Shown: one piece after another, positions 1 to 64,000 of the stretch | Layout of the letters: each line of letters opens with the position of its first letter | How positions within the stretch are numbered: position 1 is the stretch's first letter | DNA from: Escherichia coli | Lineage (GTDB): Bacteria; Pseudomonadota; Gammaproteobacteria; Enterobacterales; Enterobacteriaceae | Direction: 5' to 3' (one strand) | Assembly: GCF_013315695.1 (NCBI RefSeq) | Contig: NZ_CP054353.1 | DNA: 64,000 nucleotides | Position numbers and translations under genes: made by a program | Notes under the pieces: model-generated | The model's database searches: none | Told to the model about the DNA's origin: nothing | Seen by the model: only the letters and a program-made list of their open reading frames with translations

Positions 1-1
1 G

Positions 2-2362
2 GAGAAAGGCAGCGCTACGGGGATACAGCAGAGTAGCCAGGGCGCGTTGGTGGCAACCACCAGGGCGACGCGGGTCACAGGGACACGCGCTGATGGCGTC
101 GCGTTCAGCATCGAGCAGGATGCGGCGAACAATATCCTGCTGGCAAATGGCGGCGTGTTAACCGTGGAGTCAGACACCACTTCCGCCAAAACACAGGTCA
201 ATGCGGGCGGACGGGAGATCGTCAAAACAAAAGCCACTGCGACTGGCACGATGCTTACCGGCGGTGAACAAATCGTCGAGGGTGTGGCGAATGAGACAAC
301 GATTAACGACGGCGGAATACAAACAGTTTCGGCTAACGGTGAGGCAGTAAAAAAAACGATTAATGAAGGCGGTACGCTGACAGTCAACGATAATGGCAAA
401 GCGACAGATATCATCCAGAACAGCGGTGCCGCTCTCCAGACGAGCACGGCTAACGGTATTGAAATCAGCGGTACTCACCAGTACGGCACCTTTTCCATTG
501 CCGGCAATTTAGCGACCAATATGTTGCTGGAAAATGGCGGTAATTTATTGGTATTAGCAGGTACCGAAGCCCGTGACTCCAAGGTTGGCAAGGGTGGTGC
601 AATGCAAAACCTGGGTCAGGACTCCGCCACAAAGGTTAACTCTGGCGGGCAATATACCCTTGGGCGGTCAAAAGATGAGTTTCAGGCTCTGGCCCGGGCA
701 GAAGATCTCCAGGTCGCTGGCGGGACGGCAATCGTCTATGCAGGTACGCTGGCGGATGCATCGGTCAGTGGCGCGACAGGAAGCCTGTCGTTAATGACGC
801 CACGGGATAATGTTACGCCAGTTAAACTCGAAGGGGCGATCCGGATTACCGATAGCGCGACATTAACTATCGGAAATGGCGTCGATACGACGCTTACCGA
901 CCTGACGGCTGCCAGCCGGGGCAGTGTCTGGCTTAACAGCAATAATTCCTGTGCAGGTACCAGCAACTGCGAATATAGAGTAAACAGTTTGCTCCTCAAC
1001 GACGGTGATGTTTATTTATCAGCACAAACAGCAGCGCCTGCCACAACTAACGGTATCTACAATACGCTGACAACCAGTGAACTTTCCGGCAGCGGTAATT
1101 TCTACCTGCATACCAACGTTGCAGGCTCCCGGGGCGATCAACTGGTCGTCAACAACAACGCCACTGGTAATTTTAAAATCTTTGTTCAGGATACCGGCGT
1201 CAGCCCTCAGTCTGACGACGCGATGACGCTGGTGAAAACAGGGGGAGGGGATGCTTCGTTTACGCTGGGTAATACCGGCGGTTTCGTTGATCTTGGGACC
1301 TATGAGTATGTCCTGAAAAGCGACGGCAACAGCAACTGGAACCTGACCAATGATGTCAAACCCAACCCGGACCCCAACCCAAATCCGAAGCCGGATCCGA
1401 AACCAGACCCGACTCCCGATCCAACGCCGACACCCGTCCCGGAGAAACGCATCACGCCTTCTACGGCAGCCGTACTCAATATGGCAGCAACATTACCGTT
1501 GGTCTTTGATGCTGAGCTAAACAGTATTCGCGAGCGGTTGAACATAATGAAAGCGAGTCCACACAACAATAATGTCTGGGGGACGACGTATAACACCCGT
1601 AATAATGTCACCACCGATGCGGGTGCCGGGTTTGAGCAGACGCTGACCGGAATGACGGTGGGGATCGATAGCCGTAATGATATTCCTGAGGGGATTGCGA
1701 CTCTGGGCGCTTTTATGGGTTATTCCCATTCACATATCGGTTTTGATCGTGGAGGACATGGCAGTGTGGGCAGTTATTCTCTGGGGGGCTATGCCAGCTG
1801 GGAACATGAAAGTGGTTTCTATCTGGACGGTATCGTGAAGCTGAACCGCTTTGAAAGTAACGTAGCCGGTAAAATGAGCAGCGGTGGAGCCGCCAACGGC
1901 AGTTATCGCAGCAACGGGCTGGGCGGTCACATTGAAACCGGGATGCGATTTACCGATGGTAACTGGAACCTGACGCCGTATGCATCGTTAACGGGGTTCA
2001 CCGCTGATAACCCCGAATATCATTTATCCAATGGCATGGAATCGAAATCAGTCGATACCCGCAGTATATATCGTGAACTGGGCGCAACGCTGAGTTACAA
2101 CATGCGTCTGGGGAACGGCATGGAAGTTGAGCCGTGGCTGAAGGCGGCTGTGCGCAAAGAATTTGTCGATGATAACCGGGTGAAAGTGAATAATGACGGT
2201 AATTTTGTCAATGATTTGTCGGGCAGACGTGGAATATACCAGGCAGGTATTAAAGCCTCATTCAGCAGTTCGTTAAGCGGGAATCTCGGGGTGGGGTATA
2301 GCCATGGTGCCGGTGTGGAATCCCCGTGGAACGCAGTGGCTGGTGTGAACTGGTCGTTCTGA
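2..2362 (+). CDS. Autotransporter adhesin, C-terminal portion (passenger repeats, Pro/Asp/Asn-rich linker, beta-barrel translocator); 5' end lies outside the window
   Basis: Frame is open from the window edge (no stop between 2 and 47); PNPDPNPNPKPDPKPDPTPDPTPTP linker; C-terminal beta-domain ending ...VNWSF as in type Va autotransporters; position resembles ypjA next to CP4-57 in E. coli K-12. Confidence 0.8.
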   Translation, partial: EKGSATGIQQSSQGALVATTRATRVTGTRADGVAFSIEQDAANNILLANGGVLTVESDTTSAKTQVNAGGREIVKTKATATGTMLTGGEQIVEGVANETTINDGGIQTVSANGEAVKKTINEGGTLTVNDNGKATDIIQNSGAALQTSTANGIEISGTHQYGTFSIAGNLATNMLLENGGNLLVLAGTEARDSKVGKGGAMQNLGQDSATKVNSGGQYTLGRSKDEFQALARAEDLQVAGGTAIVYAGTLADASVSGATGSLSLMTPRDNVTPVKLEGAIRITDSATLTIGNGVDTTLTDLTAASRGSVWLNSNNSCAGTSNCEYRVNSLLLNDGDVYLSAQTAAPATTNGIYNTLTTSELSGSGNFYLHTNVAGSRGDQLVVNNNATGNFKIFVQDTGVSPQSDDAMTLVKTGGGDASFTLGNTGGFVDLGTYEYVLKSDGNSNWNLTNDVKPNPDPNPNPKPDPKPDPTPDPTPTPVPEKRITPSTAAVLNMAATLPLVFDAELNSIRERLNIMKASPHNNNVWGTTYNTRNNVTTDAGAGFEQTLTGMTVGIDSRNDIPEGIATLGAFMGYSHSHIGFDRGGHGSVGSYSLGGYASWEHESGFYLDGIVKLNRFESNVAGKMSSGGAANGSYRSNGLGGHIETGMRFTDGNWNLTPYASLTGFTADNPEYHLSNGMESKSVDTRSIYRELGATLSYNMRLGNGMEVEPWLKAAVRKEFVDDNRVKVNNDGNFVNDLSGRRGIYQAGIKASFSSSLSGNLGVGYSHGAGVESPWNAVAGVNWSF

Positions 2363-2375
2363 CCATCAACGAAAA

Positions 2376-2397
2376 AGCCCACATCTGTGGGCTTTCA
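2376..2397 (+). terminator. Putative hairpin terminator after the autotransporter gene
   Basis: agcccacatctgtgggct stem-loop followed by a short T-run, 14 bp after the stop codon. Confidence 0.4.
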
Positions 2398-2671
2398 TAT
2401 CACCAGGAGCCGCGGCTCCTTTGCGTATCCTTTTTTGTCTCCTCACCGTCTGGTCGGTGTCCTGCTGAGACTGCTAACTTCCTGTTTTTATTGGTGTTGT
2501 CCTTACACCGTCCAATCATGATTGGCTGGCGGAGTTTGAATAAATATTGTATTACTTTGATTTTTAATGATTTTGTTTGATTCAGTTTTTGTGCGTATAC
2601 CTAATCGTATACCAATGGCTGTAAGTTAATGTGAAATGAAAGCGCATTTTTACTTGGATTGATGCTATATC

Positions 2672-2990
2672 GTACAGGAAAAAAATTTTTTTTCGAAAGA
2701 ACTGTTCACACTGTTCACCTTTCTTTTTTCTCCTTTTATTTCATAGTGATAGGTGGTGAATAATGGGTGAAGGGTGAACATTCGATTCTTCACCTCCGGC
2801 ATTCTGCCGGTGTGACTTGTGCAGGGGATTAATTTCCCGTGCTGAAATCACACCGGAAGAAAAAAGTTTTTTTTGATTTGATTGTTCACACTGTTCACCT
2901 TTCGTTTTTCTCTTTTAATTTCAGTGTGATAACGGGTGAATATACGGTGAAGGGTGAACAGTGGATTGTTCACCTTCGGGGGATTCAGGG
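2672..2990. repeat. crr-like region: two ~120-bp direct repeats each carrying several TGTTCACC/GGTGAACA octamer iterons
   Basis: Units at about 2701-2810 and 2881-2990 are near-identical (ctgttcacactgttcaccttt...ggtgaa...gggtgaaca...ttcacc), each preceded by an A/T-run; sits just downstream of the alpha gene as P4 crr does. Confidence 0.75.
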
Positions 2991-2995
2991 ATAAA

Positions 2996-3024
2996 AAAAG
3001 ACCGGCAGATGCCGGTCAGATGAG
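2996..3024 (-). terminator. Rho-independent terminator downstream of the alpha gene
   Basis: gaccggca/tgccggtc hairpin followed by a T-run on the minus strand, immediately after the alpha stop. Confidence 0.5.
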
Positions 3025-3033
3025 TCATGATGG

Positions 3034-5367
3034 TCAGGTTGTTGCAGGGTCGTCACATTTTGGCAGCCAGTCGCCGTAGCTTTCCTCTTTCAGCGTCAGG
3101 TTGGTCTGTATCCCCTGTTTGGTATGGCGCTTCTCGTAATTCAGTCCGTATTCCTTCAGCATCACCGGCAGCCCCAGCCCGAACATTTTCAGACTGAGTA
3201 CATTCCGGTAGCCGTTTGCCTCCATGTAGGCCAGATAGGCGTGATAGAGGTATTTACGGTAATTACGCGGGATGATACTGGCGTTCCCCATATACATGCC
3301 GCTGGTCTGCAGCAGGGTTTCCAGATAGCCGATAAAATCAAACGTCGGGTCGGCATCCCGTTTGATGTTCAGTGCCTCGTCTGAGTTCTGCTGGGACTGA
3401 AGCAGTGACCGGGCGAGCATCGGGTCGCTGAACTTCTGCATCAGGTGACGCACGATGACCGCCAGCTCGCGGGTGATTTTGTCCTTAAGCTGCGGGTCGC
3501 GCTCCTGCGGGGCTATCTGTTCCGGGAAGTGAATAATCACCCGCCGGCGTGACACGCCGCCGCTGCGGTCGGTGAAGCGCATCGGGTTATTGTTCACGGC
3601 CAGAATCACCGCCGGGATGTGCGTGGAGTACGCATCCCGGTATTTCGGGTCAACGGACACTGCATCGCCGCCGGTGATGGCCTTGAGTCCGGCTCCGTCG
3701 CCGCTCCATTTTTCCTGGTCCGGCAGGCGTATCAGTGAGAAGCCAGTTAACGCGGCACGTTCACGCGGGGATTCCAGCGTCTCGATGGTGGCCGACGTGG
3801 CGTTATCCTCACCGGCCAGCAGGGTGGCGATTTCGGCCATGATACTTTTGCCGCTGCCGCCGGGACCGGTCACCTCCAGAAAGAGCTGCCAGTCGTAGCG
3901 GTTTGCCAGCACCATAAACAGTGCGGCCAGAATCACGTCGCGTTTTTCCGCACGGCCACCGGCGGCACGGTCAAGCCAGCGCCAGAACGCGGGGGCGTGG
4001 GTCTCCAGCGTTTCACCGTCCACCGGCGGGGTGAAATCCACATCGCACAGGGTGCGCATCCAGTGTGACGGACTGTGCGGATGGAACGTGCCGTTCTGCG
4101 TGTCGAGCACGCCGTTACGAAAGCCAATCAGGCGGCGGGAGGGGGCTTCCTGCTGCGGAATAATCAGTTTCAGGGTGTCCACCACGGAGGCCACCTTCCC
4201 GGAGGAGAACGGCGCGCGCAGACGCTGAAACAGCCCGGCCACATCCCGGGCAAAGTCCTGTGGCGGCAGCACCTTCCAGACACCATTTTCATAGCGGGAC
4301 AGAAGCTGGCCGTTGGCATCGACCGCGAGCGCCTCGCCGTAATGCTCATAGATACGCATGGCCTTTTCGCTGGTACTCATGGCGGAAAACTCTGCTTCGC
4401 TCATGGTGTCGAACGGGCTTTCAGCCGGTGGCCGGATGGCATCGTAAATGGCCTTACGGGTGGCCTCCCCGCCGTACTGCGTGAAGGCATCATTCCAGTC
4501 ACCGAAGACCGGCGGCAGGGCAACAACGCCCTCACACGCATCTGCGGCTGCGGCGGCTTTTTTCTGGCCGTCACCGCTGAGGTCACGGTCTGCGGCAAGG
4601 ACAATCTGACAGGCCGGATGCTTCTGCCGGGCAAGGCTGGCCAGAGAAAGGAGGTTCACGGAAGAAAGCGCCACCATCACCGTTTCACCGGTCAGGTGAT
4701 GCACGGTAAGTGCGGTCGCGTATCCCTCCGCTATCCACAGACGTTTTCCGGCCTGATTCTGTCCTTCAAGGGTGTGACAGGTGCCCCTGACCTGTCCGCC
4801 TTTCAGGGTGCGCTTACGGCCGTCAGCACTGATTAACTGAAGGTTAACCAGTTCGCCGCTGTCGTCATACAGTGGCACCACAAGGTCACCGGCGCGCCAG
4901 CTCACGCCACCGGCTCTGTGTGTGCCGGTCAGCATCCGGCATTCCCGGCCGGGAAAGCCCTTGCGGGTCAGGTAGGCGTTACCGGTTCCGGGACGGGTTT
5001 TTGCCATCAGGGTTTGTGCCAGTGCGGCGGCGTTCTTCCGGGCAGCGTCTGTTTCAGCAACGGCGGCGGCCGTCACTGCCGGGTCAGCCGGGGGCAGGCT
5101 GCCGGTCACGGCAGCCACCTTTGCGGCCGCGTCGGACGGAGAGACACCAAACACCTTTCCAACCAGTTTCAGGCCGTCACCGGCACCACACTGATTGCAG
5201 TACCAGGTGCCGCGCCCCTCCCTGTCATCAAAACGGAAGCGGTCACTCCCGCCACAGACCGGACAGGGCTGATGACGGTTTTTCAGCACCTGAATCCCCA
5301 GCGCCGGGAGAATACGCGGCCAGTGGCCGAGCGCATGGCTGACGGTGGCGGTTACGTTCATTTTCAT
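3034..5367 (-). CDS. P4 alpha-type bifunctional primase/helicase (777 aa)
   Basis: N-terminal zinc-binding motif CPVCGG...YCNQCG, central primase region, C-terminal P-loop helicase (GPGGSGKS); size and position match P4 alpha. Confidence 0.9.
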   Translation of the reverse strand: MKMNVTATVSHALGHWPRILPALGIQVLKNRHQPCPVCGGSDRFRFDDREGRGTWYCNQCGAGDGLKLVGKVFGVSPSDAAAKVAAVTGSLPPADPAVTAAAVAETDAARKNAAALAQTLMAKTRPGTGNAYLTRKGFPGRECRMLTGTHRAGGVSWRAGDLVVPLYDDSGELVNLQLISADGRKRTLKGGQVRGTCHTLEGQNQAGKRLWIAEGYATALTVHHLTGETVMVALSSVNLLSLASLARQKHPACQIVLAADRDLSGDGQKKAAAAADACEGVVALPPVFGDWNDAFTQYGGEATRKAIYDAIRPPAESPFDTMSEAEFSAMSTSEKAMRIYEHYGEALAVDANGQLLSRYENGVWKVLPPQDFARDVAGLFQRLRAPFSSGKVASVVDTLKLIIPQQEAPSRRLIGFRNGVLDTQNGTFHPHSPSHWMRTLCDVDFTPPVDGETLETHAPAFWRWLDRAAGGRAEKRDVILAALFMVLANRYDWQLFLEVTGPGGSGKSIMAEIATLLAGEDNATSATIETLESPRERAALTGFSLIRLPDQEKWSGDGAGLKAITGGDAVSVDPKYRDAYSTHIPAVILAVNNNPMRFTDRSGGVSRRRVIIHFPEQIAPQERDPQLKDKITRELAVIVRHLMQKFSDPMLARSLLQSQQNSDEALNIKRDADPTFDFIGYLETLLQTSGMYMGNASIIPRNYRKYLYHAYLAYMEANGYRNVLSLKMFGLGLPVMLKEYGLNYEKRHTKQGIQTNLTLKEESYGDWLPKCDDPATT

Positions 5368-5381
5368 GGTGTTGTTCTCCT

Positions 5382-5702
5382 TCAGTGCAGTACCGGCGCT
5401 TTTATGTGACGGGCACAGAGTTCATCCATCACAACCAGCCCGAGAAAGGACAGCGACGGCGCGGCCTTCAGGGGGCCGGATTCCATTAAATCTTCCAGCA
5501 GGGCACAGGCTATCTGACGCCCTTTTTCCTCACCGTGCTGGCGCAGATAAAAGCCTTCCAGCTCAGCGGCGATGGCCGCCTCCAGTGACTCAAGGGTGAG
5601 ATGCGGGTAGCGGTGCTGACGTTCGCACACGGTCAGCCAGGCACAGGCGACAGCGCGACGGTAAAGGGCAGCACGTAAGACGGGCGGTAAGGGTGTTTTC
5701 AT
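5382..5702 (-). CDS. Hypothetical protein, 106 aa (P4 orf106-like position)
   Basis: ORF in operon orientation directly upstream of alpha; no recognisable motif. Confidence 0.5.
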
Positions 5703-5837
5703 TTGTTTTCCTCCCTGTGACAGATGACTGCATTCCGTGCCGGTTGCATTAACTGATAAGGCATATCTGCGTCTCCTGAAGACGTGCGTATCCCTGCGCG
5801 AATACGCACATTTAATTTTTCGGGTGTCGTTTTTTAA

Positions 5838-6293
5838 TTACAGATAATTGCGGTAACTGTTATCCGGGGTGATTTCCGGGTCAGGCTCCGTGCGGGGAAT
5901 TTCCCGCCATTCCCGCGCCACCGGTGCCGCCCGGCTGACCGGAACAGGGGCCTGCGGGTAAATATCCAGATATTTCTCCCGCCATTTCTGTAATTCCGGG
6001 TCTCCGGCCATTTCTTTCAGTACCGCATGCCGGTTTACGGGGCTGCGTTTAAACAGGTCAGGACGGTCACAGGTAAATTCCCGCAGAAAACGCCCCAGCG
6101 GGATGTCTGTGGTGCGCCCGTCAGCGAGGATACGCACAAGGATACTGAATTTACGGCGGTACGGGTTCCAGACAATGTCCGGGCAGCGGTACGGCATTTC
6201 CCACGGAATACCGTCTTCCAGAATGCCGACCACGGCCACATCGGGAAAACCGGCAGAACGGTAAATCTCACCGGGCTGGGGAAAATCAAACAT
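5838..6293 (-). CDS. Hypothetical protein, 151 aa (P4 orf151-like position)
   Basis: ORF co-oriented with alpha operon; size matches a P4 early-operon ORF. Confidence 0.5.
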   Translation of the reverse strand: MFDFPQPGEIYRSAGFPDVAVVGILEDGIPWEMPYRCPDIVWNPYRRKFSILVRILADGRTTDIPLGRFLREFTCDRPDLFKRSPVNRHAVLKEMAGDPELQKWREKYLDIYPQAPVPVSRAAPVAREWREIPRTEPDPEITPDNSYRNYL

Positions 6294-6573
6294 GCGTCTT
6301 GTCTCCCCGGTCTTTCTGCTGGGCGAGAAAATCGCGGCACAGGCCTTTGGCTTTCAGCTCATTCAGCACAAAATCAATATCTTCATTCAGGTAGCTGAAA
6401 ATATGCGGAATGTAGAGCTGATGCAGGCCGGAGAGTTCACGGTGAATCAAATCACCCCCAACAAACTGGGATACGGCGCTGGCGCGGTTGAGCTTATGGT
6501 AAGCCTCAATGCTGAGGTGTTCACGGGCGTCATGACGCGCTGAGACGGTCTGAGGGGCTTTTTTATTACGCAC
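6286..6573 (-). CDS. Hypothetical small protein, 95 aa with proposed GTG start (possible epsilon-like)
   Basis: GTG at 6571-6573 (rc) preceded by GGTGGAGG; ATG-initiated versions of this ORF have N-termini that look non-coding. Confidence 0.35.
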
Positions 6574-6763
6574 GGGACACCTCCACCACCGGCAGACGGG
6601 CAGCAAGGGAGAGCACATAGTCACGGACAAGGGAACGGCGGGCACTGCGTTCATCACCGGCGACGGTGCGAAGCATGCAGATACGGGGATGACGGTCTGC
6701 GCGACGGACAGCCGCAAACACAAAGACAAATTCAGGGTGTGAAGGGGTAAGGGTTGTAGCCAT
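6566..6763 (-). CDS. Hypothetical small protein, 65 aa
   Basis: ATG at 6761-6763 (rc) with GGAGG 9 nt upstream; C-terminal part of a longer ORF-track frame. Confidence 0.3.
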
Positions 6764-7161
6764 GATGGCAGCCTCCGTTAGATAGCAGGTTACGCTATCG
6801 CCGGAGTTTCCACGCTCGATGGCGATAGCCCAGACGGGGGTGGAAATACCGGCTCTAACGGATACCGGCCAGCCCGGAGGCTGCCCCGCCTGAGCTACCA
6901 TTGACTCTGCGGCATAATGAGCGGACGCGGGCAGGATGCACGGAGTTCCATCTGCTCGACTGACCACACACCACACCATAATCTGGCGCTCTGTGGCGTT
7001 GATTGCGACACAAAAAAAGACGCATGGCGCGTCATATGTCGCCGTTAGATTGCTCGGGTTTCCACGCCCGGCTGCCGATTTTGCGACAGCGGAAAAACTA
7101 TATCCGCAAATGCCGGAAAAAGGCAAGCCAGAAAAAGGGACTTTTTGCAGAACAGGCATCA

Positions 7162-7428
7162 TCATGCGTCGTACCCCCGTTTGCGTCCGGCAATGCGGCC
7201 GGCCATCCATGCGGTGACTTCAGAGTGCAGCCAGGCCACATTTTTACCGCCAAGACTCACCTGCGGCGGAAATTCCCCCTTACGGATGAGTTCGTAGATG
7301 GTCGAGCGTGACAGGCCGCACAGGTGCATCACTTCCGGAAGACGTAAAAAACGCTCCTGTGTGATGTCCGGCAGCGGCATCAGTGGCGTCACAGGGGCGG
7401 GAGACGGGGAAGAAAAAACAGCTTGCAT
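7162..7428 (-). CDS. AlpA/Vis-family transcriptional regulator (88 aa)
   Basis: Conserved AlpA-type HTH region (LRLPEV...[17 protein letters not shown]); same length as P4 Vis. Confidence 0.8.
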
Positions 7429-7706
7429 CGGGCTACCTCGTTAATGTCCATACAGCACCGGATAAGTCCGTCCGGCTTCGGGTAGCGCTTTATTTTGTGA
7501 ATATTTTCGGCAGACGCAACAGGGGGGATTTGTTCCGGCAGCCTTACAATGGCTGTGCATTTTTTGTACATCAGCGCCAGATAGCTTTAAAACGCTCTGG
7601 AAGGAGCTGGAAAAAATTATAGTGAAATACAAATTGTTTTTTCTTATTTATTTCAGTGAATTAATAAAAATAAAAAGTAATAAACAGCACAAAAAGCCCA
7701 TCAACG

Positions 7707-7811
7707 GGTGAACAGTGGTGAACAGACGGTGAACAGTCATTACTGCGATTGTTCACCCTTTAACTTACTGTATTACTTATCTTTTTTCTTATTGTGAACA
7801 GAGGTGAACAG
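7707..7811. repeat. ori-like iteron cluster (six GGTGAACA/TGTTCACC octamers)
   Basis: gggtgaacagtggtgaacagacggtgaacag ... gattgttcaccc ... ttgtgaacagaggtgaacag between the Vis-like gene and sid; same octamer as the crr-like repeats. Confidence 0.65.
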
Positions 7812-7980
7812 TAAAATATAAAAAAAACAAACAGTAAGCCGGTTTTTCCTGCGACCTTTTCCTGGCTTGCCGGTCGGAGGATGAGTCTCCTGTGTCAGGG
7901 CTGGCACATCTGCAATGCGTCGTGTTGTTGTCCGGTGTACGTCACAATTTTCTTAACCTGAAGTGACGAGGAACCGGAAA

Positions 7981-8715
7981 ATGTCTGACAACACCATCCC
8001 TGAATATCTGCAACCCGCGCTGGCACAACTGGAAAAGGCCAGAGCCGCCCATCTTGAGAACGCCCGCCTGATGGATGAGACCGTCACGGCCATTGAACGG
8101 GCAGAGCAGGAAAAAAATGCGCTGGCGCAGGCCGACGGAAACGACGCTGACGACTGGCGCACGGCCTTTCGTGCAGCCGGTGGTGTCCTGAGCGATGAGC
8201 TGAAACAGCGCCACATTGAGCGCGTGGCACGCCGGGAGCTGGTACAGGAATATGACAATCTGGCCGTGGTGCTGAATTTTGAACGCGAACGCCTGAAAGG
8301 GGCGTGTGACAGCACGGCCACCGCCTACCGGAAGGCACATCATCACCTTCTGAGTCTGTATGCAGAGCATGAGCTGGAACACGCCCTGAATGAAACCTGT
8401 GAGGCGCTTGTCCGGGCAATGCATCTGAGCATCCTGGTACAGGAAAATCCGCTCGCCAACACCACCGGCCATCAGGGCTACATCTCACCGGAAAAGGCTG
8501 TCATGCAGCAGGTGAAATCATCGCTGGAACAGAAAATAAAACAGATGCAAATCAGCCTCAGCGGTGAGCCGGTTCTCCGGCTGGCCGGACTGTCAGCGGC
8601 AACACTCCCGCACATGGATTATGAGGTGGCAGGCACACCGGCGCAGCGCAAGGTGTGGCAGGACAAAATAGACCAGCAGGGAGCAGAGCTGAAGGCCAGA
8701 GGACTGCTGTCATGA
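7981..8715 (+). CDS. sid: Sid-like capsid size-determination (external scaffold) protein, 244 aa
   Basis: Position first in the sid-delta-psu block; length equals P4 Sid; stop overlaps the delta start (ATGA). Confidence 0.6.
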   Translation: MSDNTIPEYLQPALAQLEKARAAHLENARLMDETVTAIERAEQEKNALAQADGNDADDWRTAFRAAGGVLSDELKQRHIERVARRELVQEYDNLAVVLNFERERLKGACDSTATAYRKAHHHLLSLYAEHELEHALNETCEALVRAMHLSILVQENPLANTTGHQGYISPEKAVMQQVKSSLEQKIKQMQISLSGEPVLRLAGLSAATLPHMDYEVAGTPAQRKVWQDKIDQQGAELKARGLLS

Positions 8716-9212
8716 TTTACTGCCCGTCGTGTGGACATGTTGCTCACACCCGCCGCGCACATTTCATGGACGATGGCACCAAGATAATGATTGCACAGTG
8801 CCGGAATATTTATTGCTCTGCGACATTTGAAGCGAGTGAAAGCTTTTTCTCTGACAGTAAAGATTCAGGAATGGAATACATTTCAGGCAAACAGAGATAC
8901 CGCGATTCACTGACTTCTGCCTCCGGCAGTATGAAACGCCCGAAAAGAATGCTTGTGACCGGATATTGTTGTCGGAGATGTAAAGGCCTTGCACTGTCAA
9001 GAACATCGAGGCGTCTGTCTCAGGAAGTCACCGAGCGTTTTTATGTGTGCACGGAGCCGGGTTGTGGTCTGGTGTTTAAAACGCTTCAGACCATCAACCG
9101 CTTCATTGTTCGCCCGGTCACGCCGGACGAACTGGCAGAAAGCCTGCATGAAAAACAGGAACTGCCGCCAGTACGGTTAAAAACACAATCATATTCGCTG
9201 CGTCTGGAATGA
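8712..9212 (+). CDS. delta: Delta late-gene activator (tandem Ogr-like zinc fingers), 166 aa
   Basis: Two Ogr-type Cys motifs (CPSCGHVAHTRR...C..C and a second CxxC...C block); length equals P4 Delta. Confidence 0.8.
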   Translation: MIYCPSCGHVAHTRRAHFMDDGTKIMIAQCRNIYCSATFEASESFFSDSKDSGMEYISGKQRYRDSLTSASGSMKRPKRMLVTGYCCRRCKGLALSRTSRRLSQEVTERFYVCTEPGCGLVFKTLQTINRFIVRPVTPDELAESLHEKQELPPVRLKTQSYSLRLE

Positions 9213-9285
9213 GGGCTGCCGGTTAACCCCGGCCGTCGCCGCACACCGTATTTTTATTCTTCAGCATGATGAGAAAGAGATAACG

Positions 9286-9858
9286 ATGGAAAGCACAGCC
9301 TTACAGCAGGCCTTTGACACCTGTCAGAATAACAAAGCAGCATGGCTGCAACGCAAAAATGAGCTGGCTGCGGCCGAACAGGAATATCTGCGGCTTCTGT
9401 CAGGAGAAGGCAGAAACGTCAGTCGCCTGGACGAATTACGCAATATTATCGAAGTCAGAAAATGGCAGGTGAATCAGGCCGCCGGTCGTTATATTCGTTC
9501 GCATGAAGCCGTTCAGCACATCAGCATCCGCGACCGGCTGAATGATTTTATGCTGCAGCACGGCACAGCACTGGCGGCCGCACTGGCACCGGAGCTGATG
9601 GGCTACAGTGAGCTGACGGCCATTGCCCGAAACTGTGCCATACAGCGTGCCACAGATGCCCTGCGTGAAGCCCTCCTGTCCTGGCTTGCGAAGGGTGAAA
9701 AAATTAATTATTCCGCACAGGATAGCGACATTTTAACGACCATCGGATTCAGGCCTGACGCGGCTTCGGTGGATGACAGCCGTGAAAAATTCACCCCTGC
9801 GCAGAACATGATTTTTTCGCGTAAAAGTGCGCAACTGGCATCACGTCAGTCTGTGTAA
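9286..9858 (+). CDS. psu: Psu-like polarity-suppression / capsid decoration protein, 190 aa
   Basis: Position after delta and length equal to P4 Psu. Confidence 0.65.
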   Translation: MESTALQQAFDTCQNNKAAWLQRKNELAAAEQEYLRLLSGEGRNVSRLDELRNIIEVRKWQVNQAAGRYIRSHEAVQHISIRDRLNDFMLQHGTALAAALAPELMGYSELTAIARNCAIQRATDALREALLSWLAKGEKINYSAQDSDILTTIGFRPDAASVDDSREKFTPAQNMIFSRKSAQLASRQSV

Positions 9859-10021
9859 AACTCCCCGAAAATCCGCCCGTTTTACTGAAAAAAGCCATGC
9901 ATCGATAAGGTGCATGGCTTTGCATGCGTTTTCCTGCCTCATTTTCTGTAAACCGTGCCATTCCCGGCGCGGTCTGAGCGTGTCAGTACAACTGCATTAA
10001 AACCGCCCCGCAAAGCGGGCG

Positions 10022-10040
10022 GGCGAGGCGGGGAAAGCAC
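10022..10040. other. cos site (cohesive end) of the P4-like element
   Basis: ggcgaggcggggaaagcac matches the P2/P4-family cohesive-end sequence as I recall it; located after psu as in P4. Confidence 0.6.
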
Positions 10041-10074
10041 TGCGCGCAGTATAAGAATTAAATAGGTATGGATT

Positions 10075-12033
10075 TTAAAATCCATCAAGTAGCTGATTGA
10101 TACCATTGCTCTCATCACAATTTATTTGCTCTAACTCAAATAAAGCACTGTCGTACTTTATTTGGGGAGTGTTTTCAAATGACAATAAAGATTCGATTAG
10201 TCTTATTTCTTTATCTTTATTTATGTCTTTAAGTGAGTCTAAAGTTAAATTGAATTTAACTTCGGGTTGTTTTCCTACTTCCATCATGATATTTGACTCC
10301 AACTCTGGATCAGTATTGAAGAATCGATGTGTCTTATGGAAATAACTAGGTTTTCTTGATTTTAAAATACTTAGTATATCCGACTTGATAGTGCTTTCCC
10401 GTGCTATCACAAGCCAATGGTTGGCAACCCCTGTGATGGTGGTAATGATGTGGGAGCCATTTTCACTTAGTTCATTAAAGGCTCTTAAGTCACCCTTGAA
10501 AAAATCATTTAGCAACTCATTTTCTTTATCTTTATCAAAAAGGTAAATTATTGAATTGCCGGCTAATGATATTTCAGCCTTGGTTTTTATAGTATCGCAA
10601 TTAAATTGCGCGGTCTCATTTTTTAATTCTTCGTAAGATGATTTTAAGTCTAAAAGCAAGCATTTTATTATACTTGATCTGAAAGATGAGTAATCAATAT
10701 CAGCACAAAGTGAAAATAAATTTCTGTGACGAATGGATTCAGGGCTGTAATATAGCTTTGTTAATATTTCTTTTTGGCGTTCTTTTGTGTCACGACAGAT
10801 AAACATAGCTGCAAAATATTCCATTAATGATTTGTGTGACCAACGAATAATAGCGCCTTCTTTGACAAATAATGGAACGGTTTCAATTAAGTCCTGAATA
10901 AAAAGAGATGGTGAAGTTGATATTCCGGGAATTTTTGAAATGATATTTTGCAATGTTATTTGCAGATCGTCTTTCGTAAACTCAATTTTACCTCCGTCTT
11001 TCAAACACCAAAAACCTAATCTCCTTAAGACCTGATGGAAGTCAGTGGAGTCTAGCTTAGAAAATTTTTCTCTAACATAACCAAGTTCTTTAGTTAAATC
11101 ATGAGACTCATACAAAGCGTCAAATACTTGGCTATAAAATAACTCTCTTTTTCTTGGTATTATCGGTTTGAATTTATATGCACAAAATAATAATGAAACA
11201 TAAAGAGGTGTGGATAAAAATTCATTTAGATTATGACCATTCTCCAGTCGTAATCCTTTAATTAATTGAGATGAAATAGGGCCACGTCCATCATATCGAC
11301 GTAATAGATCATACGCTTGATTCGTTTCTAATGGGTTGATTTTAAATCTTGAGAAACCATGTAGTTCTGATAAGAAATTATCATGACGAGAAGTTATAAT
11401 TATTTTGCTTTCTGAGAAATTATTAGCAAAGGTACTTAGTAAATTTACGATCTTGGATTTGAGTTGTTGTGGGATTTCATCTATGCCATCGAAAAGATAA
11501 ATAAAAGGGATTTTTTTGAGGCAGTTGTCTGAAATGTCTTCTCCTAAACCAAGTTGATGTTTCACCTGTAGCGCAAAATCATAATCTTTAGCACGTCGTA
11601 ATTCAATGTATATTGGAATGTATTCCTTATTAGCGATGCAATCTAAAGCAATTCTTTTCATTAGGGTGGACTTACCCATTCCTGCTGAGTCAGTGATTAA
11701 TATATGATTGAAATTATCTAATAAATCTGCATTGTCTTTTATTAGGCATGTGTATGGTTTTTTTTCATTATCGTAATAAATGCTCATTGGCTCATAAATA
11801 TCTAGAAGCTCTACTGGAGTATTTTGAAAAGCTAAGGTATTCACAAGGGAGCATTGCCCTTTCACATTTGATAGGAAACGTTCAAGATTTTTATTCAAGA
11901 AGCGTGCTGCATGTACATCTATTAAATAATTACGAACACTACTTTCTATGATAGGTAATATTTTATTCTTAATAACCTCCTTTGCCCATGGAAGGGATGC
12001 AGAGACTAATACATCAAGAGATACTGGTTGCAT
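10075..12033 (-). CDS. NACHT-type STAND NTPase (652 aa), candidate anti-phage protein in the P4 cargo slot
   Basis: Walker A GMGKST and NACHT-type Walker B LFDGIDE; long C-terminal helical region; strongly AT-rich versus flanks; sits between cos/psu and int. Confidence 0.75.
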   Translation of the reverse strand: MQPVSLDVLVSASLPWAKEVIKNKILPIIESSVRNYLIDVHAARFLNKNLERFLSNVKGQCSLVNTLAFQNTPVELLDIYEPMSIYYDNEKKPYTCLIKDNADLLDNFNHILITDSAGMGKSTLMKRIALDCIANKEYIPIYIELRRAKDYDFALQVKHQLGLGEDISDNCLKKIPFIYLFDGIDEIPQQLKSKIVNLLSTFANNFSESKIIITSRHDNFLSELHGFSRFKINPLETNQAYDLLRRYDGRGPISSQLIKGLRLENGHNLNEFLSTPLYVSLLFCAYKFKPIIPRKRELFYSQVFDALYESHDLTKELGYVREKFSKLDSTDFHQVLRRLGFWCLKDGGKIEFTKDDLQITLQNIISKIPGISTSPSLFIQDLIETVPLFVKEGAIIRWSHKSLMEYFAAMFICRDTKERQKEILTKLYYSPESIRHRNLFSLCADIDYSSFRSSIIKCLLLDLKSSYEELKNETAQFNCDTIKTKAEISLAGNSIIYLFDKDKENELLNDFFKGDLRAFNELSENGSHIITTITGVANHWLVIARESTIKSDILSILKSRKPSYFHKTHRFFNTDPELESNIMMEVGKQPEVKFNLTLDSLKDINKDKEIRLIESLLSFENTPQIKYDSALFELEQINCDESNGINQLLDGF

Positions 12034-12036
12034 GAA

Positions 12037-13245
12037 TTATACCTTATTTTCTACGTTTAAATTTTTGACCTTAAGTCCCCACCAGTTCATTAAATCGATT
12101 CTGGTATGTAAATATGTTGAGCGGTTATATGCTCTTCTAACTTCGTTTTTGTCAGAGTGCGCTAAAGCAGCTTCAATGACATCTGGGTTAAAACCTCTTT
12201 CATTCATGGCTGTACTTGCTATTGAACGTAGACCATGAGCAACCAGCTTCCCGCCATAACCAATACGTTTTAAAGCAGCATTAGCAGTTTGGCTATTCAT
12301 TGGCTGTTTTGGGTCATTTCTACTGGGAAAAACATGTTCACGATGAGCACTGATTGGTTTCATTACCTCCAGAATCTCTATTGCCTGAGGTGATAAAGGA
12401 ACAATGTGTTCCCGCTTAGCTTTCATCCGTTCGGCTGGAATAGTCCAGAGCTTTGCGTCAAGATCGATCTCTGCCCAACGAGCACCGGAAGCTTCAGAAG
12501 GGCGCACAAGGGTCAGAAGCTGCCACTCAATTAGACAGCGAGTCGAAACAGAGAGGTTCGACATCACCAAAGAGCGCATGAGTTTTGGTAATTCTTCAGG
12601 TCGTAGCGTTGGCATGTGTTGCTTTTTGGGTTTCTCAAATGCCATACCAATACCAGATGCCGGGTTTGCATCAATCAGGCCAGTGTTGACGGCGTAGATC
12701 ATGATTTCGTTAATACGCTGCACCAGTCGACGTACAGTCTCTAGCGCCCCACGTGCTTTGATTGGCTCAAGGGTTTCAACTAGTGTTCGGGCTTTGATTT
12801 GCTGGACAGGGATCTCCCCGATGACAGGGAATACGTCTTTTTCCAGTGACCGCCATATATCTTTAGCGTAATCGGGTGTAACGCTTTTGCTTTTGAGCTG
12901 GAACCAGTTAGCGGCGACCGTTGAAAAAATACTGTCCAGAGCGATTTGCTGCTGTTCCTCTGCAACTTCGGCCTGAATTTGCGGGTCAATTCCGTTGGCT
13001 AACAAAGCAAGGTAATCCGCTCTTAACCGTCGAGCATCAGCAAGTGAAAGGGCGGGGAAAGCACCAAGCCCCATCATTGTCCGCTGTTTTGTTGCTGGAC
13101 GTTGATAACGGAAACGCCACAACTTCTTACCGTTCGTTTTAACGAGCAGAAAAAGACCATCGCCATCATGTAACGTTAGATCCTTTTCTAACGCTCTAGC
13201 GCGCAGAACTTCTGTGCTGGTCAGGGGGCGTGTCGTTCTTGCCAC
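12037..13245 (-). CDS. int: P4-type tyrosine integrase (402 aa)
   Basis: P4 integrase-like N-terminus (...GLFLLV...G.K.WRFRY) and C-terminal catalytic region (...HGLR...RAYNRS); adjacent to ssrA-derived att core. Confidence 0.9.
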   Translation of the reverse strand: MARTTRPLTSTEVLRARALEKDLTLHDGDGLFLLVKTNGKKLWRFRYQRPATKQRTMMGLGAFPALSLADARRLRADYLALLANGIDPQIQAEVAEEQQQIALDSIFSTVAANWFQLKSKSVTPDYAKDIWRSLEKDVFPVIGEIPVQQIKARTLVETLEPIKARGALETVRRLVQRINEIMIYAVNTGLIDANPASGIGMAFEKPKKQHMPTLRPEELPKLMRSLVMSNLSVSTRCLIEWQLLTLVRPSEASGARWAEIDLDAKLWTIPAERMKAKREHIVPLSPQAIEILEVMKPISAHREHVFPSRNDPKQPMNSQTANAALKRIGYGGKLVAHGLRSIASTAMNERGFNPDVIEAALAHSDKNEVRRAYNRSTYLHTRIDLMNWWGLKVKNLNVENKV

Positions 13246-13366
13246 TGTGGCCGCTCCTTCATTAATTGGTATACGCGTTTAGGTAAACATCCTACCGTAT
13301 ACCTAAACGTATACCAATAATCACTGGATTTAGCTGGATATCCTCGGACAACGGTAGACACAAAAA

Positions 13367-13394
13367 AGCCCGCAGAGCTTGTGCCATGCGGGCT
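13367..13394 (-). terminator. Rho-independent terminator next to the internal att core
   Basis: agcccgca/tgcgggct hairpin with T-run on the minus strand, ~35 bp beyond the tmRNA-3'-end copy. Confidence 0.5.
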
Positions 13395-13429
13395 TTCAGG
13401 ATTTCTCCGGACGTATCCGGAAGAGCAAG

Positions 13430-13474
13430 TGGTGGAGCTGGCGGGAGTTGAACCCGCGTCCGAAATTCCTACAT
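13430..13474. repeat. Internal att core: 45-bp copy of the ssrA 3' end (junction between P4-like element and P2-like prophage)
   Basis: tggtggagctggcgggagttgaacccgcgtccgaaattcctacat is identical to 48642-48686. Confidence 0.9.
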
Positions 13475-13589
13475 ACCATTTTCACTATAACAAAAACATT
13501 AACTTGCGTTTAAAATCATCAAGTTAGTATTATCTTATGTTTGTCCGTTTTACTCATTTTTAATGCTCTGTCGCCAATCTGTCGCCACA

Positions 13590-14240
13590 TTATCCGCTGC
13601 TTGAGTTGAAATCTGTGGGTTTACGGAGATTAGATCTTATGGTTTTTTCAGCGATACGAATAGTCGAAAATTTATGCAGGTTCATCAGTGCTATACAAAT
13701 CCCAAGTGCAAAAAAGTAGCTGGACATTCCTAATCTTTGCATATCAGTAAGTTTATTAATTTTCTCTAAAATATGTTGGGTTACTAATCCTTCGTATACA
13801 AAAGGTATGGAAGTTATAAAACCGCCAATAAAATAGAATGTTAAGCTTATCAGCTTTATAGATTTTCTATATATCCAAAAGCGATATCTTTTTTTTGTCC
13901 ATTTAAATATTTGTTTTTCACTACTAATAGAAATTAGTTTTTGACACTTGCTATAGTTATCAATGTCATTAACTGGATCGTTAACACCTAAAAGAATCTC
14001 TCTCTGTTCTGGAGTTAGGTTCTTATCTTTTGTTATTGCAGCAATACCATAATTATATGCAACTTTCTTGATTTTGGGATCTTCAGTATTCTTATATAGA
14101 TTGTATGCAAACTCGCTAATGTTTTTGCGCGAGTTGAAAATCTTATCTTTGGGGAAAACCCAGCCGGATCTTACCGCGAGCATCTGTATGATCGGGGTAA
14201 TTATCGCGACAGAATACTTAATTATCTCGTTTATGTTCAT
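13590..14240 (-). CDS. Hypothetical membrane protein (216 aa), cargo gene between attL and int
   Basis: AT-rich; soluble N-terminal ~125 aa followed by two hydrophobic helices; 14 bp downstream of int in the same orientation. Confidence 0.6.
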   Translation of the reverse strand: MNINEIIKYSVAIITPIIQMLAVRSGWVFPKDKIFNSRKNISEFAYNLYKNTEDPKIKKVAYNYGIAAITKDKNLTPEQREILLGVNDPVNDIDNYSKCQKLISISSEKQIFKWTKKRYRFWIYRKSIKLISLTFYFIGGFITSIPFVYEGLVTQHILEKINKLTDMQRLGMSSYFFALGICIALMNLHKFSTIRIAEKTIRSNLRKPTDFNSSSG

Positions 14241-14254
14241 GATCCATTGTTTAC

Positions 14255-15271
14255 TTAAATTAAGTTATAAAGAGGGTTTTTTGTTACTGCATCCTCCAGG
14301 TGGTCTGGAGAGAAGTGTGCATAAATCATCGTCATTTTAATATCTGAGTGCCCTAAAATATCACGTAAAACGAGTATGTTCCCACCGTTCATCATAAAAT
14401 GGCTGGCAAATGTATGGCGCAGGACGTGGGTGCATTGGCCTTCCGGTAGTTCAATACCGGCCCGTTTTACCGCCCGTTCAAAGGCTTTTCTGCATGGTGT
14501 GAATAATTTCCCTCGGTTTTTGGGTAGCTCGTTGTACAGATCCTGAGATATCGGTACGGTACGGTTTTTTTTACCCTTGGTCTTTGTATAGGTAATCCGG
14601 TATTTCGATAGTTGATGGCCCTGCAGGTTTTCAGCTTCACTCCAACGAGCACCGGTTGCTAGGCATATTTTTGCAATCATTAGCAGACTGGGGCTTTGAG
14701 AATCAGCACAGGCATCCAGCAGACGTTTAATTTCCTCCGGGGTTAGGAACGCCAGTTCACCCTCCGTAATTTTAAATGTTGGAAGCCCGGCAAGCGGGTT
14801 GGGGGCTGACCAGTGGCCCAGCTTTTTCAGTGTACCAAAAACAGATGATAGGTTGCGCTGTTCAAGGTTTACCGTGCGGGGCTTAACGGGTGACATGAAC
14901 GAGCCGTCTTCATTTTGGACCTCCCCCTTTAATCTGGCTTCCCGATATTTTGTGAAATCACCTGCTGTCAGCTCAGAGGCGATGGGATCGCCTAGACCAT
15001 TACAGATAATTCTAAGTTTCGCCATCAGGCGTTTGGGGTCTGCGAGTGTTTGACCATATAGGGAATACCACTGCTCAATCACTTCTGATAATCGCCGCCG
15101 ATCTTCCTTCTCACCAAGCCATGGCTTTTTGTTTACTTCGTTCATGGTGAAGTTTTCGAATGCTATGGCTTCGCCTTTCGTGGCAAATTGCTTACGCACG
15201 CGCTTGCCATTGCGTCCATTGGGATAGCACTCACACAACCATTTTCCGTTCGGCTGTTTTCTGATGGTCAT
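14255..15271 (-). CDS. int: P2-type tyrosine integrase (338 aa)
   Basis: Catalytic region motifs (...ARWSE...HVLRHTFASHF...LGHSDIKMTMIYAH); position next to att and repressor. Confidence 0.9.
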   Translation of the reverse strand: MTIRKQPNGKWLCECYPNGRNGKRVRKQFATKGEAIAFENFTMNEVNKKPWLGEKEDRRRLSEVIEQWYSLYGQTLADPKRLMAKLRIICNGLGDPIASELTAGDFTKYREARLKGEVQNEDGSFMSPVKPRTVNLEQRNLSSVFGTLKKLGHWSAPNPLAGLPTFKITEGELAFLTPEEIKRLLDACADSQSPSLLMIAKICLATGARWSEAENLQGHQLSKYRITYTKTKGKKNRTVPISQDLYNELPKNRGKLFTPCRKAFERAVKRAGIELPEGQCTHVLRHTFASHFMMNGGNILVLRDILGHSDIKMTMIYAHFSPDHLEDAVTKNPLYNLI

Positions 15272-15272
15272 A

Positions 15273-15905
15273 TCAAAGGCTCTTAATGATTTTCAGTGCA
15301 CGGCCTACTACCTCAATGTCATCCAGGCCACACTCAAACGATGAATCATCCTGATGCACTACTAATCTGTTTCCCGGGAGTCGAGTCAATTTAACAATGC
15401 TTTTTATCCCGTCGATATCGACTAACCACATACCATTCACTGGTGGTGTTTGGTTGCGATCTATTAAATAAGAATCACCAGAAGTAGTCACCAGCAGTAG
15501 GTTGCTTGAGTCTGAGGGGAGTATGCTGCTATCAATGATTGCTTTTCCAGCATCGACCAATAAACCACCGTTGAGAGTCGCCTTGTCAATTTCAGGAGAT
15601 ACTAGTTCAGAAAGAGGTACAACCTTGCTGGAGTTCACGGAATTGATATTTTTTTTAGGTTCAATGTTTGGACCTGGCTCCCCCTGTCCGGTGGTTAGCC
15701 ACAGTAAAGAAACTCCTGTTTCCAAGGCGCACTGAATCACCCACTCTGCAGGAAAACTATCTCTTAAGTATCTGTTTGCCATGGTGCTTTTTGATGCGCC
15801 TAAGTGATCGCAAAGTTGCTGTCTGGACTTGAAATCATAGGCTGCCATTAGTCTATGGATAGCTTCTCTTCCCCCTGTATTCTCTCCAGCCTTTACCTGT
15901 ATCAT
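15273..15905 (-). CDS. CI-type immunity repressor (210 aa, HTH N-terminus)
   Basis: Divergent from the apl/cox-like gene, adjacent to int; size closer to phage 186 CI than P2 C. Confidence 0.7.
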   Translation of the reverse strand: MIQVKAGENTGGREAIHRLMAAYDFKSRQQLCDHLGASKSTMANRYLRDSFPAEWVIQCALETGVSLLWLTTGQGEPGPNIEPKKNINSVNSSKVVPLSELVSPEIDKATLNGGLLVDAGKAIIDSSILPSDSSNLLLVTTSGDSYLIDRNQTPPVNGMWLVDIDGIKSIVKLTRLPGNRLVVHQDDSSFECGLDDIEVVGRALKIIKSL

Positions 15906-16024
15906 TTTTTAATCCTGTTGACGTATCAAATATTGGATCGTAGTATCTCGATGTATCAAATATTGAATCAATTAAAACGAGATAAAACGACGTAAACCAA
16001 ACCTTAATCGGGAGATACTGCACT

Positions 16025-16267
16025 ATGAGCACTGATATTTCAATTCGTGTACCAAAAGAGATGGCTACGCCTGCAGAGTTCGCGGAATGGGAAGGTATCT
16101 CCCGCGGCTCCGTGTATCAAAAAATTCACCATGGTCAGCTTGCTAAATACATGGTCAAGAAAGAAAAAAATAAAGGCCGCGTAAACCTTCGTTATCTGAT
16201 GTACAAAACTGATCAGGTCCGTGAATCCCTCGGTCATTCCAACTTCCGCGTCATTGTTGGTAAGTAA
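16025..16267 (+). CDS. Apl/Cox-like excisionase and early regulator (80 aa)
   Basis: First gene of the rightward early operon divergent from the repressor. Confidence 0.6.
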   Translation: MSTDISIRVPKEMATPAEFAEWEGISRGSVYQKIHHGQLAKYMVKKEKNKGRVNLRYLMYKTDQVRESLGHSNFRVIVGK

Positions 16268-16299
16268 GTTCAATTATGGGAACTTTCTAAGGGGGCACC

Positions 16300-16809
16300 A
16301 TGTTTGATTACAAGATTTCCAAACATCCGCATTTCGATGAAGCCTGTAGGGCTTTTGCACTGCGTCACAACCTGGTGCAACTGGCAGAACGTGCAGGCAT
16401 GAATGTACAGATTCTGCGGAACAAGCTGAACCCAGCTCAGCCTCATTTATTAACCGCACCAGAAATCTGGCTGCTTACCGATCTGACTGAAGATTCAACG
16501 CTGGTAGATGGTTTTCTGGCACAGATTCATTGTCTGCCATGTGTACCGATTAATGAGGTGGCAAAAGAGAAACTGCCACATTACGTCATGAGTGCAACCG
16601 CAGAGATCGGGCGTGTTGCTGCAGGTGCGGTATCTGGCGATGTAAAAACCTGTGCCGGTCGTCGTGATGCTATCAGCAGCATTAACTCTGTAACACGACT
16701 GATGGCGCTGGCGGCTGTTTCATTGCAGGCCCGTTTACAGGCTAATCCTGCGATGGCGAGTGCAGTTGATACCGTGACTGGCCTCGGTGCTTCATTCGGT
16801 TTGCTGTGA
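16300..16809 (+). CDS. CII-like lysogeny establishment regulator (169 aa)
   Basis: Second early gene; length equals phage 186 CII. Confidence 0.55.
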
Positions 16810-16983
16810 GGTGCTTATGCTGACGAAAGAACCATCATTTGCATCGCTGCTGGTAAAACAAAGCCCGGCAATGCACTACGGTCACGGCTGGATCATGGGT
16901 GAGGATGGTAAACGCTGGCATCCGTGCCGTTCACAAGATGAATTGCTGTCTGAATTGACCACGGGGAAACGGAGAAAGTCAAA

Positions 16984-17208
16984 ATGTATGCAGCGGAAAG
17001 TGAAGTGGTTTATCAGTTTCGTTACAGAGGGGAGAGTTATTCAGTACCTGAAGATGATTTGCTCTGTTGTTATCCGTCGTTGTCGGGCGATGGCAGTTAC
17101 TTTTTCACGCTAAAGGATGGGACGTTTTTACGAGGAGAGCAGGTTAAAGAAACGATACGAAAAAATGTATCTCCTCTCGAACGTTACCGTAAGAACAAAG
17201 AACAATAG
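16984..17208 (+). CDS. Hypothetical early protein (74 aa)
   Basis: ATG with ggagaaag upstream; protein-like composition; overlaps the tail of another frame (16817-17113). Confidence 0.4.
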   Translation: MYAAESEVVYQFRYRGESYSVPEDDLLCCYPSLSGDGSYFFTLKDGTFLRGEQVKETIRKNVSPLERYRKNKEQ

Positions 17209-17230
17209 TTGCGTTTTGGGGATATGAATT

Positions 17231-17572
17231 ATGGCAATTAATGGCGCTGCAGCGACTGTTCCATTAAGCCCCGGTGAACGCCTGAATGGACTTAATCATA
17301 TTGCGGAGTTAAGGGCGAAAGTATTTGGCCTTAATATTGAGTCAGAGCTTGAGCGGTTTATTAAAGATATGCGTGATCCACGGGATATCAATAATGAACA
17401 AAATAAACGGGCACTGGCTGCCATATTCTTTATGGCAAAAATTCCAGCTGAACGTCATAGCATCAGCATTAATGAGCTGACCACTGACGAAAAGCGGGAG
17501 TTGATTAAAGCAATGAATCATTTTCGTGCAGTGGTGAGCTTATTTCCCAGACGGCTAACCATGCCGAATTAA
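17231..17572 (+). CDS. Hypothetical early protein (113 aa)
   Basis: Co-oriented ORF in the early operon. Confidence 0.5.
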   Translation: MAINGAAATVPLSPGERLNGLNHIAELRAKVFGLNIESELERFIKDMRDPRDINNEQNKRALAAIFFMAKIPAERHSISINELTTDEKRELIKAMNHFRAVVSLFPRRLTMPN

Positions 17573-17633
17573 CCAACTAATGAAATTAATGGCGTAAACC
17601 CGCCGGGCATCCCTTTATCTAAATTCAGGAGAA

Positions 17634-17873
17634 TTGATTATGCGTAATATTGAAACCCTCTCGACTAAAACCGGACCGGATGACGCAGGGCTTAATATTT
17701 TACTGACAGAGGCTCGTCTGGAAGAACGCCGGGCAAGGGCTGAAGCAATGGCAGCTCGCCTTGATAGCCTGGCGTGTCATATCACATCCCGCCAGCTAAA
17801 CCACGTCGAAGCGGCAGAACTGCTGCGTGTAACTGCTGAAGCAATCCAGAACGAAGCGCAGGAGATCCACTAA
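17634..17873 (+). CDS. Hypothetical early protein (79 aa)
   Basis: Co-oriented ORF; stop overlaps the next start. Confidence 0.5.
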   Translation: MIMRNIETLSTKTGPDDAGLNILLTEARLEERRARAEAMAARLDSLACHITSRQLNHVEAAELLRVTAEAIQNEAQEIH

Positions 17874-18100
17874 TGGCTGATGCAATGGATCTCGTACAGC
17901 AGCGCGTTGAAGAAGAACGCCAGCGCCATATTCGTGCTGCCCGTGCCAAAACACCGGGCGTGTCTCGCGTGCTTTGTATTGAATGTGAAGCGCCAATTCC
18001 GCCAGCACGACGCCGCGCCATTCCGGGAGTGCAGCTTTGCATTACCTGCCAGGAAATCGTAGAGCTGAAAGGCAAACATTACAACGGAGGTGCTGTATGA
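17873..18100 (+). CDS. TraR/DksA-family C4 zinc-finger protein (75 aa)
   Basis: CIECEAPIP....CITCQ four-cysteine motif typical of phage TraR-like proteins. Confidence 0.65.
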
Positions 18101-18399
18101 CAAGGGCAGTGCGTATCCATCAATTAAAAATTGCACCTAAGTATTTCAACGCTGTGGTTGCAGGTCAAAAGACGGCTGAACTTCGTAAAGACGATCGTGG
18201 CTATAAAGTTGGTGATGTTCTTTCTCTTTGCGAATGGAAGCATGGCGTATTTACGGGTAGGGAATGGGCCGCTGTTATCTCTCATGTGCTTCCGGTTAAT
18301 GACGTCATGGCAGTTTCAGAACAATGGGTGATGCTATCAATTCGCCCATTAACTCCATTAGAAGCTTTGGGATATGTTATTGCAGGAGGTGCTGTATGA
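18097..18399 (+). CDS. Hypothetical early protein (100 aa)
   Basis: ATG overlapping the previous stop (ATGA), GGAGG upstream. Confidence 0.5.
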
Positions 18400-19253
18400 G
18401 CACCATCCTGAAATGGGCAGGTAATAAAACTGCCATTATGTCCGAACTGAAAAAACATCTTCCTGCTGGCCCGCGACTGGTTGAACCTTTCGCGGGTTCC
18501 TGTGCTGTGATGATGGAGACGGATTACCCCAGCTATCTTGTTGCGGATATTAATCCTGATTTAATCAACCTCTATAAAAAGGTTGCTGCTGATTGTGAAT
18601 CGTTTATATCTCGCGCCAGAGTTTTATTTGAGATCGCAAACAGGGAGGTGGCTTATTACAACATAAGGCAGGAGTTTAATTACTCAACTGAAATTACTGA
18701 TTTCATGAAAGCGGTATATTTCCTGTATCTAAATCGTCACGGTTACCGTGGTTTATGTCGCTATAACAAGAGCGGGCATTTCAACATTCCCTACGGTAAT
18801 TATAAAAATCCGTATTTCCCTGAAAAAGAAATTCGCGCATTTGCAGAAAAAGCCCAGCGAGCAACGTTTATCTGCGCCAGCTTTGATGAAACGCTGGCGA
18901 TGTTGAAAGCGGGGGATGTGGTGTATTGCGATCCGCCGTATGACGGTACGTTTTCCGGCTATCACACTGACGGCTTCACTGAAGATGACCAGTATCACCT
19001 GGCATCTGTTCTTGAACATCGGTCATCAGAAGGACATCCGGTCATTGTTTCTAACAGTGACACATCCCTGATCCGTTCGCTGTATCGCAATTTTACTCAC
19101 CACTACATCAAGGCAAAACGCAGCATCGGTGTGGCAGCTGGCGAGGGTAAATCAGCAACAGAAATCATTGCTGTTTCCGGGCCGCGCTGCTGGGTGGGAT
19201 TTGATTATTCGCGTGGCGTGGATAGTTCTGCCGTGTACGGAGTACGTGCATGA
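18396..19253 (+). CDS. DNA adenine methyltransferase (Dam-like, 285 aa)
   Basis: N-terminal SAM-binding region (LKWAGNK...EPFAGS) and DPPY catalytic motif. Confidence 0.85.
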
Positions 19254-21664
19254 GTCATGCCGATATGAACAACTGCTGCGGCTTTAACGAAGCTGCCGCA
19301 TCGTTCTCATGGAACAGCCCGAAAAAGGCCATTAACCCTTATCTGGACCCGGCGGAAGTTGCGCCGGTTTCTACGCTTTCAAACCTGATCACTCTGTACG
19401 CTGCCGATAACGAGCAGGAACAGCTGCGCCGTGAGGCGCTGAGTGATCAGGTCTGGGAGCGTTATTTCTTTAATGAATCCCGTGATCCTGTCCAGCGCGA
19501 AATGGAGCAGGATAAGCTCATTAGTCGGGCAAAGCTGGCGCATGAGCAGCAGCGTTTTAACCCGGACATGGTCATTCTGGCAGACGTCAGCGCCCAGCCC
19601 TCCCATATCAGCAAGCCGCTGATGCAACGTATTGAATACTTCAGCAGCCTTGGCAGGCCAAAGGCTTATTCCCGCTATTTGCGTGAGACGATTAAGCCAT
19701 GTCTGGAACGGCTGGAGCATGTACGCGACAGTCAGCTATCCACATCTTTTCGCTTTATGGCAAGCCATGAAGGGCTGGACGGCCTGCTGATTCTGCCTGA
19801 AATGAGTCAGGATCAGGTGAAACGCCTGTCCACCCTTGTTGCTGCGCATATGAGCATGTGCCTTGATGCAGCTTGTGGCGATTTGTATGCCACCGATGAC
19901 GTTAAGCCAGAAGAAATCCGCAAGACATGGGAAAAGGTGGCAGCAGAAACCCTGCGACTGGATGTCATACCGCCTGCGTTTGAGCAACTCCGCCGGAAAA
20001 GAAACCGCCGTAAACCCGTGCCATATGAACTCATTCCGGGTTCGCTGGCGCGTATGTTGTGCGCCGATTGGTGGTACCGGAAATTATGGAAGATGCGTTG
20101 CGAATGGCGGGAAGAGCAGTTGCGTGCTGTTTGCCTGGTCAGCAAAAAAGCATCTCCCTATGTCAGCTATGAAGCCGTGATGCATAAACGTGAGCAGCGC
20201 CGTAAGTCGCTGGAGTTTTTCCGTTCTCATGAACTGGTGAACGAAGACGGCGACACGCTGGACATGGAGGATGTGGTAAACGCCAGCAGCAGCAACCCTG
20301 CGCATCGCCGCAATGAGATGATGGCCTGTGTTAAAGGTCTGGAGCTTATCGCGGAAATGCGCGGTGACTGCGCCGTTTTCTACACCATCACCTGTCCGTC
20401 ACGTTTCCATTCCACGCTAAATAACGGCAGGCCCAACCCGACCTGGACAAATACGACGGTAAGACAAAGCAGTGATTATCTGGTCGGCATGTTTGCTGCA
20501 TTTCGTAAGGCGATGCACAAAGCCGGATTGCGCTGGTATGGCGTGCGGGTGGCTGAGCCGCATCATGACGGTACAGTTCACTGGCACCTGTTGTGTTTTA
20601 TGCGCAAAAAAGATCGCCGCACCATTACTGCTTTGTTGCGTAAGTTTGCCATTCGTGAAGACCGCGAGGAGCTGGGTAATAACACGGGACCACGCTTTAA
20701 GTCTGAGCTGATAAACCCGCGCAAAGGTACGCCAACAAGCTACATCGCGAAATACATCAGTAAGAACATTGACGGGCGTGGTCTGGCTGGCGAGATCAGC
20801 AAGGAAACGGGTAAATCCCTGCGTGATAACGCTGAATACGTTAATGCCTGGGCGTCTCTGCATCGTGTTCAGCAATTCCGCTTCTTTGGCATTCCGGGGC
20901 GTCAGGCTTACCGTGAACTGCGATTGCTGGCTGGTCAGGCGGCAAGGCAACAGGGGGACAAAAAAGCAGGTGCGCCGGTACTGGATAACCCGCGCCTTGA
21001 TGCAATCCTGGCTGCTGCTGATGCTGGTTGTTTTGCCACCTACATCATGAAGCAGGGCGGCGTACTGGTTCCCCGCAAATATCACCTCATCAGAACTGCT
21101 TATGAAATCAACGAAGAACCGACCGCATATGGCGATCACGGTATTCGTATTTATGGCATCTGGTCACCCATTGCAGAGGGCAAGATCTGCACTCATGCGG
21201 TGAAGTGGAAAATGGTTCGTAAGGCCGTTGACGTTCAGGAGGCGGCAGCCGACCAGGGCGCTTGCGCCCCTTGGACTCGTGGCAATAACTGTCCCCTTGC
21301 TGAAAATTTGTACCAACAAGGGAAAGACAAATCAGCTGATGGAGATACCAGAACGGATATCACCCGCATGGATGACAAGGAGTTGCACGATTACCTGCAC
21401 AGTATGAGCAAAAAAGAGCGCCGGGAACTGGCAGCAAGGTTACGCCTGGTGAAACCGAAACGGCGTAAAGACTACAAACAGCGAATTACAGATCATCAGC
21501 GACAGCAGCTCGTGTATGAACTGAAGTCCAGGGGATTTGATGGCAGCGAGAAAGAGGTCGATTTACTGCTTCGCGGCGGCAGTATTCCGTCAGGAGCAGG
21601 CCTGCGTATCTTCTATCGGAACCAGCGTTTGCAGGAAGATGATAAGTGGCGAAACCTGTATTAA
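19250..21664 (+). CDS. Replication initiation protein A (rolling-circle nicking endonuclease), 804 aa
   Basis: Size and position of P2/186 gene A at the end of the early operon. Confidence 0.85.
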
Positions 21665-21756
21665 TTACGCGGGTTAACAATTCGTGCTCTTAATAATACC
21701 AGGCATATCAGGCCGATGAACGTAAAAAAACGTTTTACATCAGTAAGATTATTATA

Positions 21757-21776
21757 TACTGTAAATATAAACAGTA
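21757..21776. promoter_or_regulatory. LexA (SOS) box upstream of the tum/dinI-like genes
   Basis: tactgtaaatataaacagta fits TACTGT-N8-ACAGTA; an additional acagta half-site follows. Confidence 0.7.
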
Positions 21777-21816
21777 GTTATTTATACAGTATTTCTTTGG
21801 TGTTATAGGAGGAAAG

Positions 21817-22005
21817 ATGCAGGACTATTTTTTGGAGTCTTTGAAGCTCCAGCGCATTGATTTTTTTCTTAAGCTTGTAGCGGCTAGTGAGTGTAGTGAT
21901 GAAGAGAAGGGGCTGGCTTTGCAGTGGGTTTCTGAACTGACAGATGAACTTATGGCAAAAATCAGAACCCACGAATACAACCGCTCAATGGATGTCATCA
22001 GTTGA
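21817..22005 (+). CDS. Small SOS-controlled protein (62 aa), possible Tum-like antirepressor
   Basis: First ORF downstream of the LexA box, aggagg RBS. Confidence 0.4.
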   Translation: MQDYFLESLKLQRIDFFLKLVAASECSDEEKGLALQWVSELTDELMAKIRTHEYNRSMDVIS

Positions 22006-22015
22006 GGTGACTTTT

Positions 22016-22249
22016 ATGCGCATTGAAATAATGATCGATAAAGAGCAGAAGATTAGCCAGTCTACCCTGGACGCCTTTGAATCCGAGCTTTACCGCAATC
22101 TGCGCCCCCTGTATCCCAAAACGGTAATTCGTATCCGTAAAGGTAGCTCTAACGGTGTGGAACTGACCGGACTGCAACTGGACGAAGAAAGGAAACAAGT
22201 AATGAAAATTATGCAGAAGGTGTGGGAAGACGACAGCTGGCTGCATTAA
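22016..22249 (+). CDS. DinI-family protein (77 aa)
   Basis: MRIEIMIDKE...ELYRNL...VWEDDSW resembles E. coli DinI (MRIEVTIAK...WESADDW). Confidence 0.75.
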   Translation: MRIEIMIDKEQKISQSTLDAFESELYRNLRPLYPKTVIRIRKGSSNGVELTGLQLDEERKQVMKIMQKVWEDDSWLH

Positions 22250-22519
22250 GAAACGTTGCTGGCGTCTGAACTTGCTTCTGGCGTCAGCAAGGTTGAACAA
22301 CGAGCTATGCGAGGCGTTAGTGTCAATTTGTTACCTTAACCACTATATATGCCAGGAAATTAACAGTTCTTAAGAAACCGCTTGCATGATCGAGCGCATT
22401 GAACTTAAGTTTAAGTAACGAAATCAACAGATGATATTGTTGTCTAAATTTTAAAGATAATCTGTTGAGGTTGTAGGCGTCGGAGTGTAGACTTCCGCGC
22501 CATGTGAAAAGGGGGAGTT

Positions 22520-22735
22520 ATGTCAAGCATCGCCGCATTTAGCCTGGGTAACCCAGTTGAACGTCTGGCAAGGGTTCTTAAAGAGAACCAGGACAAACTC
22601 AATCTTAGTAAAGATGGTTTTGTGTCCGTAGACTTGTCTAACAAAAGAGCAATGGATGCCATCAAGGCACAGATGGATAAGCTTGAAGGCATCAAAACGA
22701 GCACTGTAAAAGAGAAAACTAATAGAACCAGATAA
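22520..22735 (+). CDS. Hypothetical small protein (71 aa), first gene of a two-gene cargo module
   Basis: Strong RBS (gggggag); stop overlaps the next start (ATAATGG). Confidence 0.5.
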   Translation: MSSIAAFSLGNPVERLARVLKENQDKLNLSKDGFVSVDLSNKRAMDAIKAQMDKLEGIKTSTVKEKTNRTR

Positions 22736-23577
22736 TGGCAACATTACTTTTAGCAGTGATTTTGGTTAGTGGTTTTATTTATGTAAACCTATCACTTTCA
22801 ACAAGATACCGATATAAGCGTTCCAACGGCTGGGACGCTTATTTTTTTGTGGCTGCCTGGGGTATCGTTTTTTTTCTCCTTGGCGGTTTTTTCACCTTTA
22901 TTTTGAACGTCAGCGGAGGGTTTCGTTGGCTGGCTAATGCCTTGAATCTAACACCTGACAGTTTTAACGGCATGTTGTCTTCATCGAAAGACAAACTTCA
23001 AAGAATAAATGAAATCAAACAGATAGCATGGGTTATGATTTCAATTGTCCTCGCTGCGATTTCAGGTTTTGGAAATAAGTTACGCACATCACGTGGAGAT
23101 CGTCGCTGGGATGCCTTAGCTAAAGCTGTGGGTAATAACGCTTTCGAATCATTACTCATGGAAGCGTCCGCAAGACAGTTTCCGATCATAGCAACTCTGT
23201 CGTCTCGCAAAATCTATGTTGGTCTTGTTACTTGTCCGGCGTTAGAAAACGGGCTTTCAGAACACCTTGAACTTCTCCCGATGTTAAGCGGATATAGGGA
23301 TAAAGATGATCTAACGATTAGTATCACGACTAACTATCACCAACATTATCTTGATAGTGGTGTGATAAGTGGAATGTCTCGGCTTAATATCGAAGATTTC
23401 CGTGTGCTCATACCAAAAGATGAGGTTGAAACAATTTCGTTTTTTGATACTGAGACATATAACAAATTTAAAGAAAATGAAGCCAGGGATAGAAAGAACT
23501 GTCGAAAGATTGGTAGTAAAAGTGCATCTTCGCGCAGCAAGCGTGCAGCAGATGCTGAGTCAAATGATCGTGCATGA
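22735..23577 (+). CDS. Hypothetical membrane protein (280 aa: ~3 N-terminal TM helices plus soluble C-terminal domain)
   Basis: Translationally coupled to the 71-aa ORF; hydrophobic N-terminus, charged C-terminus. Confidence 0.6.
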   Translation: MATLLLAVILVSGFIYVNLSLSTRYRYKRSNGWDAYFFVAAWGIVFFLLGGFFTFILNVSGGFRWLANALNLTPDSFNGMLSSSKDKLQRINEIKQIAWVMISIVLAAISGFGNKLRTSRGDRRWDALAKAVGNNAFESLLMEASARQFPIIATLSSRKIYVGLVTCPALENGLSEHLELLPMLSGYRDKDDLTISITTNYHQHYLDSGVISGMSRLNIEDFRVLIPKDEVETISFFDTETYNKFKENEARDRKNCRKIGSKSASSRSKRAADAESNDRA

Positions 23578-23694
23578 CTATGCTGCATGAGATCGCATGA
23601 TCGTTTGAGGATCGTTTTTGCTAAGGCCCGCCAGAACTGGCGGGCTTTTGCGTAGATCATGCACCTGCATGAAAACTACTACATAAAGCGGGCA

Positions 23695-23713
23695 GGCGTG
23701 GCGGGGATACGAG
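23695..23713. other. Putative cos site of the P2/186-like prophage
   Basis: ggcgtggcggggatacgag shares the GGCG(A/T)GGCGGGG core with the P4-like cos at 10022. Confidence 0.5.
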
Positions 23714-23903
23714 CGCGCGTTGGGATGATAATGTCCTTTCGAATGTAAGGCAGAGTATGTTATTTTTACTCTTGGTTGCTTTGTATAGTTCGATAAAATT
23801 ATTATATATTTAGTATGTGATATATTGATGTCGATGGTGACTGGTTGTGGATGAAGCTAAAAACAAAAAGGCATGATGCGATTTATTGAAGGAATGATGA
23901 TTA

Positions 23904-24320
23904 ATGATTGATGTCATTGGTAATAAATACGTTGTTGCTTTAATTTTTCCATTGTTGATGATTCTATGTGGGGCTTTTGTAAAAAAACTTGCCAGATCCT
24001 CTGGTTGGCAAAAGAGTGATTTTTACTTTGGGAATGAGTTGATATTATCGACAATTGGTGCATCATTGTTGAATTTATATGATTTGACTAAAACTGTTCA
24101 AACAGTAACCACGGTTAACCAAGTGGTTAATCAGTACATTGGAACTACTAGCTTTCTTGCCTTCTCTCTTTTTGTATTACTGGGGATCATGTCTTTTCAT
24201 CAAGATTGGGAAGGGCGAACAGGAAATCCAAAAGGTCAAATTTGGGTTTTATGTATTGGGTGTAATTTAGTCGGCATATTATTTTTTGCTTCCTTTGTTT
24301 TGTGGATTAAGGGTGTGTAA
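23904..24320 (+). CDS. Hypothetical small integral membrane protein (138 aa, ~4 TM helices)
   Basis: AT-rich; four hydrophobic segments; immediately followed by the TIR-like gene. Confidence 0.6.
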   Translation: MIDVIGNKYVVALIFPLLMILCGAFVKKLARSSGWQKSDFYFGNELILSTIGASLLNLYDLTKTVQTVTTVNQVVNQYIGTTSFLAFSLFVLLGIMSFHQDWEGRTGNPKGQIWVLCIGCNLVGILFFASFVLWIKGV

Positions 24321-24923
24321 ATGAAAAAAAATACTCTTTATATTATTTCAATTGCATTGGCTGTTGTTGGGTTTCTTATGGCTCTTATTCCACGGCTCCC
24401 ATATTTATTTCAAGGAGTTAATGATGAGATTATCATCTCCGTTATTGGATTATCTTTTGCCTATTCTGGCCTGAGTTTGATTGTGTTAATGAAATTAAGG
24501 GAAAGAAGACTAAAGGCCGTTAAAAAAGGAAAGCAAATATTTCTAATGTATCCCGTACAAGAAAAAGATAAGGCCCGTCAAATAACTTGTAAGCTTAATG
24601 AGTTAGGTTTTGATGTATGGTTTGATGAAAATAACATATTGCCCGGGCAGATTATTGAAAAGCAAATTAATCAGGCTATAGACAATAGCGCTGCGGCTAT
24701 ATTGCTTCTGTCTAATGAAGATATGGAGTCATATATAAGAAAGGAGGTAGAGGGCTTTCTCCGTAAAGCTACGGTAAAAGATGAAAACTATGTTCCTATA
24801 ATTCCTGTGATAATTGGTGATGCTGAATTGCCTGCGATGCTCAAAAACATCAAGTCTGTAAACTATGAGGATGAAAAATTAATTGATAAGCTCAATTTGT
24901 CATTGAAGTCCATTCTTGGTTGA
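24321..24923 (+). CDS. Membrane-anchored TIR-like domain protein (200 aa: 2 TM helices plus TIR-like domain)
   Basis: C-terminal region follows the TIR pattern: KQIFLMY...LNELGFDVWFDENNILPGQII...INQAIDNSAAAILLLSNEDMESYIRKEV...YVPIIPVII. Confidence 0.6.
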   Translation: MKKNTLYIISIALAVVGFLMALIPRLPYLFQGVNDEIIISVIGLSFAYSGLSLIVLMKLRERRLKAVKKGKQIFLMYPVQEKDKARQITCKLNELGFDVWFDENNILPGQIIEKQINQAIDNSAAAILLLSNEDMESYIRKEVEGFLRKATVKDENYVPIIPVIIGDAELPAMLKNIKSVNYEDEKLIDKLNLSLKSILG

Positions 24924-24955
24924 AATAAGGAGTCAGAATATCTGACTCCGTTTTT

Positions 24956-25987
24956 TCAAGTAAGCTGATAACTATCGAATGTTACTATTTCCTCATCTAG
25001 CCATATGTTTATTTCCTGTAATCTTTTTTGCAACGGTAATAACTCATTACGAACAAATACTTTACTAGCCTTCTCCACATCCCCAAACCCCCCAACATTA
25101 TTCGGCATAATCCCCATCATCTGTGGCGGAACGCGATGTGCTGCCATCATGTCATCCCGGCTCACGTTCTTGATATTTAGAAACTCATCCTTCGCCGCAA
25201 CTTCTGACAAAGGGATGATCTGAAGGCCGTCCTTTTTGCCGTTAGGCGAGTACATAAACAGGTTGCGGAAGTTACCCGGACCTTTGGCACTTTTCATTGC
25301 ATTGCGGAGGTTGTTCACGTCCTCCTGGTTCTGCGCAGCATCGGTCATGTACATGATGAAGCCTGCATGACTACCGTTAATGTAATACTTGCGGCGGAAC
25401 AGCGTGGCGGACTCATTGAGCAGGGCGGACGGAATGGCAGAAAGATAGCCGGGCAGGCCGTAGATCTCCTGGTTAATGTCCGGTTCCATCAGATGAAAAA
25501 TGCTGCCTTTCGTGAACTGATATGGCTGCGTGGTCATACCGTATTGCACAAACCAGTAGGTATCCAGGTCTAACCCGCGTCGGGTGTATTTTGCCAGGGC
25601 AGGTTCAAGGGCGATAACTTCACCGAAGCGGTTCGTGCGTTTCTCCAGGTAGGCGTTACCAAATACCAGATAGTCCTGCACAAAACGCGAAAAAGCCTGC
25701 TGGCTGAGCAGCGGGTGAGGGATGTAGGTGCTGGTCAGAATGTTGCACTTTACTGCAATCGGGGAACTATGATGAACGGCAGCGCGGAAGGTGCGCGCCA
25801 GTCCGTCAAAGCTGACGGGCGGCTCATACCAGCGGTCCATCTGTACGCATTCCACATAATCCAGCAGTTCTCGGCGGTCCAGAACAGGAACGGGATCGCC
25901 GAAGCTGAATGCTTCGGCTGTAGTTTGACTTTTAAGCTGGATCTGTTTCGTCGCCGCAGCGCGGTTCTTCTTACTCTTTCCCATCAA
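24956..25987 (-). CDS. Portal protein (P2 Q-like), 343 aa
   Basis: Size, orientation and pairing with the terminase ATPase gene as in P2 Q-P. Confidence 0.9.
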   Translation of the reverse strand: MMGKSKKNRAAATKQIQLKSQTTAEAFSFGDPVPVLDRRELLDYVECVQMDRWYEPPVSFDGLARTFRAAVHHSSPIAVKCNILTSTYIPHPLLSQQAFSRFVQDYLVFGNAYLEKRTNRFGEVIALEPALAKYTRRGLDLDTYWFVQYGMTTQPYQFTKGSIFHLMEPDINQEIYGLPGYLSAIPSALLNESATLFRRKYYINGSHAGFIMYMTDAAQNQEDVNNLRNAMKSAKGPGNFRNLFMYSPNGKKDGLQIIPLSEVAAKDEFLNIKNVSRDDMMAAHRVPPQMMGIMPNNVGGFGDVEKASKVFVRNELLPLQKRLQEINIWLDEEIVTFDSYQLT

Positions 25988-27750
25988 AAAATCTCCACAA
26001 TATTGCTGGTATTGGCGGATTCGCCCTGCAGCGGTTCGTTAAACAGTGCGTGCATCGTTGCCCAGGCCAGATCGGCGTGGCTGGCTTCTTCGCTGCGGCT
26101 GGCTTCATAGGTCGGGCGGTTGCCACTGGCGGTGGTGGCGCGACGGATTGCCATAAAGGACTGCGCTATGTCGGTGTGTCCGGCGTCAAACTCCAGACGG
26201 CGGTGGCTGATAATGTCGTAGGCCTTGAGTACCAGGGCGTTTTTAACGTTGGGGTTGTAGACAAACTCCCGGACGGCAGGAAAAAACGCTTTCACGTTCT
26301 CATAAACCCCGTGACCAACGCCGGTTGAGTCGATACCGATATAGGTCACGTTGTACTGTTCGGTCAGTTTTTTGATGGCGTCAGCCTGGGCGCGGAAGTC
26401 CATTCCGCGCCACTGGTGACGCTCAAGAATGCGGAACTTACCGCCCGGCACGGCTGGCGGCGCCACCACCACGCATCCGGCGCTGTCGCCGTTCTGCGTA
26501 CCTTTCGCCGGGTCATATCCGATCCACACTTCGCGCCAGCCAAACGGGCGCAGGGCCAGTGCATGAAAGTCGGTCCAGACTTCCCAACTGTCCACCATGC
26601 ACGCCTGCAGCTCGCTGAGTGGGAACACAGACGCGAGATCGTCCACGAACTCACACATCAGCAGGTTTTGGTATTCGTCCGGGCTGTACTCCATGCGCAA
26701 CTGGTCGAGGTCGAACAGGTTACAGCCGCCGCGCACCGCATCTTCCACAGTGACTATCTGGCGGTACTGCCCGTCTGCGCACAGCAGGCCGGGGGCCAGA
26801 TTGCTGTGGGACAGGTCGATGTCCACCTTATCGGCTTTGTTGCGCCCTCGGTTGAACAGCGCACCGGACCAGAACGGATAAGCACTGTGTGTCAGGCTGG
26901 ATGGCGTGGAAAAATAGGTTTGTCGCCATTTTTTGTGAATAGCCATACCGGAAGCCACTTTGCGCAGCTCCTGGAATTTCGGTATCCAGAAATATTCATC
27001 CAGATACAGGTTGCCGTGGTAACTCTGGGCCGTGCGGGCATTGGTGCCGAGGAAGTACAGCGTGGCCCCGTTAGGAAGCACCATCGGATCGCCTTTCAGC
27101 TCCACCTCCACTTCTTTGGCGAAGTCGATGATGTACTGCTTAAAGACGTGGGCCTGAGCCTTGCTGGCGGAAAGGAAAATCTGGTTACGCCCGGTTAGCA
27201 GGGCGTCAATCAGGGCTTCACGGGCAAAATAGAAGGTCGCGCCGATCTGGCGTGACTTCAGCAGGTTGCGGATGCGGTTGGTTTTTCCGGCTTCCCACCA
27301 GTGGCGCTGGTAGTTGAACATGGAGGAATGGAAAATTTCTTCCAGCTTCTCAATCTGTTCATCGGTGAAAACGTTCTTTTCCGGCTGACGGCGCGGGCCT
27401 TTGTTGCGGTTGGCGACGTTAGGGTTTAAGTCGGCTTCGTTGCCGCCATTGTTAAACTTGCCGATCCGCGCATGGCGCTCCGACTGGCGCGCCAGCAGGT
27501 CAATCTCTTTGAAATCTTTCCCTTCTTTGTGCTCCTTCATAATGAGCTGGCAGTAGCGTGCGGCGGTGGTGAGCTGCATCTGATCCAGCGGCCCATAGTC
27601 ACCCCACTTGTCGCGTTTTTTCCAGCTGTGAACGGTTGCAACTTTCTCGCCCAGCATTTCAGCAATGCGGGCTACGCGGTATCCCTGAAAGTACAGCAGC
27701 ATGGCCTGCCGACGGGGATCGAGATCTGCGGGTGTCAGTGTGGTGTTCAT
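25984..27750 (-). CDS. Terminase large (ATPase) subunit (P2 P-like), 588 aa
   Basis: Size and position match P2 gene P; overlaps the portal gene start. Confidence 0.9.
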   Translation of the reverse strand: MNTTLTPADLDPRRQAMLLYFQGYRVARIAEMLGEKVATVHSWKKRDKWGDYGPLDQMQLTTAARYCQLIMKEHKEGKDFKEIDLLARQSERHARIGKFNNGGNEADLNPNVANRNKGPRRQPEKNVFTDEQIEKLEEIFHSSMFNYQRHWWEAGKTNRIRNLLKSRQIGATFYFAREALIDALLTGRNQIFLSASKAQAHVFKQYIIDFAKEVEVELKGDPMVLPNGATLYFLGTNARTAQSYHGNLYLDEYFWIPKFQELRKVASGMAIHKKWRQTYFSTPSSLTHSAYPFWSGALFNRGRNKADKVDIDLSHSNLAPGLLCADGQYRQIVTVEDAVRGGCNLFDLDQLRMEYSPDEYQNLLMCEFVDDLASVFPLSELQACMVDSWEVWTDFHALALRPFGWREVWIGYDPAKGTQNGDSAGCVVVAPPAVPGGKFRILERHQWRGMDFRAQADAIKKLTEQYNVTYIGIDSTGVGHGVYENVKAFFPAVREFVYNPNVKNALVLKAYDIISHRRLEFDAGHTDIAQSFMAIRRATTASGNRPTYEASRSEEASHADLAWATMHALFNEPLQGESANTSNIVEIF

Positions 27751-27892
27751 GGCACAAACCTACAGCCTTGAATGAAGGCTTTCCCCGCCTGCGGTTTGTG
27801 TGGTTGTCGGTACAAATACCGCGCATTGTTTCACTGCCCCCATCACCGCAACCATAAGGCTCCAGTAAGTTTTTTCTAACGGAGCACGGCTC

Positions 27893-28726
27893 ATGACAGT
27901 GAAAGCAAAGCGTTTTCGCATCGGGGTGGAAGGTGCCACCACCGACGGACGCGAAATCCAGCGTGAATGGCTGGAACAGATGGCAGCCAGCTACAACCCG
28001 GCGGTGTATACCGCGCTGATTAACCTTGAGCACATCAAGTCTTATCTGCCGGACAGCACCTTTAACCGCTACGGCAAGGTGACGGCGCTGTTTGCTGAAG
28101 AAATCCCGGAAGGTCCGCTGGCAGGCAAGATGGCGCTGTATGCCGACGTTGAGCCAACGGAGTCCCTGGTGGAACTGGTGAAAAAAGGCCAGAAATTATT
28201 CACCTCTATGGAAGTCAGCCCGAAGTTCGCTGATACGGGCAAAGCCTATCTGGTCGGCCTGGCTGCCACTGATGACCCTGCCAGTCTGGGTACGGAAATG
28301 CTGACATTCAGCGCCAGTGCAGCCCATAACCCGCTGGCAAACCGCAAGCAGAATCCTGCCAATCTCTTTACCGCTGCAGAGGAAACGGTGATCGAACTGG
28401 AAGAAATCCAGGACGACAAACCGTCCCTGTTTGCCCGCGTCACGGCGCTGTTTACCAAAAAAGAGCAGTCCGATGACGCCCGGTTCTCTGATGTGCATAA
28501 GGCCGTGGAGCTGGTCGCCACTGAGCAGCAGAACCTGAGCGCGCGCACCGAAAAATCCCTGTCTGAGCAGGAAGAACGCCTGTCTGAGCTGGAGACTGCC
28601 CTGCAGGCACAGCAAACCGCCTTTAACGAACTGGTGGACAAGCTGAGTCATGAAGACAGTCGCCAGGACTACCGCCAGCGTGCAACAGGCGGTAACGCCC
28701 CCGCTGACACTCTGACCAATTGCTGA
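27893..28726 (+). CDS. Capsid scaffolding protein (P2 O-like), 277 aa
   Basis: First gene of the rightward late operon; charged coiled-coil-like C-terminus. Confidence 0.85.
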   Translation: MTVKAKRFRIGVEGATTDGREIQREWLEQMAASYNPAVYTALINLEHIKSYLPDSTFNRYGKVTALFAEEIPEGPLAGKMALYADVEPTESLVELVKKGQKLFTSMEVSPKFADTGKAYLVGLAATDDPASLGTEMLTFSASAAHNPLANRKQNPANLFTAAEETVIELEEIQDDKPSLFARVTALFTKKEQSDDARFSDVHKAVELVATEQQNLSARTEKSLSEQEERLSELETALQAQQTAFNELVDKLSHEDSRQDYRQRATGGNAPADTLTNC

Positions 28727-28742
28727 TGGAGCACAAAACCCG

Positions 28743-29801
28743 ATGAAGAAGAATACCCGCTTTGCTTTTAACGCTTACCTGCAGCAGCTGGCGCGTCTGA
28801 ACGGTGTGGCAGTTGAAGAACTGTCCAGCAAGTTCACTGTGGAGCCCTCTGTGCAGCAGACGCTGGAAGACCAGATCCAGCAGTCCGCCGCTTTCCTGAC
28901 GCTGATTAACGTCACGCCAGTGACTGAGCAGTCCGGTCAGCTGCTGGGGCTGGGAGTTGGCAGCACCATTGCCGGAACCACTGACACCACCGCGAAAGAG
29001 CGTGAACCTGTCGATCCGACGCTGATGGTCGATGTGGAATATAAATGCGAGCAGACCAACTTTGACACGGTGCTGACCTACGCGAAGCTGGACCTGTGGG
29101 CGAAGTTTCAGGATTTCCAGGTGCGCATCCGTGACGCCATCGTGAAACGTCAGGCTCTGGACCGCATCATGATCGGCTTTAACGGCGTGAAGCGTGCGAA
29201 AACCTCCAACCGTAGCGAAAACCCGCTGCTGCAGGATGTGAACAAAGGCTGGCTGCAGAAAATCCGTGAAGATGCACCGGATCACGTCATGGGCAGCACC
29301 ACCACGGGCGGTGAAACCACACCGGGTGCGGTGAAAGTCGGGAAAGGTGGCGAATATGCCAACCTGGACGCCGTGGTGATGGATGCCGTCAATGAGCTTA
29401 TCGATGTGGTCTACCAGGACGATGACGATCTGGTGGTGATTTGCGGTCGTGAACTGCTGTCTGACAAGTATTTCCCGCTGGTCAACAAAGAGCAGGAAAA
29501 CAGTGAAAAACTGGCTGCCGATATGATCATCAGTCAGAAACGCATGGGTGGCCTGCAGGCCGTGCGTGCGCCGTTCTTCCCGCCGAATGCACTGCTGATC
29601 ACCCGTCTGGATAACCTGTCCATCTACTGGCAGGAAGACACCCGCCGCCGCTCAGTTATCGACAACCCGAAACGTGACCGGATTGAAAACTTTGAATCCG
29701 TTAACGAAGCCTATGTGGTTGAGGACTACCGCTGCGCCGCACTGGTGGAAAACATCCAGATTGGCGACTTCAGCGCCGCAGCAGCAGAAACCGGAGCGTA
29801 A
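28743..29801 (+). CDS. Major capsid protein (P2 N-like), 352 aa
   Basis: Size and position after the scaffold gene. Confidence 0.9.
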   Translation: MKKNTRFAFNAYLQQLARLNGVAVEELSSKFTVEPSVQQTLEDQIQQSAAFLTLINVTPVTEQSGQLLGLGVGSTIAGTTDTTAKEREPVDPTLMVDVEYKCEQTNFDTVLTYAKLDLWAKFQDFQVRIRDAIVKRQALDRIMIGFNGVKRAKTSNRSENPLLQDVNKGWLQKIREDAPDHVMGSTTTGGETTPGAVKVGKGGEYANLDAVVMDAVNELIDVVYQDDDDLVVICGRELLSDKYFPLVNKEQENSEKLAADMIISQKRMGGLQAVRAPFFPPNALLITRLDNLSIYWQEDTRRRSVIDNPKRDRIENFESVNEAYVVEDYRCAALVENIQIGDFSAAAAETGA

Positions 29802-29804
29802 TTC

Positions 29805-30455
29805 ATGAGCCTGAGTCCCGCACGGCAGCATCGCCTGCGCGTTCAGGCTGAACAGGCCGCCCGCGAGGGCGGTAGCGTTCGCCACGCGTCGGGCTATGAC
29901 CTGATGCTGCTGCAACTGGCGGAAGACCGCCGCCGTCTCAAGGGCGTTCAGTCCACGGTCAAAAAAGCGGAAATCAAGGTGGAGCTGCTGCCGAAGTACG
30001 CCGCCTGGGCGGAGGGTGTCCTGGCTGCCGGAGGCGCTCAACAGGATGACGTGCTGATGTACGTGATGCTGTGGCGCATTGATGCCGGAGATTATGCCGG
30101 GGCGCTGGATATCGGGCGTCACGCCCTGCGTCATGGCTGGGTGATGCCGTTAGGTAACCGCAACGTGCAGACCGTGCTGGCAGAGGAAATGGCAGATGCA
30201 GCCCAGAGCGCAATGCTTGCCGCCACCGGCTTTGATGCCGATCTGTTGCTGCAGACCCTGGAGCTGACAGACGGTATGGATATGCCGGACCAGTCACGGG
30301 CGCGTCTGCATAAAGCGATTGGCGCTGTCCTGAGTGAAAGAAATCCGGCGTCTGCCCTTAATCATCTCAACCATGCGTTACAGCTCGATCCCCGCTGTGG
30401 CGTGAAAAAAGACAAACAGCAGCTGGAGCGCAGACTGCGCAATGACAGCCGCTGA
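29805..30455 (+). CDS. Terminase small (endonuclease) subunit (P2 M-like), 216 aa
   Basis: Position after the capsid gene. Confidence 0.8.
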   Translation: MSLSPARQHRLRVQAEQAAREGGSVRHASGYDLMLLQLAEDRRRLKGVQSTVKKAEIKVELLPKYAAWAEGVLAAGGAQQDDVLMYVMLWRIDAGDYAGALDIGRHALRHGWVMPLGNRNVQTVLAEEMADAAQSAMLAATGFDADLLLQTLELTDGMDMPDQSRARLHKAIGAVLSERNPASALNHLNHALQLDPRCGVKKDKQQLERRLRNDSR

Positions 30456-30550
30456 CAGAACGTGCCCCCGCGCACGGGCGGCACGGGGTGGCGAAAGGCA
30501 CTGCCACATCAAAACCCCGTCCACCGCCCTCTATTTCAGGAGAAAGCAGC

Positions 30551-31015
30551 ATGAAGTTTGTTGCGCCAGAACAGGCACCGGAACAGGCGGAAATCATCAG
30601 GAATACGCCGTTCTGGCCTGATGTGGACCTGTTGGAGTTTCGCAGTGTGATGCGCACTGACGGCACGGTGACGCAGCCGCGTTTAAAACAGGTTGCCCTG
30701 TCGGCAATTTCGGAGGTCAACGCAGAGCTGTATGAGTTTCGCAGACGCCAGCAGATGCTGGGGTATGCCTCGCTGGCAGAAGTCCCGGCGGAACAACTGG
30801 GCGGCAAAAGCGAGCGCATTCAGCACTATTTCAACGCGGTTTACTGCTGGGCACGCGCCATGCTCAACGAACGTTACCAGGACTATGACGCCACGGCATC
30901 CGGTGCGAAGCGAGGCGAGGAACTGGCGGAAGCAAGCGGTGATTTATGGCGTGACGCCCGCTGGGCCATCAGCCGGGTGCAGGATGCGCCGCACTGCACA
31001 GTGGAGCTTATCTGA
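30551..31015 (+). CDS. Head completion/stabilisation protein (P2 L-like), 154 aa
   Basis: ATG at 30551 with aggagaaag RBS; stop overlaps the X start. Confidence 0.8.
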   Translation: MKFVAPEQAPEQAEIIRNTPFWPDVDLLEFRSVMRTDGTVTQPRLKQVALSAISEVNAELYEFRRRQQMLGYASLAEVPAEQLGGKSERIQHYFNAVYCWARAMLNERYQDYDATASGAKRGEELAEASGDLWRDARWAISRVQDAPHCTVELI

Positions 31016-31218
31016 TGAAAGTGCGTGCGCATCAGTATGACACGGTGGACGCACTTTGCTGGCGTCATTACGGGCGCACGCAGGGTGTCACGGAGCAGGT
31101 ACTGAAGGCAAATCCGGGGCTTGCCGAATACGGCCCCTTTTTACCTCACGGGCTGCAGGTGGAGCTGCCGGACATTCCGACAACCACCACCGTGCAGACC
31201 GTCCAGCTATGGGACTGA
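31015..31218 (+). CDS. Tail protein X (67 aa)
   Basis: Length equals P2 X; position. Confidence 0.75.
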   Translation: MKVRAHQYDTVDALCWRHYGRTQGVTEQVLKANPGLAEYGPFLPHGLQVELPDIPTTTTVQTVQLWD

Positions 31219-31221
31219 ATT

Positions 31222-31437
31222 ATGACGCTTGAGCGAATCAGCGCCTTTATCACGTATTGCATCGCCGTCGTGCTGGCCTGGCTGGGCGATTTGTCCATCA
31301 AGGATGCCTCAACGCTGGGCGGCCTGATGATCGGTGTGCTGATGCTGGCTATCAACTGGTACTACAAACACAAAGCCTACCAGCTTCTGCGCGACGGGCA
31401 GATCTCGCGGGAGGACTATGAATCCATCAATCGTTAA
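31222..31437 (+). CDS. Holin (71 aa, two hydrophobic helices)
   Basis: Small membrane protein immediately upstream of the endolysin. Confidence 0.6.
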   Translation: MTLERISAFITYCIAVVLAWLGDLSIKDASTLGGLMIGVLMLAINWYYKHKAYQLLRDGQISREDYESINR

Positions 31438-31930
31438 ACGCTGCCTTGTCGGGGCCGTGCTGGCTATTGCTGCCACGCTGCCGGGGTTTCAGCAGCTTCA
31501 CACCTCCGAGGAGGGACTGAAACTGATCGCCGATTATGAAGGCTGTCGTCTGCAGCCGTATCAGTGCAGCGCGGGTGTCTGGACCGACGGCATTGGTAAT
31601 ACGTCGGGCGTCATTCCCGGCAAAATTATTACGGAACGACAGGCAGCTGAAGGGCTGATCTCCAACGTGCTACGAGTGGAGCGGGCGCTGGAAAGGTGTG
31701 TGAAGCAACAGCCGCCGCAGAAGGTGTATGACGCTACGGTGTCGTTTGCCTTCAACGTGGGGACGGGCAATGCCTGTAGTTCCACGCTGGTGAAATTGCT
31801 CAATCAGCGGCGCTGGGCGGATGCATGCCGACAGTTGCCGCGCTGGGTTTATGTGAAAGGTGTTTTTAATCAGGGGCTGGATAACCGCCGTGGGCGGGAG
31901 ATGGCCTGGTGTTTACAGGGAGCAAACTGA
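31418..31930 (+). CDS. Endolysin (lysozyme-like, with N-terminal signal-anchor), 170 aa
   Basis: Hydrophobic N-terminus then lysozyme-type region (...EGLKLIADYEGCRLQPYQC...WTDGIGNT...). Confidence 0.85.
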   Translation: MNPSIVKRCLVGAVLAIAATLPGFQQLHTSEEGLKLIADYEGCRLQPYQCSAGVWTDGIGNTSGVIPGKIITERQAAEGLISNVLRVERALERCVKQQPPQKVYDATVSFAFNVGTGNACSSTLVKLLNQRRWADACRQLPRWVYVKGVFNQGLDNRRGREMAWCLQGAN

Positions 31931-31931
31931 A

Positions 31932-32309
31932 ATGAAAAAGAAATTAATCAGCGGACTGTTTCTGATGTTATGGATGGCGCTGTTAATCGCAGCAATGGTG
32001 TATCCGCAGGGGATTTTTCCGGTACTGGCAGCGTCCGGCGTTTGGGTAGCCTGTTTGCTGACATGGGCGGTAATTCCGGTAGCACTGGCTGCGTTAATTA
32101 AGAATGGCCCGCTCTGGCAGGAGTTAAGGGCATCTTTGCTGAAGACAATTACCCGAAAAGAAAACGTATTTACCAGTTGGGTGATGCGATTGCTGATTGT
32201 TGTAAGTCTCGCCTGGACGGGGTGGGCTATTACCCTGGTCTTTTATCTACTGACCGTTATTGCCTTCTGGATCACCCGTAATCAGATGGCGCAACAGGTA
32301 GCAGCATGA
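31932..32309 (+). CDS. LysA-like lysis timing membrane protein (125 aa)
   Basis: Multi-TM small protein after the endolysin. Confidence 0.6.
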   Translation: MKKKLISGLFLMLWMALLIAAMVYPQGIFPVLAASGVWVACLLTWAVIPVALAALIKNGPLWQELRASLLKTITRKENVFTSWVMRLLIVVSLAWTGWAITLVFYLLTVIAFWITRNQMAQQVAA

Positions 32310-32734
32310 ACCGGTTGCTGCTGGTTGTGCTGACGTTATTACTGGCGGCGCTGGGCTGGCAGACGTGGCGGCTGGCTGATGCCAGCCAGACCATCAGCAC
32401 GCAGGCAGACGAGCTGCAGAGCAAAAGCCAGGCACTGGCAAAGAGCAATAGCCAGCTTATCAGCCTGTCCATTCTGACTGAAACCAATAACCGGGAGCAG
32501 GCGCGGCTCTATGCCGAAGCAGAACAGACCAGCACGCTGCTGAGACAACGACAACACCGGATCGAGGAACTGAAACGTGAGAACGAGGATTTACGCCGCT
32601 GGGCTGATACTCCTTTGCCTGCTGACATTATCCGGCTGCGGAAACGTCCGGCACTCACCGGAGGTATGGCTTACCGTCAGTGGTTGTCCGCGAGTGACGC
32701 CGTGTCGGCTGGATCAGGCAACGCCGCGCACTAA
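32306..32734 (+). CDS. LysB-like i-spanin (142 aa)
   Basis: N-terminal TM anchor plus coiled-coil-like periplasmic part. Confidence 0.7.
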   Translation: MNRLLLVVLTLLLAALGWQTWRLADASQTISTQADELQSKSQALAKSNSQLISLSILTETNNREQARLYAEAEQTSTLLRQRQHRIEELKRENEDLRRWADTPLPADIIRLRKRPALTGGMAYRQWLSASDAVSAGSGNAAH

Positions 32735-32867
32735 CGGTGATCTGAACGCGTTGCTGGATGAAACGGAGGCCGCCTGGGCGGTCTGTGCAGACAAAGTGGA
32801 CATGATTATTGCGTGTCAGGAGCGAAACAGTGAACAAACCACAATCCCTGCGCCACGCCCTCAATAA
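32577..32867 (+). CDS. LysC-like o-spanin lipoprotein (96 aa, GTG start), overlapping lysB in another frame
   Basis: Signal peptide with lipobox LTLSGC; embedded/overlapping arrangement typical of Rz/Rz1. Confidence 0.5.
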   Translation: MRTRIYAAGLILLCLLTLSGCGNVRHSPEVWLTVSGCPRVTPCRLDQATPRTNGDLNALLDETEAAWAVCADKVDMIIACQERNSEQTTIPAPRPQ

Positions 32868-33261
32868 AGCGGTGCCTTATGTCCGCAATAACCCGGACAA
32901 ACTGCATCTGTTTGTGGATAACGGTTCGCTGGTTGCCACGGGGGCCAGCTCCATGTCGTGGGAGTACCGTTACACACTGAACGCGGTGATTGAGGATTTC
33001 AGCGGCGACCAGAATCTGCTGATGGCCCCGGTTTTGCTGTGGCTGAGGGATAACCAGCCCGATGCCATCAATAACCCGGCGTTACGGGAAAAGCTATTCA
33101 CCTTTGAGGTGGATATTCTGCGCAACGATGTCTGTGATATCAGCCTGAACCTGCAACTGACGGAACGTGTGCTGGTCAGCACTGACGGCAGTGTGTCGAG
33201 CGTTGAAGCTATAGCGGAACCTGATGCACCTGAAGAAATGTGGACGGTGAAACGTGGCTGA
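32809..33261 (+). CDS. Tail completion protein R (150 aa)
   Basis: Position and size as P2 R (alternative GTG start at 32830). Confidence 0.8.
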   Translation: MRVRSETVNKPQSLRHALNKAVPYVRNNPDKLHLFVDNGSLVATGASSMSWEYRYTLNAVIEDFSGDQNLLMAPVLLWLRDNQPDAINNPALREKLFTFEVDILRNDVCDISLNLQLTERVLVSTDGSVSSVEAIAEPDAPEEMWTVKRG

Positions 33262-33700
33262 ACTGCAGAAGGTGGACGACTGGCTGAGTGCCTTGCTGGC
33301 GAATCTGGAACCAGCCTCGAGAAGCCGCATGATGCGCCAGCTGGCGCAGGAACTTCGCCGGACACAGCAGCAGAATATCAGGATGCAGCGCAACCCTGAC
33401 GGCAGCAGCTATGAACCGCGACGGGTAACAGCACGCAGTAAAAAAGGCCGTATCAAACGTCAGATGTTTGCAAAGCTGCGCACCACAAAATACCTGAAAA
33501 CTGCCGCCAGCACCGACTCTGCCAGCGTGCAGTTTGAAGGCAAGGTGCAGCGCATTGCCCGCGTTCACCATTACGGCCTGCGAGATCGCGTCAGTCGTAA
33601 GGGACCGGAGGTGCGTTACGCAGAGCGTCGCCTTCTGGGTGTAAATGATGATGTTGAGGCAATGACCCGCGACATGATTCTGCAATGGCTGGCGGGGTGA
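33254..33700 (+). CDS. Tail completion protein S (148 aa)
   Basis: Position and size as P2 S. Confidence 0.8.
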   Translation: MAELQKVDDWLSALLANLEPASRSRMMRQLAQELRRTQQQNIRMQRNPDGSSYEPRRVTARSKKGRIKRQMFAKLRTTKYLKTAASTDSASVQFEGKVQRIARVHHYGLRDRVSRKGPEVRYAERRLLGVNDDVEAMTRDMILQWLAG

Positions 33701-33768
33701 TCTTTGTATCAGCACTGATACAAGTTGCAGCACTGCCGCCTTTCTTCCCCTGATGGCAACCTTTCCCT

Positions 33769-34347
33769 ATGAACGCACAATTAACCGAAATCATGCGCCT
33801 TATCACCAACCTAATCCGCACAGGGGTAGTCACCGAAGTGGACAGGGAAAACTGGCTTTGCCGGGTGAAAACGGGCGAGCTTGAAACCAACTGGATCAGC
33901 TGGCTGACGCTGCGTGCCGGGAATGCCCGTACATGGTGGCGACCATCGGAAGGTGAGCAGGTGGTGCTGCTGAGTCTGGGCGGCAATCTGGACACCGCCT
34001 TTGCGCTGCCCGCTGTCTATTCGAATCAGTTCGCACCACCGTCGACGTCGGCGGACGCCTGCGTGACAGAACATCCTGACGGTGGCTGGTTTGAATACGA
34101 ACCCGCCACCGGGCGCTGGTATGTCAGGGGCATCAAATCAATGGTCATTGAGGCTGCTGACAACATCACCATGAAAACCAGTGAGTTTGTACTGGAGGCT
34201 GACCGCACACGCATTAACAGCGAAGTGGTGATCAATGGTGGCGTTACCCAGGGCGGCGGAGCGATGAGTTCTAACGGGATCGTGGTTGATGCGCATCAGC
34301 ATACTGGCGTCCTGAAAGGCGGCGATACAACCGGAGGCCCGGTATGA
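33769..34347 (+). CDS. Baseplate spike protein V (192 aa)
   Basis: Position and size as P2 V. Confidence 0.85.
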   Translation: MNAQLTEIMRLITNLIRTGVVTEVDRENWLCRVKTGELETNWISWLTLRAGNARTWWRPSEGEQVVLLSLGGNLDTAFALPAVYSNQFAPPSTSADACVTEHPDGGWFEYEPATGRWYVRGIKSMVIEAADNITMKTSEFVLEADRTRINSEVVINGGVTQGGGAMSSNGIVVDAHQHTGVLKGGDTTGGPV

Positions 34348-34703
34348 CGCTTTATAGCGGGATGAACAATACCAGCGGCAAAGTCATTACTGATATTGAT
34401 CATCTGCGCCAGTCGGTGCGGGACATTCTGCTGACACCGCAGGGTAGCCGTATTGCCCGCCGGGAATATGGTTCCCTGCTGTCGGCACTGATAGATCAGC
34501 CACAAAATCCGGCATTACGCCTGCAGGTCATGTCGGCAGTGTATGTGGCGCTGAGTCGCTGGGAGCCACGGTTGACGCTGGATTCCATCACCATCAACAG
34601 CAATTTTGACGGTTCAATGGTGGTGGAGCTGACCGGGCGGCGGAATAACGGTGTGCCTGTGTCCCTTTCCGTATCAACAGGAGCAGAGAATGGCAGTGAT
34701 TGA
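34344..34703 (+). CDS. Baseplate protein W (119 aa)
   Basis: Position and size as P2 W. Confidence 0.85.
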   Translation: MTLYSGMNNTSGKVITDIDHLRQSVRDILLTPQGSRIARREYGSLLSALIDQPQNPALRLQVMSAVYVALSRWEPRLTLDSITINSNFDGSMVVELTGRRNNGVPVSLSVSTGAENGSD

Positions 34704-35598
34704 CCTTTCGCAGTTGCCTGCACCGCAGATTGTGGATGTGCCGGACTTTGAGACGCTGCTTGCCGAACGCAAGGCAGAATTTGTGGCGCTTCATCCGAAA
34801 GATGAACAGGAAGCAGTGATCCGCACGCTGGAACTGGAATCTGAACCCGCCACTAAATTGTTGCAGGAGAACGCTTACCGTGAGTTGCTTCTGCGCCAGC
34901 GCATTAACGAAGCCGCGCAGGCGGTGATGGTGGCTTACGCGATGGGCGGCGATCTTGACCAGCTCGCTGCCAACTACAACGTGACACGCCTGACGGTGAC
35001 GCCTGCTGATAATGATGCTGTGCCGCCCGTTGCAGCTGTGATGGAAAGCGATGAAGCGTTGCGCCTGCGTGTGCCTGCAGCCTTTGAAGGGCTTTCTGTT
35101 GCGGGGCCAACTGCAGCTTATGAATTTCATGCCCGAAGCGCCGACGGTCGGGTGGCGGATGCCAGTGCAACCAGCACGGCACCTGCAGAGGTGGTGCTGA
35201 CTGTCCTTAGCCGCGAAGGCGATGGAACTGCAGAAAAAGACCTGCTGGACGTGGTGGAAAAAGCTCTGAACAGTGAGAACGTCCGCCCGGTGGCTGACCG
35301 TCTTACGGTTCGCAGCGCAGAAATCATCCCGTATCGCGTGGAAGCCACCATTTTTCTCTATCCGGGACCGGAAGCAGAGCCGGTAATGGCAGCGGCAAAA
35401 GCCAGTCTGCAGAAGTACATTGCCAGCCAGACGCGTCTTGGTCGGGATATTCGCCGTAGCGCCATCTTTGCTGCTCTGCATGTTGAGGGTGTTCAACGTG
35501 TGGAACTGGCTTCTCCGCTGGCGGATGTGGTCCTGAACAAAACACAGGCGGCATCATGTACGCAGTGGAGCGTAACCAACGGAGGAACGGATGAATAG
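34690..35598 (+). CDS. Baseplate protein J (302 aa)
   Basis: ATG at 34690 overlapping the W stop; size as P2 J. Confidence 0.85.
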   Translation: MAVIDLSQLPAPQIVDVPDFETLLAERKAEFVALHPKDEQEAVIRTLELESEPATKLLQENAYRELLLRQRINEAAQAVMVAYAMGGDLDQLAANYNVTRLTVTPADNDAVPPVAAVMESDEALRLRVPAAFEGLSVAGPTAAYEFHARSADGRVADASATSTAPAEVVLTVLSREGDGTAEKDLLDVVEKALNSENVRPVADRLTVRSAEIIPYRVEATIFLYPGPEAEPVMAAAKASLQKYIASQTRLGRDIRRSAIFAALHVEGVQRVELASPLADVVLNKTQAASCTQWSVTNGGTDE

Positions 35599-36196
35599 TC
35601 TGCTGCCACCGGGTTCAACTTCACTGGAGCGCCGACTGGCGCAAACCTGTAGCGGGATTTCTGATTTGCAGGTGCCGCTGCGTGACTTGTGGAATCCGGC
35701 TACCTGTCCGGTCAGCTTCCTGCCTTATCTCGCCTGGGCGTTCTCTGTGGATCGCTGGGACGAGGGCTGGACAGAAAGCGTCAAACGCCAGGTAGTGAAG
35801 GATGCTTTTTATATTCATCAGCATAAAGGAACCACCAGTGCCGTACGGCGAGTGGTGGAACCGTTCGGATTCCTGATCCGCATTATTGAGTGGTGGCAGA
35901 CCGGAGAAACACCGGGCACGTTTCGCCTGGATATCGGCGTGCAGGACCAGGGCATCACTGAAGATACCTATCTGGAACTTGAGCGACTGATAAGCGATGC
36001 CAAACCATGTAGCCGCCACATGATCGGCATGTCCATCAATCTGCAGACCAGCGGCCCGCATTGGGTGGGAGCCGCCAGCTATCTTGGCGAAGAAATCACG
36101 ATCTATCCGTATATCAACGAAACGATTATTTCCGGTGGCACCGCGCATGAAGGCGGGGCGGTCCATGTTATTGACACAATGAGAGTGAATCCATGA
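35591..36196 (+). CDS. Baseplate protein I (201 aa)
   Basis: Position after J. Confidence 0.8.
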   Translation: MNSLLPPGSTSLERRLAQTCSGISDLQVPLRDLWNPATCPVSFLPYLAWAFSVDRWDEGWTESVKRQVVKDAFYIHQHKGTTSAVRRVVEPFGFLIRIIEWWQTGETPGTFRLDIGVQDQGITEDTYLELERLISDAKPCSRHMIGMSINLQTSGPHWVGAASYLGEEITIYPYINETIISGGTAHEGGAVHVIDTMRVNP

Positions 36197-37314
36197 GCAC
36201 AAAATTTTATACCCTGCTGACGGATATTGGCGCGGCGAAACTTGCCAGCGCCGCCGCGCTCGGTGTGCCGCTAAAAATTACCCATATGGCGGTGGGCGAT
36301 GGCGGTGGAGTATTGCCAACGCCGGACGCAAAGCAGACGGCACTGGTAAATGAGAAACGCCGGGCTGCGCTGAATATGCTTTATATCGACCCGCAGAACA
36401 GCAGCCAGATTATTGCCGAACAGGTGATCCCTGAAAACGAGGGCGGTTGGTGGATACGTGAAGTGGGCTTGTTTGATGAGTCCGGGGCATTGATTGCCGT
36501 GGGCAACTGCCCGGAAAGCTATAAGCCGCAACTGGCTGAAGGTAGCGGGCGCACTCAGACCGTGCGCATGGTGCTGATTACCAGCAGCACGGACAATATC
36601 ACCCTGAAAATCGACCCTGCTGTAGTGCTGGCAACCCGCAAGTATGTGGATGACAAGGCACTGGAGCTGAAGGTGTACGCAGATGATCAGATGGCAAAAC
36701 ATCTTGCCGCACCGGACCCGCATTCACAGTACGCGCCAAAAGCCAGCCCGACATTTACCGGAACCCCCAAAGCGCCAACGCCAGCGGCGGGGAATAATAC
36801 CACGCAGGTTGCGACCACTGCGTTTGTACAGGCGGCACTGACGGCCCTTATTAATGGTGCGCCAGCCACGCTGGACACGCTGAAAGAAATAGCCGCAGCC
36901 ATTAACAATGATCCGAATTTCAGTACCACCATTAACAATGCGCTGGCACTAAAAGCGCCACTGTCGAGTCCGGCACTCACCGGAACGCCAACAGCACCTA
37001 CTGCGGCACAGTCGGTCAACAATACACAGATTGCCACTACAGCTTTTGTGAAATCAGCGATTGCAGCAATGGTGGGTTCTGCACCCGCGGCACTGGATAC
37101 ACTGAACGAACTGGCGGCGGCACTGGGGAATGATCCGAACTTTGCCACGACAATGCTTAATGCGCTGGCAGGTAAACAACCGCTGGACAATACGCTGACT
37201 AATTTGAGTGGAAAGGATGTAGCTGGTCTTCTCGCATACCTTGGTTTGGGAGAAGGCGGCAAAACTGGGTGTGCCTGTTCCAGGGGCCTTCAGATACCGG
37301 ACAACAGGCTTTGA
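36193..37314 (+). CDS. Tail fibre protein H, constant N-terminal part; ORF terminates 20 codons past the inversion crossover site
   Basis: Conserved tail-fibre N-terminus (MSTKFYT...LKITHMAVGDGGG); only 373 aa versus ~670 aa for P2 H. Confidence 0.75.
   Translation: MSTKFYTLLTDIGAAKLASAAALGVPLKITHMAVGDGGGVLPTPDAKQTALVNEKRRAALNMLYIDPQNSSQIIAEQVIPENEGGWWIREVGLFDESGALIAVGNCPESYKPQLAEGSGRTQTVRMVLITSSTDNITLKIDPAVVLATRKYVDDKALELKVYADDQMAKHLAAPDPHSQYAPKASPTFTGTPKAPTPAAGNNTTQVATTAFVQAALTALINGAPATLDTLKEIAAAINNDPNFSTTINNALALKAPLSSPALTGTPTAPTAAQSVNNTQIATTAFVKSAIAAMVGSAPAALDTLNELAAALGNDPNFATTMLNALAGKQPLDNTLTNLSGKDVAGLLAYLGLGEGGKTGCACSRGLQIPDNRL
37229..37254. other. Left inversion crossover site (gix/hix-like)
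   Basis: ttctcgcataccttggtttgggagaa; its reverse complement matches 39115-39140 and the hix/gix core AAACCAAGGT. Confidence 0.6.
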
Positions 37315-39114
37315 AATGCAAGTGGTGATGGATGGATGAAATTACCCGGAACTGGAAAATCCTGCAAAATGGTCGTGGTGATTTACGCCGAGTTTATCGA
37401 CGCTGGGATGAGAATTACATTGATTAGGCATCGTGTTTTATTGAGTAAGGCCGGACTGCGGAAAAGCACCGTCATCCTGGTGATGGCGGTGCGACTTCAA
37501 AAGCGCTGGGGGAACTGGCGATGATCTTCAGAAGGCCCAACGTTAACAGGGGGCTTTATGCCGCTGCTTACAGAACGTCATCCAACCAGCGACACGGTAT
37601 CGATGAACGACAGTTGGTGGGCTGTTGGCGGGAGTAATTTTATCCAGGGTGATTTATATTGAACGAATATGTTTATAGCTGCAATGGATAACGCCGTATT
37701 TTCCCGAGGATACCACGATTGCGGGGAATATATAAATCATAGGGATGGGATTGGTGAGACGCGGGAATATATTTCTGCATCAACTCAAAATATTTGCAGT
37801 GGGAGTTTCGGTATTGAACCGCCACAAGGACGCTCCGGTACATCTAAGGCTGGAGATGATTTGCTGTTCTGCGTGGAGAAAATCATGGGAATATGTGTCA
37901 GAAGAACTTATTGAAATTACTGAATCAGAAAACACCGGAAACCAAGATGCCAACGAAATACAGAACAGGCGACTATCCCGAAAATACAGCCGCTATCGGT
38001 CGCCATGAACGATAAATGAACTGGCGCAATATAATTGACAGATACTGGATTATCTGGACGGTGGAACTGGTTGATTCCTCCAGCACAGCGCCAGTCATTG
38101 ATTGATGGCAATGGCCTCCGGCAGTCTGGCCAGATGAAACATCCGGCGCGGGACTGTAAACTGTTGCCGTCACCGAAACAATGTAATCCAGCGCAGCGTT
38201 AAGTTGGTTGACGCTGGTGACGGCAACAGATACCGTCCGGCCGGATGTCATCAGTTGAACTGCCTGAGGCGCAGGCCATTTGCATCAATCTGGTGACTGG
38301 GAGGAATCAACCAGTTCAGTGCGTCCAGATAATCCAGCCACAAATTACCCATTTTCGCCAGTTCCCATTTATCAGACGACGTTAGCGGCTTTACCGGGTG
38401 GTTGTATTTTCATGATATTCGCCTGGCTTGATTTAATTAGTAGCTCTGTCTTTCTGATTCAGTTATAGACGATTTCACTTCGATGGTGGGTGGATGATTT
38501 TTAAATCCACAGAACGGCAAATTCATAACCAGCCTTACGGATTTTGAGCGTTGTGGCAGGTTCTGGAATAAACTCACTGCAAGATATTTTTGATGCAGAA
38601 ATATATTCCCGCGTCTCACCATCATAGTTATAGACGGTCAATATATCCACGCCTTCGTGGTAATGCCTTGCGCTATTTAAACACGGCGTCGTTCATTAAT
38701 GCAGCCCTGACGATAAGTTAAACCAACAGCCCACGGGTTGTAATTCGCCGATACCGATGTCGCTGGTGAATGACGTTCGGTGATGGGATCAGAATTAAAG
38801 CCGGTTAACCCCCTGGGCCTTCGTGCAGTCATCACGAATTGTCGCCCAGCGCCCATTCCTCTTTGAGCCATCACCCAGAATGAGTACAGGATGACGGTGC
38901 TTTTCCAGCATTTTGGGGAAAGGGATGCTAAAAACACGTCCTCATTGTTACCGCGATAATGTCGGCGTAACCGCGAATAACGACCGCATAAATCAGGTAA
39001 TTTATTTGTTGGATAATTGCCAGTTCCATCCATCAAAATGCCGCACCGTTGCAAAAGCCAGCCTGTCCGGTATCTGAAGGCCATGGAACAGTCACACCAT
39101 CCCGTTTTGCAGAG

Positions 39115-39140
39115 CTTCTCCCAAACCAACGTTTATGAAA
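39115..39140. other. Right inversion crossover site (gix/hix-like)
   Basis: ttctcccaaaccaacgtttatgaaaa, inverted relative to 37229-37254. Confidence 0.6.
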
Positions 39141-39196
39141 ATGCAGAGATAATGGCTAACTGGCATCATCCCCGGTTTTTATTCAGGGGGATGATC

Positions 39197-39763
39197 ATGC
39201 TTATTGGCTATGTACGCGTGTCAACAAATGACCAGAACACCGATTTGCAACGTAATGCACTGAACTGCGCGGGATGTGAGCGGATTTTTGAGGATAAAAT
39301 CAGTGGCACTAAGTCCGACAGACCAGGGTTGAAAAAACTGCTCAGGACACTATCGGCAGGAGACACGCTGGTTGTCTGGAAGCTGGACAGGTTGGGGCGC
39401 AGTATGCGGCATCTTGTTACGCTGATAGAAGAGTTGCGTCAGCGAGGCGTGAATTTCCGAAGCCTGACTGACAGTATTGATACCAGCACCCCAATGGGCC
39501 GTTTCTTTTTTCATGTCATGGGTGCCCTGGCTGAAATGGAACGCGAACTGATAGTTGAACGTACCAGGGCAGGGCTGGCTGCAGCTCGTGCCAAAGGCAG
39601 AGTAGGTGGACGCCGTCCTAAGTTGACCACCGAACAGTGGGCACAGATTGGGCGTTTACTCGAGGCCGGAGAATCAAGACAGCGTATTGCACTGATTTTT
39701 GATGTAGGCGTTTCTACCATTTATAGAAAATTTCCGGCAAATAAGAGCAATGAATCTCCCTGA
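39197..39763 (+). CDS. pin: Serine DNA invertase (Pin/Gin/Hin family), 188 aa
   Basis: MLIGYVRVSTNDQNTDLQRNAL...DTLVVWKLDRLGRSM... matches E. coli Pin; aggggg RBS before ATG 39197. Confidence 0.9.
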   Translation: MLIGYVRVSTNDQNTDLQRNALNCAGCERIFEDKISGTKSDRPGLKKLLRTLSAGDTLVVWKLDRLGRSMRHLVTLIEELRQRGVNFRSLTDSIDTSTPMGRFFFHVMGALAEMERELIVERTRAGLAAARAKGRVGGRRPKLTTEQWAQIGRLLEAGESRQRIALIFDVGVSTIYRKFPANKSNESP

Positions 39764-39904
39764 ATCAGCATTATTTTGATTATCCCTGCAGCAGACAAAT
39801 ACCGTCATTTTGTGTGAATAACGGTACAACTGCGCTTAGCTGTTTGTCAGGCACAATCACTTCAACATAGGGCGAAGCCTAATCCAATCAGGAGGTTCGC
39901 CACT

Positions 39905-41077
39905 ATGGCTCAGGATTACCACCATGGGGTGCGCGTTGTTGAAGTCAACGAAGGCACCCGATCCATTACCACGGTGAGCACCGCCATCGTGGGTATGGTC
40001 TGCACGGGCGACGATGCCGATGCAAAAATGTTTCCTCTTAATAAACCCGTGCTGATCACTGATGTGCTGACTGCCAGCGGTAAAGCGGGTGAGTCCGGCA
40101 CGCTGGCCCGTTCGCTGGACGCCATCGCTGACCAGGCAAAACCCGTGACCGTTGTTGTGCGTGTGCCGCAGGGTGAAACGGAAGAAGAAACCACAACCAA
40201 TATCATCGGCGCAGTGACCGCCGAGGGTAAAAAAACAGGCATGAAAGCCCTGCTATCTGCCCAGTCACAGCTCGGCGTTAAACCGCGCATTCTCGGCGTG
40301 CCAGGTCACGATAACAAAGCCGTTGCTACTGAGTTGCTGAGTGTGGCGCAAAGCCTGCGTGGGTTTGCCTACCTGTCAGCATATGGCTGCAAGACGGTAC
40401 AGGAGGCGATCACTTACCGTGAAAACTTCAGCCAGCGCGAAGGGATGCTGATCTGGCCTGACTTTACTGGCTGGGACACGGTGCTGAACGCCGAAGCAAT
40501 GGCATATGCCACCGCCCGTGCGCTTGGTCTGCGTGCCAAAATTGATGAGCAGACCGGGTGGCACAAAAGCCTGTCCAACGTGGGCGTGAACGGTGTCACC
40601 GGAATTTCTGCAGATGTGTTCTGGGATCTGCAGGACCCGGCAACCGATGCAGGTCTGCTGAACCAGAACGACGTCACCACGCTTGTGCGTAAAGACGGTT
40701 TCCGCTTCTGGGGTTCCCGCTGCCTGAGTGATAACCCGCTCTTTGCCTTCGAAAACTACACCCGCACGGCGCAGGTGCTGATGGACACGATGGCAGAAGC
40801 ACACATGTGGGCGGTGGATAAACCGCTTAACCCGTCGCTGGCCCGCGACATTATCGAAGGTATCCGCGCCAAAATGCGCAACCTGGTCAGTCAGGGCTAT
40901 CTCATTGGTGGTGATTGCTGGCTGGACGAGTCGGTGAACGACAAAGACACGCTTAAAGCCGGAAAACTCACCATCGACTACGACTACACGCCAGTGCCGC
41001 CACTTGAAAATCTGATGCTGCGCCAGCGCATCACCGATCAGTACCTGGTGAATTTCGCCAGCCAGGTCAGCGCGTAA
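39905..41077 (+). CDS. Tail sheath protein FI (390 aa)
   Basis: Size and position as P2 FI. Confidence 0.9.
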
Positions 41078-41086
41078 GGGGACAAC

Positions 41087-41602
41087 ATGGCTTTACCACG
41101 TAAATTAAAACATCTGAACTTGTTTAACGACGGGAACAACTGGCAGGGGATCGTTGAGTCGCTGACGCTGCCGAAATTCACCCGCAAATATGAGAAGTAT
41201 CGCGGCGGCGGTATGCCGGGGGCGGTGGATGTGGATCTGGGACTGGATGACAGTGCACTGGATACAGAATTTTCCATTGGTGGTACTGAACTGCTGCTGT
41301 TTAAGCAGATGGGCAAATCCACGGTGGATGGCATCCAGCTGCGCTTTACCGGCTCTATCCAGCGTGACGATACCGGGGAAGTGCAGGCCGTGGAGCTTGT
41401 CGTGCGTGGACGTCACAAAGAAGTGGATTCCGGCGAGTGGAAGACGGGCGAAAGCAACACCACCAAAGTGACCAGTACCAACAGCTACGCGAAGCTGACC
41501 ATCAATGGTGAGGTGCTCTATGAAGTGGACCTTATCAACATGGTGGAAATTGTGGACGGTGTGGACCTGATGGAAGCGCACCGCAACGCCCTCGGCCTCT
41601 GA
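41087..41602 (+). CDS. Tail tube protein FII (171 aa)
   Basis: Size and position as P2 FII. Confidence 0.9.
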   Translation: MALPRKLKHLNLFNDGNNWQGIVESLTLPKFTRKYEKYRGGGMPGAVDVDLGLDDSALDTEFSIGGTELLLFKQMGKSTVDGIQLRFTGSIQRDDTGEVQAVELVVRGRHKEVDSGEWKTGESNTTKVTSTNSYAKLTINGEVLYEVDLINMVEIVDGVDLMEAHRNALGL

Positions 41603-41656
41603 TGTATCTGAACGGCGCGGAATGCCGCGCCAGAACCTAATTTACAGGACAACAAA

Positions 41657-41959
41657 ATGAGCGATAAACAGACTGAAAAGACCATTCAACTGGATACCCC
41701 CATCATGCGCGGTAAAACAGAAATTACCGAAATTGTGTTGCGTAAACCGCAGTCTGGTGCGCTGCGCGGCACACGCCTGCAGGCCATTATGGATATGGAT
41801 GTGAACGCGATGATGACCGTGATCCCCCGCATCTCCAGTCCGGCACTGACTGCACAGGAAATCGCAGAGATGGACCCGGCAGATCTCACAGCCATGTCGG
41901 TTGAGGTTGTCACTTTTTTGTTGAAGAAGTCGGTGCTTGCCGGTTTACCGACAGCCTGA
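41657..41959 (+). CDS. Tail assembly chaperone E (100 aa)
   Basis: Position between tube and tape-measure genes. Confidence 0.8.
   Translation: MSDKQTEKTIQLDTPIMRGKTEITEIVLRKPQSGALRGTRLQAIMDMDVNAMMTVIPRISSPALTAQEIAEMDPADLTAMSVEVVTFLLKKSVLAGLPTA
41914..41920 (+). other. Programmed -1 ribosomal frameshift site producing E+E' (extension to 42093)
   Basis: Slippery heptamer TTTTTTG inside E; the -1 frame stays open to 42093, overlapping the tape-measure start. Confidence 0.6.
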
Positions 41960-42085
41960 CGGTTGACGATCTGGTGGCAGATATCGCCACCATTTTTCAC
42001 TGGCCGCCATCCGTTACTGACGTTATGCCGCTGACCGAAGTGCTGGAATGGCGGTATAAAGCGATTCAGAGAAGCAGGGCCAACG

Positions 42086-45000
42086 ATGAGTGATAACAAC
42101 CTGCGCCTGCAGGTCATTCTTAATGCGGTTGACAAACTCACCCGCCCATTCCGTGCTGCACAGGCCAGTTCGAAAGAGCTGGCTGGCGCAATCAGAAACT
42201 CCCGTGACGCATTAAAGCAACTCAATCAGGCGGGTAACAGCCTGGAAAAATTTCGCAAGCTGCAGGCTGATAACAAGAAGTTAGGTGACAGGCTGAACTA
42301 TGCCAGACAGAAGGCTAATTTGCTTAGCTCTGAGCTGGAGGCGATGGAACAACCATCACAACGGCACCTTGTGGCTTTAGGTCGGCAAACGCTGGCAGTC
42401 CAACGCCTGGAAGAACAACAAAAATATTTGCAGAAGCAAACGGCGCTTGTGCGTGCAGAACTGTACCGGGCGGGAATTTCTGCGAAAGATGATGCGGGAG
42501 CAACTGCCCGTTTAGCCCGTGAAACATCACGTTATAACCAGGAATTGTCGAAACAGGAGGCGCGGCTGAAGCGACTGGGTGAAGCTCAGCGCAGGATGAA
42601 TGCGGCGCGTGCCAGTTATGCCCGTTCGCTGGAGGTGCGTGATCGTATTGCAGGAGCCGGAGCCACCACCACGGCTGCAGGGCTGGCAATGGGAACACCA
42701 GTGATGGCGGCAGTAAAAAGCTATACCAGCATGGAAGATGCCATGAAAGGTGTGGCAAAGCAGGTCAATGGTCTGCGTGACGATAATGGCAACCGCACTG
42801 CACGTTTTTATGAAATGCAGGATGCCATCAAGGCTGCCAGCGAACAGTTGCCGATGGAAAACGGTGCGGTGGACTTCGCTGCACTGGTTGAAGGTGGTGC
42901 GCGCATGAACGTCGCAAACCCTGACGACAGCTGGGAAGACCAGAAACGTGACCTGCTGGCCTTCGCCAGTACGGCAGCAAAGGCGGCAACAGCCTTTGAG
43001 CTGCCAGCGGATGAACTGTCAGAAAGTCTGGGGAAAATCGCCCAGCTCTACAAAATACCTACCCGCAATATTGAACAGCTCGGCGATGCGCTGAACTATC
43101 TGGATGATAACGCCATGTCGAAAGGGGCGGACATCATTGATGTCATGCAACGTCTGGGCGGTGTGGCTGATCGTCTGGATTATCGTAAAGCGGCGGCGCT
43201 GGGTTCCACCTTTCTGACACTGGGCGCTGCGCCAGAGGTTGCAGCCAGTGCAGCAAACGCGATGGTGCGTGAATTGTCCATTGCCACCATGCAAAGCAAG
43301 AGTTTCTTTGAAGGGATGAATCTGCTGAAACTCAATCCTGAAGTGATTGAAAAGCAGATGACGAAGGATGCGATGGGAACTATCCAGCGTGTGCTGGAGA
43401 AGGTGAACGCACTGCCGCAGGACAAGCGTCTGTCTGCCATGACCATGTTGTTTGGTAAAGAGTTTGGTGATGACGCGGCGAAACTGGCAAACAACCTTCC
43501 GGAACTGCAGCGCCAGCTAAAACTGACTGCGGGCAATGATGCGCTCGGTTCCATGCAGAAAGAATCCGACATCAACAAAGACTCACTTTCTGCGCAGTGG
43601 TTGCTGGTCAAAACCGGAGCGCAGAACACCTTCAGCAGCCTGGGCGAAACGCTGCGCCAGCCGCTGATGGATATTCTGTACACGGTAAAAAGCATCACGG
43701 GGGCGTTGCGCCGCTGGGTGGAAGCTAACCCGGAACTGACAGGCACACTGATGAAAGTAGCGGCTGTTGTGGCTGCGGTTACCGTAGGCCTCGGCACCTT
43801 AGCGGTGGCGCTGGCTGCAGTGCTGGGGCCGCTGGCAGTCATCCGTTTGGGATTCTCTGTGCTGGGTATCAAAACGTTACCTTCCGTTACGGCAGCAGTA
43901 ACACGAACCAGCAGCGCGTTGTCCTGGCTGGCTGGCGCTCCACTGGCACTGCTGCGACGCGGGCTTGCTTCATCGGGCAACGCAGCGGGTTTACTTACTG
44001 CGCCGTTGTCGTCTTTGCGCCGCATGGCATCACTGACGGGGAATGTCCTGAAAACTGTAGCAGGTGTGCCGGTTGCACTGTTGCGGTCTGGATTATCCGG
44101 TTTACGTGCTGTTGCTGTGATGTTTATGAATCCACTGGCAGCACTACGCGGTGGACTGGCTGCCGCAGGCGCGGTGCTGCGAGTACTGGCATCCGGTCCG
44201 CTGGCGATGCTGCGCGTTGCCCTGTATGCCGTATCTGGTCTGTTAGGTGCTCTGCTCAGTCCGATAGGTCTTGTGGTTACTGCACTGGCGGGCGTGGCGC
44301 TGGTTGTCTGGAAATACTGGCAACCCATCACCGCATTTCTCGCTGGTGTGGTGGAAGGATTCAACGCGGCGGCAGGTCCCATCAGTGCAGCATTCGAACC
44401 GCTTAAGCCTGTGTTTCAGTGGATTGGCGATAAAGTGCAGGCGTTGTGGGGCTGGTTTACTGATCTGCTGACGCCCGTTAAGTCGACCTCTGCCGAACTG
44501 CAGAGTGCAGCGGCAATGGGGCGGCGATTCGGAGAGGCACTGGCGGAAGGGCTGAATATGGTCATGCATCCGCTGGACTCCCTGAAATCCGGCGTTTCCT
44601 GGTTGCTGGAGAAACTTGGCATTGTCAGTAAAGAGGCCGCAAAGGCAAAACTGCCGGAAAGCATGACGCGTCAGCAACCTGCGACGGTGAATGCAGACGG
44701 TAAAGTGATGATGCCATCGGGTGGTTTTCCGTCATGGGGATATGGCTTTGCGGGGATGTATGACAGCGGCGGGTATATCCCGCGCGGGCAGTTTGGCATC
44801 GTCGGTGAAAACGGGCCGGAAATTGTTAACGGCCCGGCAAATGTGACCAGCCGGAGAAATACAGCTGCACTGGCTGCCGTTGTTGCCGGAATGATGGGCG
44901 TTGCTGCCGCGCCAGCAGAGCTTCCACCGTTGCACCCTTTGGCACTTCCCGCGAAAGGTGGAGAAGCAATTGTGAGTCGCGCAGCCACTGTGCCGCTCGT

Positions 45001-45163
45001 TCAACGGATTGAGGCACCGACGCAGATCATCATTCAGACGCAGCCAGGACAAAGTGCGCAGGATATTGCGCGGGAGGTGGCACGCCAGCTTGATGAACGT
45101 GAACGCAGGCTGAAGGCAAAAGCCAGGAGTAACTACAGCGATCAGGGGGGATACGACGCATGA
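42086..45163 (+). CDS. Tail tape measure protein T (1025 aa)
   Basis: Long Ala/Leu-rich protein at the T position. Confidence 0.9.
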   Translation: MSDNNLRLQVILNAVDKLTRPFRAAQASSKELAGAIRNSRDALKQLNQAGNSLEKFRKLQADNKKLGDRLNYARQKANLLSSELEAMEQPSQRHLVALGRQTLAVQRLEEQQKYLQKQTALVRAELYRAGISAKDDAGATARLARETSRYNQELSKQEARLKRLGEAQRRMNAARASYARSLEVRDRIAGAGATTTAAGLAMGTPVMAAVKSYTSMEDAMKGVAKQVNGLRDDNGNRTARFYEMQDAIKAASEQLPMENGAVDFAALVEGGARMNVANPDDSWEDQKRDLLAFASTAAKAATAFELPADELSESLGKIAQLYKIPTRNIEQLGDALNYLDDNAMSKGADIIDVMQRLGGVADRLDYRKAAALGSTFLTLGAAPEVAASAANAMVRELSIATMQSKSFFEGMNLLKLNPEVIEKQMTKDAMGTIQRVLEKVNALPQDKRLSAMTMLFGKEFGDDAAKLANNLPELQRQLKLTAGNDALGSMQKESDINKDSLSAQWLLVKTGAQNTFSSLGETLRQPLMDILYTVKSITGALRRWVEANPELTGTLMKVAAVVAAVTVGLGTLAVALAAVLGPLAVIRLGFSVLGIKTLPSVTAAVTRTSSALSWLAGAPLALLRRGLASSGNAAGLLTAPLSSLRRMASLTGNVLKTVAGVPVALLRSGLSGLRAVAVMFMNPLAALRGGLAAAGAVLRVLASGPLAMLRVALYAVSGLLGALLSPIGLVVTALAGVALVVWKYWQPITAFLAGVVEGFNAAAGPISAAFEPLKPVFQWIGDKVQALWGWFTDLLTPVKSTSAELQSAAAMGRRFGEALAEGLNMVMHPLDSLKSGVSWLLEKLGIVSKEAAKAKLPESMTRQQPATVNADGKVMMPSGGFPSWGYGFAGMYDSGGYIPRGQFGIVGENGPEIVNGPANVTSRRNTAALAAVVAGMMGVAAAPAELPPLHPLALPAKGGEAIVSRAATVPLVQRIEAPTQIIIQTQPGQSAQDIAREVARQLDERERRLKAKARSNYSDQGGYDA

Positions 45164-45645
45164 TGATGGTGCTGGGATTGTACGTGTTTATGCTGCGCAC
45201 CGTTCCGTATCAGGAACTGCAGTATCAACGCAGCTGGCGACATGCGGCAAACAGTCGGGTAAACCGACGTCCGTCCACGCAGTTTCTGGGACCGGAAAAC
45301 GACATGCTGACGCTTTCCGGTGTTCTTATGCCGGAGATAACAGGCGGCAGGCTGTCGTTGCTGGCACTGGAGCAGATGGCAGAACAGGGGAAAGCATGGC
45401 CCCTGATTGAAGGCAGCGGCACGATTTACGGCATGTATGTGATTGAGGGACTGAATCAGACTAAAACGGAGTTTTTCCGCGACGGTATGCCGCGCCGGAT
45501 TGAGTTCACCCTGTCGCTCAAACGAGTGGATGAATCCCTGTCCGATATGTTCGGTGATCTCAGTGCGCAACTGAATAATCTGCAGGACACGGCAACGTCT
45601 GCCTTAAGCGATATCAGTAAAACGGTGGGAGGGCTGCTGTCGTGA
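45160..45645 (+). CDS. Tail protein U (161 aa)
   Basis: Size and position as P2 U. Confidence 0.85.
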   Translation: MMMVLGLYVFMLRTVPYQELQYQRSWRHAANSRVNRRPSTQFLGPENDMLTLSGVLMPEITGGRLSLLALEQMAEQGKAWPLIEGSGTIYGMYVIEGLNQTKTEFFRDGMPRRIEFTLSLKRVDESLSDMFGDLSAQLNNLQDTATSALSDISKTVGGLLS

Positions 45646-46742
45646 ATTTCAGCGCTGAACTGCTTAACACAGGCAACAAAACTCCCGCATTCAGCATCAG
45701 TATTGAGGGCAGGGATATCACCACTGTGCTGGATAACCGCCTGATGAGTTTGACGCTGACGGATAACCGGGGCTTTGAAGCGGACCAGCTTGATCTGGAG
45801 CTGGATGACGCTGACGGAAAAATCGTGCTGCCGCGCCGTGGTGCGGTCATTACGCTGGCGCTGGGCTGGAAGGGGCAGCCGCTTTTCCCTAAAGGGGCAT
45901 TCACAGTGGACGAGATTGAACACACTGGCGCACCGGACCGCCTGACTATCCGGGCGCGAAGTGCTGATTTTCGGGAAACGCTGAATACCCGCCGTGAAAA
46001 ATCGTGGCATAAGACCACCGTCGGGGAAGTGGTGAAGGAAATAGCCGCGCGGCACAAGCTGAAGATGGCACTGGGTAAAGACCTGTCGGATAAGCCCGTG
46101 GAGCATATAGACCAGACTAATGAGAGTGACGGCAGTTTTCTGATGCGGCTGGCGCGACAGTACGGTGCCATCGCGTCGGTGAAAAATGGCAATCTGTTAT
46201 TCATCCGGCAGGGGCAGTGCAAAAGCGCCACTGGTAAACCTCTGCCAGTGATCACTATCACACGCAAGGACGGTGACAGTCACCGATTTATCCTGGCAGA
46301 TCGCGGAGCCTACACGGGCGTAATTGCCAGCTGGTTGCATACCCGCGAACCTGCGAAGAAAGAAAGCACCACGGTGAAGCGTAAGCGCAGAACTAAGAAG
46401 CAGAAGAAAGAGCCAGAAGCGAAGCAGGGCGATTACCTGGTGGGTACGGATGAAAACGTGCTGGTACTTAATCGCACTTATGCCAACCGGAGCAACGCCG
46501 AACGAGCGGCGAAAATGCAGTGGGAACGCCTGCAACGCGGCGTTGCGTCATTTTCTCTACAACTGGCAGAAGGGCGGGCAGATCTCTACACGGAAATGCC
46601 TGTGAAGGTCAGTGGTTTTAAACAGCCGATAGATGATGCGGAATGGACCATTACGACTCTGACACATACCGTCAGCCCGGATAACGGTTTTACAACCAGT
46701 ATTGAACTTGAAGTGAAAATTAATGATCTTGAAATGGAATAA
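45642..46742 (+). CDS. Tail protein D (366 aa)
   Basis: Size and position as P2 D. Confidence 0.85.
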   Translation: MNFSAELLNTGNKTPAFSISIEGRDITTVLDNRLMSLTLTDNRGFEADQLDLELDDADGKIVLPRRGAVITLALGWKGQPLFPKGAFTVDEIEHTGAPDRLTIRARSADFRETLNTRREKSWHKTTVGEVVKEIAARHKLKMALGKDLSDKPVEHIDQTNESDGSFLMRLARQYGAIASVKNGNLLFIRQGQCKSATGKPLPVITITRKDGDSHRFILADRGAYTGVIASWLHTREPAKKESTTVKRKRRTKKQKKEPEAKQGDYLVGTDENVLVLNRTYANRSNAERAAKMQWERLQRGVASFSLQLAEGRADLYTEMPVKVSGFKQPIDDAEWTITTLTHTVSPDNGFTTSIELEVKINDLEME

Positions 46743-46810
46743 ATGGTTCTCAATATTGATATTTTGTGTATCATTGCATTGATTATGATAGCAAAGGTAG
46801 GGATCTGGAT

Positions 46811-47029
46811 ATGATGAATTGTCCAAAGTGTGGTCATGCGGCGCACACAAGGAGCAGTTTTCAAGTAACGGAAAGCACCAAAGAACGTTACTGCCAGTGC
46901 CAAAATATTAACTGCGGGAGCACTTTTGTTACCCATGAAACAGTGGTCCGGTTTATTGTGACACCTGCAGTGATTGCCACAGCCCCTCCACATCCATTGC
47001 CAGATGGTCAGGGCCATATGAATTTTTAA
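46811..47029 (+). CDS. ogr: Ogr late-gene transcriptional activator (zinc finger, 72 aa)
   Basis: MMNCPKCGHAAHTRSS...CQCQNINC... matches P2 Ogr. Confidence 0.85.
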   Translation: MMNCPKCGHAAHTRSSFQVTESTKERYCQCQNINCGSTFVTHETVVRFIVTPAVIATAPPHPLPDGQGHMNF

Positions 47030-47269
47030 GAAAGAGAACCTGCTACGGCAGGTTTTATTTTTCTGTAAGCCTATCCATTTAAAGTATAAATGAATATTTA
47101 CATTGATGATTATCATTAGAGTTGCGTTAAAGACTACACCTGCCATTTGTACAATGTTTTAAAGTAATGGCTGCAATTAAATGCAGCCATTATTTATAAT
47201 GATTAATATATATAAAATATCAGACACTGAATAATAACGTACTTTATGTTCAAGGGTCGATATAATCAC

Positions 47270-48346
47270 TTAATAGAATGTTTCTACTAAAGCGTTTACA
47301 TGTTCTCTAGCCTCGCGATAACGCTCTCTTACAACGTTGATAATTTCACCGTTTGGCATTTCATAATGAGTTTGAGCAGGAAGTTTGAAAAGAGGAATTC
47401 CCAAACTTGCAGAAACTTTCCCTGAAGTATGAAAATCTTTAACTTCAGAAAGATAGGCCGCCTCCCATTCATTTAAGTTATTGATTTCACGATATCGCTC
47501 CGTGAATAGTTCTGGGAAGTTCTGATATTGTGTAAAAGCAAAAGCACAAAGGGATTCTTTGATTGAATCATAAGCTCTGGCAACACCAAGATTAGACGTA
47601 AAGTTATTGAAAACAAAGCGATCTAACTTAGGTAATGTAAGATTATTATTCACAACTTGGCTATGAAAAGTGACAAACTTTTCTGCATAGGTTTGTGCAG
47701 CAGAAGAGGGATAATGGCCATAAAGAAGCATCATTATTCCTTTCATCCCTTCTAATGAACTGTAATCAGCCATCATAGGGACGACCAGTCTATCTGAAGA
47801 TAGTAGAGCCATTTGGGTGTAGATAGAAAAACTTGGATTACAGTCAATAAAGACAACCATATCATCGTAATCATCAATATCATGTTCTAGAGTACATAGT
47901 CGACGAAATGCTGTCATATACTCTTTCCATGCGAACCTGTTAGCTGGACTGATAACTGCATAGTTCAGTGCAAGAGTAAGGGACTCGAGGAATGAATCAC
48001 CGGCGATGAGAAACAAATTATCGCTGATTTCATCATTATATTGGTTTACTGCTACTTTGAAAGAACGTCGAATACTGGTGAAATTTGAATGGCCATCTAA
48101 AAGCCAGTCCAGAAACCCTACGACATTTTTGCGTGTTCGTGAAGATTGTAGCTCTTGATTAGTATTGTACCCACGATCACCTCCTCCAAGCAGGTATTGA
48201 GAAATGTTTGCTTGCGGACACAAATCTATTACTAGTACCTGTGTGCTGGGATTTTCTTCTGCATACTGTGCAGCAATGTTGAAACCAAGTGTTGTTTTTC
48301 CAACACCGCCTTTGTTGTTATACATTGCATAAATCTTAACTGCCAT
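47270..48346 (-). CDS. ParA/MinD-like P-loop ATPase with ~150-aa C-terminal extension (358 aa), cargo gene between ogr and attR
   Basis: Deviant Walker A NKGGVGKTT, A' motif VLVIDLCPQANIS, Walker B VVFIDCNPS; AT-rich. Confidence 0.7.
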   Translation of the reverse strand: MAVKIYAMYNNKGGVGKTTLGFNIAAQYAEENPSTQVLVIDLCPQANISQYLLGGGDRGYNTNQELQSSRTRKNVVGFLDWLLDGHSNFTSIRRSFKVAVNQYNDEISDNLFLIAGDSFLESLTLALNYAVISPANRFAWKEYMTAFRRLCTLEHDIDDYDDMVVFIDCNPSFSIYTQMALLSSDRLVVPMMADYSSLEGMKGIMMLLYGHYPSSAAQTYAEKFVTFHSQVVNNNLTLPKLDRFVFNNFTSNLGVARAYDSIKESLCAFAFTQYQNFPELFTERYREINNLNEWEAAYLSEVKDFHTSGKVSASLGIPLFKLPAQTHYEMPNGEIINVVRERYREAREHVNALVETFY

Positions 48347-48641
48347 GTGTATTTCACCCGAGGTTGAATAAAAGCCTACTACATCGCTATTTTACCATTC
48401 AATTTTATCATTAGCAGATTCCAATGAAGAAGATACTTCTGGTTTATCTAATGAAAATTGTGAAGTAAAAGTAGGATACTTCATTCTTCTGCAGTGAGGG
48501 GGGCGTGGATAACATTATAATTTCTTGTTGTATAGCCTTTTCGGGAAAGAGCAGACAAGATTTACATAAAACTCTGTCGCCATTTTGCCGCCACTTCCAA
48601 AGAAAAAGGGGCTACGCTTTCACGTAACCCCTTGATTTATT

Positions 48642-48686
48642 TGGTGGAGCTGGCGGGAGTTGAACCCGCGTCCGAAATTCCTACAT
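48642..48686. repeat. attR core: 3' end of ssrA, identical to 13430-13474
   Basis: 45-bp exact direct repeat. Confidence 0.9.
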
Positions 48687-49004
48687 CCTCGGTACTACAT
48701 GCTTAGTCAGTCTTTACATTCGCTTGCCAGCTGCGGACGGACACGCCACTAACAAACTAGCCTGATTAAGTTTTAACGCTTCAACCCCAGGCAGGGCTTC
48801 CACGCGATCTCTTTTGGGTTTGACCTCTCTTGATCCCCGTCCTAAGAGCGGAGGCTAGGGAGAGAGGGCTCTAAGCAGGTTATTAAGCTGCTAAAGCGTA
48901 GTTTTCGTCGTTTGCGACTATTTTTTGCGGCTTTTTACGAGGCCAACCGCCCCTCGGCATGCACCTTGGGTTTCGCAAATCCCGTCGAATCCAGAATCAG
49001 CCCC
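48642..49004 (-). ncRNA. ssrA: tmRNA (SsrA RNA), 363 nt
   Basis: Reverse complement begins GGGGCTGATTCTGGATTCGACGGG and ends GGGTTCAACTCCCGCCAGCTCCACCA; tag ORF region (GCAAACGACGAAAACTACGCTTTAGCAGCTTAA) present. Confidence 0.97.
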
Positions 49005-49218
49005 AATGTGTAACGGTAAGTATACCAGATTCATGAGTGCCATGACCAGCCTCAATGGCGTTATCGTTAAAGATTTAGCACCCATGTAGCCTGATTTTTA
49101 TTCGATTAAGCAATGGGATGGCAACATTTGTGTCGGATGTGATAGCCAATAAGATGTGCATTCGCGCCGCCGGAGAGGGAGGCGCGGTGAGGAACTGGTC
49201 AATAATTGCAGTGCAGGT

Positions 49219-49701
49219 TTAACGGTGGGCGTTTTTCATGATACGCGCTTTATCCACCTGCCATTCGCGTTCTTTGATATCTGAACGTTTATCATGCTGT
49301 TTCTTACCTTTGGCGACGCCGATTTTCACTTTGCACCAGGCATTTTTCCAGTACAGGGAGAGCGCCACTACGGTATAGCCTTCTCGATTGACGCGACCGT
49401 ACAATGAGTCCAGTTCGCGCTGGTTGAGAAGTAACTTGCGGGTACGGGTAGGATCGCACACCACATGCGTGGAGGCCACGGCCATTGGCGTGATGTTAGC
49501 GCCAAACAGAAATGCCTCTCCGTCACGCAGAAGGACGTAGCTGTCGCTGATATTGGCTTTTCCTGCGCGCAGGGATTTAACTTCCCAGCCTTGCAGGGCA
49601 AGTCCCGCTTCGAACTCTTCTTCGATAAAGTATTCGTGACGGGCGCGCTTGTTAAGCGCGATGGTCGCTGAACCAGGTTTATGTGCTTTTTTCTTCGTCA
49701 T
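49219..49701 (-). CDS. smpB: SsrA-binding protein SmpB (160 aa)
   Basis: Sequence-level match to E. coli SmpB; adjacent to ssrA. Confidence 0.97.
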
Positions 49702-49832
49702 AAGCGTCGTGAATCATCGGTAATCTGAAATCGAAAACACCCCATATCAATCCTGCGGGGGACAAGGCTCTATCTTAGCATGAACCCGATGTTACCCAGC
49801 GCCGGGATAGCGTTTTTTTTACAGCAGGATAA

Positions 49833-50309
49833 ATGATATTATTTGTTGGATTTTTGTTGATGGAAATTGTTATGCCTCAGATTAGCCGGACCGCACTGGT
49901 ACCCTACAGCGCGGAGCAAATGTATCAGTTAGTGAATGACGTTCAGTCTTATCCTCAGTTTTTGCCGGGTTGTACCGGAAGTCGGATTCTGGAGTCCACT
50001 CCTGGGCAGATGACTGCGGCGGTAGATGTCTCTAAGGCTGGGATCAGCAAAACGTTTACTACCCGCAACCAGTTGACCAGTAACCAAAGTATTCTTATGA
50101 ATCTGGTGGATGGGCCGTTCAAGAAATTGATCGGTGGATGGAAGTTTACGCCGCTGAGCCAGGAGGCGTGTCGTATCGAGTTTCATCTCGACTTTGAGTT
50201 TACCAATAAGTTGATTGAACTCGCCTTTGGTCGCGTGTTTAAAGAGCTGGCGGCTAATATGGTCCAGGCTTTTACGGTTCGTGCGAAAGAGGTTTACAGT
50301 GCCAGGTAA
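49833..50309 (+). CDS. ratA: Ribosome association toxin RatA (SRPBCC family)
   Basis: Matches E. coli RatA/YfjG; alternative start at 49872. Confidence 0.9.
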
Positions 50310-50589
50310 AATTGCCGTTGAGGTGGCTTATGCGCTACCTGAGAAGCAGTACCTGCAGCGCGTGACGCTGCAGGAGGGTGCGACGGTTGAAGAAGCTATT
50401 CGTGCCAGTGGCTTGCTGGAATTGCGTACCGATATCGATTTAACTAAAAACAAAGTCGGCATTTACAGCCGTCCGGCCAAACTGAGCGATACCGTGCATG
50501 ATGGCGATCGGGTGGAGATTTATCGTCCTCTCATTGCCGATCCGAAAGAGCTGCGCAGGCAACGAGCAGAAAAATCAGCGAATAAATAA
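50299..50589 (+). CDS. ratB: RatB/YfjF (UPF0125), GTG start
   Basis: [21 protein letters not shown]... matches E. coli YfjF; overlaps the ratA stop. Confidence 0.85.
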
Positions 50590-50602
50590 CAGACAGAAAA
50601 AA

Positions 50603-50625
50603 GGTGCTCATTGAGCACCTTTTTT
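50603..50625. terminator. Bidirectional rho-independent terminator between ratB and bamE
   Basis: ggtgctcattgagcacc hairpin flanked by an A-run and a T-run. Confidence 0.55.
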
Positions 50626-50650
50626 AACCTCTTTGAGAGCAACTTTATTA

Positions 50651-50992
50651 TTAGTTACCACTCAGCGCAGGTTTGTTATCAATGTTGGTCAACACACCGC
50701 TACTGTTAAAGGTCAGCGTCAGCGTTTGCTGCGTTACACCTTCATGACCAGGTTGCTGGCGGAAGACATAGAACCAGGTATTTGTACCAAATGGATCGGA
50801 CATCAGCGGTGTACCCAATGCGTACGCAACTTGTTGTTGCGTCATGCCAACACGTATTTTGGATACGTCGTTAGCGGTCAGATAATTCCCCTGGTTGATG
50901 TCAGGACGGTAAACCACTCGCTCCAGAGTGGAACAGCCTGCGGTCAACATCAATAGTACTGCTGCTGCAGCAGTCAGCGTTTTACAGCGCAT
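50651..50992 (-). CDS. bamE: Outer membrane protein assembly factor BamE (113 aa)
   Basis: Lipoprotein signal (LMLTAGCS) and match to E. coli BamE/SmpA. Confidence 0.9.
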
Positions 50993-51140
50993 AGTGATTT
51001 GATTCCTTTTCGGGCCCGAGCAGTACGTGGCTCATCTGTAATATGCCGATGATAATAGACCTTTCATCACTTTAAAACCTTTTGCTTTCCGGTCCTACGG
51101 CGTTTTGCTGTTTACTCTGACCGTGAAGCAGGAAAAAAGT

Positions 51141-52802
51141 TTACGCCGCAAGCAGTTCTTTCGCATTCGCCAGTGTGTTACGTGTGACTTCACTGCCACC
51201 AAGCAGGCGTGCCAGCTCTTGTAACCGCGCTTTTTTATCCAGGGATTGCATGTGCGTTTCTGTCATCGCACCATCGGTTTCTTTGCTGACAAAATAGTGT
51301 TGATGACCACATCCCGCGACTTGTGGCAGGTGGGTAACACACATCACCTGAGTTGATTCGCCAAGTTGACGCAGCAGTTTGCCGACAACTGCCGCTGTTG
51401 GGCCGCTAATCCCTACATCCACTTCATCAAAAATCAGTGCCGGGGTTTCCATTTTACGCGCCGTGATGACCTGAATTGCCAATGCGATGCGGGACAACTC
51501 ACCACCGGATGCGACTTTGGCAATAGGCTGCATTGGCTGACCTGGGTTGGTGGTTACCCGAAACTCAATACGATCAGCGCCGTCAGCGCCCAGGTGATGC
51601 TCGTCAAATTTAACATCGATCGTAAACTGCCCATGCGGCATAGAGAGTGCATGCATACTGTCGGTGATCAGCTGTGCAAGTTCTTCTGCATAGTGCTGGC
51701 GTTGCTGGTGTAACGCGCGCGCCGTTTCCAGTGCCTGCTGATGATGTTTCGTTACCGCCAGCGCGAGCGTTTCTTGTGAGTCGGCCTGATCGTCCAGTTG
51801 CTGCTGTTCTTCCAGTAGCGACTGGTAATACTGTGGCAATGCCTCAGGGCTGACGTGATGTTTACGTGCCAGCGAAATCTGTCTTGAGATGCGCTGTTCA
51901 AGTTCAAACAGTCGGTTGGGATCGAGATCCAGACGATCGCAGTAGTGGCGCAGTTCATCGCTGGCTTCAGCAATCTGGATGGTAGCTTCTTCCAGCATAT
52001 CAAGTACGCCGGACAGTTTGCTGTCCATGCCAATCAATTCGCTCACCAGTTGTTTAGCCGTGTAAAGCTGACTTTGCAGGTTTGCGTCTTCACCGTCGGC
52101 CATTACTGCCAATGCATTCTGGCTGGTAGTCAGCAATTGACCGCTGTTCGCCAGACGTTTGTACTCTTCGTCGATTTGCTCAAACTCTCCGGGCTGCGGA
52201 TTAAATTCGTTAAGTTCTTTTAATTGGTATTGCAGCAGTTCTGCACGGGCGGCGCGTTCCTGACTTAACTGTTGATGATGCGCGAGGTCACGGCAGCTTT
52301 GATGCCACAACTGATAACGTGCGGTCATTTCCTGGAGTAGAGAGGTTTCATTGGCATAGCCATCAAGCAGGAATTTTTGGTGCTCGGGTTTGGTGAGTAA
52401 CTGATGAGCGTGCTGACCATGGATCTGAATCAGCAACTGACCCAGTTCGCGCAGTTGTGAAAGAGGAACCGCTGTACCGTTGATAAAACCACGGGAGCGA
52501 CCATCGCTGCTGATTACGCGACGAAGCAAACATTCATGCCCGTCTTCAAGCTGGTTTTCTTCCAGCCAGCGCAGGGCCGCTGGCGTATCTTTCAGAGAAA
52601 AACGGGCGCACAGGTCAGCGCGAGCAGCGCCGGTACGCACCATGTCGGCTTCAGCGCGACCACCGAGACAAAGACCGAGGGCATCTATTGCAATAGATTT
52701 ACCCGCGCCGGTCTCGCCAGTTATTACGGTCATGCCGCTATGAAAATCAATCTCAAGCTCACGAACGATAGCAAAGTTGCTGATGGTCAGTTGTGCCAAC
52801 AT
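51141..52802 (-). CDS. recN: DNA repair protein RecN (553 aa)
   Basis: SMC-like ATPase with Walker A GETGAGKS; matches E. coli RecN. Confidence 0.95.
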
Positions 52803-52810
52803 AGTTGTTT

Positions 52811-52870
52811 TCCTGTATGAAAAACCATTACTGTTATTGTGTACAGTATAAACTGGTTTTATATACAGTA
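52811..52870 (-). promoter_or_regulatory. recN promoter region with LexA boxes
   Basis: rc reads tactgtatataaaaccagtt, tactgtacacaataacagta, taatggtttttcatacagga, all CTGT-N8-ACAG-like. Confidence 0.7.
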
Positions 52871-52887
52871 AAGAGGCTGGCGTAAAA

Positions 52888-54480
<1,593 letters not shown>

Positions 54481-54514
54481 ATATCTGATGGCCGACGCGA
54501 AGTCGGCCATTTTT

Positions 54515-55156
54515 TTAGCTTAAAAAATCCTGTACTTCCAGCCACGGCGTGTTGAAATCATCTATTTTTTTATATTCGTTCATTGGCAGAACGGCCACGT
54601 TATAACTATCTGTTCCTTCATTCAGATTGAAAATTTGGTAGCCCCGTTCATTAAGCTGGTCCTGAATGCGTCCAAAGATCTCGTCAAGGTAACGATCACC
54701 ATCTTCGCAGGCATCTGCAATTTCATCTTCCTGAGTTATGTCGATAAGCAGACTTCGTAGTGTCTCTGAGGCTGTCAGGTCTTTACACAGATCGTAGAAG
54801 CGGTCAGCAGCAAAATTTGCCAGCTCACCATCTTCTTCTTCGCCTTTCCAGTCAACAATATGGATTAATCCTTCGTTGCGTAGGATTTGTAAAAATGCCT
54901 GCCCCAATGCGTCATTTCCTAAATCGCCACCGCTGCAATTGAGAACGTCTTGCAATCCATATTCGTCTTCATCTTCGTCTTCAAAGATTTCAGGAGTGGT
55001 GGCAAGTTGAGAGACGATACCAGACCATAGCGTTGGCTCGTGGGGGAAAAACACGCTGGCGACAACGTTGAGATCGTCTTCAAAATCCTTATCCCACTCA
55101 ATTACATAATCTTCTGACATAACATCGATATCCTTTCCGAATAATTGAAATGTCAT
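54515..55156 (-). CDS. Hypothetical highly acidic protein (213 aa)
   Basis: Long ORF with normal GC between grpE and yfjD; Asp/Glu-rich ([12 protein letters not shown]); 3' end abuts the grpE terminator hairpin. Confidence 0.5.
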
Positions 55157-55240
55157 TATTGCATTGTGAAGTAAAAGGAAGGAATTGATGGAATCCTAAA
55201 AGGCGGCGATAAGAAAGGCGAACCGGAGCTCGCCACTGTA

Positions 55241-56503
55241 TTACTCCGCCACGCTCTCGCGTAGCGGTTTCACAGGAAAAACTTTTACCTGCTTAATCAT
55301 ATTGTCCTGAACGTCGAGAATATCAATATCGTACTCGCCAATACGCACGCGGGTGCCTGCTACCGGGATCTCCTCCAGCGCTTCCAGAATGACGCCGTTA
55401 ACAGTACGAGCATCATCTTCCGGTAGATGCCAGTTAAAGGCTTTGTTAATTTCTCGCACGTTGGCAGTGCCATCAATAATCACCGAACCGTCGTTTTGTG
55501 GCGTAACTTCTTCGGCAAGTGTTGGCGACATCGACGTGGTGAAATCGCCGACAATCTCTTCCAGAATATCTTCAACCGTCACCAGCCCCTGAATGTCTCC
55601 ATACTCGTTGACGACCAGGCCGACTTTCTTTTTGTTGCGCTGAAACTTCACCAACTGCGTGCTGAGCGGCGTACCTTCCGGGACAAAATAGATCTCGTCC
55701 GCGGCGCGTAGCATGGTTTCTTTGGTGAACTCTTTTTTCTCCGACATGAGTCGCCAGGCTTCACGCACACGCAGCATACTGATGGCGTCGTCCAACGAGT
55801 CACGGTAGAGCACGATACGTCCGTGAGGTGAGTGGGAGAGTTGGCGCAGAATCGATTTCCAGTCATCGTTGATATCAATACCGATAATTTCACTGCGCGG
55901 CACCATGATGTCATCGACGGTCATCTTTTCCAGATCGAGAACCGAAAGCAGCATATCCTGATTGCGACGGGAAATTTGTGAGCGCGATTCGTGCACGATG
56001 GTGCGCAACTCTTCTTTGCTCAAAGAGCCGCTAACCACGATATCGGTTTTGATGCCCATCATGCGCATTAACATGCGGGTAATAGCATTCAGCAACCAGA
56101 CCAGCGGCATCATCAAAATTTGCAGCGGAGCCAGCAGAAAACTACTCGGATAAGCGACTTTTTCCGGGTACAGCGCGGCAATGGTTTTCGGCAATACCTC
56201 AGCAAAAACCAGTACGACAAAAGTCAGCACACCAGTCGCAATTGCCACGCCCGCATCGCCGTACAAACGCATCCCAACAATAGTGCCGAGCGCGGAGGCA
56301 AGAATATTGACCAGGTTATTGCCGATTAACACCAGGCTAATCAGGCGGTCTGGCTTACGCAGCAATTTTTCGACGCGTTTGGCCGAGCGATTACCCTGTT
56401 TCGCCATATGTCGCAGACGATAGCGGTTGAGGGTCATCATTCCGGTTTCGGACCCGGAAAAATAGGCTGAAATGACCACCATGATGATCAGAATAATGAT
56501 CAA
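55241..56503 (-). CDS. yfjD: CNNM/CorC-family membrane protein YfjD (DUF21-CBS-CorC)
   Basis: Matches E. coli YfjD; true start may be a non-ATG codon a few codons upstream. Confidence 0.9.
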   Translation of the reverse strand: MIIILIIMVVISAYFSGSETGMMTLNRYRLRHMAKQGNRSAKRVEKLLRKPDRLISLVLIGNNLVNILASALGTIVGMRLYGDAGVAIATGVLTFVVLVFAEVLPKTIAALYPEKVAYPSSFLLAPLQILMMPLVWLLNAITRMLMRMMGIKTDIVVSGSLSKEELRTIVHESRSQISRRNQDMLLSVLDLEKMTVDDIMVPRSEIIGIDINDDWKSILRQLSHSPHGRIVLYRDSLDDAISMLRVREAWRLMSEKKEFTKETMLRAADEIYFVPEGTPLSTQLVKFQRNKKKVGLVVNEYGDIQGLVTVEDILEEIVGDFTTSMSPTLAEEVTPQNDGSVIIDGTANVREINKAFNWHLPEDDARTVNGVILEALEEIPVAGTRVRIGEYDIDILDVQDNMIKQVKVFPVKPLRESVAE

Positions 56504-56547
56504 CGTAGTAGTAGAAATGTGTTCCAGGGGAAACTCCTTTTCTGGGT

Positions 56548-57339
56548 TTAGCTGATTAACTGCTGGACAATTCGGCTGCCGAAGTAGGCCAGTGTCAGAA
56601 TGACTGCACCCGCAACGTTAAACCAGACGACGCGGCGTCCACGCCATCCTTCATGATAATGTCCCCACAGCAGCACAATATAGACAAACCACGCCACGAT
56701 AGAGAGCACTGCCTTGTCGATATTTTCCATGCTAAATAAGTTGTGCATGTAGAACAGGCCAGTGCAAAGAGTGAGCGTTAGCAGCACCACGCCAATCTGC
56801 GTGATGTGGAACATTTTACGCTCGATACTCATCAATGGCGGCATTTCCTGGTTAAACGCCAGTTTCTTGTTCTTCAGTTGGTAATCAATCCACGCCAGTT
56901 GCAGCGCGTACAGGGCGGCGATAATTAGCGTGGCATAGGAAAAGAGCGATAAGCCAATGTGCACCAGCATCCCAGGCGTTGCTTCCAGATGGGTGATGTA
57001 TTCATTGGGCATGAAGGTCGCCAGCGCCAGGTTGATAAGCGCAAAGGCATAGACAATGGGTAGCAGCAACCAGCCACGATTGCGAGAAGCCACAATGGTC
57101 ATTACCGTACAGATCATCAAACTGACCAATGAACCAACGTTCAGCAGGCTGAGGTTTTGTCCGCTATCACCGTCGGGCAGGATGCGGGCTTCCAGAGCGA
57201 TTGCGTGGCAGACCAGCGCAATGACCGCAGAAATAATAGCCATGCGCCGCCAGCCGCCGTTTTTTTGCAGCAGACCGGGAACAATCAGCGCAAGACTGAC
57301 GGAGTAGGCGACAAGCGCGAGCAGAGCAAAAACGGGCAT
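56548..57339 (-). CDS. ypjD: Inner membrane protein YpjD (263 aa)
   Basis: Multi-TM protein matching E. coli YpjD; start at internal ATG 57339. Confidence 0.85.
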   Translation of the reverse strand: MPVFALLALVAYSVSLALIVPGLLQKNGGWRRMAIISAVIALVCHAIALEARILPDGDSGQNLSLLNVGSLVSLMICTVMTIVASRNRGWLLLPIVYAFALINLALATFMPNEYITHLEATPGMLVHIGLSLFSYATLIIAALYALQLAWIDYQLKNKKLAFNQEMPPLMSIERKMFHITQIGVVLLTLTLCTGLFYMHNLFSMENIDKAVLSIVAWFVYIVLLWGHYHEGWRGRRVVWFNVAGAVILTLAYFGSRIVQQLIS

Positions 57340-57505
57340 AGTAATGTCGACAGTTTGAGCAATAAGAAAGAGAAGCAGTATAGCGTCAGGTGAACGCTGC
57401 TCCAACCGTTGCATAACAACAAAGACGCCTTCATGTTATACTGCGGCAAAATACTGATGATGTGTCGCGATTGCGGCCAACCGTTTCCACCCCAGGCGAG
57501 AGACA

Positions 57506-58867
57506 ATGTTTGATAATTTAACCGATCGTTTGTCGCGCACGCTGCGCAATATCAGTGGCCGTGGACGCCTCACTGAAGACAACGTAAAAGATACGCTGCG
57601 CGAAGTGCGCATGGCGCTGCTGGAGGCGGACGTCGCCCTGCCGGTAGTGCGTGAGTTTATCAATCGCGTAAAAGAGAAAGCGGTTGGTCATGAAGTTAAT
57701 AAGAGCCTGACGCCGGGGCAGGAGTTCGTCAAAATCGTCCGTAACGAACTGGTTGCGGCGATGGGCGAAGAGAACCAGACCCTGAATCTGGCTGCGCAAC
57801 CGCCAGCGGTGGTACTGATGGCGGGCCTGCAAGGTGCCGGTAAAACAACCAGCGTGGGCAAGCTCGGTAAGTTCCTGCGTGAGAAGCACAAGAAAAAAGT
57901 GTTGGTGGTTTCTGCCGACGTTTATCGTCCGGCGGCAATCAAACAGCTGGAGACGCTGGCAGAGCAGGTGGGCGTTGATTTCTTCCCTTCTGATGTTGGT
58001 CAGAAGCCGGTAGATATCGTTAACGCGGCGCTGAAAGAAGCCAAACTGAAATTCTACGACGTGCTGCTGGTGGATACCGCCGGTCGTCTGCACGTTGACG
58101 AAGCGATGATGGACGAGATCAAACAAGTCCATGCGTCGATTAATCCGGTTGAAACCCTGTTTGTGGTTGATGCCATGACTGGTCAGGATGCGGCCAATAC
58201 GGCAAAAGCATTCAATGAAGCGTTACCGCTTACTGGTGTAGTGTTGACCAAAGTGGACGGCGATGCCCGCGGTGGTGCGGCGCTCTCTATTCGTCACATC
58301 ACTGGCAAACCGATCAAGTTCCTCGGTGTTGGCGAGAAAACTGAGGCGCTGGAGCCGTTCCATCCGGACCGCATCGCGTCGCGTATTCTCGGCATGGGCG
58401 ACGTACTGTCACTGATCGAAGATATTGAAAGCAAAGTTGACCGCGCGCAGGCAGAGAAATTAGCCAGCAAGCTGAAAAAAGGCGACGGCTTCGATCTCAA
58501 CGACTTTCTTGAGCAGCTGCGCCAGATGAAAAATATGGGCGGCATGGCTAGCCTGATGGGCAAGCTGCCGGGCATGGGGCAGATCCCGGATAACGTCAAG
58601 TCGCAGATGGACGATAAAGTGCTGGTGCGTATGGAAGCCATCATCAACTCGATGACGATGAAAGAGCGCGCTAAGCCAGAAATCATCAAAGGTTCGCGTA
58701 AGCGTCGTATCGCCGCCGGTTGCGGGATGCAGGTACAGGACGTTAACCGCCTTCTGAAACAGTTCGACGACATGCAGCGCATGATGAAGAAAATGAAGAA
58801 GGGCGGGATGGCGAAGATGATGAGAAGCATGAAAGGGATGATGCCGCCGGGATTTCCTGGTCGCTAA
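57506..58867 (+). CDS. ffh: Signal recognition particle protein Ffh (453 aa)
   Basis: SRP54-type GTPase (GLQGAGKTT, DTAGR) and Met-rich C-terminal M domain. Confidence 0.97.
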   Translation: MFDNLTDRLSRTLRNISGRGRLTEDNVKDTLREVRMALLEADVALPVVREFINRVKEKAVGHEVNKSLTPGQEFVKIVRNELVAAMGEENQTLNLAAQPPAVVLMAGLQGAGKTTSVGKLGKFLREKHKKKVLVVSADVYRPAAIKQLETLAEQVGVDFFPSDVGQKPVDIVNAALKEAKLKFYDVLLVDTAGRLHVDEAMMDEIKQVHASINPVETLFVVDAMTGQDAANTAKAFNEALPLTGVVLTKVDGDARGGAALSIRHITGKPIKFLGVGEKTEALEPFHPDRIASRILGMGDVLSLIEDIESKVDRAQAEKLASKLKKGDGFDLNDFLEQLRQMKNMGGMASLMGKLPGMGQIPDNVKSQMDDKVLVRMEAIINSMTMKERAKPEIIKGSRKRRIAAGCGMQVQDVNRLLKQFDDMQRMMKKMKKGGMAKMMRSMKGMMPPGFPGR

Positions 58868-58925
58868 ATGACCTTATGCGACAGAGTTATTAACTGCTGA
58901 TTGCATTTTCTCCAGAAATCAGTAA

Positions 58926-59252
<327 letters not shown>

Positions 59253-59270
59253 TCTGTCACGGTGGTCATG

Positions 59271-59819
59271 ATGAGCAAACAACTCACCGCGCAAGCACCT
59301 GTTGATCCCATCGTTTTGGGAAAAATGGGTTCGTCTTACGGTATTCGTGGGTGGCTCAGAGTGTTTTCTTCCACCGAAGACGCCGAAAGCATTTTTGACT
59401 ATCAGCCCTGGTTTATCCAGAAGGCGGGTCAGTGGCAGCAAGTCCAGCTGGAAAGCTGGAAGCACCACAATCAGGACATGATCATCAAGCTGAAAGGCGT
59501 TGACGATCGTGATGCGGCGAACCTGCTGACGAATTGTGAAATTGTCGTGGATTCATCGCAGTTGCCTCAGCTTGAAGAGGGTGACTACTACTGGAAAGAC
59601 TTGATGGGCTGCCAGGTAGTAACCACTGAAGGCTACGATCTCGGTAAAGTCGTCGATATGATGGAAACCGGATCTAATGACGTTCTCGTCATTAAGGCAA
59701 ACCTGAAAGATGCGTTTGGTATCAAGGAACGTCTCGTACCGTTCCTCGATGGGCAGGTTATCAAGAAAGTCGATCTCACTACTCGTTCAATCGAAGTAGA
59801 TTGGGATCCTGGTTTTTAA
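59271..59819 (+). CDS. rimM: Ribosome maturation factor RimM (182 aa)
   Basis: Matches E. coli RimM; rpsP-rimM-trmD-rplS operon order. Confidence 0.95.
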
Positions 59820-59849
59820 ACCACCGGATAAACGGTAAAAGACGGCGCT

Positions 59850-60617
59850 ATGTGGATTGGCATAATTAGCCTGTTTCCTGAAATGTTCCGCGCAATTACC
59901 GATTACGGGGTAACTGGCCGGGCAGTTAAAAATGGCCTGCTGAGCATCCAGAGCTGGAGTCCTCGCGACTTCACGCATGACCGGCACCGTACCGTGGACG
60001 ATCGTCCTTACGGCGGCGGACCGGGGATGTTAATGATGGTGCAACCCTTGCGGGACGCCATTCATGCAGCAAAAGCCGCGGCGGGTGAAGGCGCAAAGGT
60101 GATTTATCTGTCACCACAGGGACGCAAGCTTGATCAAGCGGGCGTCAGCGAACTGGCAACGAATCAAAAATTGATTCTGGTGTGCGGTCGCTACGAAGGT
60201 ATAGATGAGCGCGTGATCCAAACCGAAATTGACGAAGAATGGTCAATCGGCGATTACGTTCTCAGTGGTGGTGAGTTACCAGCAATGACGCTGATTGACT
60301 CCGTTTCCCGGTTTATTCCGGGAGTACTGGGACATGAAGCCTCGGCAACGGAAGATTCCTTTGCTGAAGGATTGCTGGATTGCCCGCACTATACGCGGCC
60401 TGAGGTGTTAGAAGGGATGGAAGTTCCGCCAGTGTTACTGTCGGGCAACCATGCCGAGATACGTCGCTGGCGTTTGAAACACTCGCTGGGCCGTACCTGG
60501 CTTAGAAGACCTGAACTTCTGGAAAACCTGGCTCTGACTGAAGAGCAAGCAAGGTTGCTGGCGGAGTTCAAAACGGAACACGCACAACAGCAACATAAAC
60601 ATGATGGGATGGCGTAA
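59850..60617 (+). CDS. trmD: tRNA (guanine37-N1)-methyltransferase TrmD (255 aa)
   Basis: Matches E. coli TrmD. Confidence 0.95.
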
Positions 60618-60655
60618 GCCCCCGAGATATCAGTTTACCCAGGATAAGAGATTAA

Positions 60656-61006
<351 letters not shown>

Positions 61007-61037
61007 GATTTCGCTAAAGCGACATCCTGTTAAGAAG

Positions 61038-61067
61038 GGCTGGCCAATTGGCTGGCCCTTTTTTTAT
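61038..61067 (+). terminator. Rho-independent terminator after rplS
   Basis: gggctggccaattggctggccc hairpin followed by tttttttat. Confidence 0.6.
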
Positions 61068-61082
61068 CTGTTTGCTCGTGTT

Positions 61083-61565
61083 TTAAGGGGTTGTAATCAC
61101 CACTGCGACGCGGCGGTTCTCGGCGCGGCCCTGGGCGGTCTTGTTACTGGCTATGGGATATTTTTTTCCTAAACCCTGTGTGGTGAGATTGCTGCGCGGA
61201 ATTTGTCCACCCATAGCCCATGCATCGGCCACGACATTCGCCCGTTTTAATGATAAGACTTCGTTGTAACTGTCTTCACCATAGTTGTCGGTGTGTCCAT
61301 CCATACGGGCATGTGTTAGCCCTGTCGAGGCCAATTTGGCTGCCATGGTTTGGATTTGTTGCTGGCTTTCCGGGAGCAATTTGTAGTCATTTTTTGCGAA
61401 CAGAATGGCATCTGATAAGCCCAGCGACCAGTCGCCGGCGGATTCAGTAAATCCATAAGATTGCATAGCGGCGACTTGCTCAGGAGTAAACTTTCCCTGA
61501 GGGGACTGGCAGCCAGTAAGTATTAGCGAGGTGAAAATCAGGGGTGCTACCAGGTGCTTTATCAT
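61083..61565 (-). CDS. yfiB: OmpA-family lipoprotein YfiB (160 aa)
   Basis: Lipobox LILTGCQ and OmpA-like C-terminus; yfiRNB operon context. Confidence 0.85.
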   Translation of the reverse strand: MIKHLVAPLIFTSLILTGCQSPQGKFTPEQVAAMQSYGFTESAGDWSLGLSDAILFAKNDYKLLPESQQQIQTMAAKLASTGLTHARMDGHTDNYGEDSYNEVLSLKRANVVADAWAMGGQIPRSNLTTQGLGKKYPIASNKTAQGRAENRRVAVVITTP

Positions 61566-61580
61566 ATCGATATATCCTTG

Positions 61581-62807
61581 TTATCTCACCAGCTTTTCGG
61601 CACGCTGGTGTTTGGCCTGATACATATTGTGATCGGCAAGCTCTTGTAAATTTTCCGCAGAGGCGTGCTCAATGGTCATCGCGTAACCAATGCTTAATGT
61701 CATGGTAGTCTGATGGCCATTATGAAGATCAAACGGGAGATTAAAAATTTGTGTCAGTGCTGAGCATATCTGCTGCACTTCAGATTCCGATTGTACATCA
61801 TAGAGCACCATAGCGAATTCATCGCCGCCCAGGCGGTATGCTTTATGTCGCAGCCCGCCAAATTCAGTTAACCGTTTTGCTATTTCAATCAAGACTCTAT
61901 CGCCCGTCGCATGACCCCAGGTATCATTGATATATTTGAAATTATCGCCATCAAGAAATAGTAACGCCGACGTTTTTCGGGCATCGGAATTGTTCATCAA
62001 CGTGTTGATGCCGCTACGAAACGCTGCGCGGTTAGCCAGCCCGGTTAATGGGTCATGTAGCGCGGTACGTAGAAGCTGCGCATTTTTGGCCTGTAAACGA
62101 AGCTGCCACTCTTCCATTTCATCCAGCAGACTGTTGAAGTCGAGAGCGAAGCGGTGAAACTCAGCGATACGTTCTTCCGAAACTCGTCGGGAAAAATTGC
62201 GGTTAGAACGCACATCATGTACGACATCGGTGATATTTTTCAGCGCTTCCACCAGGCCATTGTGCAAATGGCGGGTGAGGGTAATTGCGATGCCTGATGC
62301 CAGCAGAATACAACCGGTCAGGACAGCGAGCGAAAACCAGATAAAATGGCTGATTGAACTGTCGCGAGCAGTTAAGCGTACTTCGCCAATGGTTTCACCA
62401 TTGTGACGAATCGGCTGAGTGATGGGGGCAGGGAAGAGCCAGTGGCTTATGAAATTGCTGAAAGTATCGCCTGGATCCTTACGGGTGTAATGCCAGGATG
62501 CCAGAATATTTTGCTGCTTATCACGCACTTCTGCAGTTGAAAATTGCCCTTGCTTCCCCAGCGCTGCCAGTGTTTGAGTTGCTGCAGGGCCATCGGCAAA
62601 AACGACCGCTGCTTCCAGACTGTAAGTCATTGTTGCTGCTGTCAGTGCCAGGTTTTTTTGCGCGTACTGTTTCAGGGTCAGCACCGAGGTCACGGAAAGC
62701 AGCAACCAGATCAGCATCATAGTGATAAATATGCTGGTCATACTGATGTTGCGTAATGCTCTTTTAAACGTGGGGCGCTTATTAAGAGAATTATCGTTAT
62801 CCATCAT
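61581..62807 (-). CDS. yfiN: Diguanylate cyclase YfiN/DgcN (408 aa)
   Basis: Two TM helices with periplasmic domain, HAMP-like region, GGDEF domain (RLGGDEF). Confidence 0.9.
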
Positions 62808-63315
62808 TTTTCTTCCGTGCGAGCATTAAGACATCCGGGTTGACCTTTACACCGCTACGCGATAAGGCATCCAGGTTTACGGCAAATCTGACGTCATTAT
62901 TGTGGATGATTAGACAAAAGGCGCTACCAATAATGCATTCGGTATTTTGTTCGGCAATTAATAATAACGCCTTTGACGGATATTGTTCGGTTAATTCCAT
63001 CTGGAATATCGGTGACTCGTTGCCAAAATAAAAACCATTGCAGCCTGAAATCATCGCCTCTTGTTGAGTGTGAATGATGACAGGTAGATAAGGCAAAGAT
63101 GTCGTGCCATTCTCTTGTAGGGCGTTACTAAAATGTGAAGATGAAAAGATACATAACTTTGGTGGCCCTGATAGCGCAGGCCAGCGGGTGTAACTGACAA
63201 TACCGGAAACCATCATACGCACGTTTTTCGCAACGTCAGAAGGTTCCTGAGCGAGTATTGGTGCTCCCGTCAGCAGGAGAATCAGCAGTAAGAACAGTCG
63301 GTGAGAAAAACGCAT
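62797..63315 (-). CDS. yfiR: Periplasmic repressor of YfiN, YfiR (172 aa)
   Basis: Signal peptide and operon position upstream of yfiN. Confidence 0.85.
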
Positions 63316-63464
63316 TCAGGGATCCTCACCATCTTCGCTCGAAATGCATCGATATTTTTTAAGAATGCTCATTAAAATATCATTCTTTCATGCGGTCGTC
63401 ATCAATGTGAGAAATAAAACACAATGAGTAGAATCTCATGTTTAATTTATTTGTGGGGGTTTAA

Positions 63465-63830
63465 TTAATTTAATCGTATTGTGCTGGCATTTTCATCAGC
63501 CCCTTTTTGCCATACTTCATGCAGTTGGCTGGCATTTTCAACATTGTTGCAGCTGGCAGGAAAGCTTTTACCGGAAAGTCCTCGGGCATAAGTAAAATCG
63601 GTCTGGCAAGTTTTCTTTTGTCCTTCGGCATATCCTTTAAGGTATAGACCGCGATCCGCCTGTGAATCGCTAAATGCATCGTCATCTTTTATGGCGTTGC
63701 CCGATATCGCATCTTCCATACCAACATCATACCAGTCGGTGCTGGTCAAGGTTGGCGCGTGAGTATAAGGATCAATCTGACATCCGCTAACCAGTAAAGC
63801 CAACAAGGGGGCGATAAACTTTTTCATCAT
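63465..63830 (-). CDS. yfiL: Lipoprotein YfiL (121 aa)
   Basis: Lipobox LLVSGCQ; start at internal ATG 63830. Confidence 0.7.
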   Translation of the reverse strand: MMKKFIAPLLALLVSGCQIDPYTHAPTLTSTDWYDVGMEDAISGNAIKDDDAFSDSQADRGLYLKGYAEGQKKTCQTDFTYARGLSGKSFPASCNNVENASQLHEVWQKGADENASTIRLN

Positions 63831-64000
63831 TTCTTTCTCCTTTTTCAAAGCATAGCGGATTGTTTTCAAAAGGTGGTGTAAATTTATTTATACATAAACA
63901 AGGGTTAAAAGCGCGAATAAATTGTTTGTGTAAAGAAAAATGTACGAAATATGGATTGAAAACTTTACTTTATGTGTTATCGTTACGTCATCCTCGCTGA

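Follow-up and report, generated by a model that had tools for sequence, protein, structure and literature searches.

The question raised by this locus is whether a tail-fibre switch carried by a prophage has decayed, as its printed sequence would suggest, or whether the printed sequence is itself at fault. The window, by which is meant the whole 64-kb stretch of DNA that was analysed, is a piece of E. coli chromosome whose recN-nadK-grpE stretch is 100% identical to that of MS 21-1 and of MSB1_4I, and in it a P2-like prophage is integrated at ssrA. Between the tail-fibre gene H of this prophage and the neighbouring invertase gene lies a stretch that reads as a decayed palindrome. We hold, with a probability of about 0.9, that this stretch is an assembly consensus in which both orientations of an ordinary tail-fibre switch have been blended, and that it exists in no real molecule.

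From its sequence, the carrier is classed as a P2-like prophage (Peduoviridae, Wadgaonvirus-like). The tmRNA gene, a repeat of its 3' end and the genes of the tail module are placed in the window as follows.

13430-13474: 45-bp repeat of the 3' end of the tmRNA gene
34651-35598: baseplate J
35591-36196: gene I
36193-37314, plus strand: ORF of the tail-fibre gene H, 373 amino acids
36193-37228, plus strand: Sc, the constant N-terminal part of H, intact
39905-41077: tail sheath
48642-49004, minus strand: tmRNA gene

The H ORF is matched by phrog_327 and by other tail-fibre families. Its constant part is 94.5% identical, over 1036 nt and with 0 gaps, to that of a related prophage in E. coli OkiPb01716 (L003), and the rest of the prophage is 96-99% identical to the MSB1_4I prophage with 17 gaps in 20 kb. 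Long ORFs are unbroken across the window outside the interior of the segment.

A first-pass annotation had H running through a hix/gix-like site and stopping 20 codons later, and placed an inverted copy of the site just before an invertase gene. Both features were seen again, the second site with a shift of 1 nt.

37229-37254: left hix/gix-like crossover site, 26 bp, inside H (TTCTCGCATACCTTGGTTTGGGAGAA)
39116-39141: right crossover site, 26 bp, an inverted copy of the left site
39197-39763, plus strand: serine DNA invertase of the Gin/Cin/Pin/Hin family, intact, 188 amino acids

The H ORF reads across TTCTCGCATACCTTGGTTTGGGAGAA and meets its stop codon 20 codons further on. The right site has 5 mismatches to the left one, the inner 13-nt half-sites being identical (TGGTTTGGGAGAA), and both sites are kept at the same positions in L003 and in the prophage of E. 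coli 23CRST024 (L001). NCBIfam was of no use for the tail-fibre arms, and its recombinase matches to the invertase all fell below threshold; the identities of the arms and the invertase were settled by PHROGs and by a PDB sequence search. The invertase matches phrog_125, DNA invertase (E 9e-101), and its top match among solved structures is PDB 3UJ3/4M6F, titled DNA-invertase (E 8e-93, residues 1-184), which we take to be Mu Gin. Its N-terminus, MLIGYVRVSTNDQ, has a serine at position 9, where the catalytic residue of Gin lies. The L003 invertase has the identical protein sequence, and the DNA is 98.6% identical over 567 nt with 0 gaps. The invertase genes hin, gin and cin contain, in their 5' part, a Fis-dependent recombinational enhancer. 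A Gin/Cin/Pin/Hin (Din) switch is recognised by a small serine recombinase of the invertase subfamily adjoining the segment and by two inverted sites of around 26 bp that bound it, one of them within the tail-fibre ORF, and this is the arrangement found here. The earlier description of a Pin-type invertible tail-fibre segment was therefore right: by its sites, its invertase and its relatives the locus is of the Gin/Cin/Pin/Hin type.

In the window the segment is 1913 nt long, and no ORF between the sites looks like a complete gene. The features of the interior are these.

37255-39115: printed interior of the segment, in which two orientations form a fine-scale mosaic and all frames are broken
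38501-38650, minus strand: the VYNYDGETREYISAS fragment
37752-37783 and 38590-38621: best inverted-repeat pair, 32 nt, 100%
38045-38081 and 38300-38337: another inverted-repeat pair

Both arms were said to contain broken frames only, including the VYNYDGETREYISAS fragment, and this is indeed what is present. The nested inverted repeats reported from the first reading were likewise recovered, to within 1-2 nt. In all, 16 pairs were detected; their arrangement is mirror-symmetric about 38185, the midpoint of the segment, the midpoints of 13 of the 15 non-overlapping pairs falling at 38175-38196. Exact inverted repeats of at least 12 nt number 9 in the window segment, and there is no internal inverted repeat of that length in the intact relatives. 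When each is compared with its own reverse complement, the identity is 57% for the interior and 36-38% for three intact relatives. It is clear that both the inverted repeats and the self-reverse-complement identity stand well above chance. Furthermore, the motif ETREYISAS is found on both strands, in the ORF at 37669-37914 (plus) and in the ORF at 38501-38650 (minus).

Nested pairs of this kind look superficially like the crossover sites of p15B Min, and the locus could be a real multi-site system, shufflon-like or of the Min type, in which the repeats serve as extra sites for the inversion of sub-segments. A p15B Min or shufflon system has more than two crossover sites; in this region a search that tolerated at most 2 mismatches met the hix-like half-site only twice and neither match is internal, so that there are no internal crossover sites here. 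The internal repeats are instead coding sequence of the assembly genes tfa' and tfa and of the variable fibre end Sv (described below) printed twice, and such repeats are missing inside the equally long segments of intact relatives. We regard a multi-site system as extremely improbable.

The nearest full-length relatives are prophages carried by E. coli 23CRST024 (L001), OkiPb01716 (L003) and MINF_1D. In MS 21-1 the equivalent place is taken by another element, and the arms of the MSB1_4I prophage, for all its closeness elsewhere, are partly different; since neither gave a clean equivalent segment, L001 and L003 were used as the template. No full-length, high-identity match to the region was found among RefSeq complete E. 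coli genomes, and an exact 45-mer of the mosaic was absent from GTDB representatives. The segment measures 1917 nt in L001 (positions 2537-4453) and in L003, against 1913 nt in the window. In L003 all four segment genes are intact (positions in L003):

1501-2922: ORF of H, 473 amino acids, passing through the site (...GLLAYLGLGEAAKRDV...)
2934-3386: tfa, 150 amino acids, matching phrog_188, tail fiber assembly
3358-3960, minus strand: tfa', 200 amino acids, matching phrog_105 and carrying the VYNYDGETREYISAS motif
3960-4481, minus strand: ORF of Sv', 173 amino acids, matching phrog_523 and phrog_3100, tail fibre

When these ORFs are carried over through the alignment of the window with L003, the following layout is projected onto the window.

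37255-37637 (approximate), plus strand: Sv, the variable C-terminus of H, projected in the L001/L003-like orientation
37649-38139 (approximate), plus strand: tail-fibre assembly gene tfa, projected
38110-38696, minus strand: alternative assembly gene tfa', projected
38696-39169, minus strand: Sv', the alternative tail-fibre C-terminus, projected to read out via the right site

Judged by this predicted layout, the underlying locus is an ordinary host-range switch of a P2-like prophage, in which the constant part of H is followed by Sv-tfa set against tfa'-Sv' and then by the invertase. It would carry two opposed sets of C-terminus and chaperone; their four frames are broken in the window as printed, yet 96% of its segment's bases can be traced to either orientation of the L001/L003 segment. 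The VYNYDGETREYISAS fragment and its mirror copy at 37753-37784 both come from tfa'. In the MSB1_4I prophage H reads into a tfa of the 200-amino-acid class, the same class that lies on the opposite strand in L003. One tail-fibre-assembly gene of L001 is annotated as a pseudogene.

The window segment was aligned end to end with that of L001, a reference which is a relative's segment and not the strain's own (the flanks of the references are 3.5-5.5% off the window), and the identity was 69.9% in the forward direction and 66.5% after reverse-complementing. L001 forward is only 36.5% identical to L001 inverted, which is the level given by shuffled sequence. Base by base, 96.3% of the window segment is either the forward or the inverted base of L001: 767 bases agree with both, 571 with the forward sequence only, 505 with the inverted sequence only and 70 with neither. 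Of those window bases that are unlike the forward sequence, 87.8% equal the inverted one (34-41% in controls), and 89.1% of those unlike the inverted sequence equal the forward one. Intact L001 against intact L003, as a control, gave 96.6% forward, 37.1% inverted and 98.0% for either; a shuffled window against L003 gave about 37%, about 36% and 58-60%, respectively. The 3.7% of bases left unexplained are level with what plain substitutions amount to between the flanks and L001 (16/400 and 14/400; 3.5-4%). As would be expected of an artefact of mixed orientations, then, the bases are accounted for by either orientation with a residual at background level.

The source orientation changes 194 times along the segment to give 195 blocks, with a median length of 6 nt and a longest block of 51 nt. 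The longest forward block (38592-38642) and its mirror inverted block (37753-37784) both derive from the N-terminus of tfa', and between them they make up the best inverted-repeat pair. Bases that match the inverted sequence only are confined to 37255-39107, strictly between the sites. Against L003 there are 172 gap columns in the interior and none in either flanking gene (1036 nt compared for H, 567 nt for the invertase). The interior as printed thus interweaves, on a fine scale, both orientations of a single intact segment, and the recombination sites mark its limits; the disturbance is strictly local to the interval between them, and the flanks on either side are clean, again as in a mixed-orientation artefact. 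The other oddities of the interior follow. A nested palindrome appears because a piece of true DNA taken from one orientation is printed again, from the other orientation, at the mirrored place in the opposite arm; most likely the real DNA contains no such palindrome. ETREYISAS is on both strands because the N-terminus of tfa' has been printed from both orientations, and no frame stays open because the print alternates, with indels, between two unrelated sequences.

The first-pass annotation had proposed a once-functional switch that decayed or was internally rearranged. Genuine pseudogenisation of this kind, whether by point mutations, indels or internal rearrangement, would indeed leave every interior frame broken, as they are, and could account for the 172 gap columns relative to an intact segment. 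In a decayed switch, the differences would be unrelated to the inverted sequence and would not be bounded by the sites. Here, 88% of the mismatches to the forward sequence equal the inverted reference, where random decay would give about 35-40%, and mutational decay has no means of arriving at the sequence that the mirror position gives when reverse-complemented. The damage also ends exactly at the crossover sites; the invertase, the constant part of H and the remaining prophage show none, both flanking genes being free of gaps relative to L003. Rearrangement fares no better, since the mirror positions are without homology in the intact relatives and recombination could not have produced the 194 alternations. 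The proposal of decay is unsupported by these results and, in our judgement, very unlikely; the advice given with it, to see whether the frameshifts are genuine, was well placed. Gene conversion between the arms was also considered and rejected.

Alternatively, the mosaic could be a real molecule, its orientations having been interleaved at 6-50 nt by some templated process such as strand switching across the inversion synapse. We know of no biological process that interleaves two non-homologous sequences around 200 times in 1.9 kb, and there is very little chance that this is the explanation.

Under our preferred reading, a blended consensus, the sequenced DNA would have held both orientations of the segment in roughly equal amounts. 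Reads of both orientations would have been anchored by the flanks that they have in common and so stacked on one backbone, and a consensus or polishing step may then have taken its bases alternately from either orientation. The printed sequence would be a chimera that is present in no molecule. The switch was probably flipping in the sequenced culture.

The same two-orientation mosaic would, though, be yielded without any inversion in culture if the genome carried two near-identical P2-like prophages fixed in opposite orientations, whose reads were cross-mapped or collapsed in polishing. In many E. coli genomes there are several P2-like prophages of related sequence, with as many as 8 matching places in one genome. 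Cross-mapping of this sort needs flanks that are identical in both copies, and there is no mosaic or ambiguity in the flanks; it needs, further, the same segment in both copies. With an intact invertase beside intact sites, flipping within the population is the simpler explanation. Two fixed prophages are an unlikely source of the mosaic.

The blending of orientations was also simulated. Noisy reads were drawn from forward and inverted templates and aligned with MAFFT, and the majority base was taken in each column. A 50:50 mixture gave a consensus with identities of 0.59-0.80 to the forward template, 0.55-0.77 to the inverted template and 0.94 to either, with 245-300 switches of orientation. 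At 55:45 the values were around 0.91, around 0.45 and 0.96-0.97, with 113-145 switches. At 65:35 they were 0.99, around 0.40 and 1.00, with 8-12 switches, so that such a mixture settles on the majority orientation (99%). The simulated consensus contained no exact inverted repeat of at least 12 nt, of which the window has 9, and its blocks were finer than the real ones. The simulation therefore backs the mechanism qualitatively only, in that it reproduces the statistics of the mosaic and not the distribution of block lengths; real consensus software presumably stays on one read over a longer distance.

Misassemblies and polishing mistakes have been described where an invertible switch is present in a mixture near 50:50, with fim as the example and with the advice to polish again on reads of a single orientation (Wick et al. 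2023, PLoS Comput Biol, PMC9980784). As in that fim case (PMC9980784), the errors in the window's consensus are dense and are confined to the invertible element, and here too a mixture close to 50:50 would be involved. The difference lies in the element itself: fim is a 314-bp promoter switch, whereas here a 1.9-kb coding segment is affected, with four destroyed genes and an apparent palindrome as the outcome.

The biology of the locus is itself ordinary. Host-range switching of the Gin/Cin/Pin type, by inversion of a tail-fibre segment, is textbook material, and segments and tail modules of this kind are widespread in complete E. coli genomes: a query made of the tail fibre, segment and invertase was matched, at least in part, in 2,777 of 5,426 of them. 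Like the G segment of Mu, the C segment of P1 and the P segment of e14 (Gin, Cin and Pin, respectively), the locus has a serine invertase and 26-bp inverted sites, one of which is inside the tail-fibre ORF; the invertase gene is directly outside the segment, and the intact relatives have two opposed alternative sets of C-terminus and chaperone. It differs from these three systems in its carrier, which is a P2-like, Wadgaonvirus-like prophage at ssrA, in its shorter arms, and in the interior as printed in the window, a chimera of both orientations.

Taken at face value, the window would be annotated with four pseudogenes and a dead switch, when the evidence suggests that the switch was flipping at around 50:50 in culture. 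For assembly quality, it provides a worked example of how balanced structural heterogeneity can corrupt a consensus. It may also help detection: a reverse-complement mosaic between inverted sites might flag both errors and active invertons in deposited assemblies read-free. A possible read-free signature is a raised self-reverse-complement identity together with mirror repeats centred on the midpoint between inverted sites, with clean flanks.

The same tail module, sites and invertase are present in Escherichia phage 500465-1 (Wadgaonvirus) and in the prophages of 23CRST024, OkiPb01716, MINF_1D and MSB1_4I, and the flanks of these five elements are 94-99% identical to the window. Unlike that of the window, the segments of the relatives are clean and in a single orientation with their genes intact (L003). 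The arms of MSB1_4I and of 500465-1 are partly unlike those of the window.

The invertible tail-fibre segment of the window (37229-39141) was compared with the corresponding region (12797-15675) of a related P2-like prophage inserted at the same ssrA site in E. coli MSB1_4I. The flanks of the two prophages are 96-99% identical, whereas the arms of MSB1_4I differ in part from those of the window; its tail-fibre gene H encodes 487 aa and its Sv' gene, one of the alternative C-termini, is 399 nt long. This combination of matching flanks and partly different arms indicates that exchange of arms takes place between prophages that are nearly identical elsewhere. Furthermore, H in MSB1_4I reads into the 200-aa class of the assembly gene tfa, which indicates that the tfa class following H varies among the deposited genomes.

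The RefSeq annotation of four intact relatives (L001, E. coli 23CRST024; L003, OkiPb01716; L004; and L005) shows H, at 1501-2922 of the locus, as two pieces:

1501-1890, tail protein, 'pseudo, missing C-terminus'
2512-2922, separate 'gp53-like' CDS

Because H of L003 is one unbroken ORF of 473 aa, this split looks like an annotation quirk of invertible tail-fibre genes.

Between the early/replication region and the portal gene of the window prophage there is a gene for a protein with similarity to a TIR domain:

24321-24923, + strand, TIR-like protein of 200 aa

PADLOC gave a SAVED_TIR match to this protein at 5e-11, and NCBIfam gave retron-TIR and Thoeris-like matches, both below the cut-off; the protein may be anti-phage cargo. 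The MSB1_4I prophage diverges from the window around this gene. Close to the ssrA end of the window prophage, and downstream of where that of MSB1_4I has an ogr-like gene, lies a further ORF:

47270-48346, - strand, ORF of 358 aa, N-terminus (residues 5-50 only) similar to the ParA/RepA P-loop, E 7.5e-12

The P2-like prophage shares the ssrA site with a second, P4-like integrative element, which lies beside it in tandem at 1-13474 of the window:

47-2362, autotransporter
3034-5367, - strand, P4-family primase
12037-13245, - strand, P4-type integrase (NF007246, E 6e-177)
13430-13474, 45 bp duplicating the 3' end of ssrA and marking the junction between the tandem elements

The P2-like prophage is a potential helper for this neighbour. 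Also within the P4-like element is a lone match, with 1 mismatch, to the 13-nt inner half of the hix-like crossover site (11539-11551, - strand); matches to this half-site in the window are no more numerous than chance predicts.

Follow-up and report, generated by a model that had tools for sequence, protein, structure and literature searches.

A predicted programmed −1 ribosomal frameshift of the P2 E/E+E′ type in the tail operon of a Fels-2-like Escherichia coli prophage

Introduction

A short −1 frame overlaps the end of gene E in the tail operon of an Escherichia coli prophage. Is it translated as the C-terminal extension of gene E through a programmed frameshift, or does the E′ product arise in another way? 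The locus was analysed within a window of 64,000 nucleotides of contig NZ_CP054353.1 (assembly GCF_013315695.1), in which the Fels-2-like prophage is integrated in the chromosome adjoining ssrA. Very probably, the locus encodes a programmed −1 ribosomal frameshift of the P2 E/E+E′ type, as predicted from the observed layout of the sequence and from the two frames, each of which has homologues and is conserved and under purifying selection. That the shift would occur on the ribosome, its likely efficiency and the presumed roles of the chaperones are drawn by analogy from P2 and lambda. An E/E′ frameshift of this kind is already known, ordinary and conserved, and involves no new biology.

The tail operon and the overlapping frames of gene E

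All features described here are located on the plus strand, and the genes follow the order sheath, tube, E/E′, T, U, D, ogr. The FI-FII-E-T-U-D operon begins with the tail sheath gene FI (39905–41077; Pfam Phage_sheath_1, Phage_sheath_1C and Gp18_domIII_N). The tail tube gene FII (41087–41602; PF04985 Phage_tube, E=1e-59) lies directly 5′ of E, so that the chaperone gene is placed between the tube gene and the tape-measure gene T. The ORF of T (42086–45163) encodes 1025 aa and matched PF10145 PhageMin_Tail with E=2e-18; its product is named 'phage tail tape measure protein' in RefSeq relatives. Gene U (45160–45645; Phage_P2_GpU, E=3e-44) and gene D (45642–46742; Phage_GPD, E=2e-26) complete the operon. 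All seven tail-operon ORFs were full length, and the lengths of FI, FII, E, E′, T, U and D equalled those of a RefSeq E. coli prophage with 97.7% identity, which agrees with the proposal of the first-pass annotation that the tail assembly module is intact. The intact frameshift site and the full-length genes FI, FII, T, U and D would fit a prophage still able to build tails.

Gene E (41657–41959) starts with ATG at 41657 and stops at 41957–41959, giving a zero-frame product of 100 aa. It was identified as a tail assembly chaperone from its ORF and from matches to Pfam PF10109 Phage_TAC_7 (E=2.4e-18, 66 bits at a 25-bit cut-off) and to PHROG 103 'tail protein' (E=4e-42). In tblastn, P2 E+E′ showed about 47% identity to gene E and the fusion. 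The TTTTTTG that the first-pass annotation had placed within gene E was found at 41914–41920, with coordinates exact to the base. Base 41914 is the third base of ACT (codon 86), followed by TTT (87) and TTG (88), which gives the canonical slippery heptamer T_TTT_TTG in the X_XXY_YYZ phase of E, the same site as in P2. The bare TTTTTTG occurred 32 times on both strands of the window, compared with 21.5 expected copies. Since the bare heptamer is this common, its count alone is no argument, and the case for the site rests on phase, position and homology. Only seven in-phase XXXYYYZ heptamers were present in the 7.1-kb operon, and the site in E was the sole one of U6 type. An open −1 frame of at least 59 codons was found at only 10% of in-phase positions in the operon.

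In the −1 frame, a TGA at 41902–41904 is followed by an open stretch that starts at 41905 and runs to the TGA at 42091–42093. It comprises 62 codons, 44 of them past the stop of E. Its end overlaps the T start (ATG 42086) by 8 nt (ATGAGTGA), as the first-pass annotation had described for a frame open to 42093. The E′ extension proper (41920–42093; 57 codons and TGA) was supported by this open frame, by protein family matches and by third-position bias. Residues 1–88 of E joined to the extension give a predicted E+E′ fusion of 145 aa. Its residues 107–142 matched Pfam PF06528 Phage_P2_GpE (E=3.4e-17, 62 bits at a 23-bit cut-off), and PHROG 1756 aligned to residues 85–145. No NCBIfam model matched the fusion, and a PDB sequence search with it gave no relative at E≤1. 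Altogether, the combination of heptamer, phase, open −1 frame and homology excludes chance.

Most ribosomes translating E would stop normally and release the 100-aa chaperone gpE. A minority would slip back by one base as tRNA-Phe (on UUU) and tRNA-Leu (on UUG) re-pair with U_UUU_UUG, and would then read the −1 frame to the TGA at 42091–42093. The resulting 145-aa fusion would have the E′ domain as its C-terminal part. As proposed by analogy for gpE/gpE+E′ of P2 and gpG/gpGT of lambda, both gpE and the fusion would bind the product of the gene directly 3′, the tape-measure protein T. Recruitment of the tube protein FII is ascribed to the rare E′ domain, after which the tube and then the sheath would polymerise to the right length. 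The fixed frequency of slipping would set the ratio of the two chaperones. In P2, the fusion reportedly amounts to about 10%, and E′ is said to be essential for tail assembly.

Conservation and selection among related phages

Searches with the fusion in tblastn matched 421 phage records, of which 387 covered at least 80% of its length; among the matches listed, the fusion aligned in two pieces. A diverse set of 15 relatives, comprising phages of Enterobacteria, Burkholderia, Pseudomonas and Acidovorax, was compared at the equivalent place. In-phase TTTTTTG inside the −1-open zone was present in 11 of these, and three carried the other slippery heptamers T_TTT_TTC, G_GGA_AAG and A_AAT_TTT. All 55 distinct close relatives had an intact heptamer, two intact frames and an intact start of T, with TTTTTTG in 54 and TTTTTTA in one. 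The seventh base was G, rarely A or C, across relatives, and the codon phase of the run was likewise kept. The first-pass annotation had named a −1 frame that is not conserved in relatives as evidence against a frameshift; the −1 frame and the slippery site were retained in close as well as distant relatives.

Substitutions among close relatives followed the reading frame expected on either side of the site. Before the site, 44 of 62 were at third positions of the E frame (p=2e-9), and after the stop of E, 16 of 29 were at third positions of the −1 frame (p=0.013). Variable sites were depleted in the dual-coding overlap of E and E′ (41914–41959): their density among 57 close relatives was 0.065, compared with 0.24 and 0.23 in the flanks that code in a single frame (Fisher p=0.007). 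Substitutions were 3.6-fold rarer in the overlap. Both frames are under purifying selection among relatives.

Alternative origins of the E′ product

A first alternative is that E′ is an independent small gene whose translation starts at GTG 41974, without frameshift, and gives a 39-aa 'GpE family phage tail protein'. Such an annotation comes from PGAP and is found in many GenBank records, RefSeq and GenBank relatives carry exactly that separate CDS, and ATG or GTG occupied the equivalent codon in nine of 13 relatives. In the remaining four (VP58.5, Mannheimia 587AP1, Alfacinha1 and 3LV2017), however, this codon was TGG, ATT or ATC, and the −1 frame contained no ATG, GTG or TTG between the slippery site and the E′ core. 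GTG 41974 is the only start-like codon for E′ in the prophage. Its pairing to the anti-SD (−2.5 kcal/mol) was the weakest in the operon, compared with −4.0 to −11.0 kcal/mol for the six real starts, and E′ has no translation initiation signal of its own. The −1 peptide was moreover kept from the heptamer on (FFVEEVG, FFVAELG, FFGAEGG), 5′ of any start, and the PHROG 1756 alignment spans the E–E′ junction. Experiments in P2 also gave a fusion: according to PMC3091744 and PMC3931495, which summarise Christie et al. 2002 (J Bacteriol 184:6522), a 91-aa E and a 142-aa E+E′ share a single start, the latter arising through a −1 shift at TTTTTTG, and E′ has no ribosome binding site. Independent initiation at GTG 41974 was rejected based on the weakest SD pairing and the four relatives without start codon, and is very improbable as the source of E′.

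In a second alternative, RNA polymerase would stutter on the T6 run and add one U, so that a minority mRNA would encode E+E′. Transcriptional slippage is a known alternative route to such products in bacteria and phages (PMC5009743). As a homopolymer of six T, the site could in principle support some slippage. For appreciable slippage, however, E. coli RNA polymerase usually needs a run longer than six residues, which counts against this route. The codon phase of the run and its seventh base are conserved, which matters for the re-pairing of tRNAs and not for stuttering. The homologous sites G_GGA_AAG and A_AAT_TTT cannot stutter and fit tandem tRNA slippage instead. Transcriptional slippage thus has hardly any likelihood as the origin of the fusion. 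A negligible probability was assigned to the idea that the signal is intact but never used in a defective prophage, a silent relic suggested by its chromosomal position beside ssrA, because the tail-operon ORFs are full length with lengths matching the RefSeq prophage, isolated Klebsiella phages and an E. coli phage-plasmid match the left-hand prophage DNA over 80% of its length at about 96% identity, both frames are under purifying selection among relatives, and the objection concerns the expression state and not the identity of the element.

Candidate stimulatory elements

For the programmed ribosomal frameshift, two candidate stimulators were considered. An SD-like GAGGT is located at 41903–41907, 7 nt 5′ of the heptamer, with a predicted anti-SD duplex of −6.3 kcal/mol. 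It is a weak motif, although its pairing was in the top 8% of operon positions. Similar motifs were present in P2 (AAGGTGG), Fels-2, PsP3 and Alfacinha1, and anti-SD pairing was enriched 5′ of the site relative to the background of each locus (Fisher p=3e-4), in 11 lineages that are not independent. At the motif, minor G-ending Glu and Lys codons were used 5′ of the heptamer. The motif also overlaps a conserved (E/K)-V-V peptide. ENT90 had AAA at this place, and the motif was not found in P88 and 3LV2017. The third-position invariance 5′ of the heptamer vanished when Fels-2 and SEN8 were included. Given the homology of the lineages, the overlap with conserved residues, the exceptions ENT90, P88 and 3LV2017 and the lost invariance, an upstream SD-like stimulator was not established, and the motif is no more than a lead. 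The conserved (E/K)-V-V peptide and common descent could explain the enrichment of anti-SD pairing and the G-ending codons equally well.

Downstream, a weak candidate hairpin of 6 bp, GTCGGT and ACCGAC with a 12-nt loop, is located at 41929–41952, 8 nt 3′ of the heptamer. One compensatory change, GTCGGC/GCCGAC, was found in the ST15-OXA48phi14.1 lineage. Folding 3′ of the heptamer was unremarkable in the window, with z=−1.0 for 48 nt and −2.05 for 90 nt. When the 48 nt after the heptamer were folded in 12 relatives as well, z values were mostly from +0.4 to −2.7 overall and no structure was shared. P2 and the other lineages had no counterpart of the hairpin. With no fold common to the window and the 12 relatives, a downstream stimulatory structure was rejected as a family feature, and the local hairpin was retained as a weak lead. 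PMC3091744 likewise reports no downstream stimulatory structure for P2 and Burkholderia relatives, so the lack of a clear stimulator weighs little against the frameshift.

The E/E′ frameshift of the P2 family is generally assumed to be stimulator-free. A rather doubtful suggestion is that it may use an internal SD-like element (GAGGT here, AAGGTGG in P2), as E. coli dnaX does, to which the hairpin of the Fels-2 lineage may add. Tandem −1 slippage on a homopolymer-type heptamer is common to both systems, the dnaX site being A_AAA_AAG with an upstream SD-like element and a downstream hairpin. GAGGT on the 5′ side and the small candidate hairpin 8 nt 3′ of the heptamer recall this arrangement. 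The spacing of the SD-like element is about 10 nt in dnaX, compared with 7 nt for GAGGT. In contrast to dnaX, both candidate stimulators are weak here, the downstream fold is insignificant and the biological purpose is unrelated.

Comparison with P2, Fels-2 and lambda

In the P2 record NC_001895, an identical T_TTT_TTG of the same phase is where 'E+E′, −1 frameshift, essential tail protein' is annotated. P2, in its FETUD operon, and the prophage also share the order FI-FII-E/E′-T-U-D-ogr, 62 open −1 codons, the 8-nt overlap with the T start, and homologous E (Phage_TAC_7) and E′ (Phage_P2_GpE) at the identity of about 47% over the fusion. The P2-like arrangement suggested by the first-pass annotation was thus recovered in full. 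Compared with P2, E is longer (100 aa against 91), as are the fusion (145 aa against 142) and the tape measure (1025 aa against 815, from the T coordinates), the heptamer lies 45 nt before the stop of E instead of 27 nt, and T overlaps U in the prophage. Integrated at ssrA, the prophage is Felsduovirus-like and falls in the Fels-2 lineage, not in Peduovirus. These differences leave the mechanism untouched. The fusion was demonstrated experimentally in P2 only, whereas it is predicted from sequence here.

Closer counterparts are the Salmonella phages Fels-2, SEN8 and RE2010 and Fels-2-like prophages of E. coli and Klebsiella (Peduoviridae), with 86–98% DNA identity over E–E′. Heptamer, spacing and lengths were identical in this group, and the differences were point substitutions only.

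The heptamer of lambda gpG/gpGT is G_GGA_AAG. As in lambda (Levin et al. 1993; Xu, Hendrix & Duda 2004, 2013, 2014), the chaperone gene is flanked by the genes for the major tail tube protein and the tape measure, whereas the lambda tail is non-contractile. Pfam scans of E and the fusion matched only Phage_TAC_7 and Phage_P2_GpE and gave no lambda-family match. The likeness to lambda, also proposed at first pass, accordingly holds as an analogy of mechanism and arrangement without sequence homology, and not as family membership.

Annotation of the locus

Annotation pipelines call E′ as the separate 39-aa protein from the internal GTG and not as the 145-aa fusion. A joined CDS with −1 ribosomal slippage at 41920 is proposed instead, and the relevance of the present analysis is mainly to annotation. 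The Fels-2 record already carries the note 'forms functional gpE+E′ if translational slippage occurs'. The record of Ralstonia phage RSY1 annotates one long ORF in the E′ frame, a misfit to the simple comparison script. At position 42076, the prophage carries A, for Arg in E′; the base is G, for Gly, in 52 of 55 close variants.

Prophage and tail operon

The feature is the E/E+E' frameshift of P2-type phages, which is well documented and widely conserved. The tail operon comprises, on the + strand, FI (39905-41077, Pfam tail sheath), FII (41087-41602, tail tube), E (41657-41959, Phage_TAC_7, 'tail assembly chaperone proteins E, 41 or 14', E=2e-18), T (42086-45163, tape measure), U (45160-45645, gpU) and D (45642-46742, gpD). 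It is followed by ogr (46766-47029, Ogr/Delta), and the order FI-FII-E-T-U-D-ogr is that of P2. Among 5426 complete E. coli genomes, 1330 carry a similar tail module.

Integrated at ssrA in E. coli, the element is a Fels-2-like prophage of the P2 family: it adjoins the tmRNA gene ssrA (48642-49004, - strand), and the flank past ssrA matches E. coli chromosomes, e.g. MS 21-1, with 100% identity. Beyond ssrA (49000-53000), smpB, ratA, yfjF, bamE and recN were found. A related prophage of E. coli O177:H21 shares the integration site. The prophage may be dead, which would leave the identity of the element unchanged, but all of its tail genes equal in length those of a 97.7% identical RefSeq prophage, and the remainder aligns with isolated phages over 80% of its length at approximately 96% identity. 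The first-pass annotation had taken the frameshift site as support for an intact tail module. This was upheld, with the site as one indication next to the gene lengths.

Two further regions of the prophage were recorded. A tail-fibre region immediately upstream of the sheath gene (37229-39763) is invertible, with a 27-nt inverted repeat pair (37229-37255 / 39115-39141) resembling Gin/Cin/Hin crossover sites and nested perfect pairs of 32, 20 and 19 nt. A serine recombinase/invertase ORF (approximately 39197-39763) lies beside the repeats, with NCBIfam matches to XisF and Mpi-type invertases. The equivalent place in a RefSeq relative holds a 'recombinase family protein' and tail-fibre and assembly genes in opposite orientations. 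A 358-aa ORF (47270-48346, - strand), flanked by ogr and the ssrA attachment site, has a ParA-like/KGGVGR-motif ATPase N-terminus and matched PHROG 164 at E=7e-40; every NCBIfam match was far under its cut-off. The position looks like one for variable cargo, since in the 97.7% identical E. coli prophage it is taken up by another, hypothetical gene of 160 aa.

Slippery site and comparison with P2

ORF E has 100 codons, from ATG 41657 to TGA 41957-41959 (+ strand). It contains TTTTTT at 41914-41919, followed by G at 41920. As 41914 is a third codon position counted from the ATG, the heptamer is read as ACT_TTT_TTG, the X_XXY_YYZ phase required for tandem -1 slippage. Past a TGA at 41902-41904, 62 codons of the -1 frame stay open before the TGA at 42091-42093. 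With the ATG of T at 42086, the end of E' and the start of T share 8 nt, ATGAGTGA. Heptamer, -1 frame and T overlap had been described exactly in the first-pass annotation. The bare heptamer is common in the window (32 copies observed, 21.5 expected), so its presence alone is no proof. The 7.1-kb tail operon holds just seven in-phase XXXYYYZ heptamers, one of them of the U6 type (41914-41920), and at least 59 open -1 codons follow approximately 10% of its in-phase positions.

A conceptual fusion of 145 aa was built by joining E residues 1-88 to the -1 frame. Residues 107-142 matched Phage_P2_GpE (PF06528, E=3e-17) and PHROG 1756 spanned the junction, aligning to residues 85-145. In the P2 reference record, the frameshift site is marked and a joined CDS is given as 'E+E', shares amino terminus with gpE; -1 frameshift; essential tail protein'. 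The P2 heptamer, GGT_TTT_TTG, has the same phase, and the P2 -1 frame also has 62 codons and ends 8 nt inside T. Homology of E and E', identity of the P2 site and conservation support the proposed frameshift as the right interpretation. Christie et al. (2002) reportedly found approximately 10% frameshift efficiency in P2, and E' is said to have been shown essential there by complementation.

Another in-phase heptamer, G_GGG_GGA at 45145-45151, lies six codons ahead of the T stop. A slip there into the -1 frame, which leads directly to gene U (ATG 45160), would yield a T-U fusion. Most simply, this G-run is the Shine-Dalgarno (SD) sequence of U, ending 8 nt ahead of the ATG; as T and U of P2 do not overlap, there is no hint of function for the heptamer.

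Candidate stimulatory elements

A 6-bp hairpin (41929-41934 with 41947-41952) begins 8 nt past the heptamer, and the ST15-OXA48phi14.1 lineage carries one compensatory change in it. Downstream folding energy was unremarkable (z=-1.0 for 48 nt, z=-2.05 for 90 nt), and folding of P2 and other lineages gave no comparable structure. Later summaries (PMC3091744, PMC3931495) of the primary work of Christie et al. 2002 state that no downstream RNA structure was seen in P2. Upstream, GAGGT (41903-41907) lies 7 nt ahead of the heptamer, with like motifs in P2, PsP3, Fels-2 and Alfacinha1. Anti-SD pairing was enriched here against each locus's own background (Fisher p=3e-4, 11 lineages), and the Glu/Lys codon within the motif is the minor G-ending one. 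GAGGT is a candidate stimulator and a lead rather than a finding: it coincides with a conserved (E/K)-V-V peptide, it is missing from several relatives, and the lineages compared have a common ancestry.

Conservation and selection on both frames

With the predicted fusion as tblastn query, 421 phage records were matched, 387 of them over at least 80% of its length; among the matches listed, the fusion match was split in two pieces. Hosts included Klebsiella, Escherichia, Salmonella, Yersinia, Burkholderia, Ralstonia, Pseudomonas, Vibrio and Aeromonas. An in-phase TTTTTTG within the -1-open zone was found in 11 of 15 relatives read in detail, a count that leaves Ralstonia phage RSY1 unscored owing to its annotation. 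Other heptamers at the site were T_TTT_TTC (Vibrio VP58.5), G_GGA_AAG (Mannheimia phage) and A_AAT_TTT (P88). Transcriptional slippage on the T6 run as the cause of the frame change is argued against by the mixed heptamers among them (G_GGA_AAG, A_AAT_TTT), which are unable to stutter, and by the conserved phase and seventh base.

RSY1 (AB981169.1, 452-922) has one annotated 156-aa ORF with the E' sequence at its end, seemingly a -1 frame that stays open over a long stretch of this GC-rich genome. E and E' were nonetheless matched as two tblastn pieces, and the single ORF probably reflects the annotation and not a natural fusion of the E and E' genes.

The best 80 of 496 IMG/VR relatives (98-100% protein identity) gave 55 distinct E-E' DNA versions. 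Both frames and the T start were intact in all 55, and TTTTTTG was kept in 54. Loss of the -1 frame in relatives, together with absence of a fusion product, had been named as grounds for refutation; the tblastn matches, the relatives read in detail and the close set show the frame to be conserved. The remaining version, UViG_2778261510_000014, has T_TTT_TTA through a change equivalent to 41920, synonymous (Leu) in E and still slippery. At 42076, a first codon position of the -1 frame near the E' C-terminus, the window has A (Arg, ...QRSRANDE) and 52 of the 55 have G (Gly, ...RSGA...).

Across 57 close sequences, 44 of 62 variable sites upstream of the heptamer were E-frame third positions (p=2e-9), and past the E stop 16 of 29 were -1-frame third positions (p=0.013). 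Within the dual-coding stretch 41914-41959, variable sites numbered 0.065 per base, down from approximately 0.24 (p=0.007). Translation of both frames with a changeover at the heptamer would be expected to leave just this third-position switch and this depletion in the overlap.

Initiation and annotation of E'

RefSeq and many GenBank records annotate a stand-alone 39-aa E' protein that starts at GTG 41974. Independent initiation was rejected, since anti-SD pairing there is the weakest among the operon starts (-2.5 vs -4.0 to -11.0 kcal/mol), the equivalent codon in 4 of 13 relatives is TGG, ATT or ATC and the stretch from the slippery site to the E' core lacks any start codon in these four, and the -1 peptide is conserved from the heptamer on even in such relatives. 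In the P2 summaries (PMC3091744, PMC3931495), E' is given as lacking a ribosome binding site, and a 91-aa E and a 142-aa E+E' are made from a single start by a -1 shift at TTTTTTG.

The practical value of the frameshift lies in annotation, where a joined 145-aa CDS would take the place of the separate 39-aa ORF. Current annotation of E' is inconsistent, both in the window (41974-42093) and in relatives L002, L003, L006, L009 and L011. PGAP and many submitters give a free 'GpE family phage tail protein' of 38-45 aa with differing starts, and the PF06528 match is confined to the part of the fusion called as this separate ORF. A joined frameshifted CDS is given only in P2 and PsP3, and in Fels-2 the slippage appears in a note only.

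What the first reader, a model, noticed from the sequence alone, without database searches (positions are those of the whole stretch)
47270..48346. ParA-like ATPase with an unknown C-terminal domain inserted between ogr and attR
In P2 the attachment site lies directly after ogr, but here a 1.1-kb AT-rich gene on the opposite strand sits between ogr and the ssrA-derived attR. The protein has a complete ParA/MinD-type deviant Walker A (KGGVGKTT), A' (VLVIDLCPQ) and B (VVFIDCNPS) followed by ~150 aa with no recognisable motif. An integrating phage has no obvious need for a partition ATPase, so this looks like a moron, possibly a defence or exclusion function.
Basis: partly seen in the sequence, partly recalled or inferred. 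Interest (0 to 1): 0.65.

Follow-up and report, generated by a model that had tools for sequence, protein, structure and literature searches.

The report
Stand-alone ParA-type prophage defence gene candidate
A rare single-gene passenger at the end of a P2/186-like E. coli prophage encodes a partner-less ParA-type ATPase that is a distant relative (32% identity) of GiPD474, a Salmonella prophage protein shown in 2025 to block phages such as T4, so it is most likely an anti-phage gene whose mechanism is still unknown.

Summary
The ORF is real: 47270-48346, minus strand, 358 aa, 38% GC against 51% for the prophage. It lies between ogr and the ssrA junction of a ~35-kb P2/186-like prophage.

It is a swappable cargo gene, not a lineage component. 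Only 2 of 5,426 complete E. coli genomes carry it there, and related prophages hold unrelated small genes in the same slot.

The Walker A and B motifs are intact, but the catalytic Asp of the A' motif (Soj D44) is Cys. This Cys is a hallmark of a large family of ~340-365-aa proteins (phrog_164).

No ParB-type partner, centromere repeats or conserved neighbour appear in 12 genomic contexts. These contexts are prophage ends, immunity regions and restriction or retron islands.

The protein is 32% identical (E 4e-47) to GiPD474, a published single-gene prophage defence, so defence is the best reading. This is inferred from homology and context and was not tested here. The mechanism is unknown.

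Verdict: new member (sister clade) of a recently described kind.

The parts
47270..48346 (-). ParA-type ATPase gene, 358 aa, stand-alone (DxCPQ family, phrog_164)
48290..48313 (-). Codons for the deviant Walker A motif KGGVGKTT (residues 12-19; signature Lys12, P-loop Lys17)
   Evidence: Read from the sequence. K12, G16 and K17 are invariant in 53 homologues.
48212..48238 (-). Codons for the A' motif VLVIDLCPQ (residues 37-45). The Cys43 codon is at 48218-48220 and replaces the catalytic Asp of Soj/MinD.
   Evidence: Ungapped alignment to Soj 1wcv and 2bek (D44A). Cys in at least 90% of A1, in 176 of 185 motif-bearing long homologues and in all 75 viral loci.
47831..47857 (-). Codons for Walker B VVFIDCNPS (residues 164-172; Asp168 invariant)
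47060..48551 (.). Variable cargo module (1,492 bp), replaced by other genes in related prophages
   Evidence: Similarity to a related prophage (L003) stops at 47059 and resumes at 48552. Similarity among ParA-like cassettes from other hosts is confined to the ORF.
48347..48551 (-). Upstream non-coding region of the cargo. Candidate Shine-Dalgarno GGGTG at 48355-48359 and candidate extended -10 (TGgTAAAAT) near 48389-48397. Inferred only.
   Evidence: Read from the sequence. The consensus promoter scan found no strong site here.
47153..47204 (.). Inverted repeat (stem GGCTGCA/TGCAGCC) between the convergent genes; likely terminator of the cargo gene
   Evidence: Inverted repeat I1. Its role is inferred.
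46811..47029 (+). ogr (late-gene activator, 72 aa), the last conserved phage gene before the slot. Its terminator is at 47035-47056.
   Evidence: RefSeq annotation of a 99.9% identical locus. Terminator scan.
48642..49004 (-). ssrA (tmRNA). The att core is its last 45 nt (48642-48686). A phage-supplied terminator lies at 48606-48633.
   Evidence: ARAGORN. Repeat search. Terminator scan.
13430..13474 (.). Second copy of the 45-bp att core, at the integrase-proximal end of the prophage
   Evidence: Exact repeat of the core; 0 matches in the shuffles.

Best explanation
The gene is a horizontally mobile, single-gene accessory cargo of the prophage. It most likely protects the lysogen against other phages, as its relative GiPD474 does.

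Proposed mechanism (inferred):
1. The protein is a ParA/Soj-type ATP switch. Signature Lys12 and P-loop Lys17 let two ATP-bound monomers form a sandwich dimer.
2. The water-activating Asp of the A' motif is Cys43, so hydrolysis is expected to be slow and the dimer long-lived.
3. The ATP-bound dimer acts after DNA injection. It binds a phage-made protein or DNA and so blocks replication or arrests the cell.
4. The family-specific insertions and the two most variable helices (253-298 and 339-358) would form the recognition surface.
5. No separate effector is needed.

Shown here: the fold, the motifs, the solo status, the mobility, and the homology to a validated defence gene.
Inferred: the defence phenotype of this clade, the slow ATPase, and the binding-based mode of action.
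For: Cargo status:
- Only 2 of 5,426 complete E. coli genomes carry the whole locus.
- Related prophages carry a 160-aa BRCT-like gene or other small genes in the same slot, always on the strand opposite ogr.
- The ORF GC is about 3 to 19 points below its flanks in all seven hosts checked (10-19 in six; only ~3 in Kosakonia).
- DNA similarity between cassettes is confined to the ORF.

Solo status:
- 12 contexts share no homologous neighbour.
- There are no centromere-like repeats.

Defence-type neighbourhoods of close relatives (>=60% identity):
- A lambdoid Rz-terminase moron slot.
- Prophage ends next to integrases.
- Islands with type I restriction plus SIR2, an Eco57I/MmeI-type restriction enzyme plus a PLD-SNF2 helicase, a retron-like reverse transcriptase plus SymE, and MTase/HNH/MazG.
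- Distant relatives sit directly after the CI repressor, co-oriented (the rexAB position), in phi297, ST11-VIM1phi8.2, ST160 and S.Inf 5-2. At least 17 of 75 IMG/VR loci show the same arrangement.

Homology to a validated defence gene:
- GiPD474 was recovered through its published primer as L027:5723-6808, 361 aa, with GGVGKT at residues 29-34 as the paper states.
- BLASTP to the window protein gives 32% identity over 328 aa, E 4e-47. Both match phrog_164 and both carry DxCPQ.
- The GiPD474 phenotype is described in PMC12724215.

Structure:
- pLDDT 92.9 and pTM 0.92.
Against: - No experiment exists for this clade. At 32% identity, function could have diverged, and the GiPD474 authors defined homologues at >=70% identity.
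- The mechanism of GiPD474 itself is unknown.
- PADLOC (2023) has no model for the family.
- The gene is not in an immunity region here.
- Cys at the catalytic position might allow a different chemistry rather than slow hydrolysis.
- The protein is acidic (pI 5.25), which does not favour non-specific DNA binding.
- No strong promoter was found by the consensus scan.
Confidence: 0.6

Rival explanations
1. It is a genuine partition ATPase that segregates the excised phage genome, the neighbouring P4-like satellite, or a plasmid-state element.
For: It has a ParA fold and a deviant Walker A motif. PHROG and RefSeq name it 'ParA-like partition protein' or 'ParA family protein'. A P4-like integrase lies in tandem beyond the other att copy.
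Against: - No ParB or adaptor gene and no repeats in the 1.5-kb module.
- No conserved neighbour in 12 contexts.
- It is absent from nearly all related prophages.
- The catalytic Asp is missing.
- It scores 45 bits against a cut-off of 180 for NCBIfam ParA_partition.
Confidence: 0.04
2. It is the ATPase subunit of a multi-gene defence system such as RemAIN (RemA ATPase + RemI immunity + RemN HEPN nuclease). In this case it would be an orphan remnant, or would work with partners encoded elsewhere.
For: RemA is also a ParA-like ATPase placed after a Gifsy-1 repressor (PMC9879122 and PMC13043305). Pairwise BLASTP to RemA gives E 6e-17.
Against: - RemA is 279 aa and keeps the canonical DVDPQ motif. 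It aligns only with the N-terminal 229 residues, at 28% identity.
- No HEPN or small immunity gene flanks the window gene or any relative examined.
- GiPD474 works alone in E. coli.
Confidence: 0.07
3. It is a lysogenic-conversion or host-manipulation factor unrelated to phage defence. For example, an orphan ParA/MinD-like positioning ATPase could alter host cell division, motility, surface structures or replication (as Soj acts on DnaA), or could destabilise rival plasmids.
For: Orphan ParA/MinD ATPases such as BcsQ, FlhG, MipZ and McdA position many kinds of cargo (established knowledge), and these are among the structural neighbours. The moron context fits any lysogen-expressed function.
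Against: About 60% identity from enterobacteria to cyanobacteria argues against a host-specific target. Its neighbourhoods are restriction, retron and toxin islands and prophage defence slots. The only characterised relative has an anti-phage phenotype.
Confidence: 0.15
4. It is a phage-benefit gene used during lytic growth or against satellites, for instance counter-defence or anti-P4 interference, rather than a host-protective gene.
For: It lies in a helper-type P2-like phage next to a satellite-type integrase. Phage accessory slots also hold anti-defence genes (general knowledge).
Against: It is transcribed opposite to the late operon from its own upstream region. Many relatives lie in non-phage defence islands. 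GiPD474 is expressed in lysogens during growth.
Confidence: 0.08

Closest known systems
GiPD474 (STM474_RS13505), the Gifsy-1 prophage defence protein of S. Typhimurium 4/74 (Bosma, Noireaux & Bowden 2025, PMC12724215)
   Same: Both are single prophage genes of similar size (361 aa against 358 aa). Both have a ParA/AAA_31 fold with NNKGGVGKT, IDxCPQ and FIDCNPSF motifs and match phrog_164. They align over their full length (32% identity, E 4e-47). Neither has a partner gene.
   Different: Identity is only 32%, far below the 70% the authors used, so this is a sister clade. GiPD474 sits after the repressor in a lambdoid immunity region, whereas this gene sits in the ogr-att slot of a P2/186-like phage. 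The phenotype has been shown only for GiPD474.
RemA of the RemAIN system (STM14_3218-3220, Gifsy-1 of S. Typhimurium 14028)
   Same: It is a ParA-like ATPase used in prophage-encoded defence and located in a prophage accessory region.
   Different: RemA is 279 aa, keeps the catalytic Asp (DVDPQ) and works with the HEPN nuclease RemN and the immunity protein RemI. The window protein aligns only over its N-terminal 229 residues (28% identity) and has no such neighbours.
Soj/ParA type Ib partition ATPases (e.g. T. thermophilus Soj 1wcv/2bek; ParA 8ray)
   Different: There is no ParB or parS. The catalytic Asp is replaced by Cys, the same position as the hydrolysis-dead Soj D44A mutant. The protein carries about 105 residues of insertions and scores far below the NCBIfam cut-offs.
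P2 accessory (lysogenic-conversion) genes old, tin and Z/fun, and the lambda rexAB / BTP1 bstA position
   Same: These are AT-rich, non-essential, lysogen-expressed exclusion genes occupying variable slots of temperate phages (established knowledge). Distant relatives of this protein occupy the rexAB position.
   Different: The proteins are unrelated. As far as I recall, the ogr-att slot is not one of the two P2 hotspots usually cited; I could not check that paper here.
DIP2308 of Corynebacterium diphtheriae (PDB 3pg5), an uncharacterised 361-aa ParA-like protein
   Different: No function is known. Whether it shares the Cys or the insertions was not examined.

Membership tests
ParA/Soj partition ATPase (ParABS) | Deviant Walker A with signature lysine (KGGxGK[ST]) | tested here: met
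   K12-G-G-V-G-K17-T-T. K12, G16 and K17 are invariant in alignment A1.
ParA/Soj partition ATPase (ParABS) | ParA/MinD (SIMIBI) fold | tested here: met
ParA/Soj partition ATPase (ParABS) | Catalytic Asp in the A' motif (Soj D44 / MinD D40) | tested here: not met
   Cys43 aligns without gaps to Soj D44 and to the D44A mutant 2bek. Cys occurs in 176 of 185 homologues.
ParA/Soj partition ATPase (ParABS) | Adjacent ParB/adaptor gene and centromere repeats | tested here: not met
   The 1,492-bp module holds only this ORF. Only chance-level repeats were found. No shared neighbour in 12 contexts.
ParA/Soj partition ATPase (ParABS) | Reaches the curated NCBIfam score for a ParA, RepA or MinD model | tested here: not met
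   The best is NF041546 ParA_partition at 45.2 bits, against a cut-off of 180.
GiPD474-like solo prophage defence ATPase (phrog_164, DxCPQ type) | Full-length sequence homology to GiPD474 | tested here: met
   32% identity over 328 aa, E 4e-47. Both match phrog_164, at E 5.9e-40 and 3.7e-47. This is below the >=70% identity used by the authors to call homologues.
GiPD474-like solo prophage defence ATPase (phrog_164, DxCPQ type) | Length of about 340-365 aa with the IDxCPQ and FIDCNPSF motifs | tested here: met
   358 aa, with IDLCPQ and FIDCNPSF. GiPD474 has IDACPQ and FIDCNPSF. All 75 viral loci have DxCPQ.
GiPD474-like solo prophage defence ATPase (phrog_164, DxCPQ type) | Single gene with no cognate partner, in a variable prophage region | tested here: met
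GiPD474-like solo prophage defence ATPase (phrog_164, DxCPQ type) | Located beside the CII/Cro/repressor module | tested here: not met
   Here the gene lies between ogr and the ssrA junction. Close relatives lie at prophage ends or in the Rz-terminase slot.
GiPD474-like solo prophage defence ATPase (phrog_164, DxCPQ type) | Reduces plating of phages when expressed alone | not testable with these tools
   Needs plaque assays. It has been shown only for GiPD474.
RemAIN | RemA-type ATPase with adjacent RemI and the HEPN nuclease RemN | tested here: not met
   RemA, RemI and RemN were recovered in L109. Identity is 28% over 229 aa only. There are no neighbouring genes of that kind.
Any system in PADLOC-DB v2.0.0 | Match to a defence-protein HMM | tested here: not met
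   The only hit is PDC-M28B at E 0.021 over the P-loop. GiPD474 has no hit either.

The most novel reading that the evidence does not exclude
The DxCPQ ParA-like proteins could be a large, largely unrecognised class of one-protein immunity. The search found 2,745 homologues at E<=1e-5, with about 60% identity from enterobacteria to cyanobacteria. In this reading a ParA-type ATP switch is both sensor and effector. It would lock as a hydrolysis-poor dimer onto a phage component or DNA, with no nuclease, NADase or membrane effector. The window's clade would be the most widespread branch and has not been studied.
Probability: 0.35. Interest if true: 0.72.

Novelty: new member of a known kind. Interest (0 to 1): 0.5.

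Why it matters
If this clade protects against phages, one 2025 observation in Salmonella would extend to a family found across Proteobacteria and cyanobacteria. Current defence-finding databases (PADLOC 2023) miss this family.

It would also mark the ogr-att junction of ssrA-integrating P2/186-like phages as a third cargo slot worth mining.

The natural Asp-to-Cys change sits at the position whose mutation traps Soj, MinD and McdA as ATP dimers. That gives a direct, testable mechanistic handle on how a partition-type ATPase was turned into an immune protein.

Tried and rejected
- Centromere-like repeats or a small partner ORF in the module: only two-copy repeats of 70-80% identity were found. 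A 40-aa ORF overlapping the ssrA terminator is not conserved elsewhere.
- Known defence systems: PADLOC gave only a P-loop-level hit. NCBIfam gave nothing near its cut-offs.
- Independent context in the third E. coli genome (H3): it turned out to be the same junction truncated by IS3, so it is not independent.
- RemA as the closest relative: rejected. RemA is shorter, keeps the Asp and shows only N-terminal similarity.
- The second ParA-like gene in the Kosakonia island as a paralogue of the family: it has DFDPQ and is closer to the ST160 type.
- Literature: ten searches found no paper on this clade. The 2024 RemAIN paper (PMC11840918) is not held.
- A linked-dimer AlphaFold run was considered and dropped, because the tool returns no interface information.
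- The consensus promoter scan found no strong site upstream of the gene, so the promoter assignment is tentative.

Full report
**1. Observation**

- The window has an ATG-initiated ORF at 47270-48346 on the minus strand, encoding 358 aa.
- The quoted motifs are all there: KGGVGKTT (residues 12-19), VLVIDLCPQ (37-45) and VVFIDCNPS (164-172).
- The ORF has 38.3% GC, against 51.3% for the rest of the prophage and 49.3% for the host flank.
- ARAGORN finds ssrA at 48642-49004 on the minus strand.
- The last 45 nt of ssrA (48642-48686) recur exactly at 13430-13474, with no such match in shuffles. The prophage therefore spans about 13475-48641.
- RefSeq annotation of a 99.9% identical locus (E. coli 1002W03) shows a P2/186-like gene order: CI, CII, replication, portal, terminase, capsid, lysis, tail, D, ogr.
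- ogr (46811-47029) is followed by its terminator (47035-47056). The gene of interest converges on it.

**2. The gene is the rare occupant of a variable slot**

- Megablast of 46700-48700 against 5,426 complete E. coli genomes finds the whole stretch in only two.
- A third genome has the same junction with the gene cut by IS3 at 47783, so it is a decayed copy and not an independent context.
- Related ssrA-integrated prophages match up to 47059 and again from 48552. In between they carry a 160-aa 'BRCT domain' gene instead.
- I fetched the 80 IMG/VR loci with the closest Ogr proteins and examined the slot:
  - 65 have the BRCT-like ORF.
  - 9 have a 124-131-aa signal-peptide protein (phrog_3807).
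  - 1 has a 205-aa protein (phrog_28655).
  - None has the ParA-like gene.
  - All these cargo ORFs lie on the strand opposite ogr.
An occupied ogr-att slot is the norm in this lineage.

**3. What the protein is**

- Pfam gives AAA_31 (residues 4-205, E 1.9e-21) and CbiA.
- PHROGs gives phrog_164, 'ParA-like partition protein', E 5.9e-40 over residues 4-344.
- NCBIfam models all score far below their cut-offs. ParA_partition scores 45 bits against a cut-off of 180.
- PADLOC gives only a P-loop-level hit.
- An AlphaFold model built on a 53-sequence alignment is very confident (pLDDT 92.9, pTM 0.92) and forms one compact body.
- The secondary structure runs in ParA order to the end: beta6 at 240-249, beta7 at 299-303, the helix equivalent to Soj 'VRLAEAPSFG' at 306-315, and the C-terminal helix at 340-355.
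- There is therefore no appended C-terminal domain. About 105 residues are insertions (roughly 55-110, 210-238, 253-298 and 320-338).

**4. A family hallmark**

- In the phmmer alignment to T. thermophilus Soj, Cys43 aligns without gaps to Asp44. This is the residue mutated in the hydrolysis-deficient structure 2bek.
- Cys occupies this position in at least 90% of alignment A1, in 176 of 185 motif-bearing long homologues, and in all 75 viral loci examined.
- By established knowledge of Soj D44A, MinD D40A and McdA D38A, loss of this Asp traps the ATP sandwich dimer.
- My inference is that these proteins are slow ATPases acting as long-lived ATP switches.
- Signature Lys12, P-loop Lys17 and Walker B Asp168 are invariant.

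**5. Distribution and context**

- The word-indexed search finds 2,745 homologues at E<=1e-5. The best 120 are all ~341-415 aa (mostly 350-376) and 59-100% identical to the query. They come from Enterobacterales, Aeromonas, Vibrio, Pseudomonas, Burkholderia, Ralstonia, Stenotrophomonas and cyanobacteria.
- The exhaustive search shows further full-length relatives of ~340-370 aa at 30-38% identity.
- Close relatives occupy the following places:
  - The Rz-to-small-terminase slot of Morganella lambdoid prophages, on the opposite strand.
  - The end of a Pantoea P2/HP1-like prophage.
  - Integrase-adjacent ends of elements in Citrobacter/E. coli and Stenotrophomonas.
  - A P. syringae prophage end.
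  - A Kosakonia ssrA island with a retron-like reverse transcriptase and SymE.
  - A Burkholderia islet with MTase, HNH, MazG and SymE.
  - A Scytonema locus beside an Eco57I/MmeI-type enzyme and a PLD-SNF2 helicase.
  - A Vibrio island with type I restriction, SIR2, H-NS and a pyocin.
- Neighbouring proteins are not homologous between contexts.
- DNA similarity between cassettes stops at the ORF ends.
- In the seven hosts checked, the ORF GC is about 3 to 19 points lower than its flanks (10-19 in six; only ~3 in Kosakonia).
- Distant relatives sit immediately after the CI repressor and co-oriented with it. This is so in Pseudomonas phi297, Klebsiella ST11-VIM1phi8.2 and Salmonella S.Inf 5-2. 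In Salmonella ST160 one small gene intervenes. At least 17 of 75 IMG/VR loci show the arrangement. This is the position of lambda rexAB.

**6. Link to experiment**

- A full-text search on 'AAA_31' and defence led to Bosma, Noireaux & Bowden 2025 (PMC12724215).
- GiPD474 is a single Gifsy-1 gene of S. Typhimurium 4/74. It encodes a ParA/MinD/Soj-like ATPase 'plus unknown domain' and lies beside the CII/Cro/repressor module.
- Deleting it restores Felix O1 plating.
- On a low-copy plasmid in LT2 or E. coli K-12 it lowers plating of T4 and Alf5 by about 5 logs and restricts FO1.
- T7, SP6, LPST153, Jbel, VpaE1 and S16 are unaffected.
- The authors state that the mechanism is unknown.
- I recovered the sequence by scanning IMG/VR with the published lambda-Red primer arm. 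L027:5723-6808 encodes 361 aa, starts with the primer sequence, and has GGVGKT at residues 29-34 as the paper says.
- BLASTP against the window protein gives 32% identity over 328 residues, E 4e-47.
- GiPD474 also hits phrog_164 and has IDACPQ.
- The Klebsiella phage protein is 83% identical to GiPD474.
- A second precedent is RemA of RemAIN, in Gifsy-1 of strain 14028 (PMC9879122, PMC13043305). I recovered it in the same way.
  - It is a 279-aa canonical ParA-like ATPase with DVDPQ.
  - It is followed by RemI and the HEPN nuclease RemN.
  - It matches the window protein only over the N-terminal 229 residues, at 28% identity.
- The window protein therefore belongs with the solo GiPD474 type and not with RemA.

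**7. Mechanism**

Shown here:
- A ParA fold.
- An intact ATP-binding and dimerisation apparatus.
- Loss of the catalytic Asp.
- No partner and no added enzymatic domain.
- Within the close clade, the least conserved segments are 253-298 and 339-358. The core and the motif DFHTSGKVSxxLGxP are nearly invariant.

Inferred:
- The protein forms a long-lived ATP dimer.
- Its insertion and variable-helix surface recognises a phage-made component or DNA after injection, and blocks replication or arrests the cell.

Caveats:
- The acidic pI (5.25) argues against simple non-specific DNA coating.
- I rate 'anti-phage cargo gene' at about 0.6. The specific mode of action is much less certain.

**8. Rivals**

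- A true partition role is very unlikely. There is no adaptor or centromere, the allele is rare, the catalytic Asp is lost, and the HMM scores are below threshold.
- A RemAIN-like multi-gene system is unlikely.
- A non-defence host-manipulation role, or a phage-benefit role, cannot be excluded without experiments.

**9. Novelty**

- The kind (a solo ParA-type prophage defence ATPase) was published in November 2025.
- This gene is a 32%-identical sister clade in a different phage type and slot. It is absent from PADLOC 2023, and no paper on it was found in ten searches.
- I classify it as a new member of a known kind.
- Interest is moderate. The finding is not categorically new. However, the family is large, its mechanism is open, and the Asp-to-Cys hallmark makes that mechanism directly testable.

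Noticed in passing
window 23904-24923 (+), also 22735-23577 (+): The classical P2 hotspot lies between the portal gene (24956-25987, minus strand) and the replication genes. Here it carries a 200-aa TIR-domain gene (PADLOC SAVED_TIR/ThsB-like hits, E 5e-11) preceded by a 138-aa ORF and a 280-aa ORF that have no family match. This is probably a second defence cargo in the same prophage.
   Followed up: partly
window 10075-13245 (-), left of the att copy at 13430-13474: A second integrative element lies in tandem at ssrA. It has a P4-type integrase (402 aa; NF007246, 588 bits) followed by a 652-aa ORF with no PADLOC or NCBIfam match. In the near-identical genome 1002W03 this side carries a 'phage polarity suppression protein', which indicates a P4-like satellite.
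   Followed up: partly
L003 4357-4839 and 65 of 80 IMG/VR ogr loci (L030 onwards): The usual occupant of the ogr-att slot is a 160-182-aa protein with a BRCT-like C-terminus (phrog_2561, annotated 'DNA ligase'). It has a weak PADLOC hit to the defence candidate PDC-S48 (E 1.7e-7). Other alleles are 124-131-aa signal-peptide/lipoprotein-like proteins (phrog_3807) and a 205-aa protein (phrog_28655). The slot behaves as a single-gene cargo hotspot.
   Followed up: partly
L004 (Kosakonia cowanii) 3530-3590, 8001-9077, 9845-10804, 10906-10984, 11524-12588: The Kosakonia relative (84% identical) also lies in an ssrA-linked island. An ssrA 3' end lies at 3530-3590. A 79-bp copy of the P2-type junction (92% identical to window 48576-48654) lies at 10906-10984. 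The island also holds a retron-like reverse transcriptase and a second, canonical-Asp (DFDPQ) ParA-like gene of 354 aa.
   Followed up: partly
L001 (E. coli Eco_23-2667) 13808-15564: An IS3 element truncates the same ParA-like gene to its N-terminal 188 codons next to ssrA. The rest of the P2-like prophage is gone, replaced by an island with a 1,283-aa P-loop NTPase.
   Followed up: no
L023 (Salmonella phage ST160) 3515-5068; L135, L150, L151, L157: In P22-like phages the ParA-like gene is preceded by a 113-aa DUF3024 gene, between c2 and gene 24. This ST160-type protein is the only phage relative with a clear PADLOC candidate hit (PDC-M28B, E 5e-8). It may belong to a two-gene variant.
   Followed up: no
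window 48606-48633 (-): The terminator hairpin immediately downstream of ssrA lies on the phage side of the att core. The prophage therefore supplies the tmRNA gene's terminator after integration.
   Followed up: no

Follow-up and report, generated by a model that had tools for sequence, protein, structure and literature searches.

An extremely acidic DUF6630-family protein encoded in a replaceable cassette between grpE and yfjD of Escherichia coli

In E. coli K-12 MG1655 the genes yfjD (b4461) and grpE (b2614) are direct neighbours separated by 54 bp, and no gene lies between them. The stretch of E. coli DNA analysed here (64,000 nucleotides of contig NZ_CP054353.1, hereafter the window) carries in the same place a stop-free frame on the minus strand, positions 54515 to 55156, which encodes 213 aa when counted from its first ATG. 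This raises the question of whether the frame is a gene, how it came to lie in a site that is empty in K-12 and what its product might do. A sequence-only reading of the window had described a long Asp/Glu-rich ORF that lies between grpE and yfjD, is convergent with grpE and ends at the grpE hairpin, and it had given the K-12 order as grpE followed by yfjD without a named gene between. These points were borne out: the stop codon of the frame lies 4 nt from the hairpin, the acidic run quoted by that reading is found in the translation, the product is the most acidic one in the window, and the K-12 order is as stated. The features of the locus are as follows:

53890 to 54480, plus strand: grpE, flanking gene, in a 196-aa form ending in AKAK before the stop codon
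54481 to 55240, no strand: replaceable cassette of about 0.76 kb, from the grpE stop codon to the yfjD stop codon, delimited by alignment of occupied and empty sites and by sliding identity
54487 to 54511, no strand: hairpin common to grpE and the DUF6630 gene, grpE terminator-like and probably bidirectional, found by scan, 4 nt from the DUF6630 stop codon
54515 to 55120, minus strand: coding sequence of the DUF6630-family protein, 201 aa, pI 4.05, net charge -39, same as WP_001287920.1
55121 to 55156, minus strand: 36-nt 5' extension of the 213-aa ORF, non-coding (leader or promoter region), with an upstream ATG that is not conserved
55131 to 55137, minus strand: Shine-Dalgarno-like GAAAGGA, 10 nt 5' of the ATG at 55120, invariant in seven of seven aligned loci from three genera
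55141 to 55170, minus strand: promoter-like region, TTCACA-18-AATTAT (sigma-70-like), from a consensus scan of the sequence only
55163 to 55155, minus strand: extended -10-like TGCAATAAT, overlapping the upstream ATG, likewise predicted from the letters
55217 to 55234, minus strand: yfjD terminator-like hairpin GGCGAGCTCCGGTTCGCC with a T-run, found by scan, kept in seven of seven loci and dividing yfjD from the DUF6630 gene
55241 to 56527, minus strand: yfjD, HlyC/CorC-family transporter, flanking gene, upstream of the DUF6630 gene on the same strand

The extent of the coding sequence was decided by an alignment of the upstream regions of seven loci, namely two E. coli alleles, two other Escherichia loci, two Salmonella allele classes and Superficieibacter. 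The ATG at 55120 was invariant in all seven loci and three genera. In the Salmonella class III and Superficieibacter loci AAAAG stands in place of the ATG at 55156, and in one Escherichia locus a 1-nt insertion shifts that ATG out of frame. Since the upstream ATG is not conserved in three of the seven loci, whereas the start at 55120 and its Shine-Dalgarno-like box are invariant, the start at 55156 was rejected. The length of 213 aa given by the sequence-only reading is thus corrected to 201 aa, which is also the length in the PGAP annotation and in nearly all homologues (range 199–201 aa). The 201-aa product contains 50 Asp and Glu residues against 11 Lys and Arg, and neither a signal peptide nor a transmembrane (TM) segment was found in it. 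The window has 64 ORFs of 150 aa or more, and among these the product's net charge per residue of -0.188 stands far apart, the next value being -0.069. The product is an extremely acidic cytoplasmic protein of the Pfam family DUF6630.

Membership in this family was established with the Pfam profile PF20335, which matched residues 49–199 of the 213-aa ORF with 50.8 bits (E = 3.1e-13; the gathering threshold of the profile is 27 bits) and also matched 24 of 24 aligned relatives. The protein has the single domain of about 180–225 aa with the D-W-[KR]-G-E ... G-x-D-x-Y motifs, and comparison with PF20335 and WP_001287920.1 revealed no difference: the profile score is above threshold, the domain is single and about 200 aa long, and the family motif is present. 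The window is here 100% identical to E. coli MS 21-1, in which PGAP/RefSeq annotates, between grpE and yfjD, a 606-nt CDS as 'DUF6630 family protein' (WP_001287920.1). Among the further carriers that were listed, most bear the same label and a few bear 'hypothetical protein' or 'cytoplasmic protein'. The suggestion that the gene might be under-annotated therefore does not hold. The sequence-only reading had named correspondence to an already annotated conserved gene as the outcome that would speak against it, and the RefSeq and Pfam entries are that outcome; because these entries exist there is no novelty in the gene call itself. In the literature searched we found no mention of DUF6630, PF20335, the WP accessions or STM2680, which we take to be the Salmonella locus tag for the gene, and nothing relevant on a hypervariable yfjD/grpE region.

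The base composition of the gene differs from that of its surroundings. It has 43.9% GC and 42% GC at third codon positions (GC3), compared with 50–52% GC and 51–61% GC3 in recN, nadK, grpE and yfjD and with a window mean of 50.3%, and the composition profile dips locally to 0.43–0.45 at the cassette; the earlier description of its GC content as normal was mistaken. Low GC, together with the patchy distribution described below and the truncation of some database members, might be taken as the mark of a spurious or decaying ORF without function. Against this, Nei-Gojobori dN/dS values were 0.08–0.17 in all 21 pairs with estimable dS, including pairs near synonymous saturation; none of the seven orthologues examined contained an internal stop; the frame is intact at 199–201 aa in three genera, with start codon and Shine-Dalgarno-like box kept; and the predicted fold is a confident one. 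The gene is under purifying selection, and the Pfam match, the dN/dS values and the intact frames show that the ORF is no mere accident of sequence. The selection analysis effectively refutes the spurious-ORF explanation, to which we attach next to no probability. In sliding windows of 30 codons pN/pS was always below 1, and pairwise values also never exceeded 1, so that there is no sign of a binding surface under diversifying selection. That the gene is real, already annotated and accessory, and encodes a 201-aa acidic DUF6630 protein in a low-GC cassette swapped between lineages and genera, we regard as virtually certain.

The DUF6630 gene appears to form its own transcription unit, given the yfjD hairpin upstream, its own Shine-Dalgarno-like box and promoter-like region, and the hairpin shared with grpE at its end. 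In the seven-locus alignment TGnAATAAT is kept in five Escherichia-type loci and TGATAAAAG stands in the remaining two. From either of the two predicted promoters, transcription would begin downstream of the ATG at 55156. The hairpin at 54487–54511 is identical in both occupied E. coli alleles examined, whereas empty-site E. coli have a different terminator. No Rfam family was found in 52000–58000, and no flanking repeats or mobile-element features were found at the cassette.

We next consider how widely the gene is distributed. It was carried by 303 of 5426 complete E. coli genomes (5.6%), as a single chromosomal copy in each; K-12 and some 94% of the complete E. coli genomes lack it. The grpE-yfjD slot was occupied in every carrier locus whose neighbourhood was examined. 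The allele of the window, at a nucleotide identity of at least 95%, was present in 10 of the 303 carriers, and the other 293, E24377A among them, carried an allele that is about 82–83% identical. Strain HS-02, with a grpE-yfjD spacer of 53 bp, has a different terminator and a GrpE that is one residue longer. The slot ypjD-yfjD-X-grpE-nadK was also occupied in Escherichia sp. E4742, another Escherichia locus, Salmonella enterica and Superficieibacter electus, and a homologue is present in E. whittamii, as judged by homology. The proposal that the gene is lineage-specific is therefore right as regards its patchy occurrence among E. coli genomes and wrong if read as specificity to E. coli, since other Escherichia, S. 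enterica and Superficieibacter have the gene in the same slot. Database clusters placed the allele class of the window in E. coli, E. albertii and E. fergusonii. Among species-representative genomes, most Escherichia species and S. enterica had no match, so the gene appears to be polymorphic for presence and absence in those species too. A metagenome scan gave 11 loci, all of them in the yfjD-grpE slot, and hence no new contexts.

A profile search of genome contigs gave matches only in E. coli, E. whittamii and Superficieibacter and on one contaminant contig. An assembly of Streptomyces cahuitamycinicus (L018) contains a 413-bp contig of coverage 1.0 with a 77%-identical fragment of an enterobacterial DUF6630 gene; this contig is almost certainly assembly contamination. 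No copies were found in phage records, viral contigs or true plasmids. Two 'plasmid' records in PLSDB, both labelled Salmonella, did match. The first, NZ_LN868944.1 (728 kb), was seen from its neighbourhood to carry the chromosomal block ffh-ypjD-yfjD-DUF6630-grpE-nadK-recN and is a mis-assigned segment of a Salmonella chromosome. The second, NZ_CP110658.1 (272 kb), a large non-mobilizable record with the same match, is probably a mis-assigned chromosome piece as well.

Alignment of occupied and empty sites showed that the cassette stands in place of the 53–54 bp spacer of empty-site E. coli, and sliding identity showed that it evolves independently of its flanks. At least four deeply divergent allele classes, with 33–100% amino acid identity, occupy the slot in Escherichia, Salmonella and Superficieibacter. 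Two Salmonella loci with yfjD, grpE and nadK 95–100% identical have cassettes of only 59–71% identity. Conversely, Salmonella class A and the common E. coli allele (E9) share 94–97% nucleotide identity over the cassette against about 80–85% in the flanks, and the dS between them is 0.21 for the gene, 0.59 for grpE and 1.27 for yfjD. Within E. coli, the window's allele and the common one differ at 19% of residues with a dS of 0.73, while the flank dS is 0.08–0.17. The fourth allele class has only 33% identity, and the GrpE encoded convergently beside it shares 94% identity with that of E. coli. In every host the gene has 43–45% GC and the flanks 50–55%, and the gene tree is strongly at odds with the flanks.

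GrpE has 196 aa (ending AKAK) in cassette carriers and 197 aa (ending AKAKA) in empty-site E. coli, K-12 included, which indicates that the cassette boundary reaches into the last grpE codons (positions 54481–54486 of the window against 4082–4137 of locus L003). On the other side, the divergence of yfjD rises over its last ~90 nt. Empty and occupied junctions have 7 nt in common, AGCTTAA, a match that chance could explain and that was not taken for a deletion scar. The simplest reading of these observations is that of an old cassette of about 0.76 kb with a history of repeated loss and of replacement, also across genera, through homologous recombination in its conserved flanks. That so small a cassette, set between two core genes, should be lost and regained, and exchanged between Escherichia and Salmonella, is of note in its own right.

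To approach the function of the protein we turned to its predicted structure and its more distant relatives. AlphaFold2, run with a 24-sequence alignment, gave a model with a pLDDT of 91.4 and a pTM of 0.88, in which the chain is predicted to fold compactly into nine helices and one sheet of four strands (alpha/beta). Comparison of the model with solved and viral structures gave no match, and the profile searched against PDB sequences gave a best hit of E = 0.049 across only ~45 residues. There were no meaningful matches in NCBIfam or PHROGs, no PADLOC family was matched by five family members at E up to 1, and no enzyme fold or family was matched in the Pfam, structure and PDB-profile searches. 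It is likewise notable that so acidic a protein has a confidently predicted fold without a match among solved or viral structures. By phmmer the family is tiny, with 29 representatives at 50% clustering among 1.84 billion proteins. All homologues are single-domain proteins, and wider profile searches added a handful of distant members and no fusions. The motifs D-W-[KR]-G-E-x-E..G..L..F...R and G-x-D-x-Y are kept down to 22% identity; in alignments of that depth D90, E94, L156 and D171 are invariant, and E96, G98 and R107 are nearly so. Only in the Enterobacteriaceae clade is the acidity extreme; it is moderate in Budvicia-type members, and the most distant members are charge-neutral and have an N-terminal hydrophobic (TM) helix.

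The distant homologues lie in other surroundings. In Budvicia-type genomes a homologue of 24–31% identity is located between recR and htpG (L009 6001–6558, L010 6001–6555), separated from recR by an AT-rich spacer of ~260 bp, and the sigma-32 promoter of htpG (CTTGAAA-N14-CCCCATCT) lies between the homologue and htpG. Another homologue is found between gsiA and DUF924/moeA, and yet another alone beside a 752-aa protein. A homologue of 35% identity closes a row of small ORFs, some of them duplicated, in a decayed T6SS island (VgrG/DUF4123) with an adjoining integrase and IS; this T6SS-island context is a single metagenomic contig. Across five different contexts no conserved partner gene was found. 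The island itself (L021 3878–10600; ERZ1714338:contig_1248) contains a C-terminal fragment of VgrG and a truncated DUF4123 adaptor, which are followed by the small-ORF arrays. These contain internal duplications, with two MKRYNEIYRFF... and two MGLWPFEYQAVKNF... copies, and none of their ORFs has a Pfam match. At the end of the island stand the DUF6630 homologue and an IS3-type transposase. The island as a whole has the look of an orphan-immunity graveyard.

We suggest, tentatively, that this acidic protein binds or inhibits a basic protein stoichiometrically; the most plausible case is immunity of the orphan type, in which it would inhibit a delivered toxin. Such a protein would work without a co-encoded partner and would bind electrostatically to a basic, probably nucleic-acid-binding, protein. 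In its most plausible form it would neutralise a toxin delivered by competing bacteria, and the polymorphism in presence and in allele would then mirror the toxins met by each lineage. The suggestion draws on the charge, the solitary gene, the low GC, the presence/absence polymorphism with its deep allele classes and the one T6SS-island homologue. The net charge of -39 in a protein without signal peptide or TM segment, the compact and confident model without an enzyme-like match and the lack of a conserved partner gene are circumstantial evidence for a binder. The window's protein is small, cytoplasmic, very acidic and solitary like the orphan immunity proteins of T6SS, CDI/Rhs and colicin-type systems, and DUF6630 also shares with these its presence/absence polymorphism, the deep allele classes at a fixed locus, the low GC and the occurrence of one homologue in a VgrG/DUF4123 island. 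Unlike them, it has no adjoining toxin, no homology to Pfam immunity families and no diversifying selection, and its motif is strongly conserved family-wide. The SUKH superfamily (SMI1/KNR4, Syd) comprises alpha+beta proteins that are similar in size to the DUF6630 protein, often acidic and often encoded by solo genes.

Several results count against immunity. No cognate toxin gene adjoined the gene in any context examined, a Pfam scan of 24 members at E up to 5 returned only DUF6630 and noise and hence no described immunity family (Imm/SUKH and others), and PADLOC gave no match either. In the window the neighbours are yfjD and grpE and not a toxin or an orphan array, and a single 35% homologue lies in a VgrG/DUF4123 island. 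Moreover, a motif kept to 22% identity, together with charge-neutral, TM-bearing distant members, suggests that the family has a site or ligand in common, and not partners that differ from lineage to lineage. The DNA-mimic and anti-restriction proteins Ocr and ArdA have a comparably extreme negative charge density; in contrast to them, DUF6630 shows no similarity in fold or sequence and lies on the chromosome between core genes, and its absence from phages, viral contigs and true plasmids argues against an anti-restriction role on mobile elements. Taken as a whole, a binder or inhibitor of this kind is the best explanation we can offer, and our confidence in it stays somewhat below even. It is rather doubtful that DUF6630 represents an unrecognised stand-alone family of immunity or decoy proteins with a new fold, housed in a dedicated yfjD-grpE recombination cassette, with cross-genus alleles under toxin-driven frequency-dependent selection. 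If that were true, the locus would be a compact model of how protective functions encoded by single genes can travel by homologous recombination, with no mobile element involved; otherwise the gene is one of many uncharacterised accessory genes.

Other functions have to be weighed against this proposal. The protein could be a cytoplasmic acidic regulator or nucleic-acid mimic that modulates a conserved basic host protein such as a nucleoid protein, an RNase or a polymerase subunit, for which the acidic E. coli proteins RraB, MsyB and Syd and the chromosomal DNA-mimic proteins provide the comparison; we consider this unlikely. A ligand or cation binder, or a small enzyme, built around the invariant D90/E94/D171/R107 cluster and possibly tied to the CorC/CNNM-type YfjD, for example in divalent-cation or polyamine buffering, would account for the invariance of D90, E94 and D171 and near invariance of E96, G98 and R107 down to 22% identity, for the position of the conserved residues at a beta-strand end and a hairpin turn in the predicted model, and for the location of the gene immediately 3' of yfjD and in the same orientation, which at least three genera share (Escherichia, Salmonella and Superficieibacter). 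Yet a conserved terminator-like hairpin separates yfjD from the gene, and no enzyme fold or family was matched. The Budvicia, gsiA-moeA and T6SS-island homologues have no yfjD neighbour, so the adjacency to yfjD is explained by inherited synteny. A role of this kind is distinctly unlikely in our estimation.

The neighbourhood also suggests an accessory factor of the heat-shock chaperone network, acting with DnaK/GrpE or HtpG. The gene adjoins grpE in Enterobacteriaceae, the 33%-identical allele included, and the Budvicia-type homologue lies directly 5' of htpG, which makes two independent chaperone-side locations. The chance of such adjacency was, however, estimated at a few percent and is only suggestive, the gene is convergent with grpE and hence not co-transcribed with it, other homologues have no chaperone neighbour, and most E. 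coli do without the gene. We searched 25 loci for the strict sigma-32 consensus TTGAAA-N12-16-CCCATNT and found it only 5' of htpG in two Budvicia-type loci, where the promoter lies after the DUF6630 gene; none precedes a DUF6630 gene. A heat-shock-regulon link was rejected as the main explanation on the basis of this test, and a chaperone accessory role is highly improbable.

Two further frames at this locus appear in the mechanical ORF list of the window. A 540-aa frame on the minus strand (52888–54510) consists of nadK and ~250 stop-free codons antisense to the whole of grpE and the nadK-grpE spacer, and a 349-aa frame on the plus strand (53431–54480) is grpE extended upstream. RefSeq gives 292 aa for nadK and 196 aa for grpE, and both frames are probably artefacts of ORF calling and not genes.
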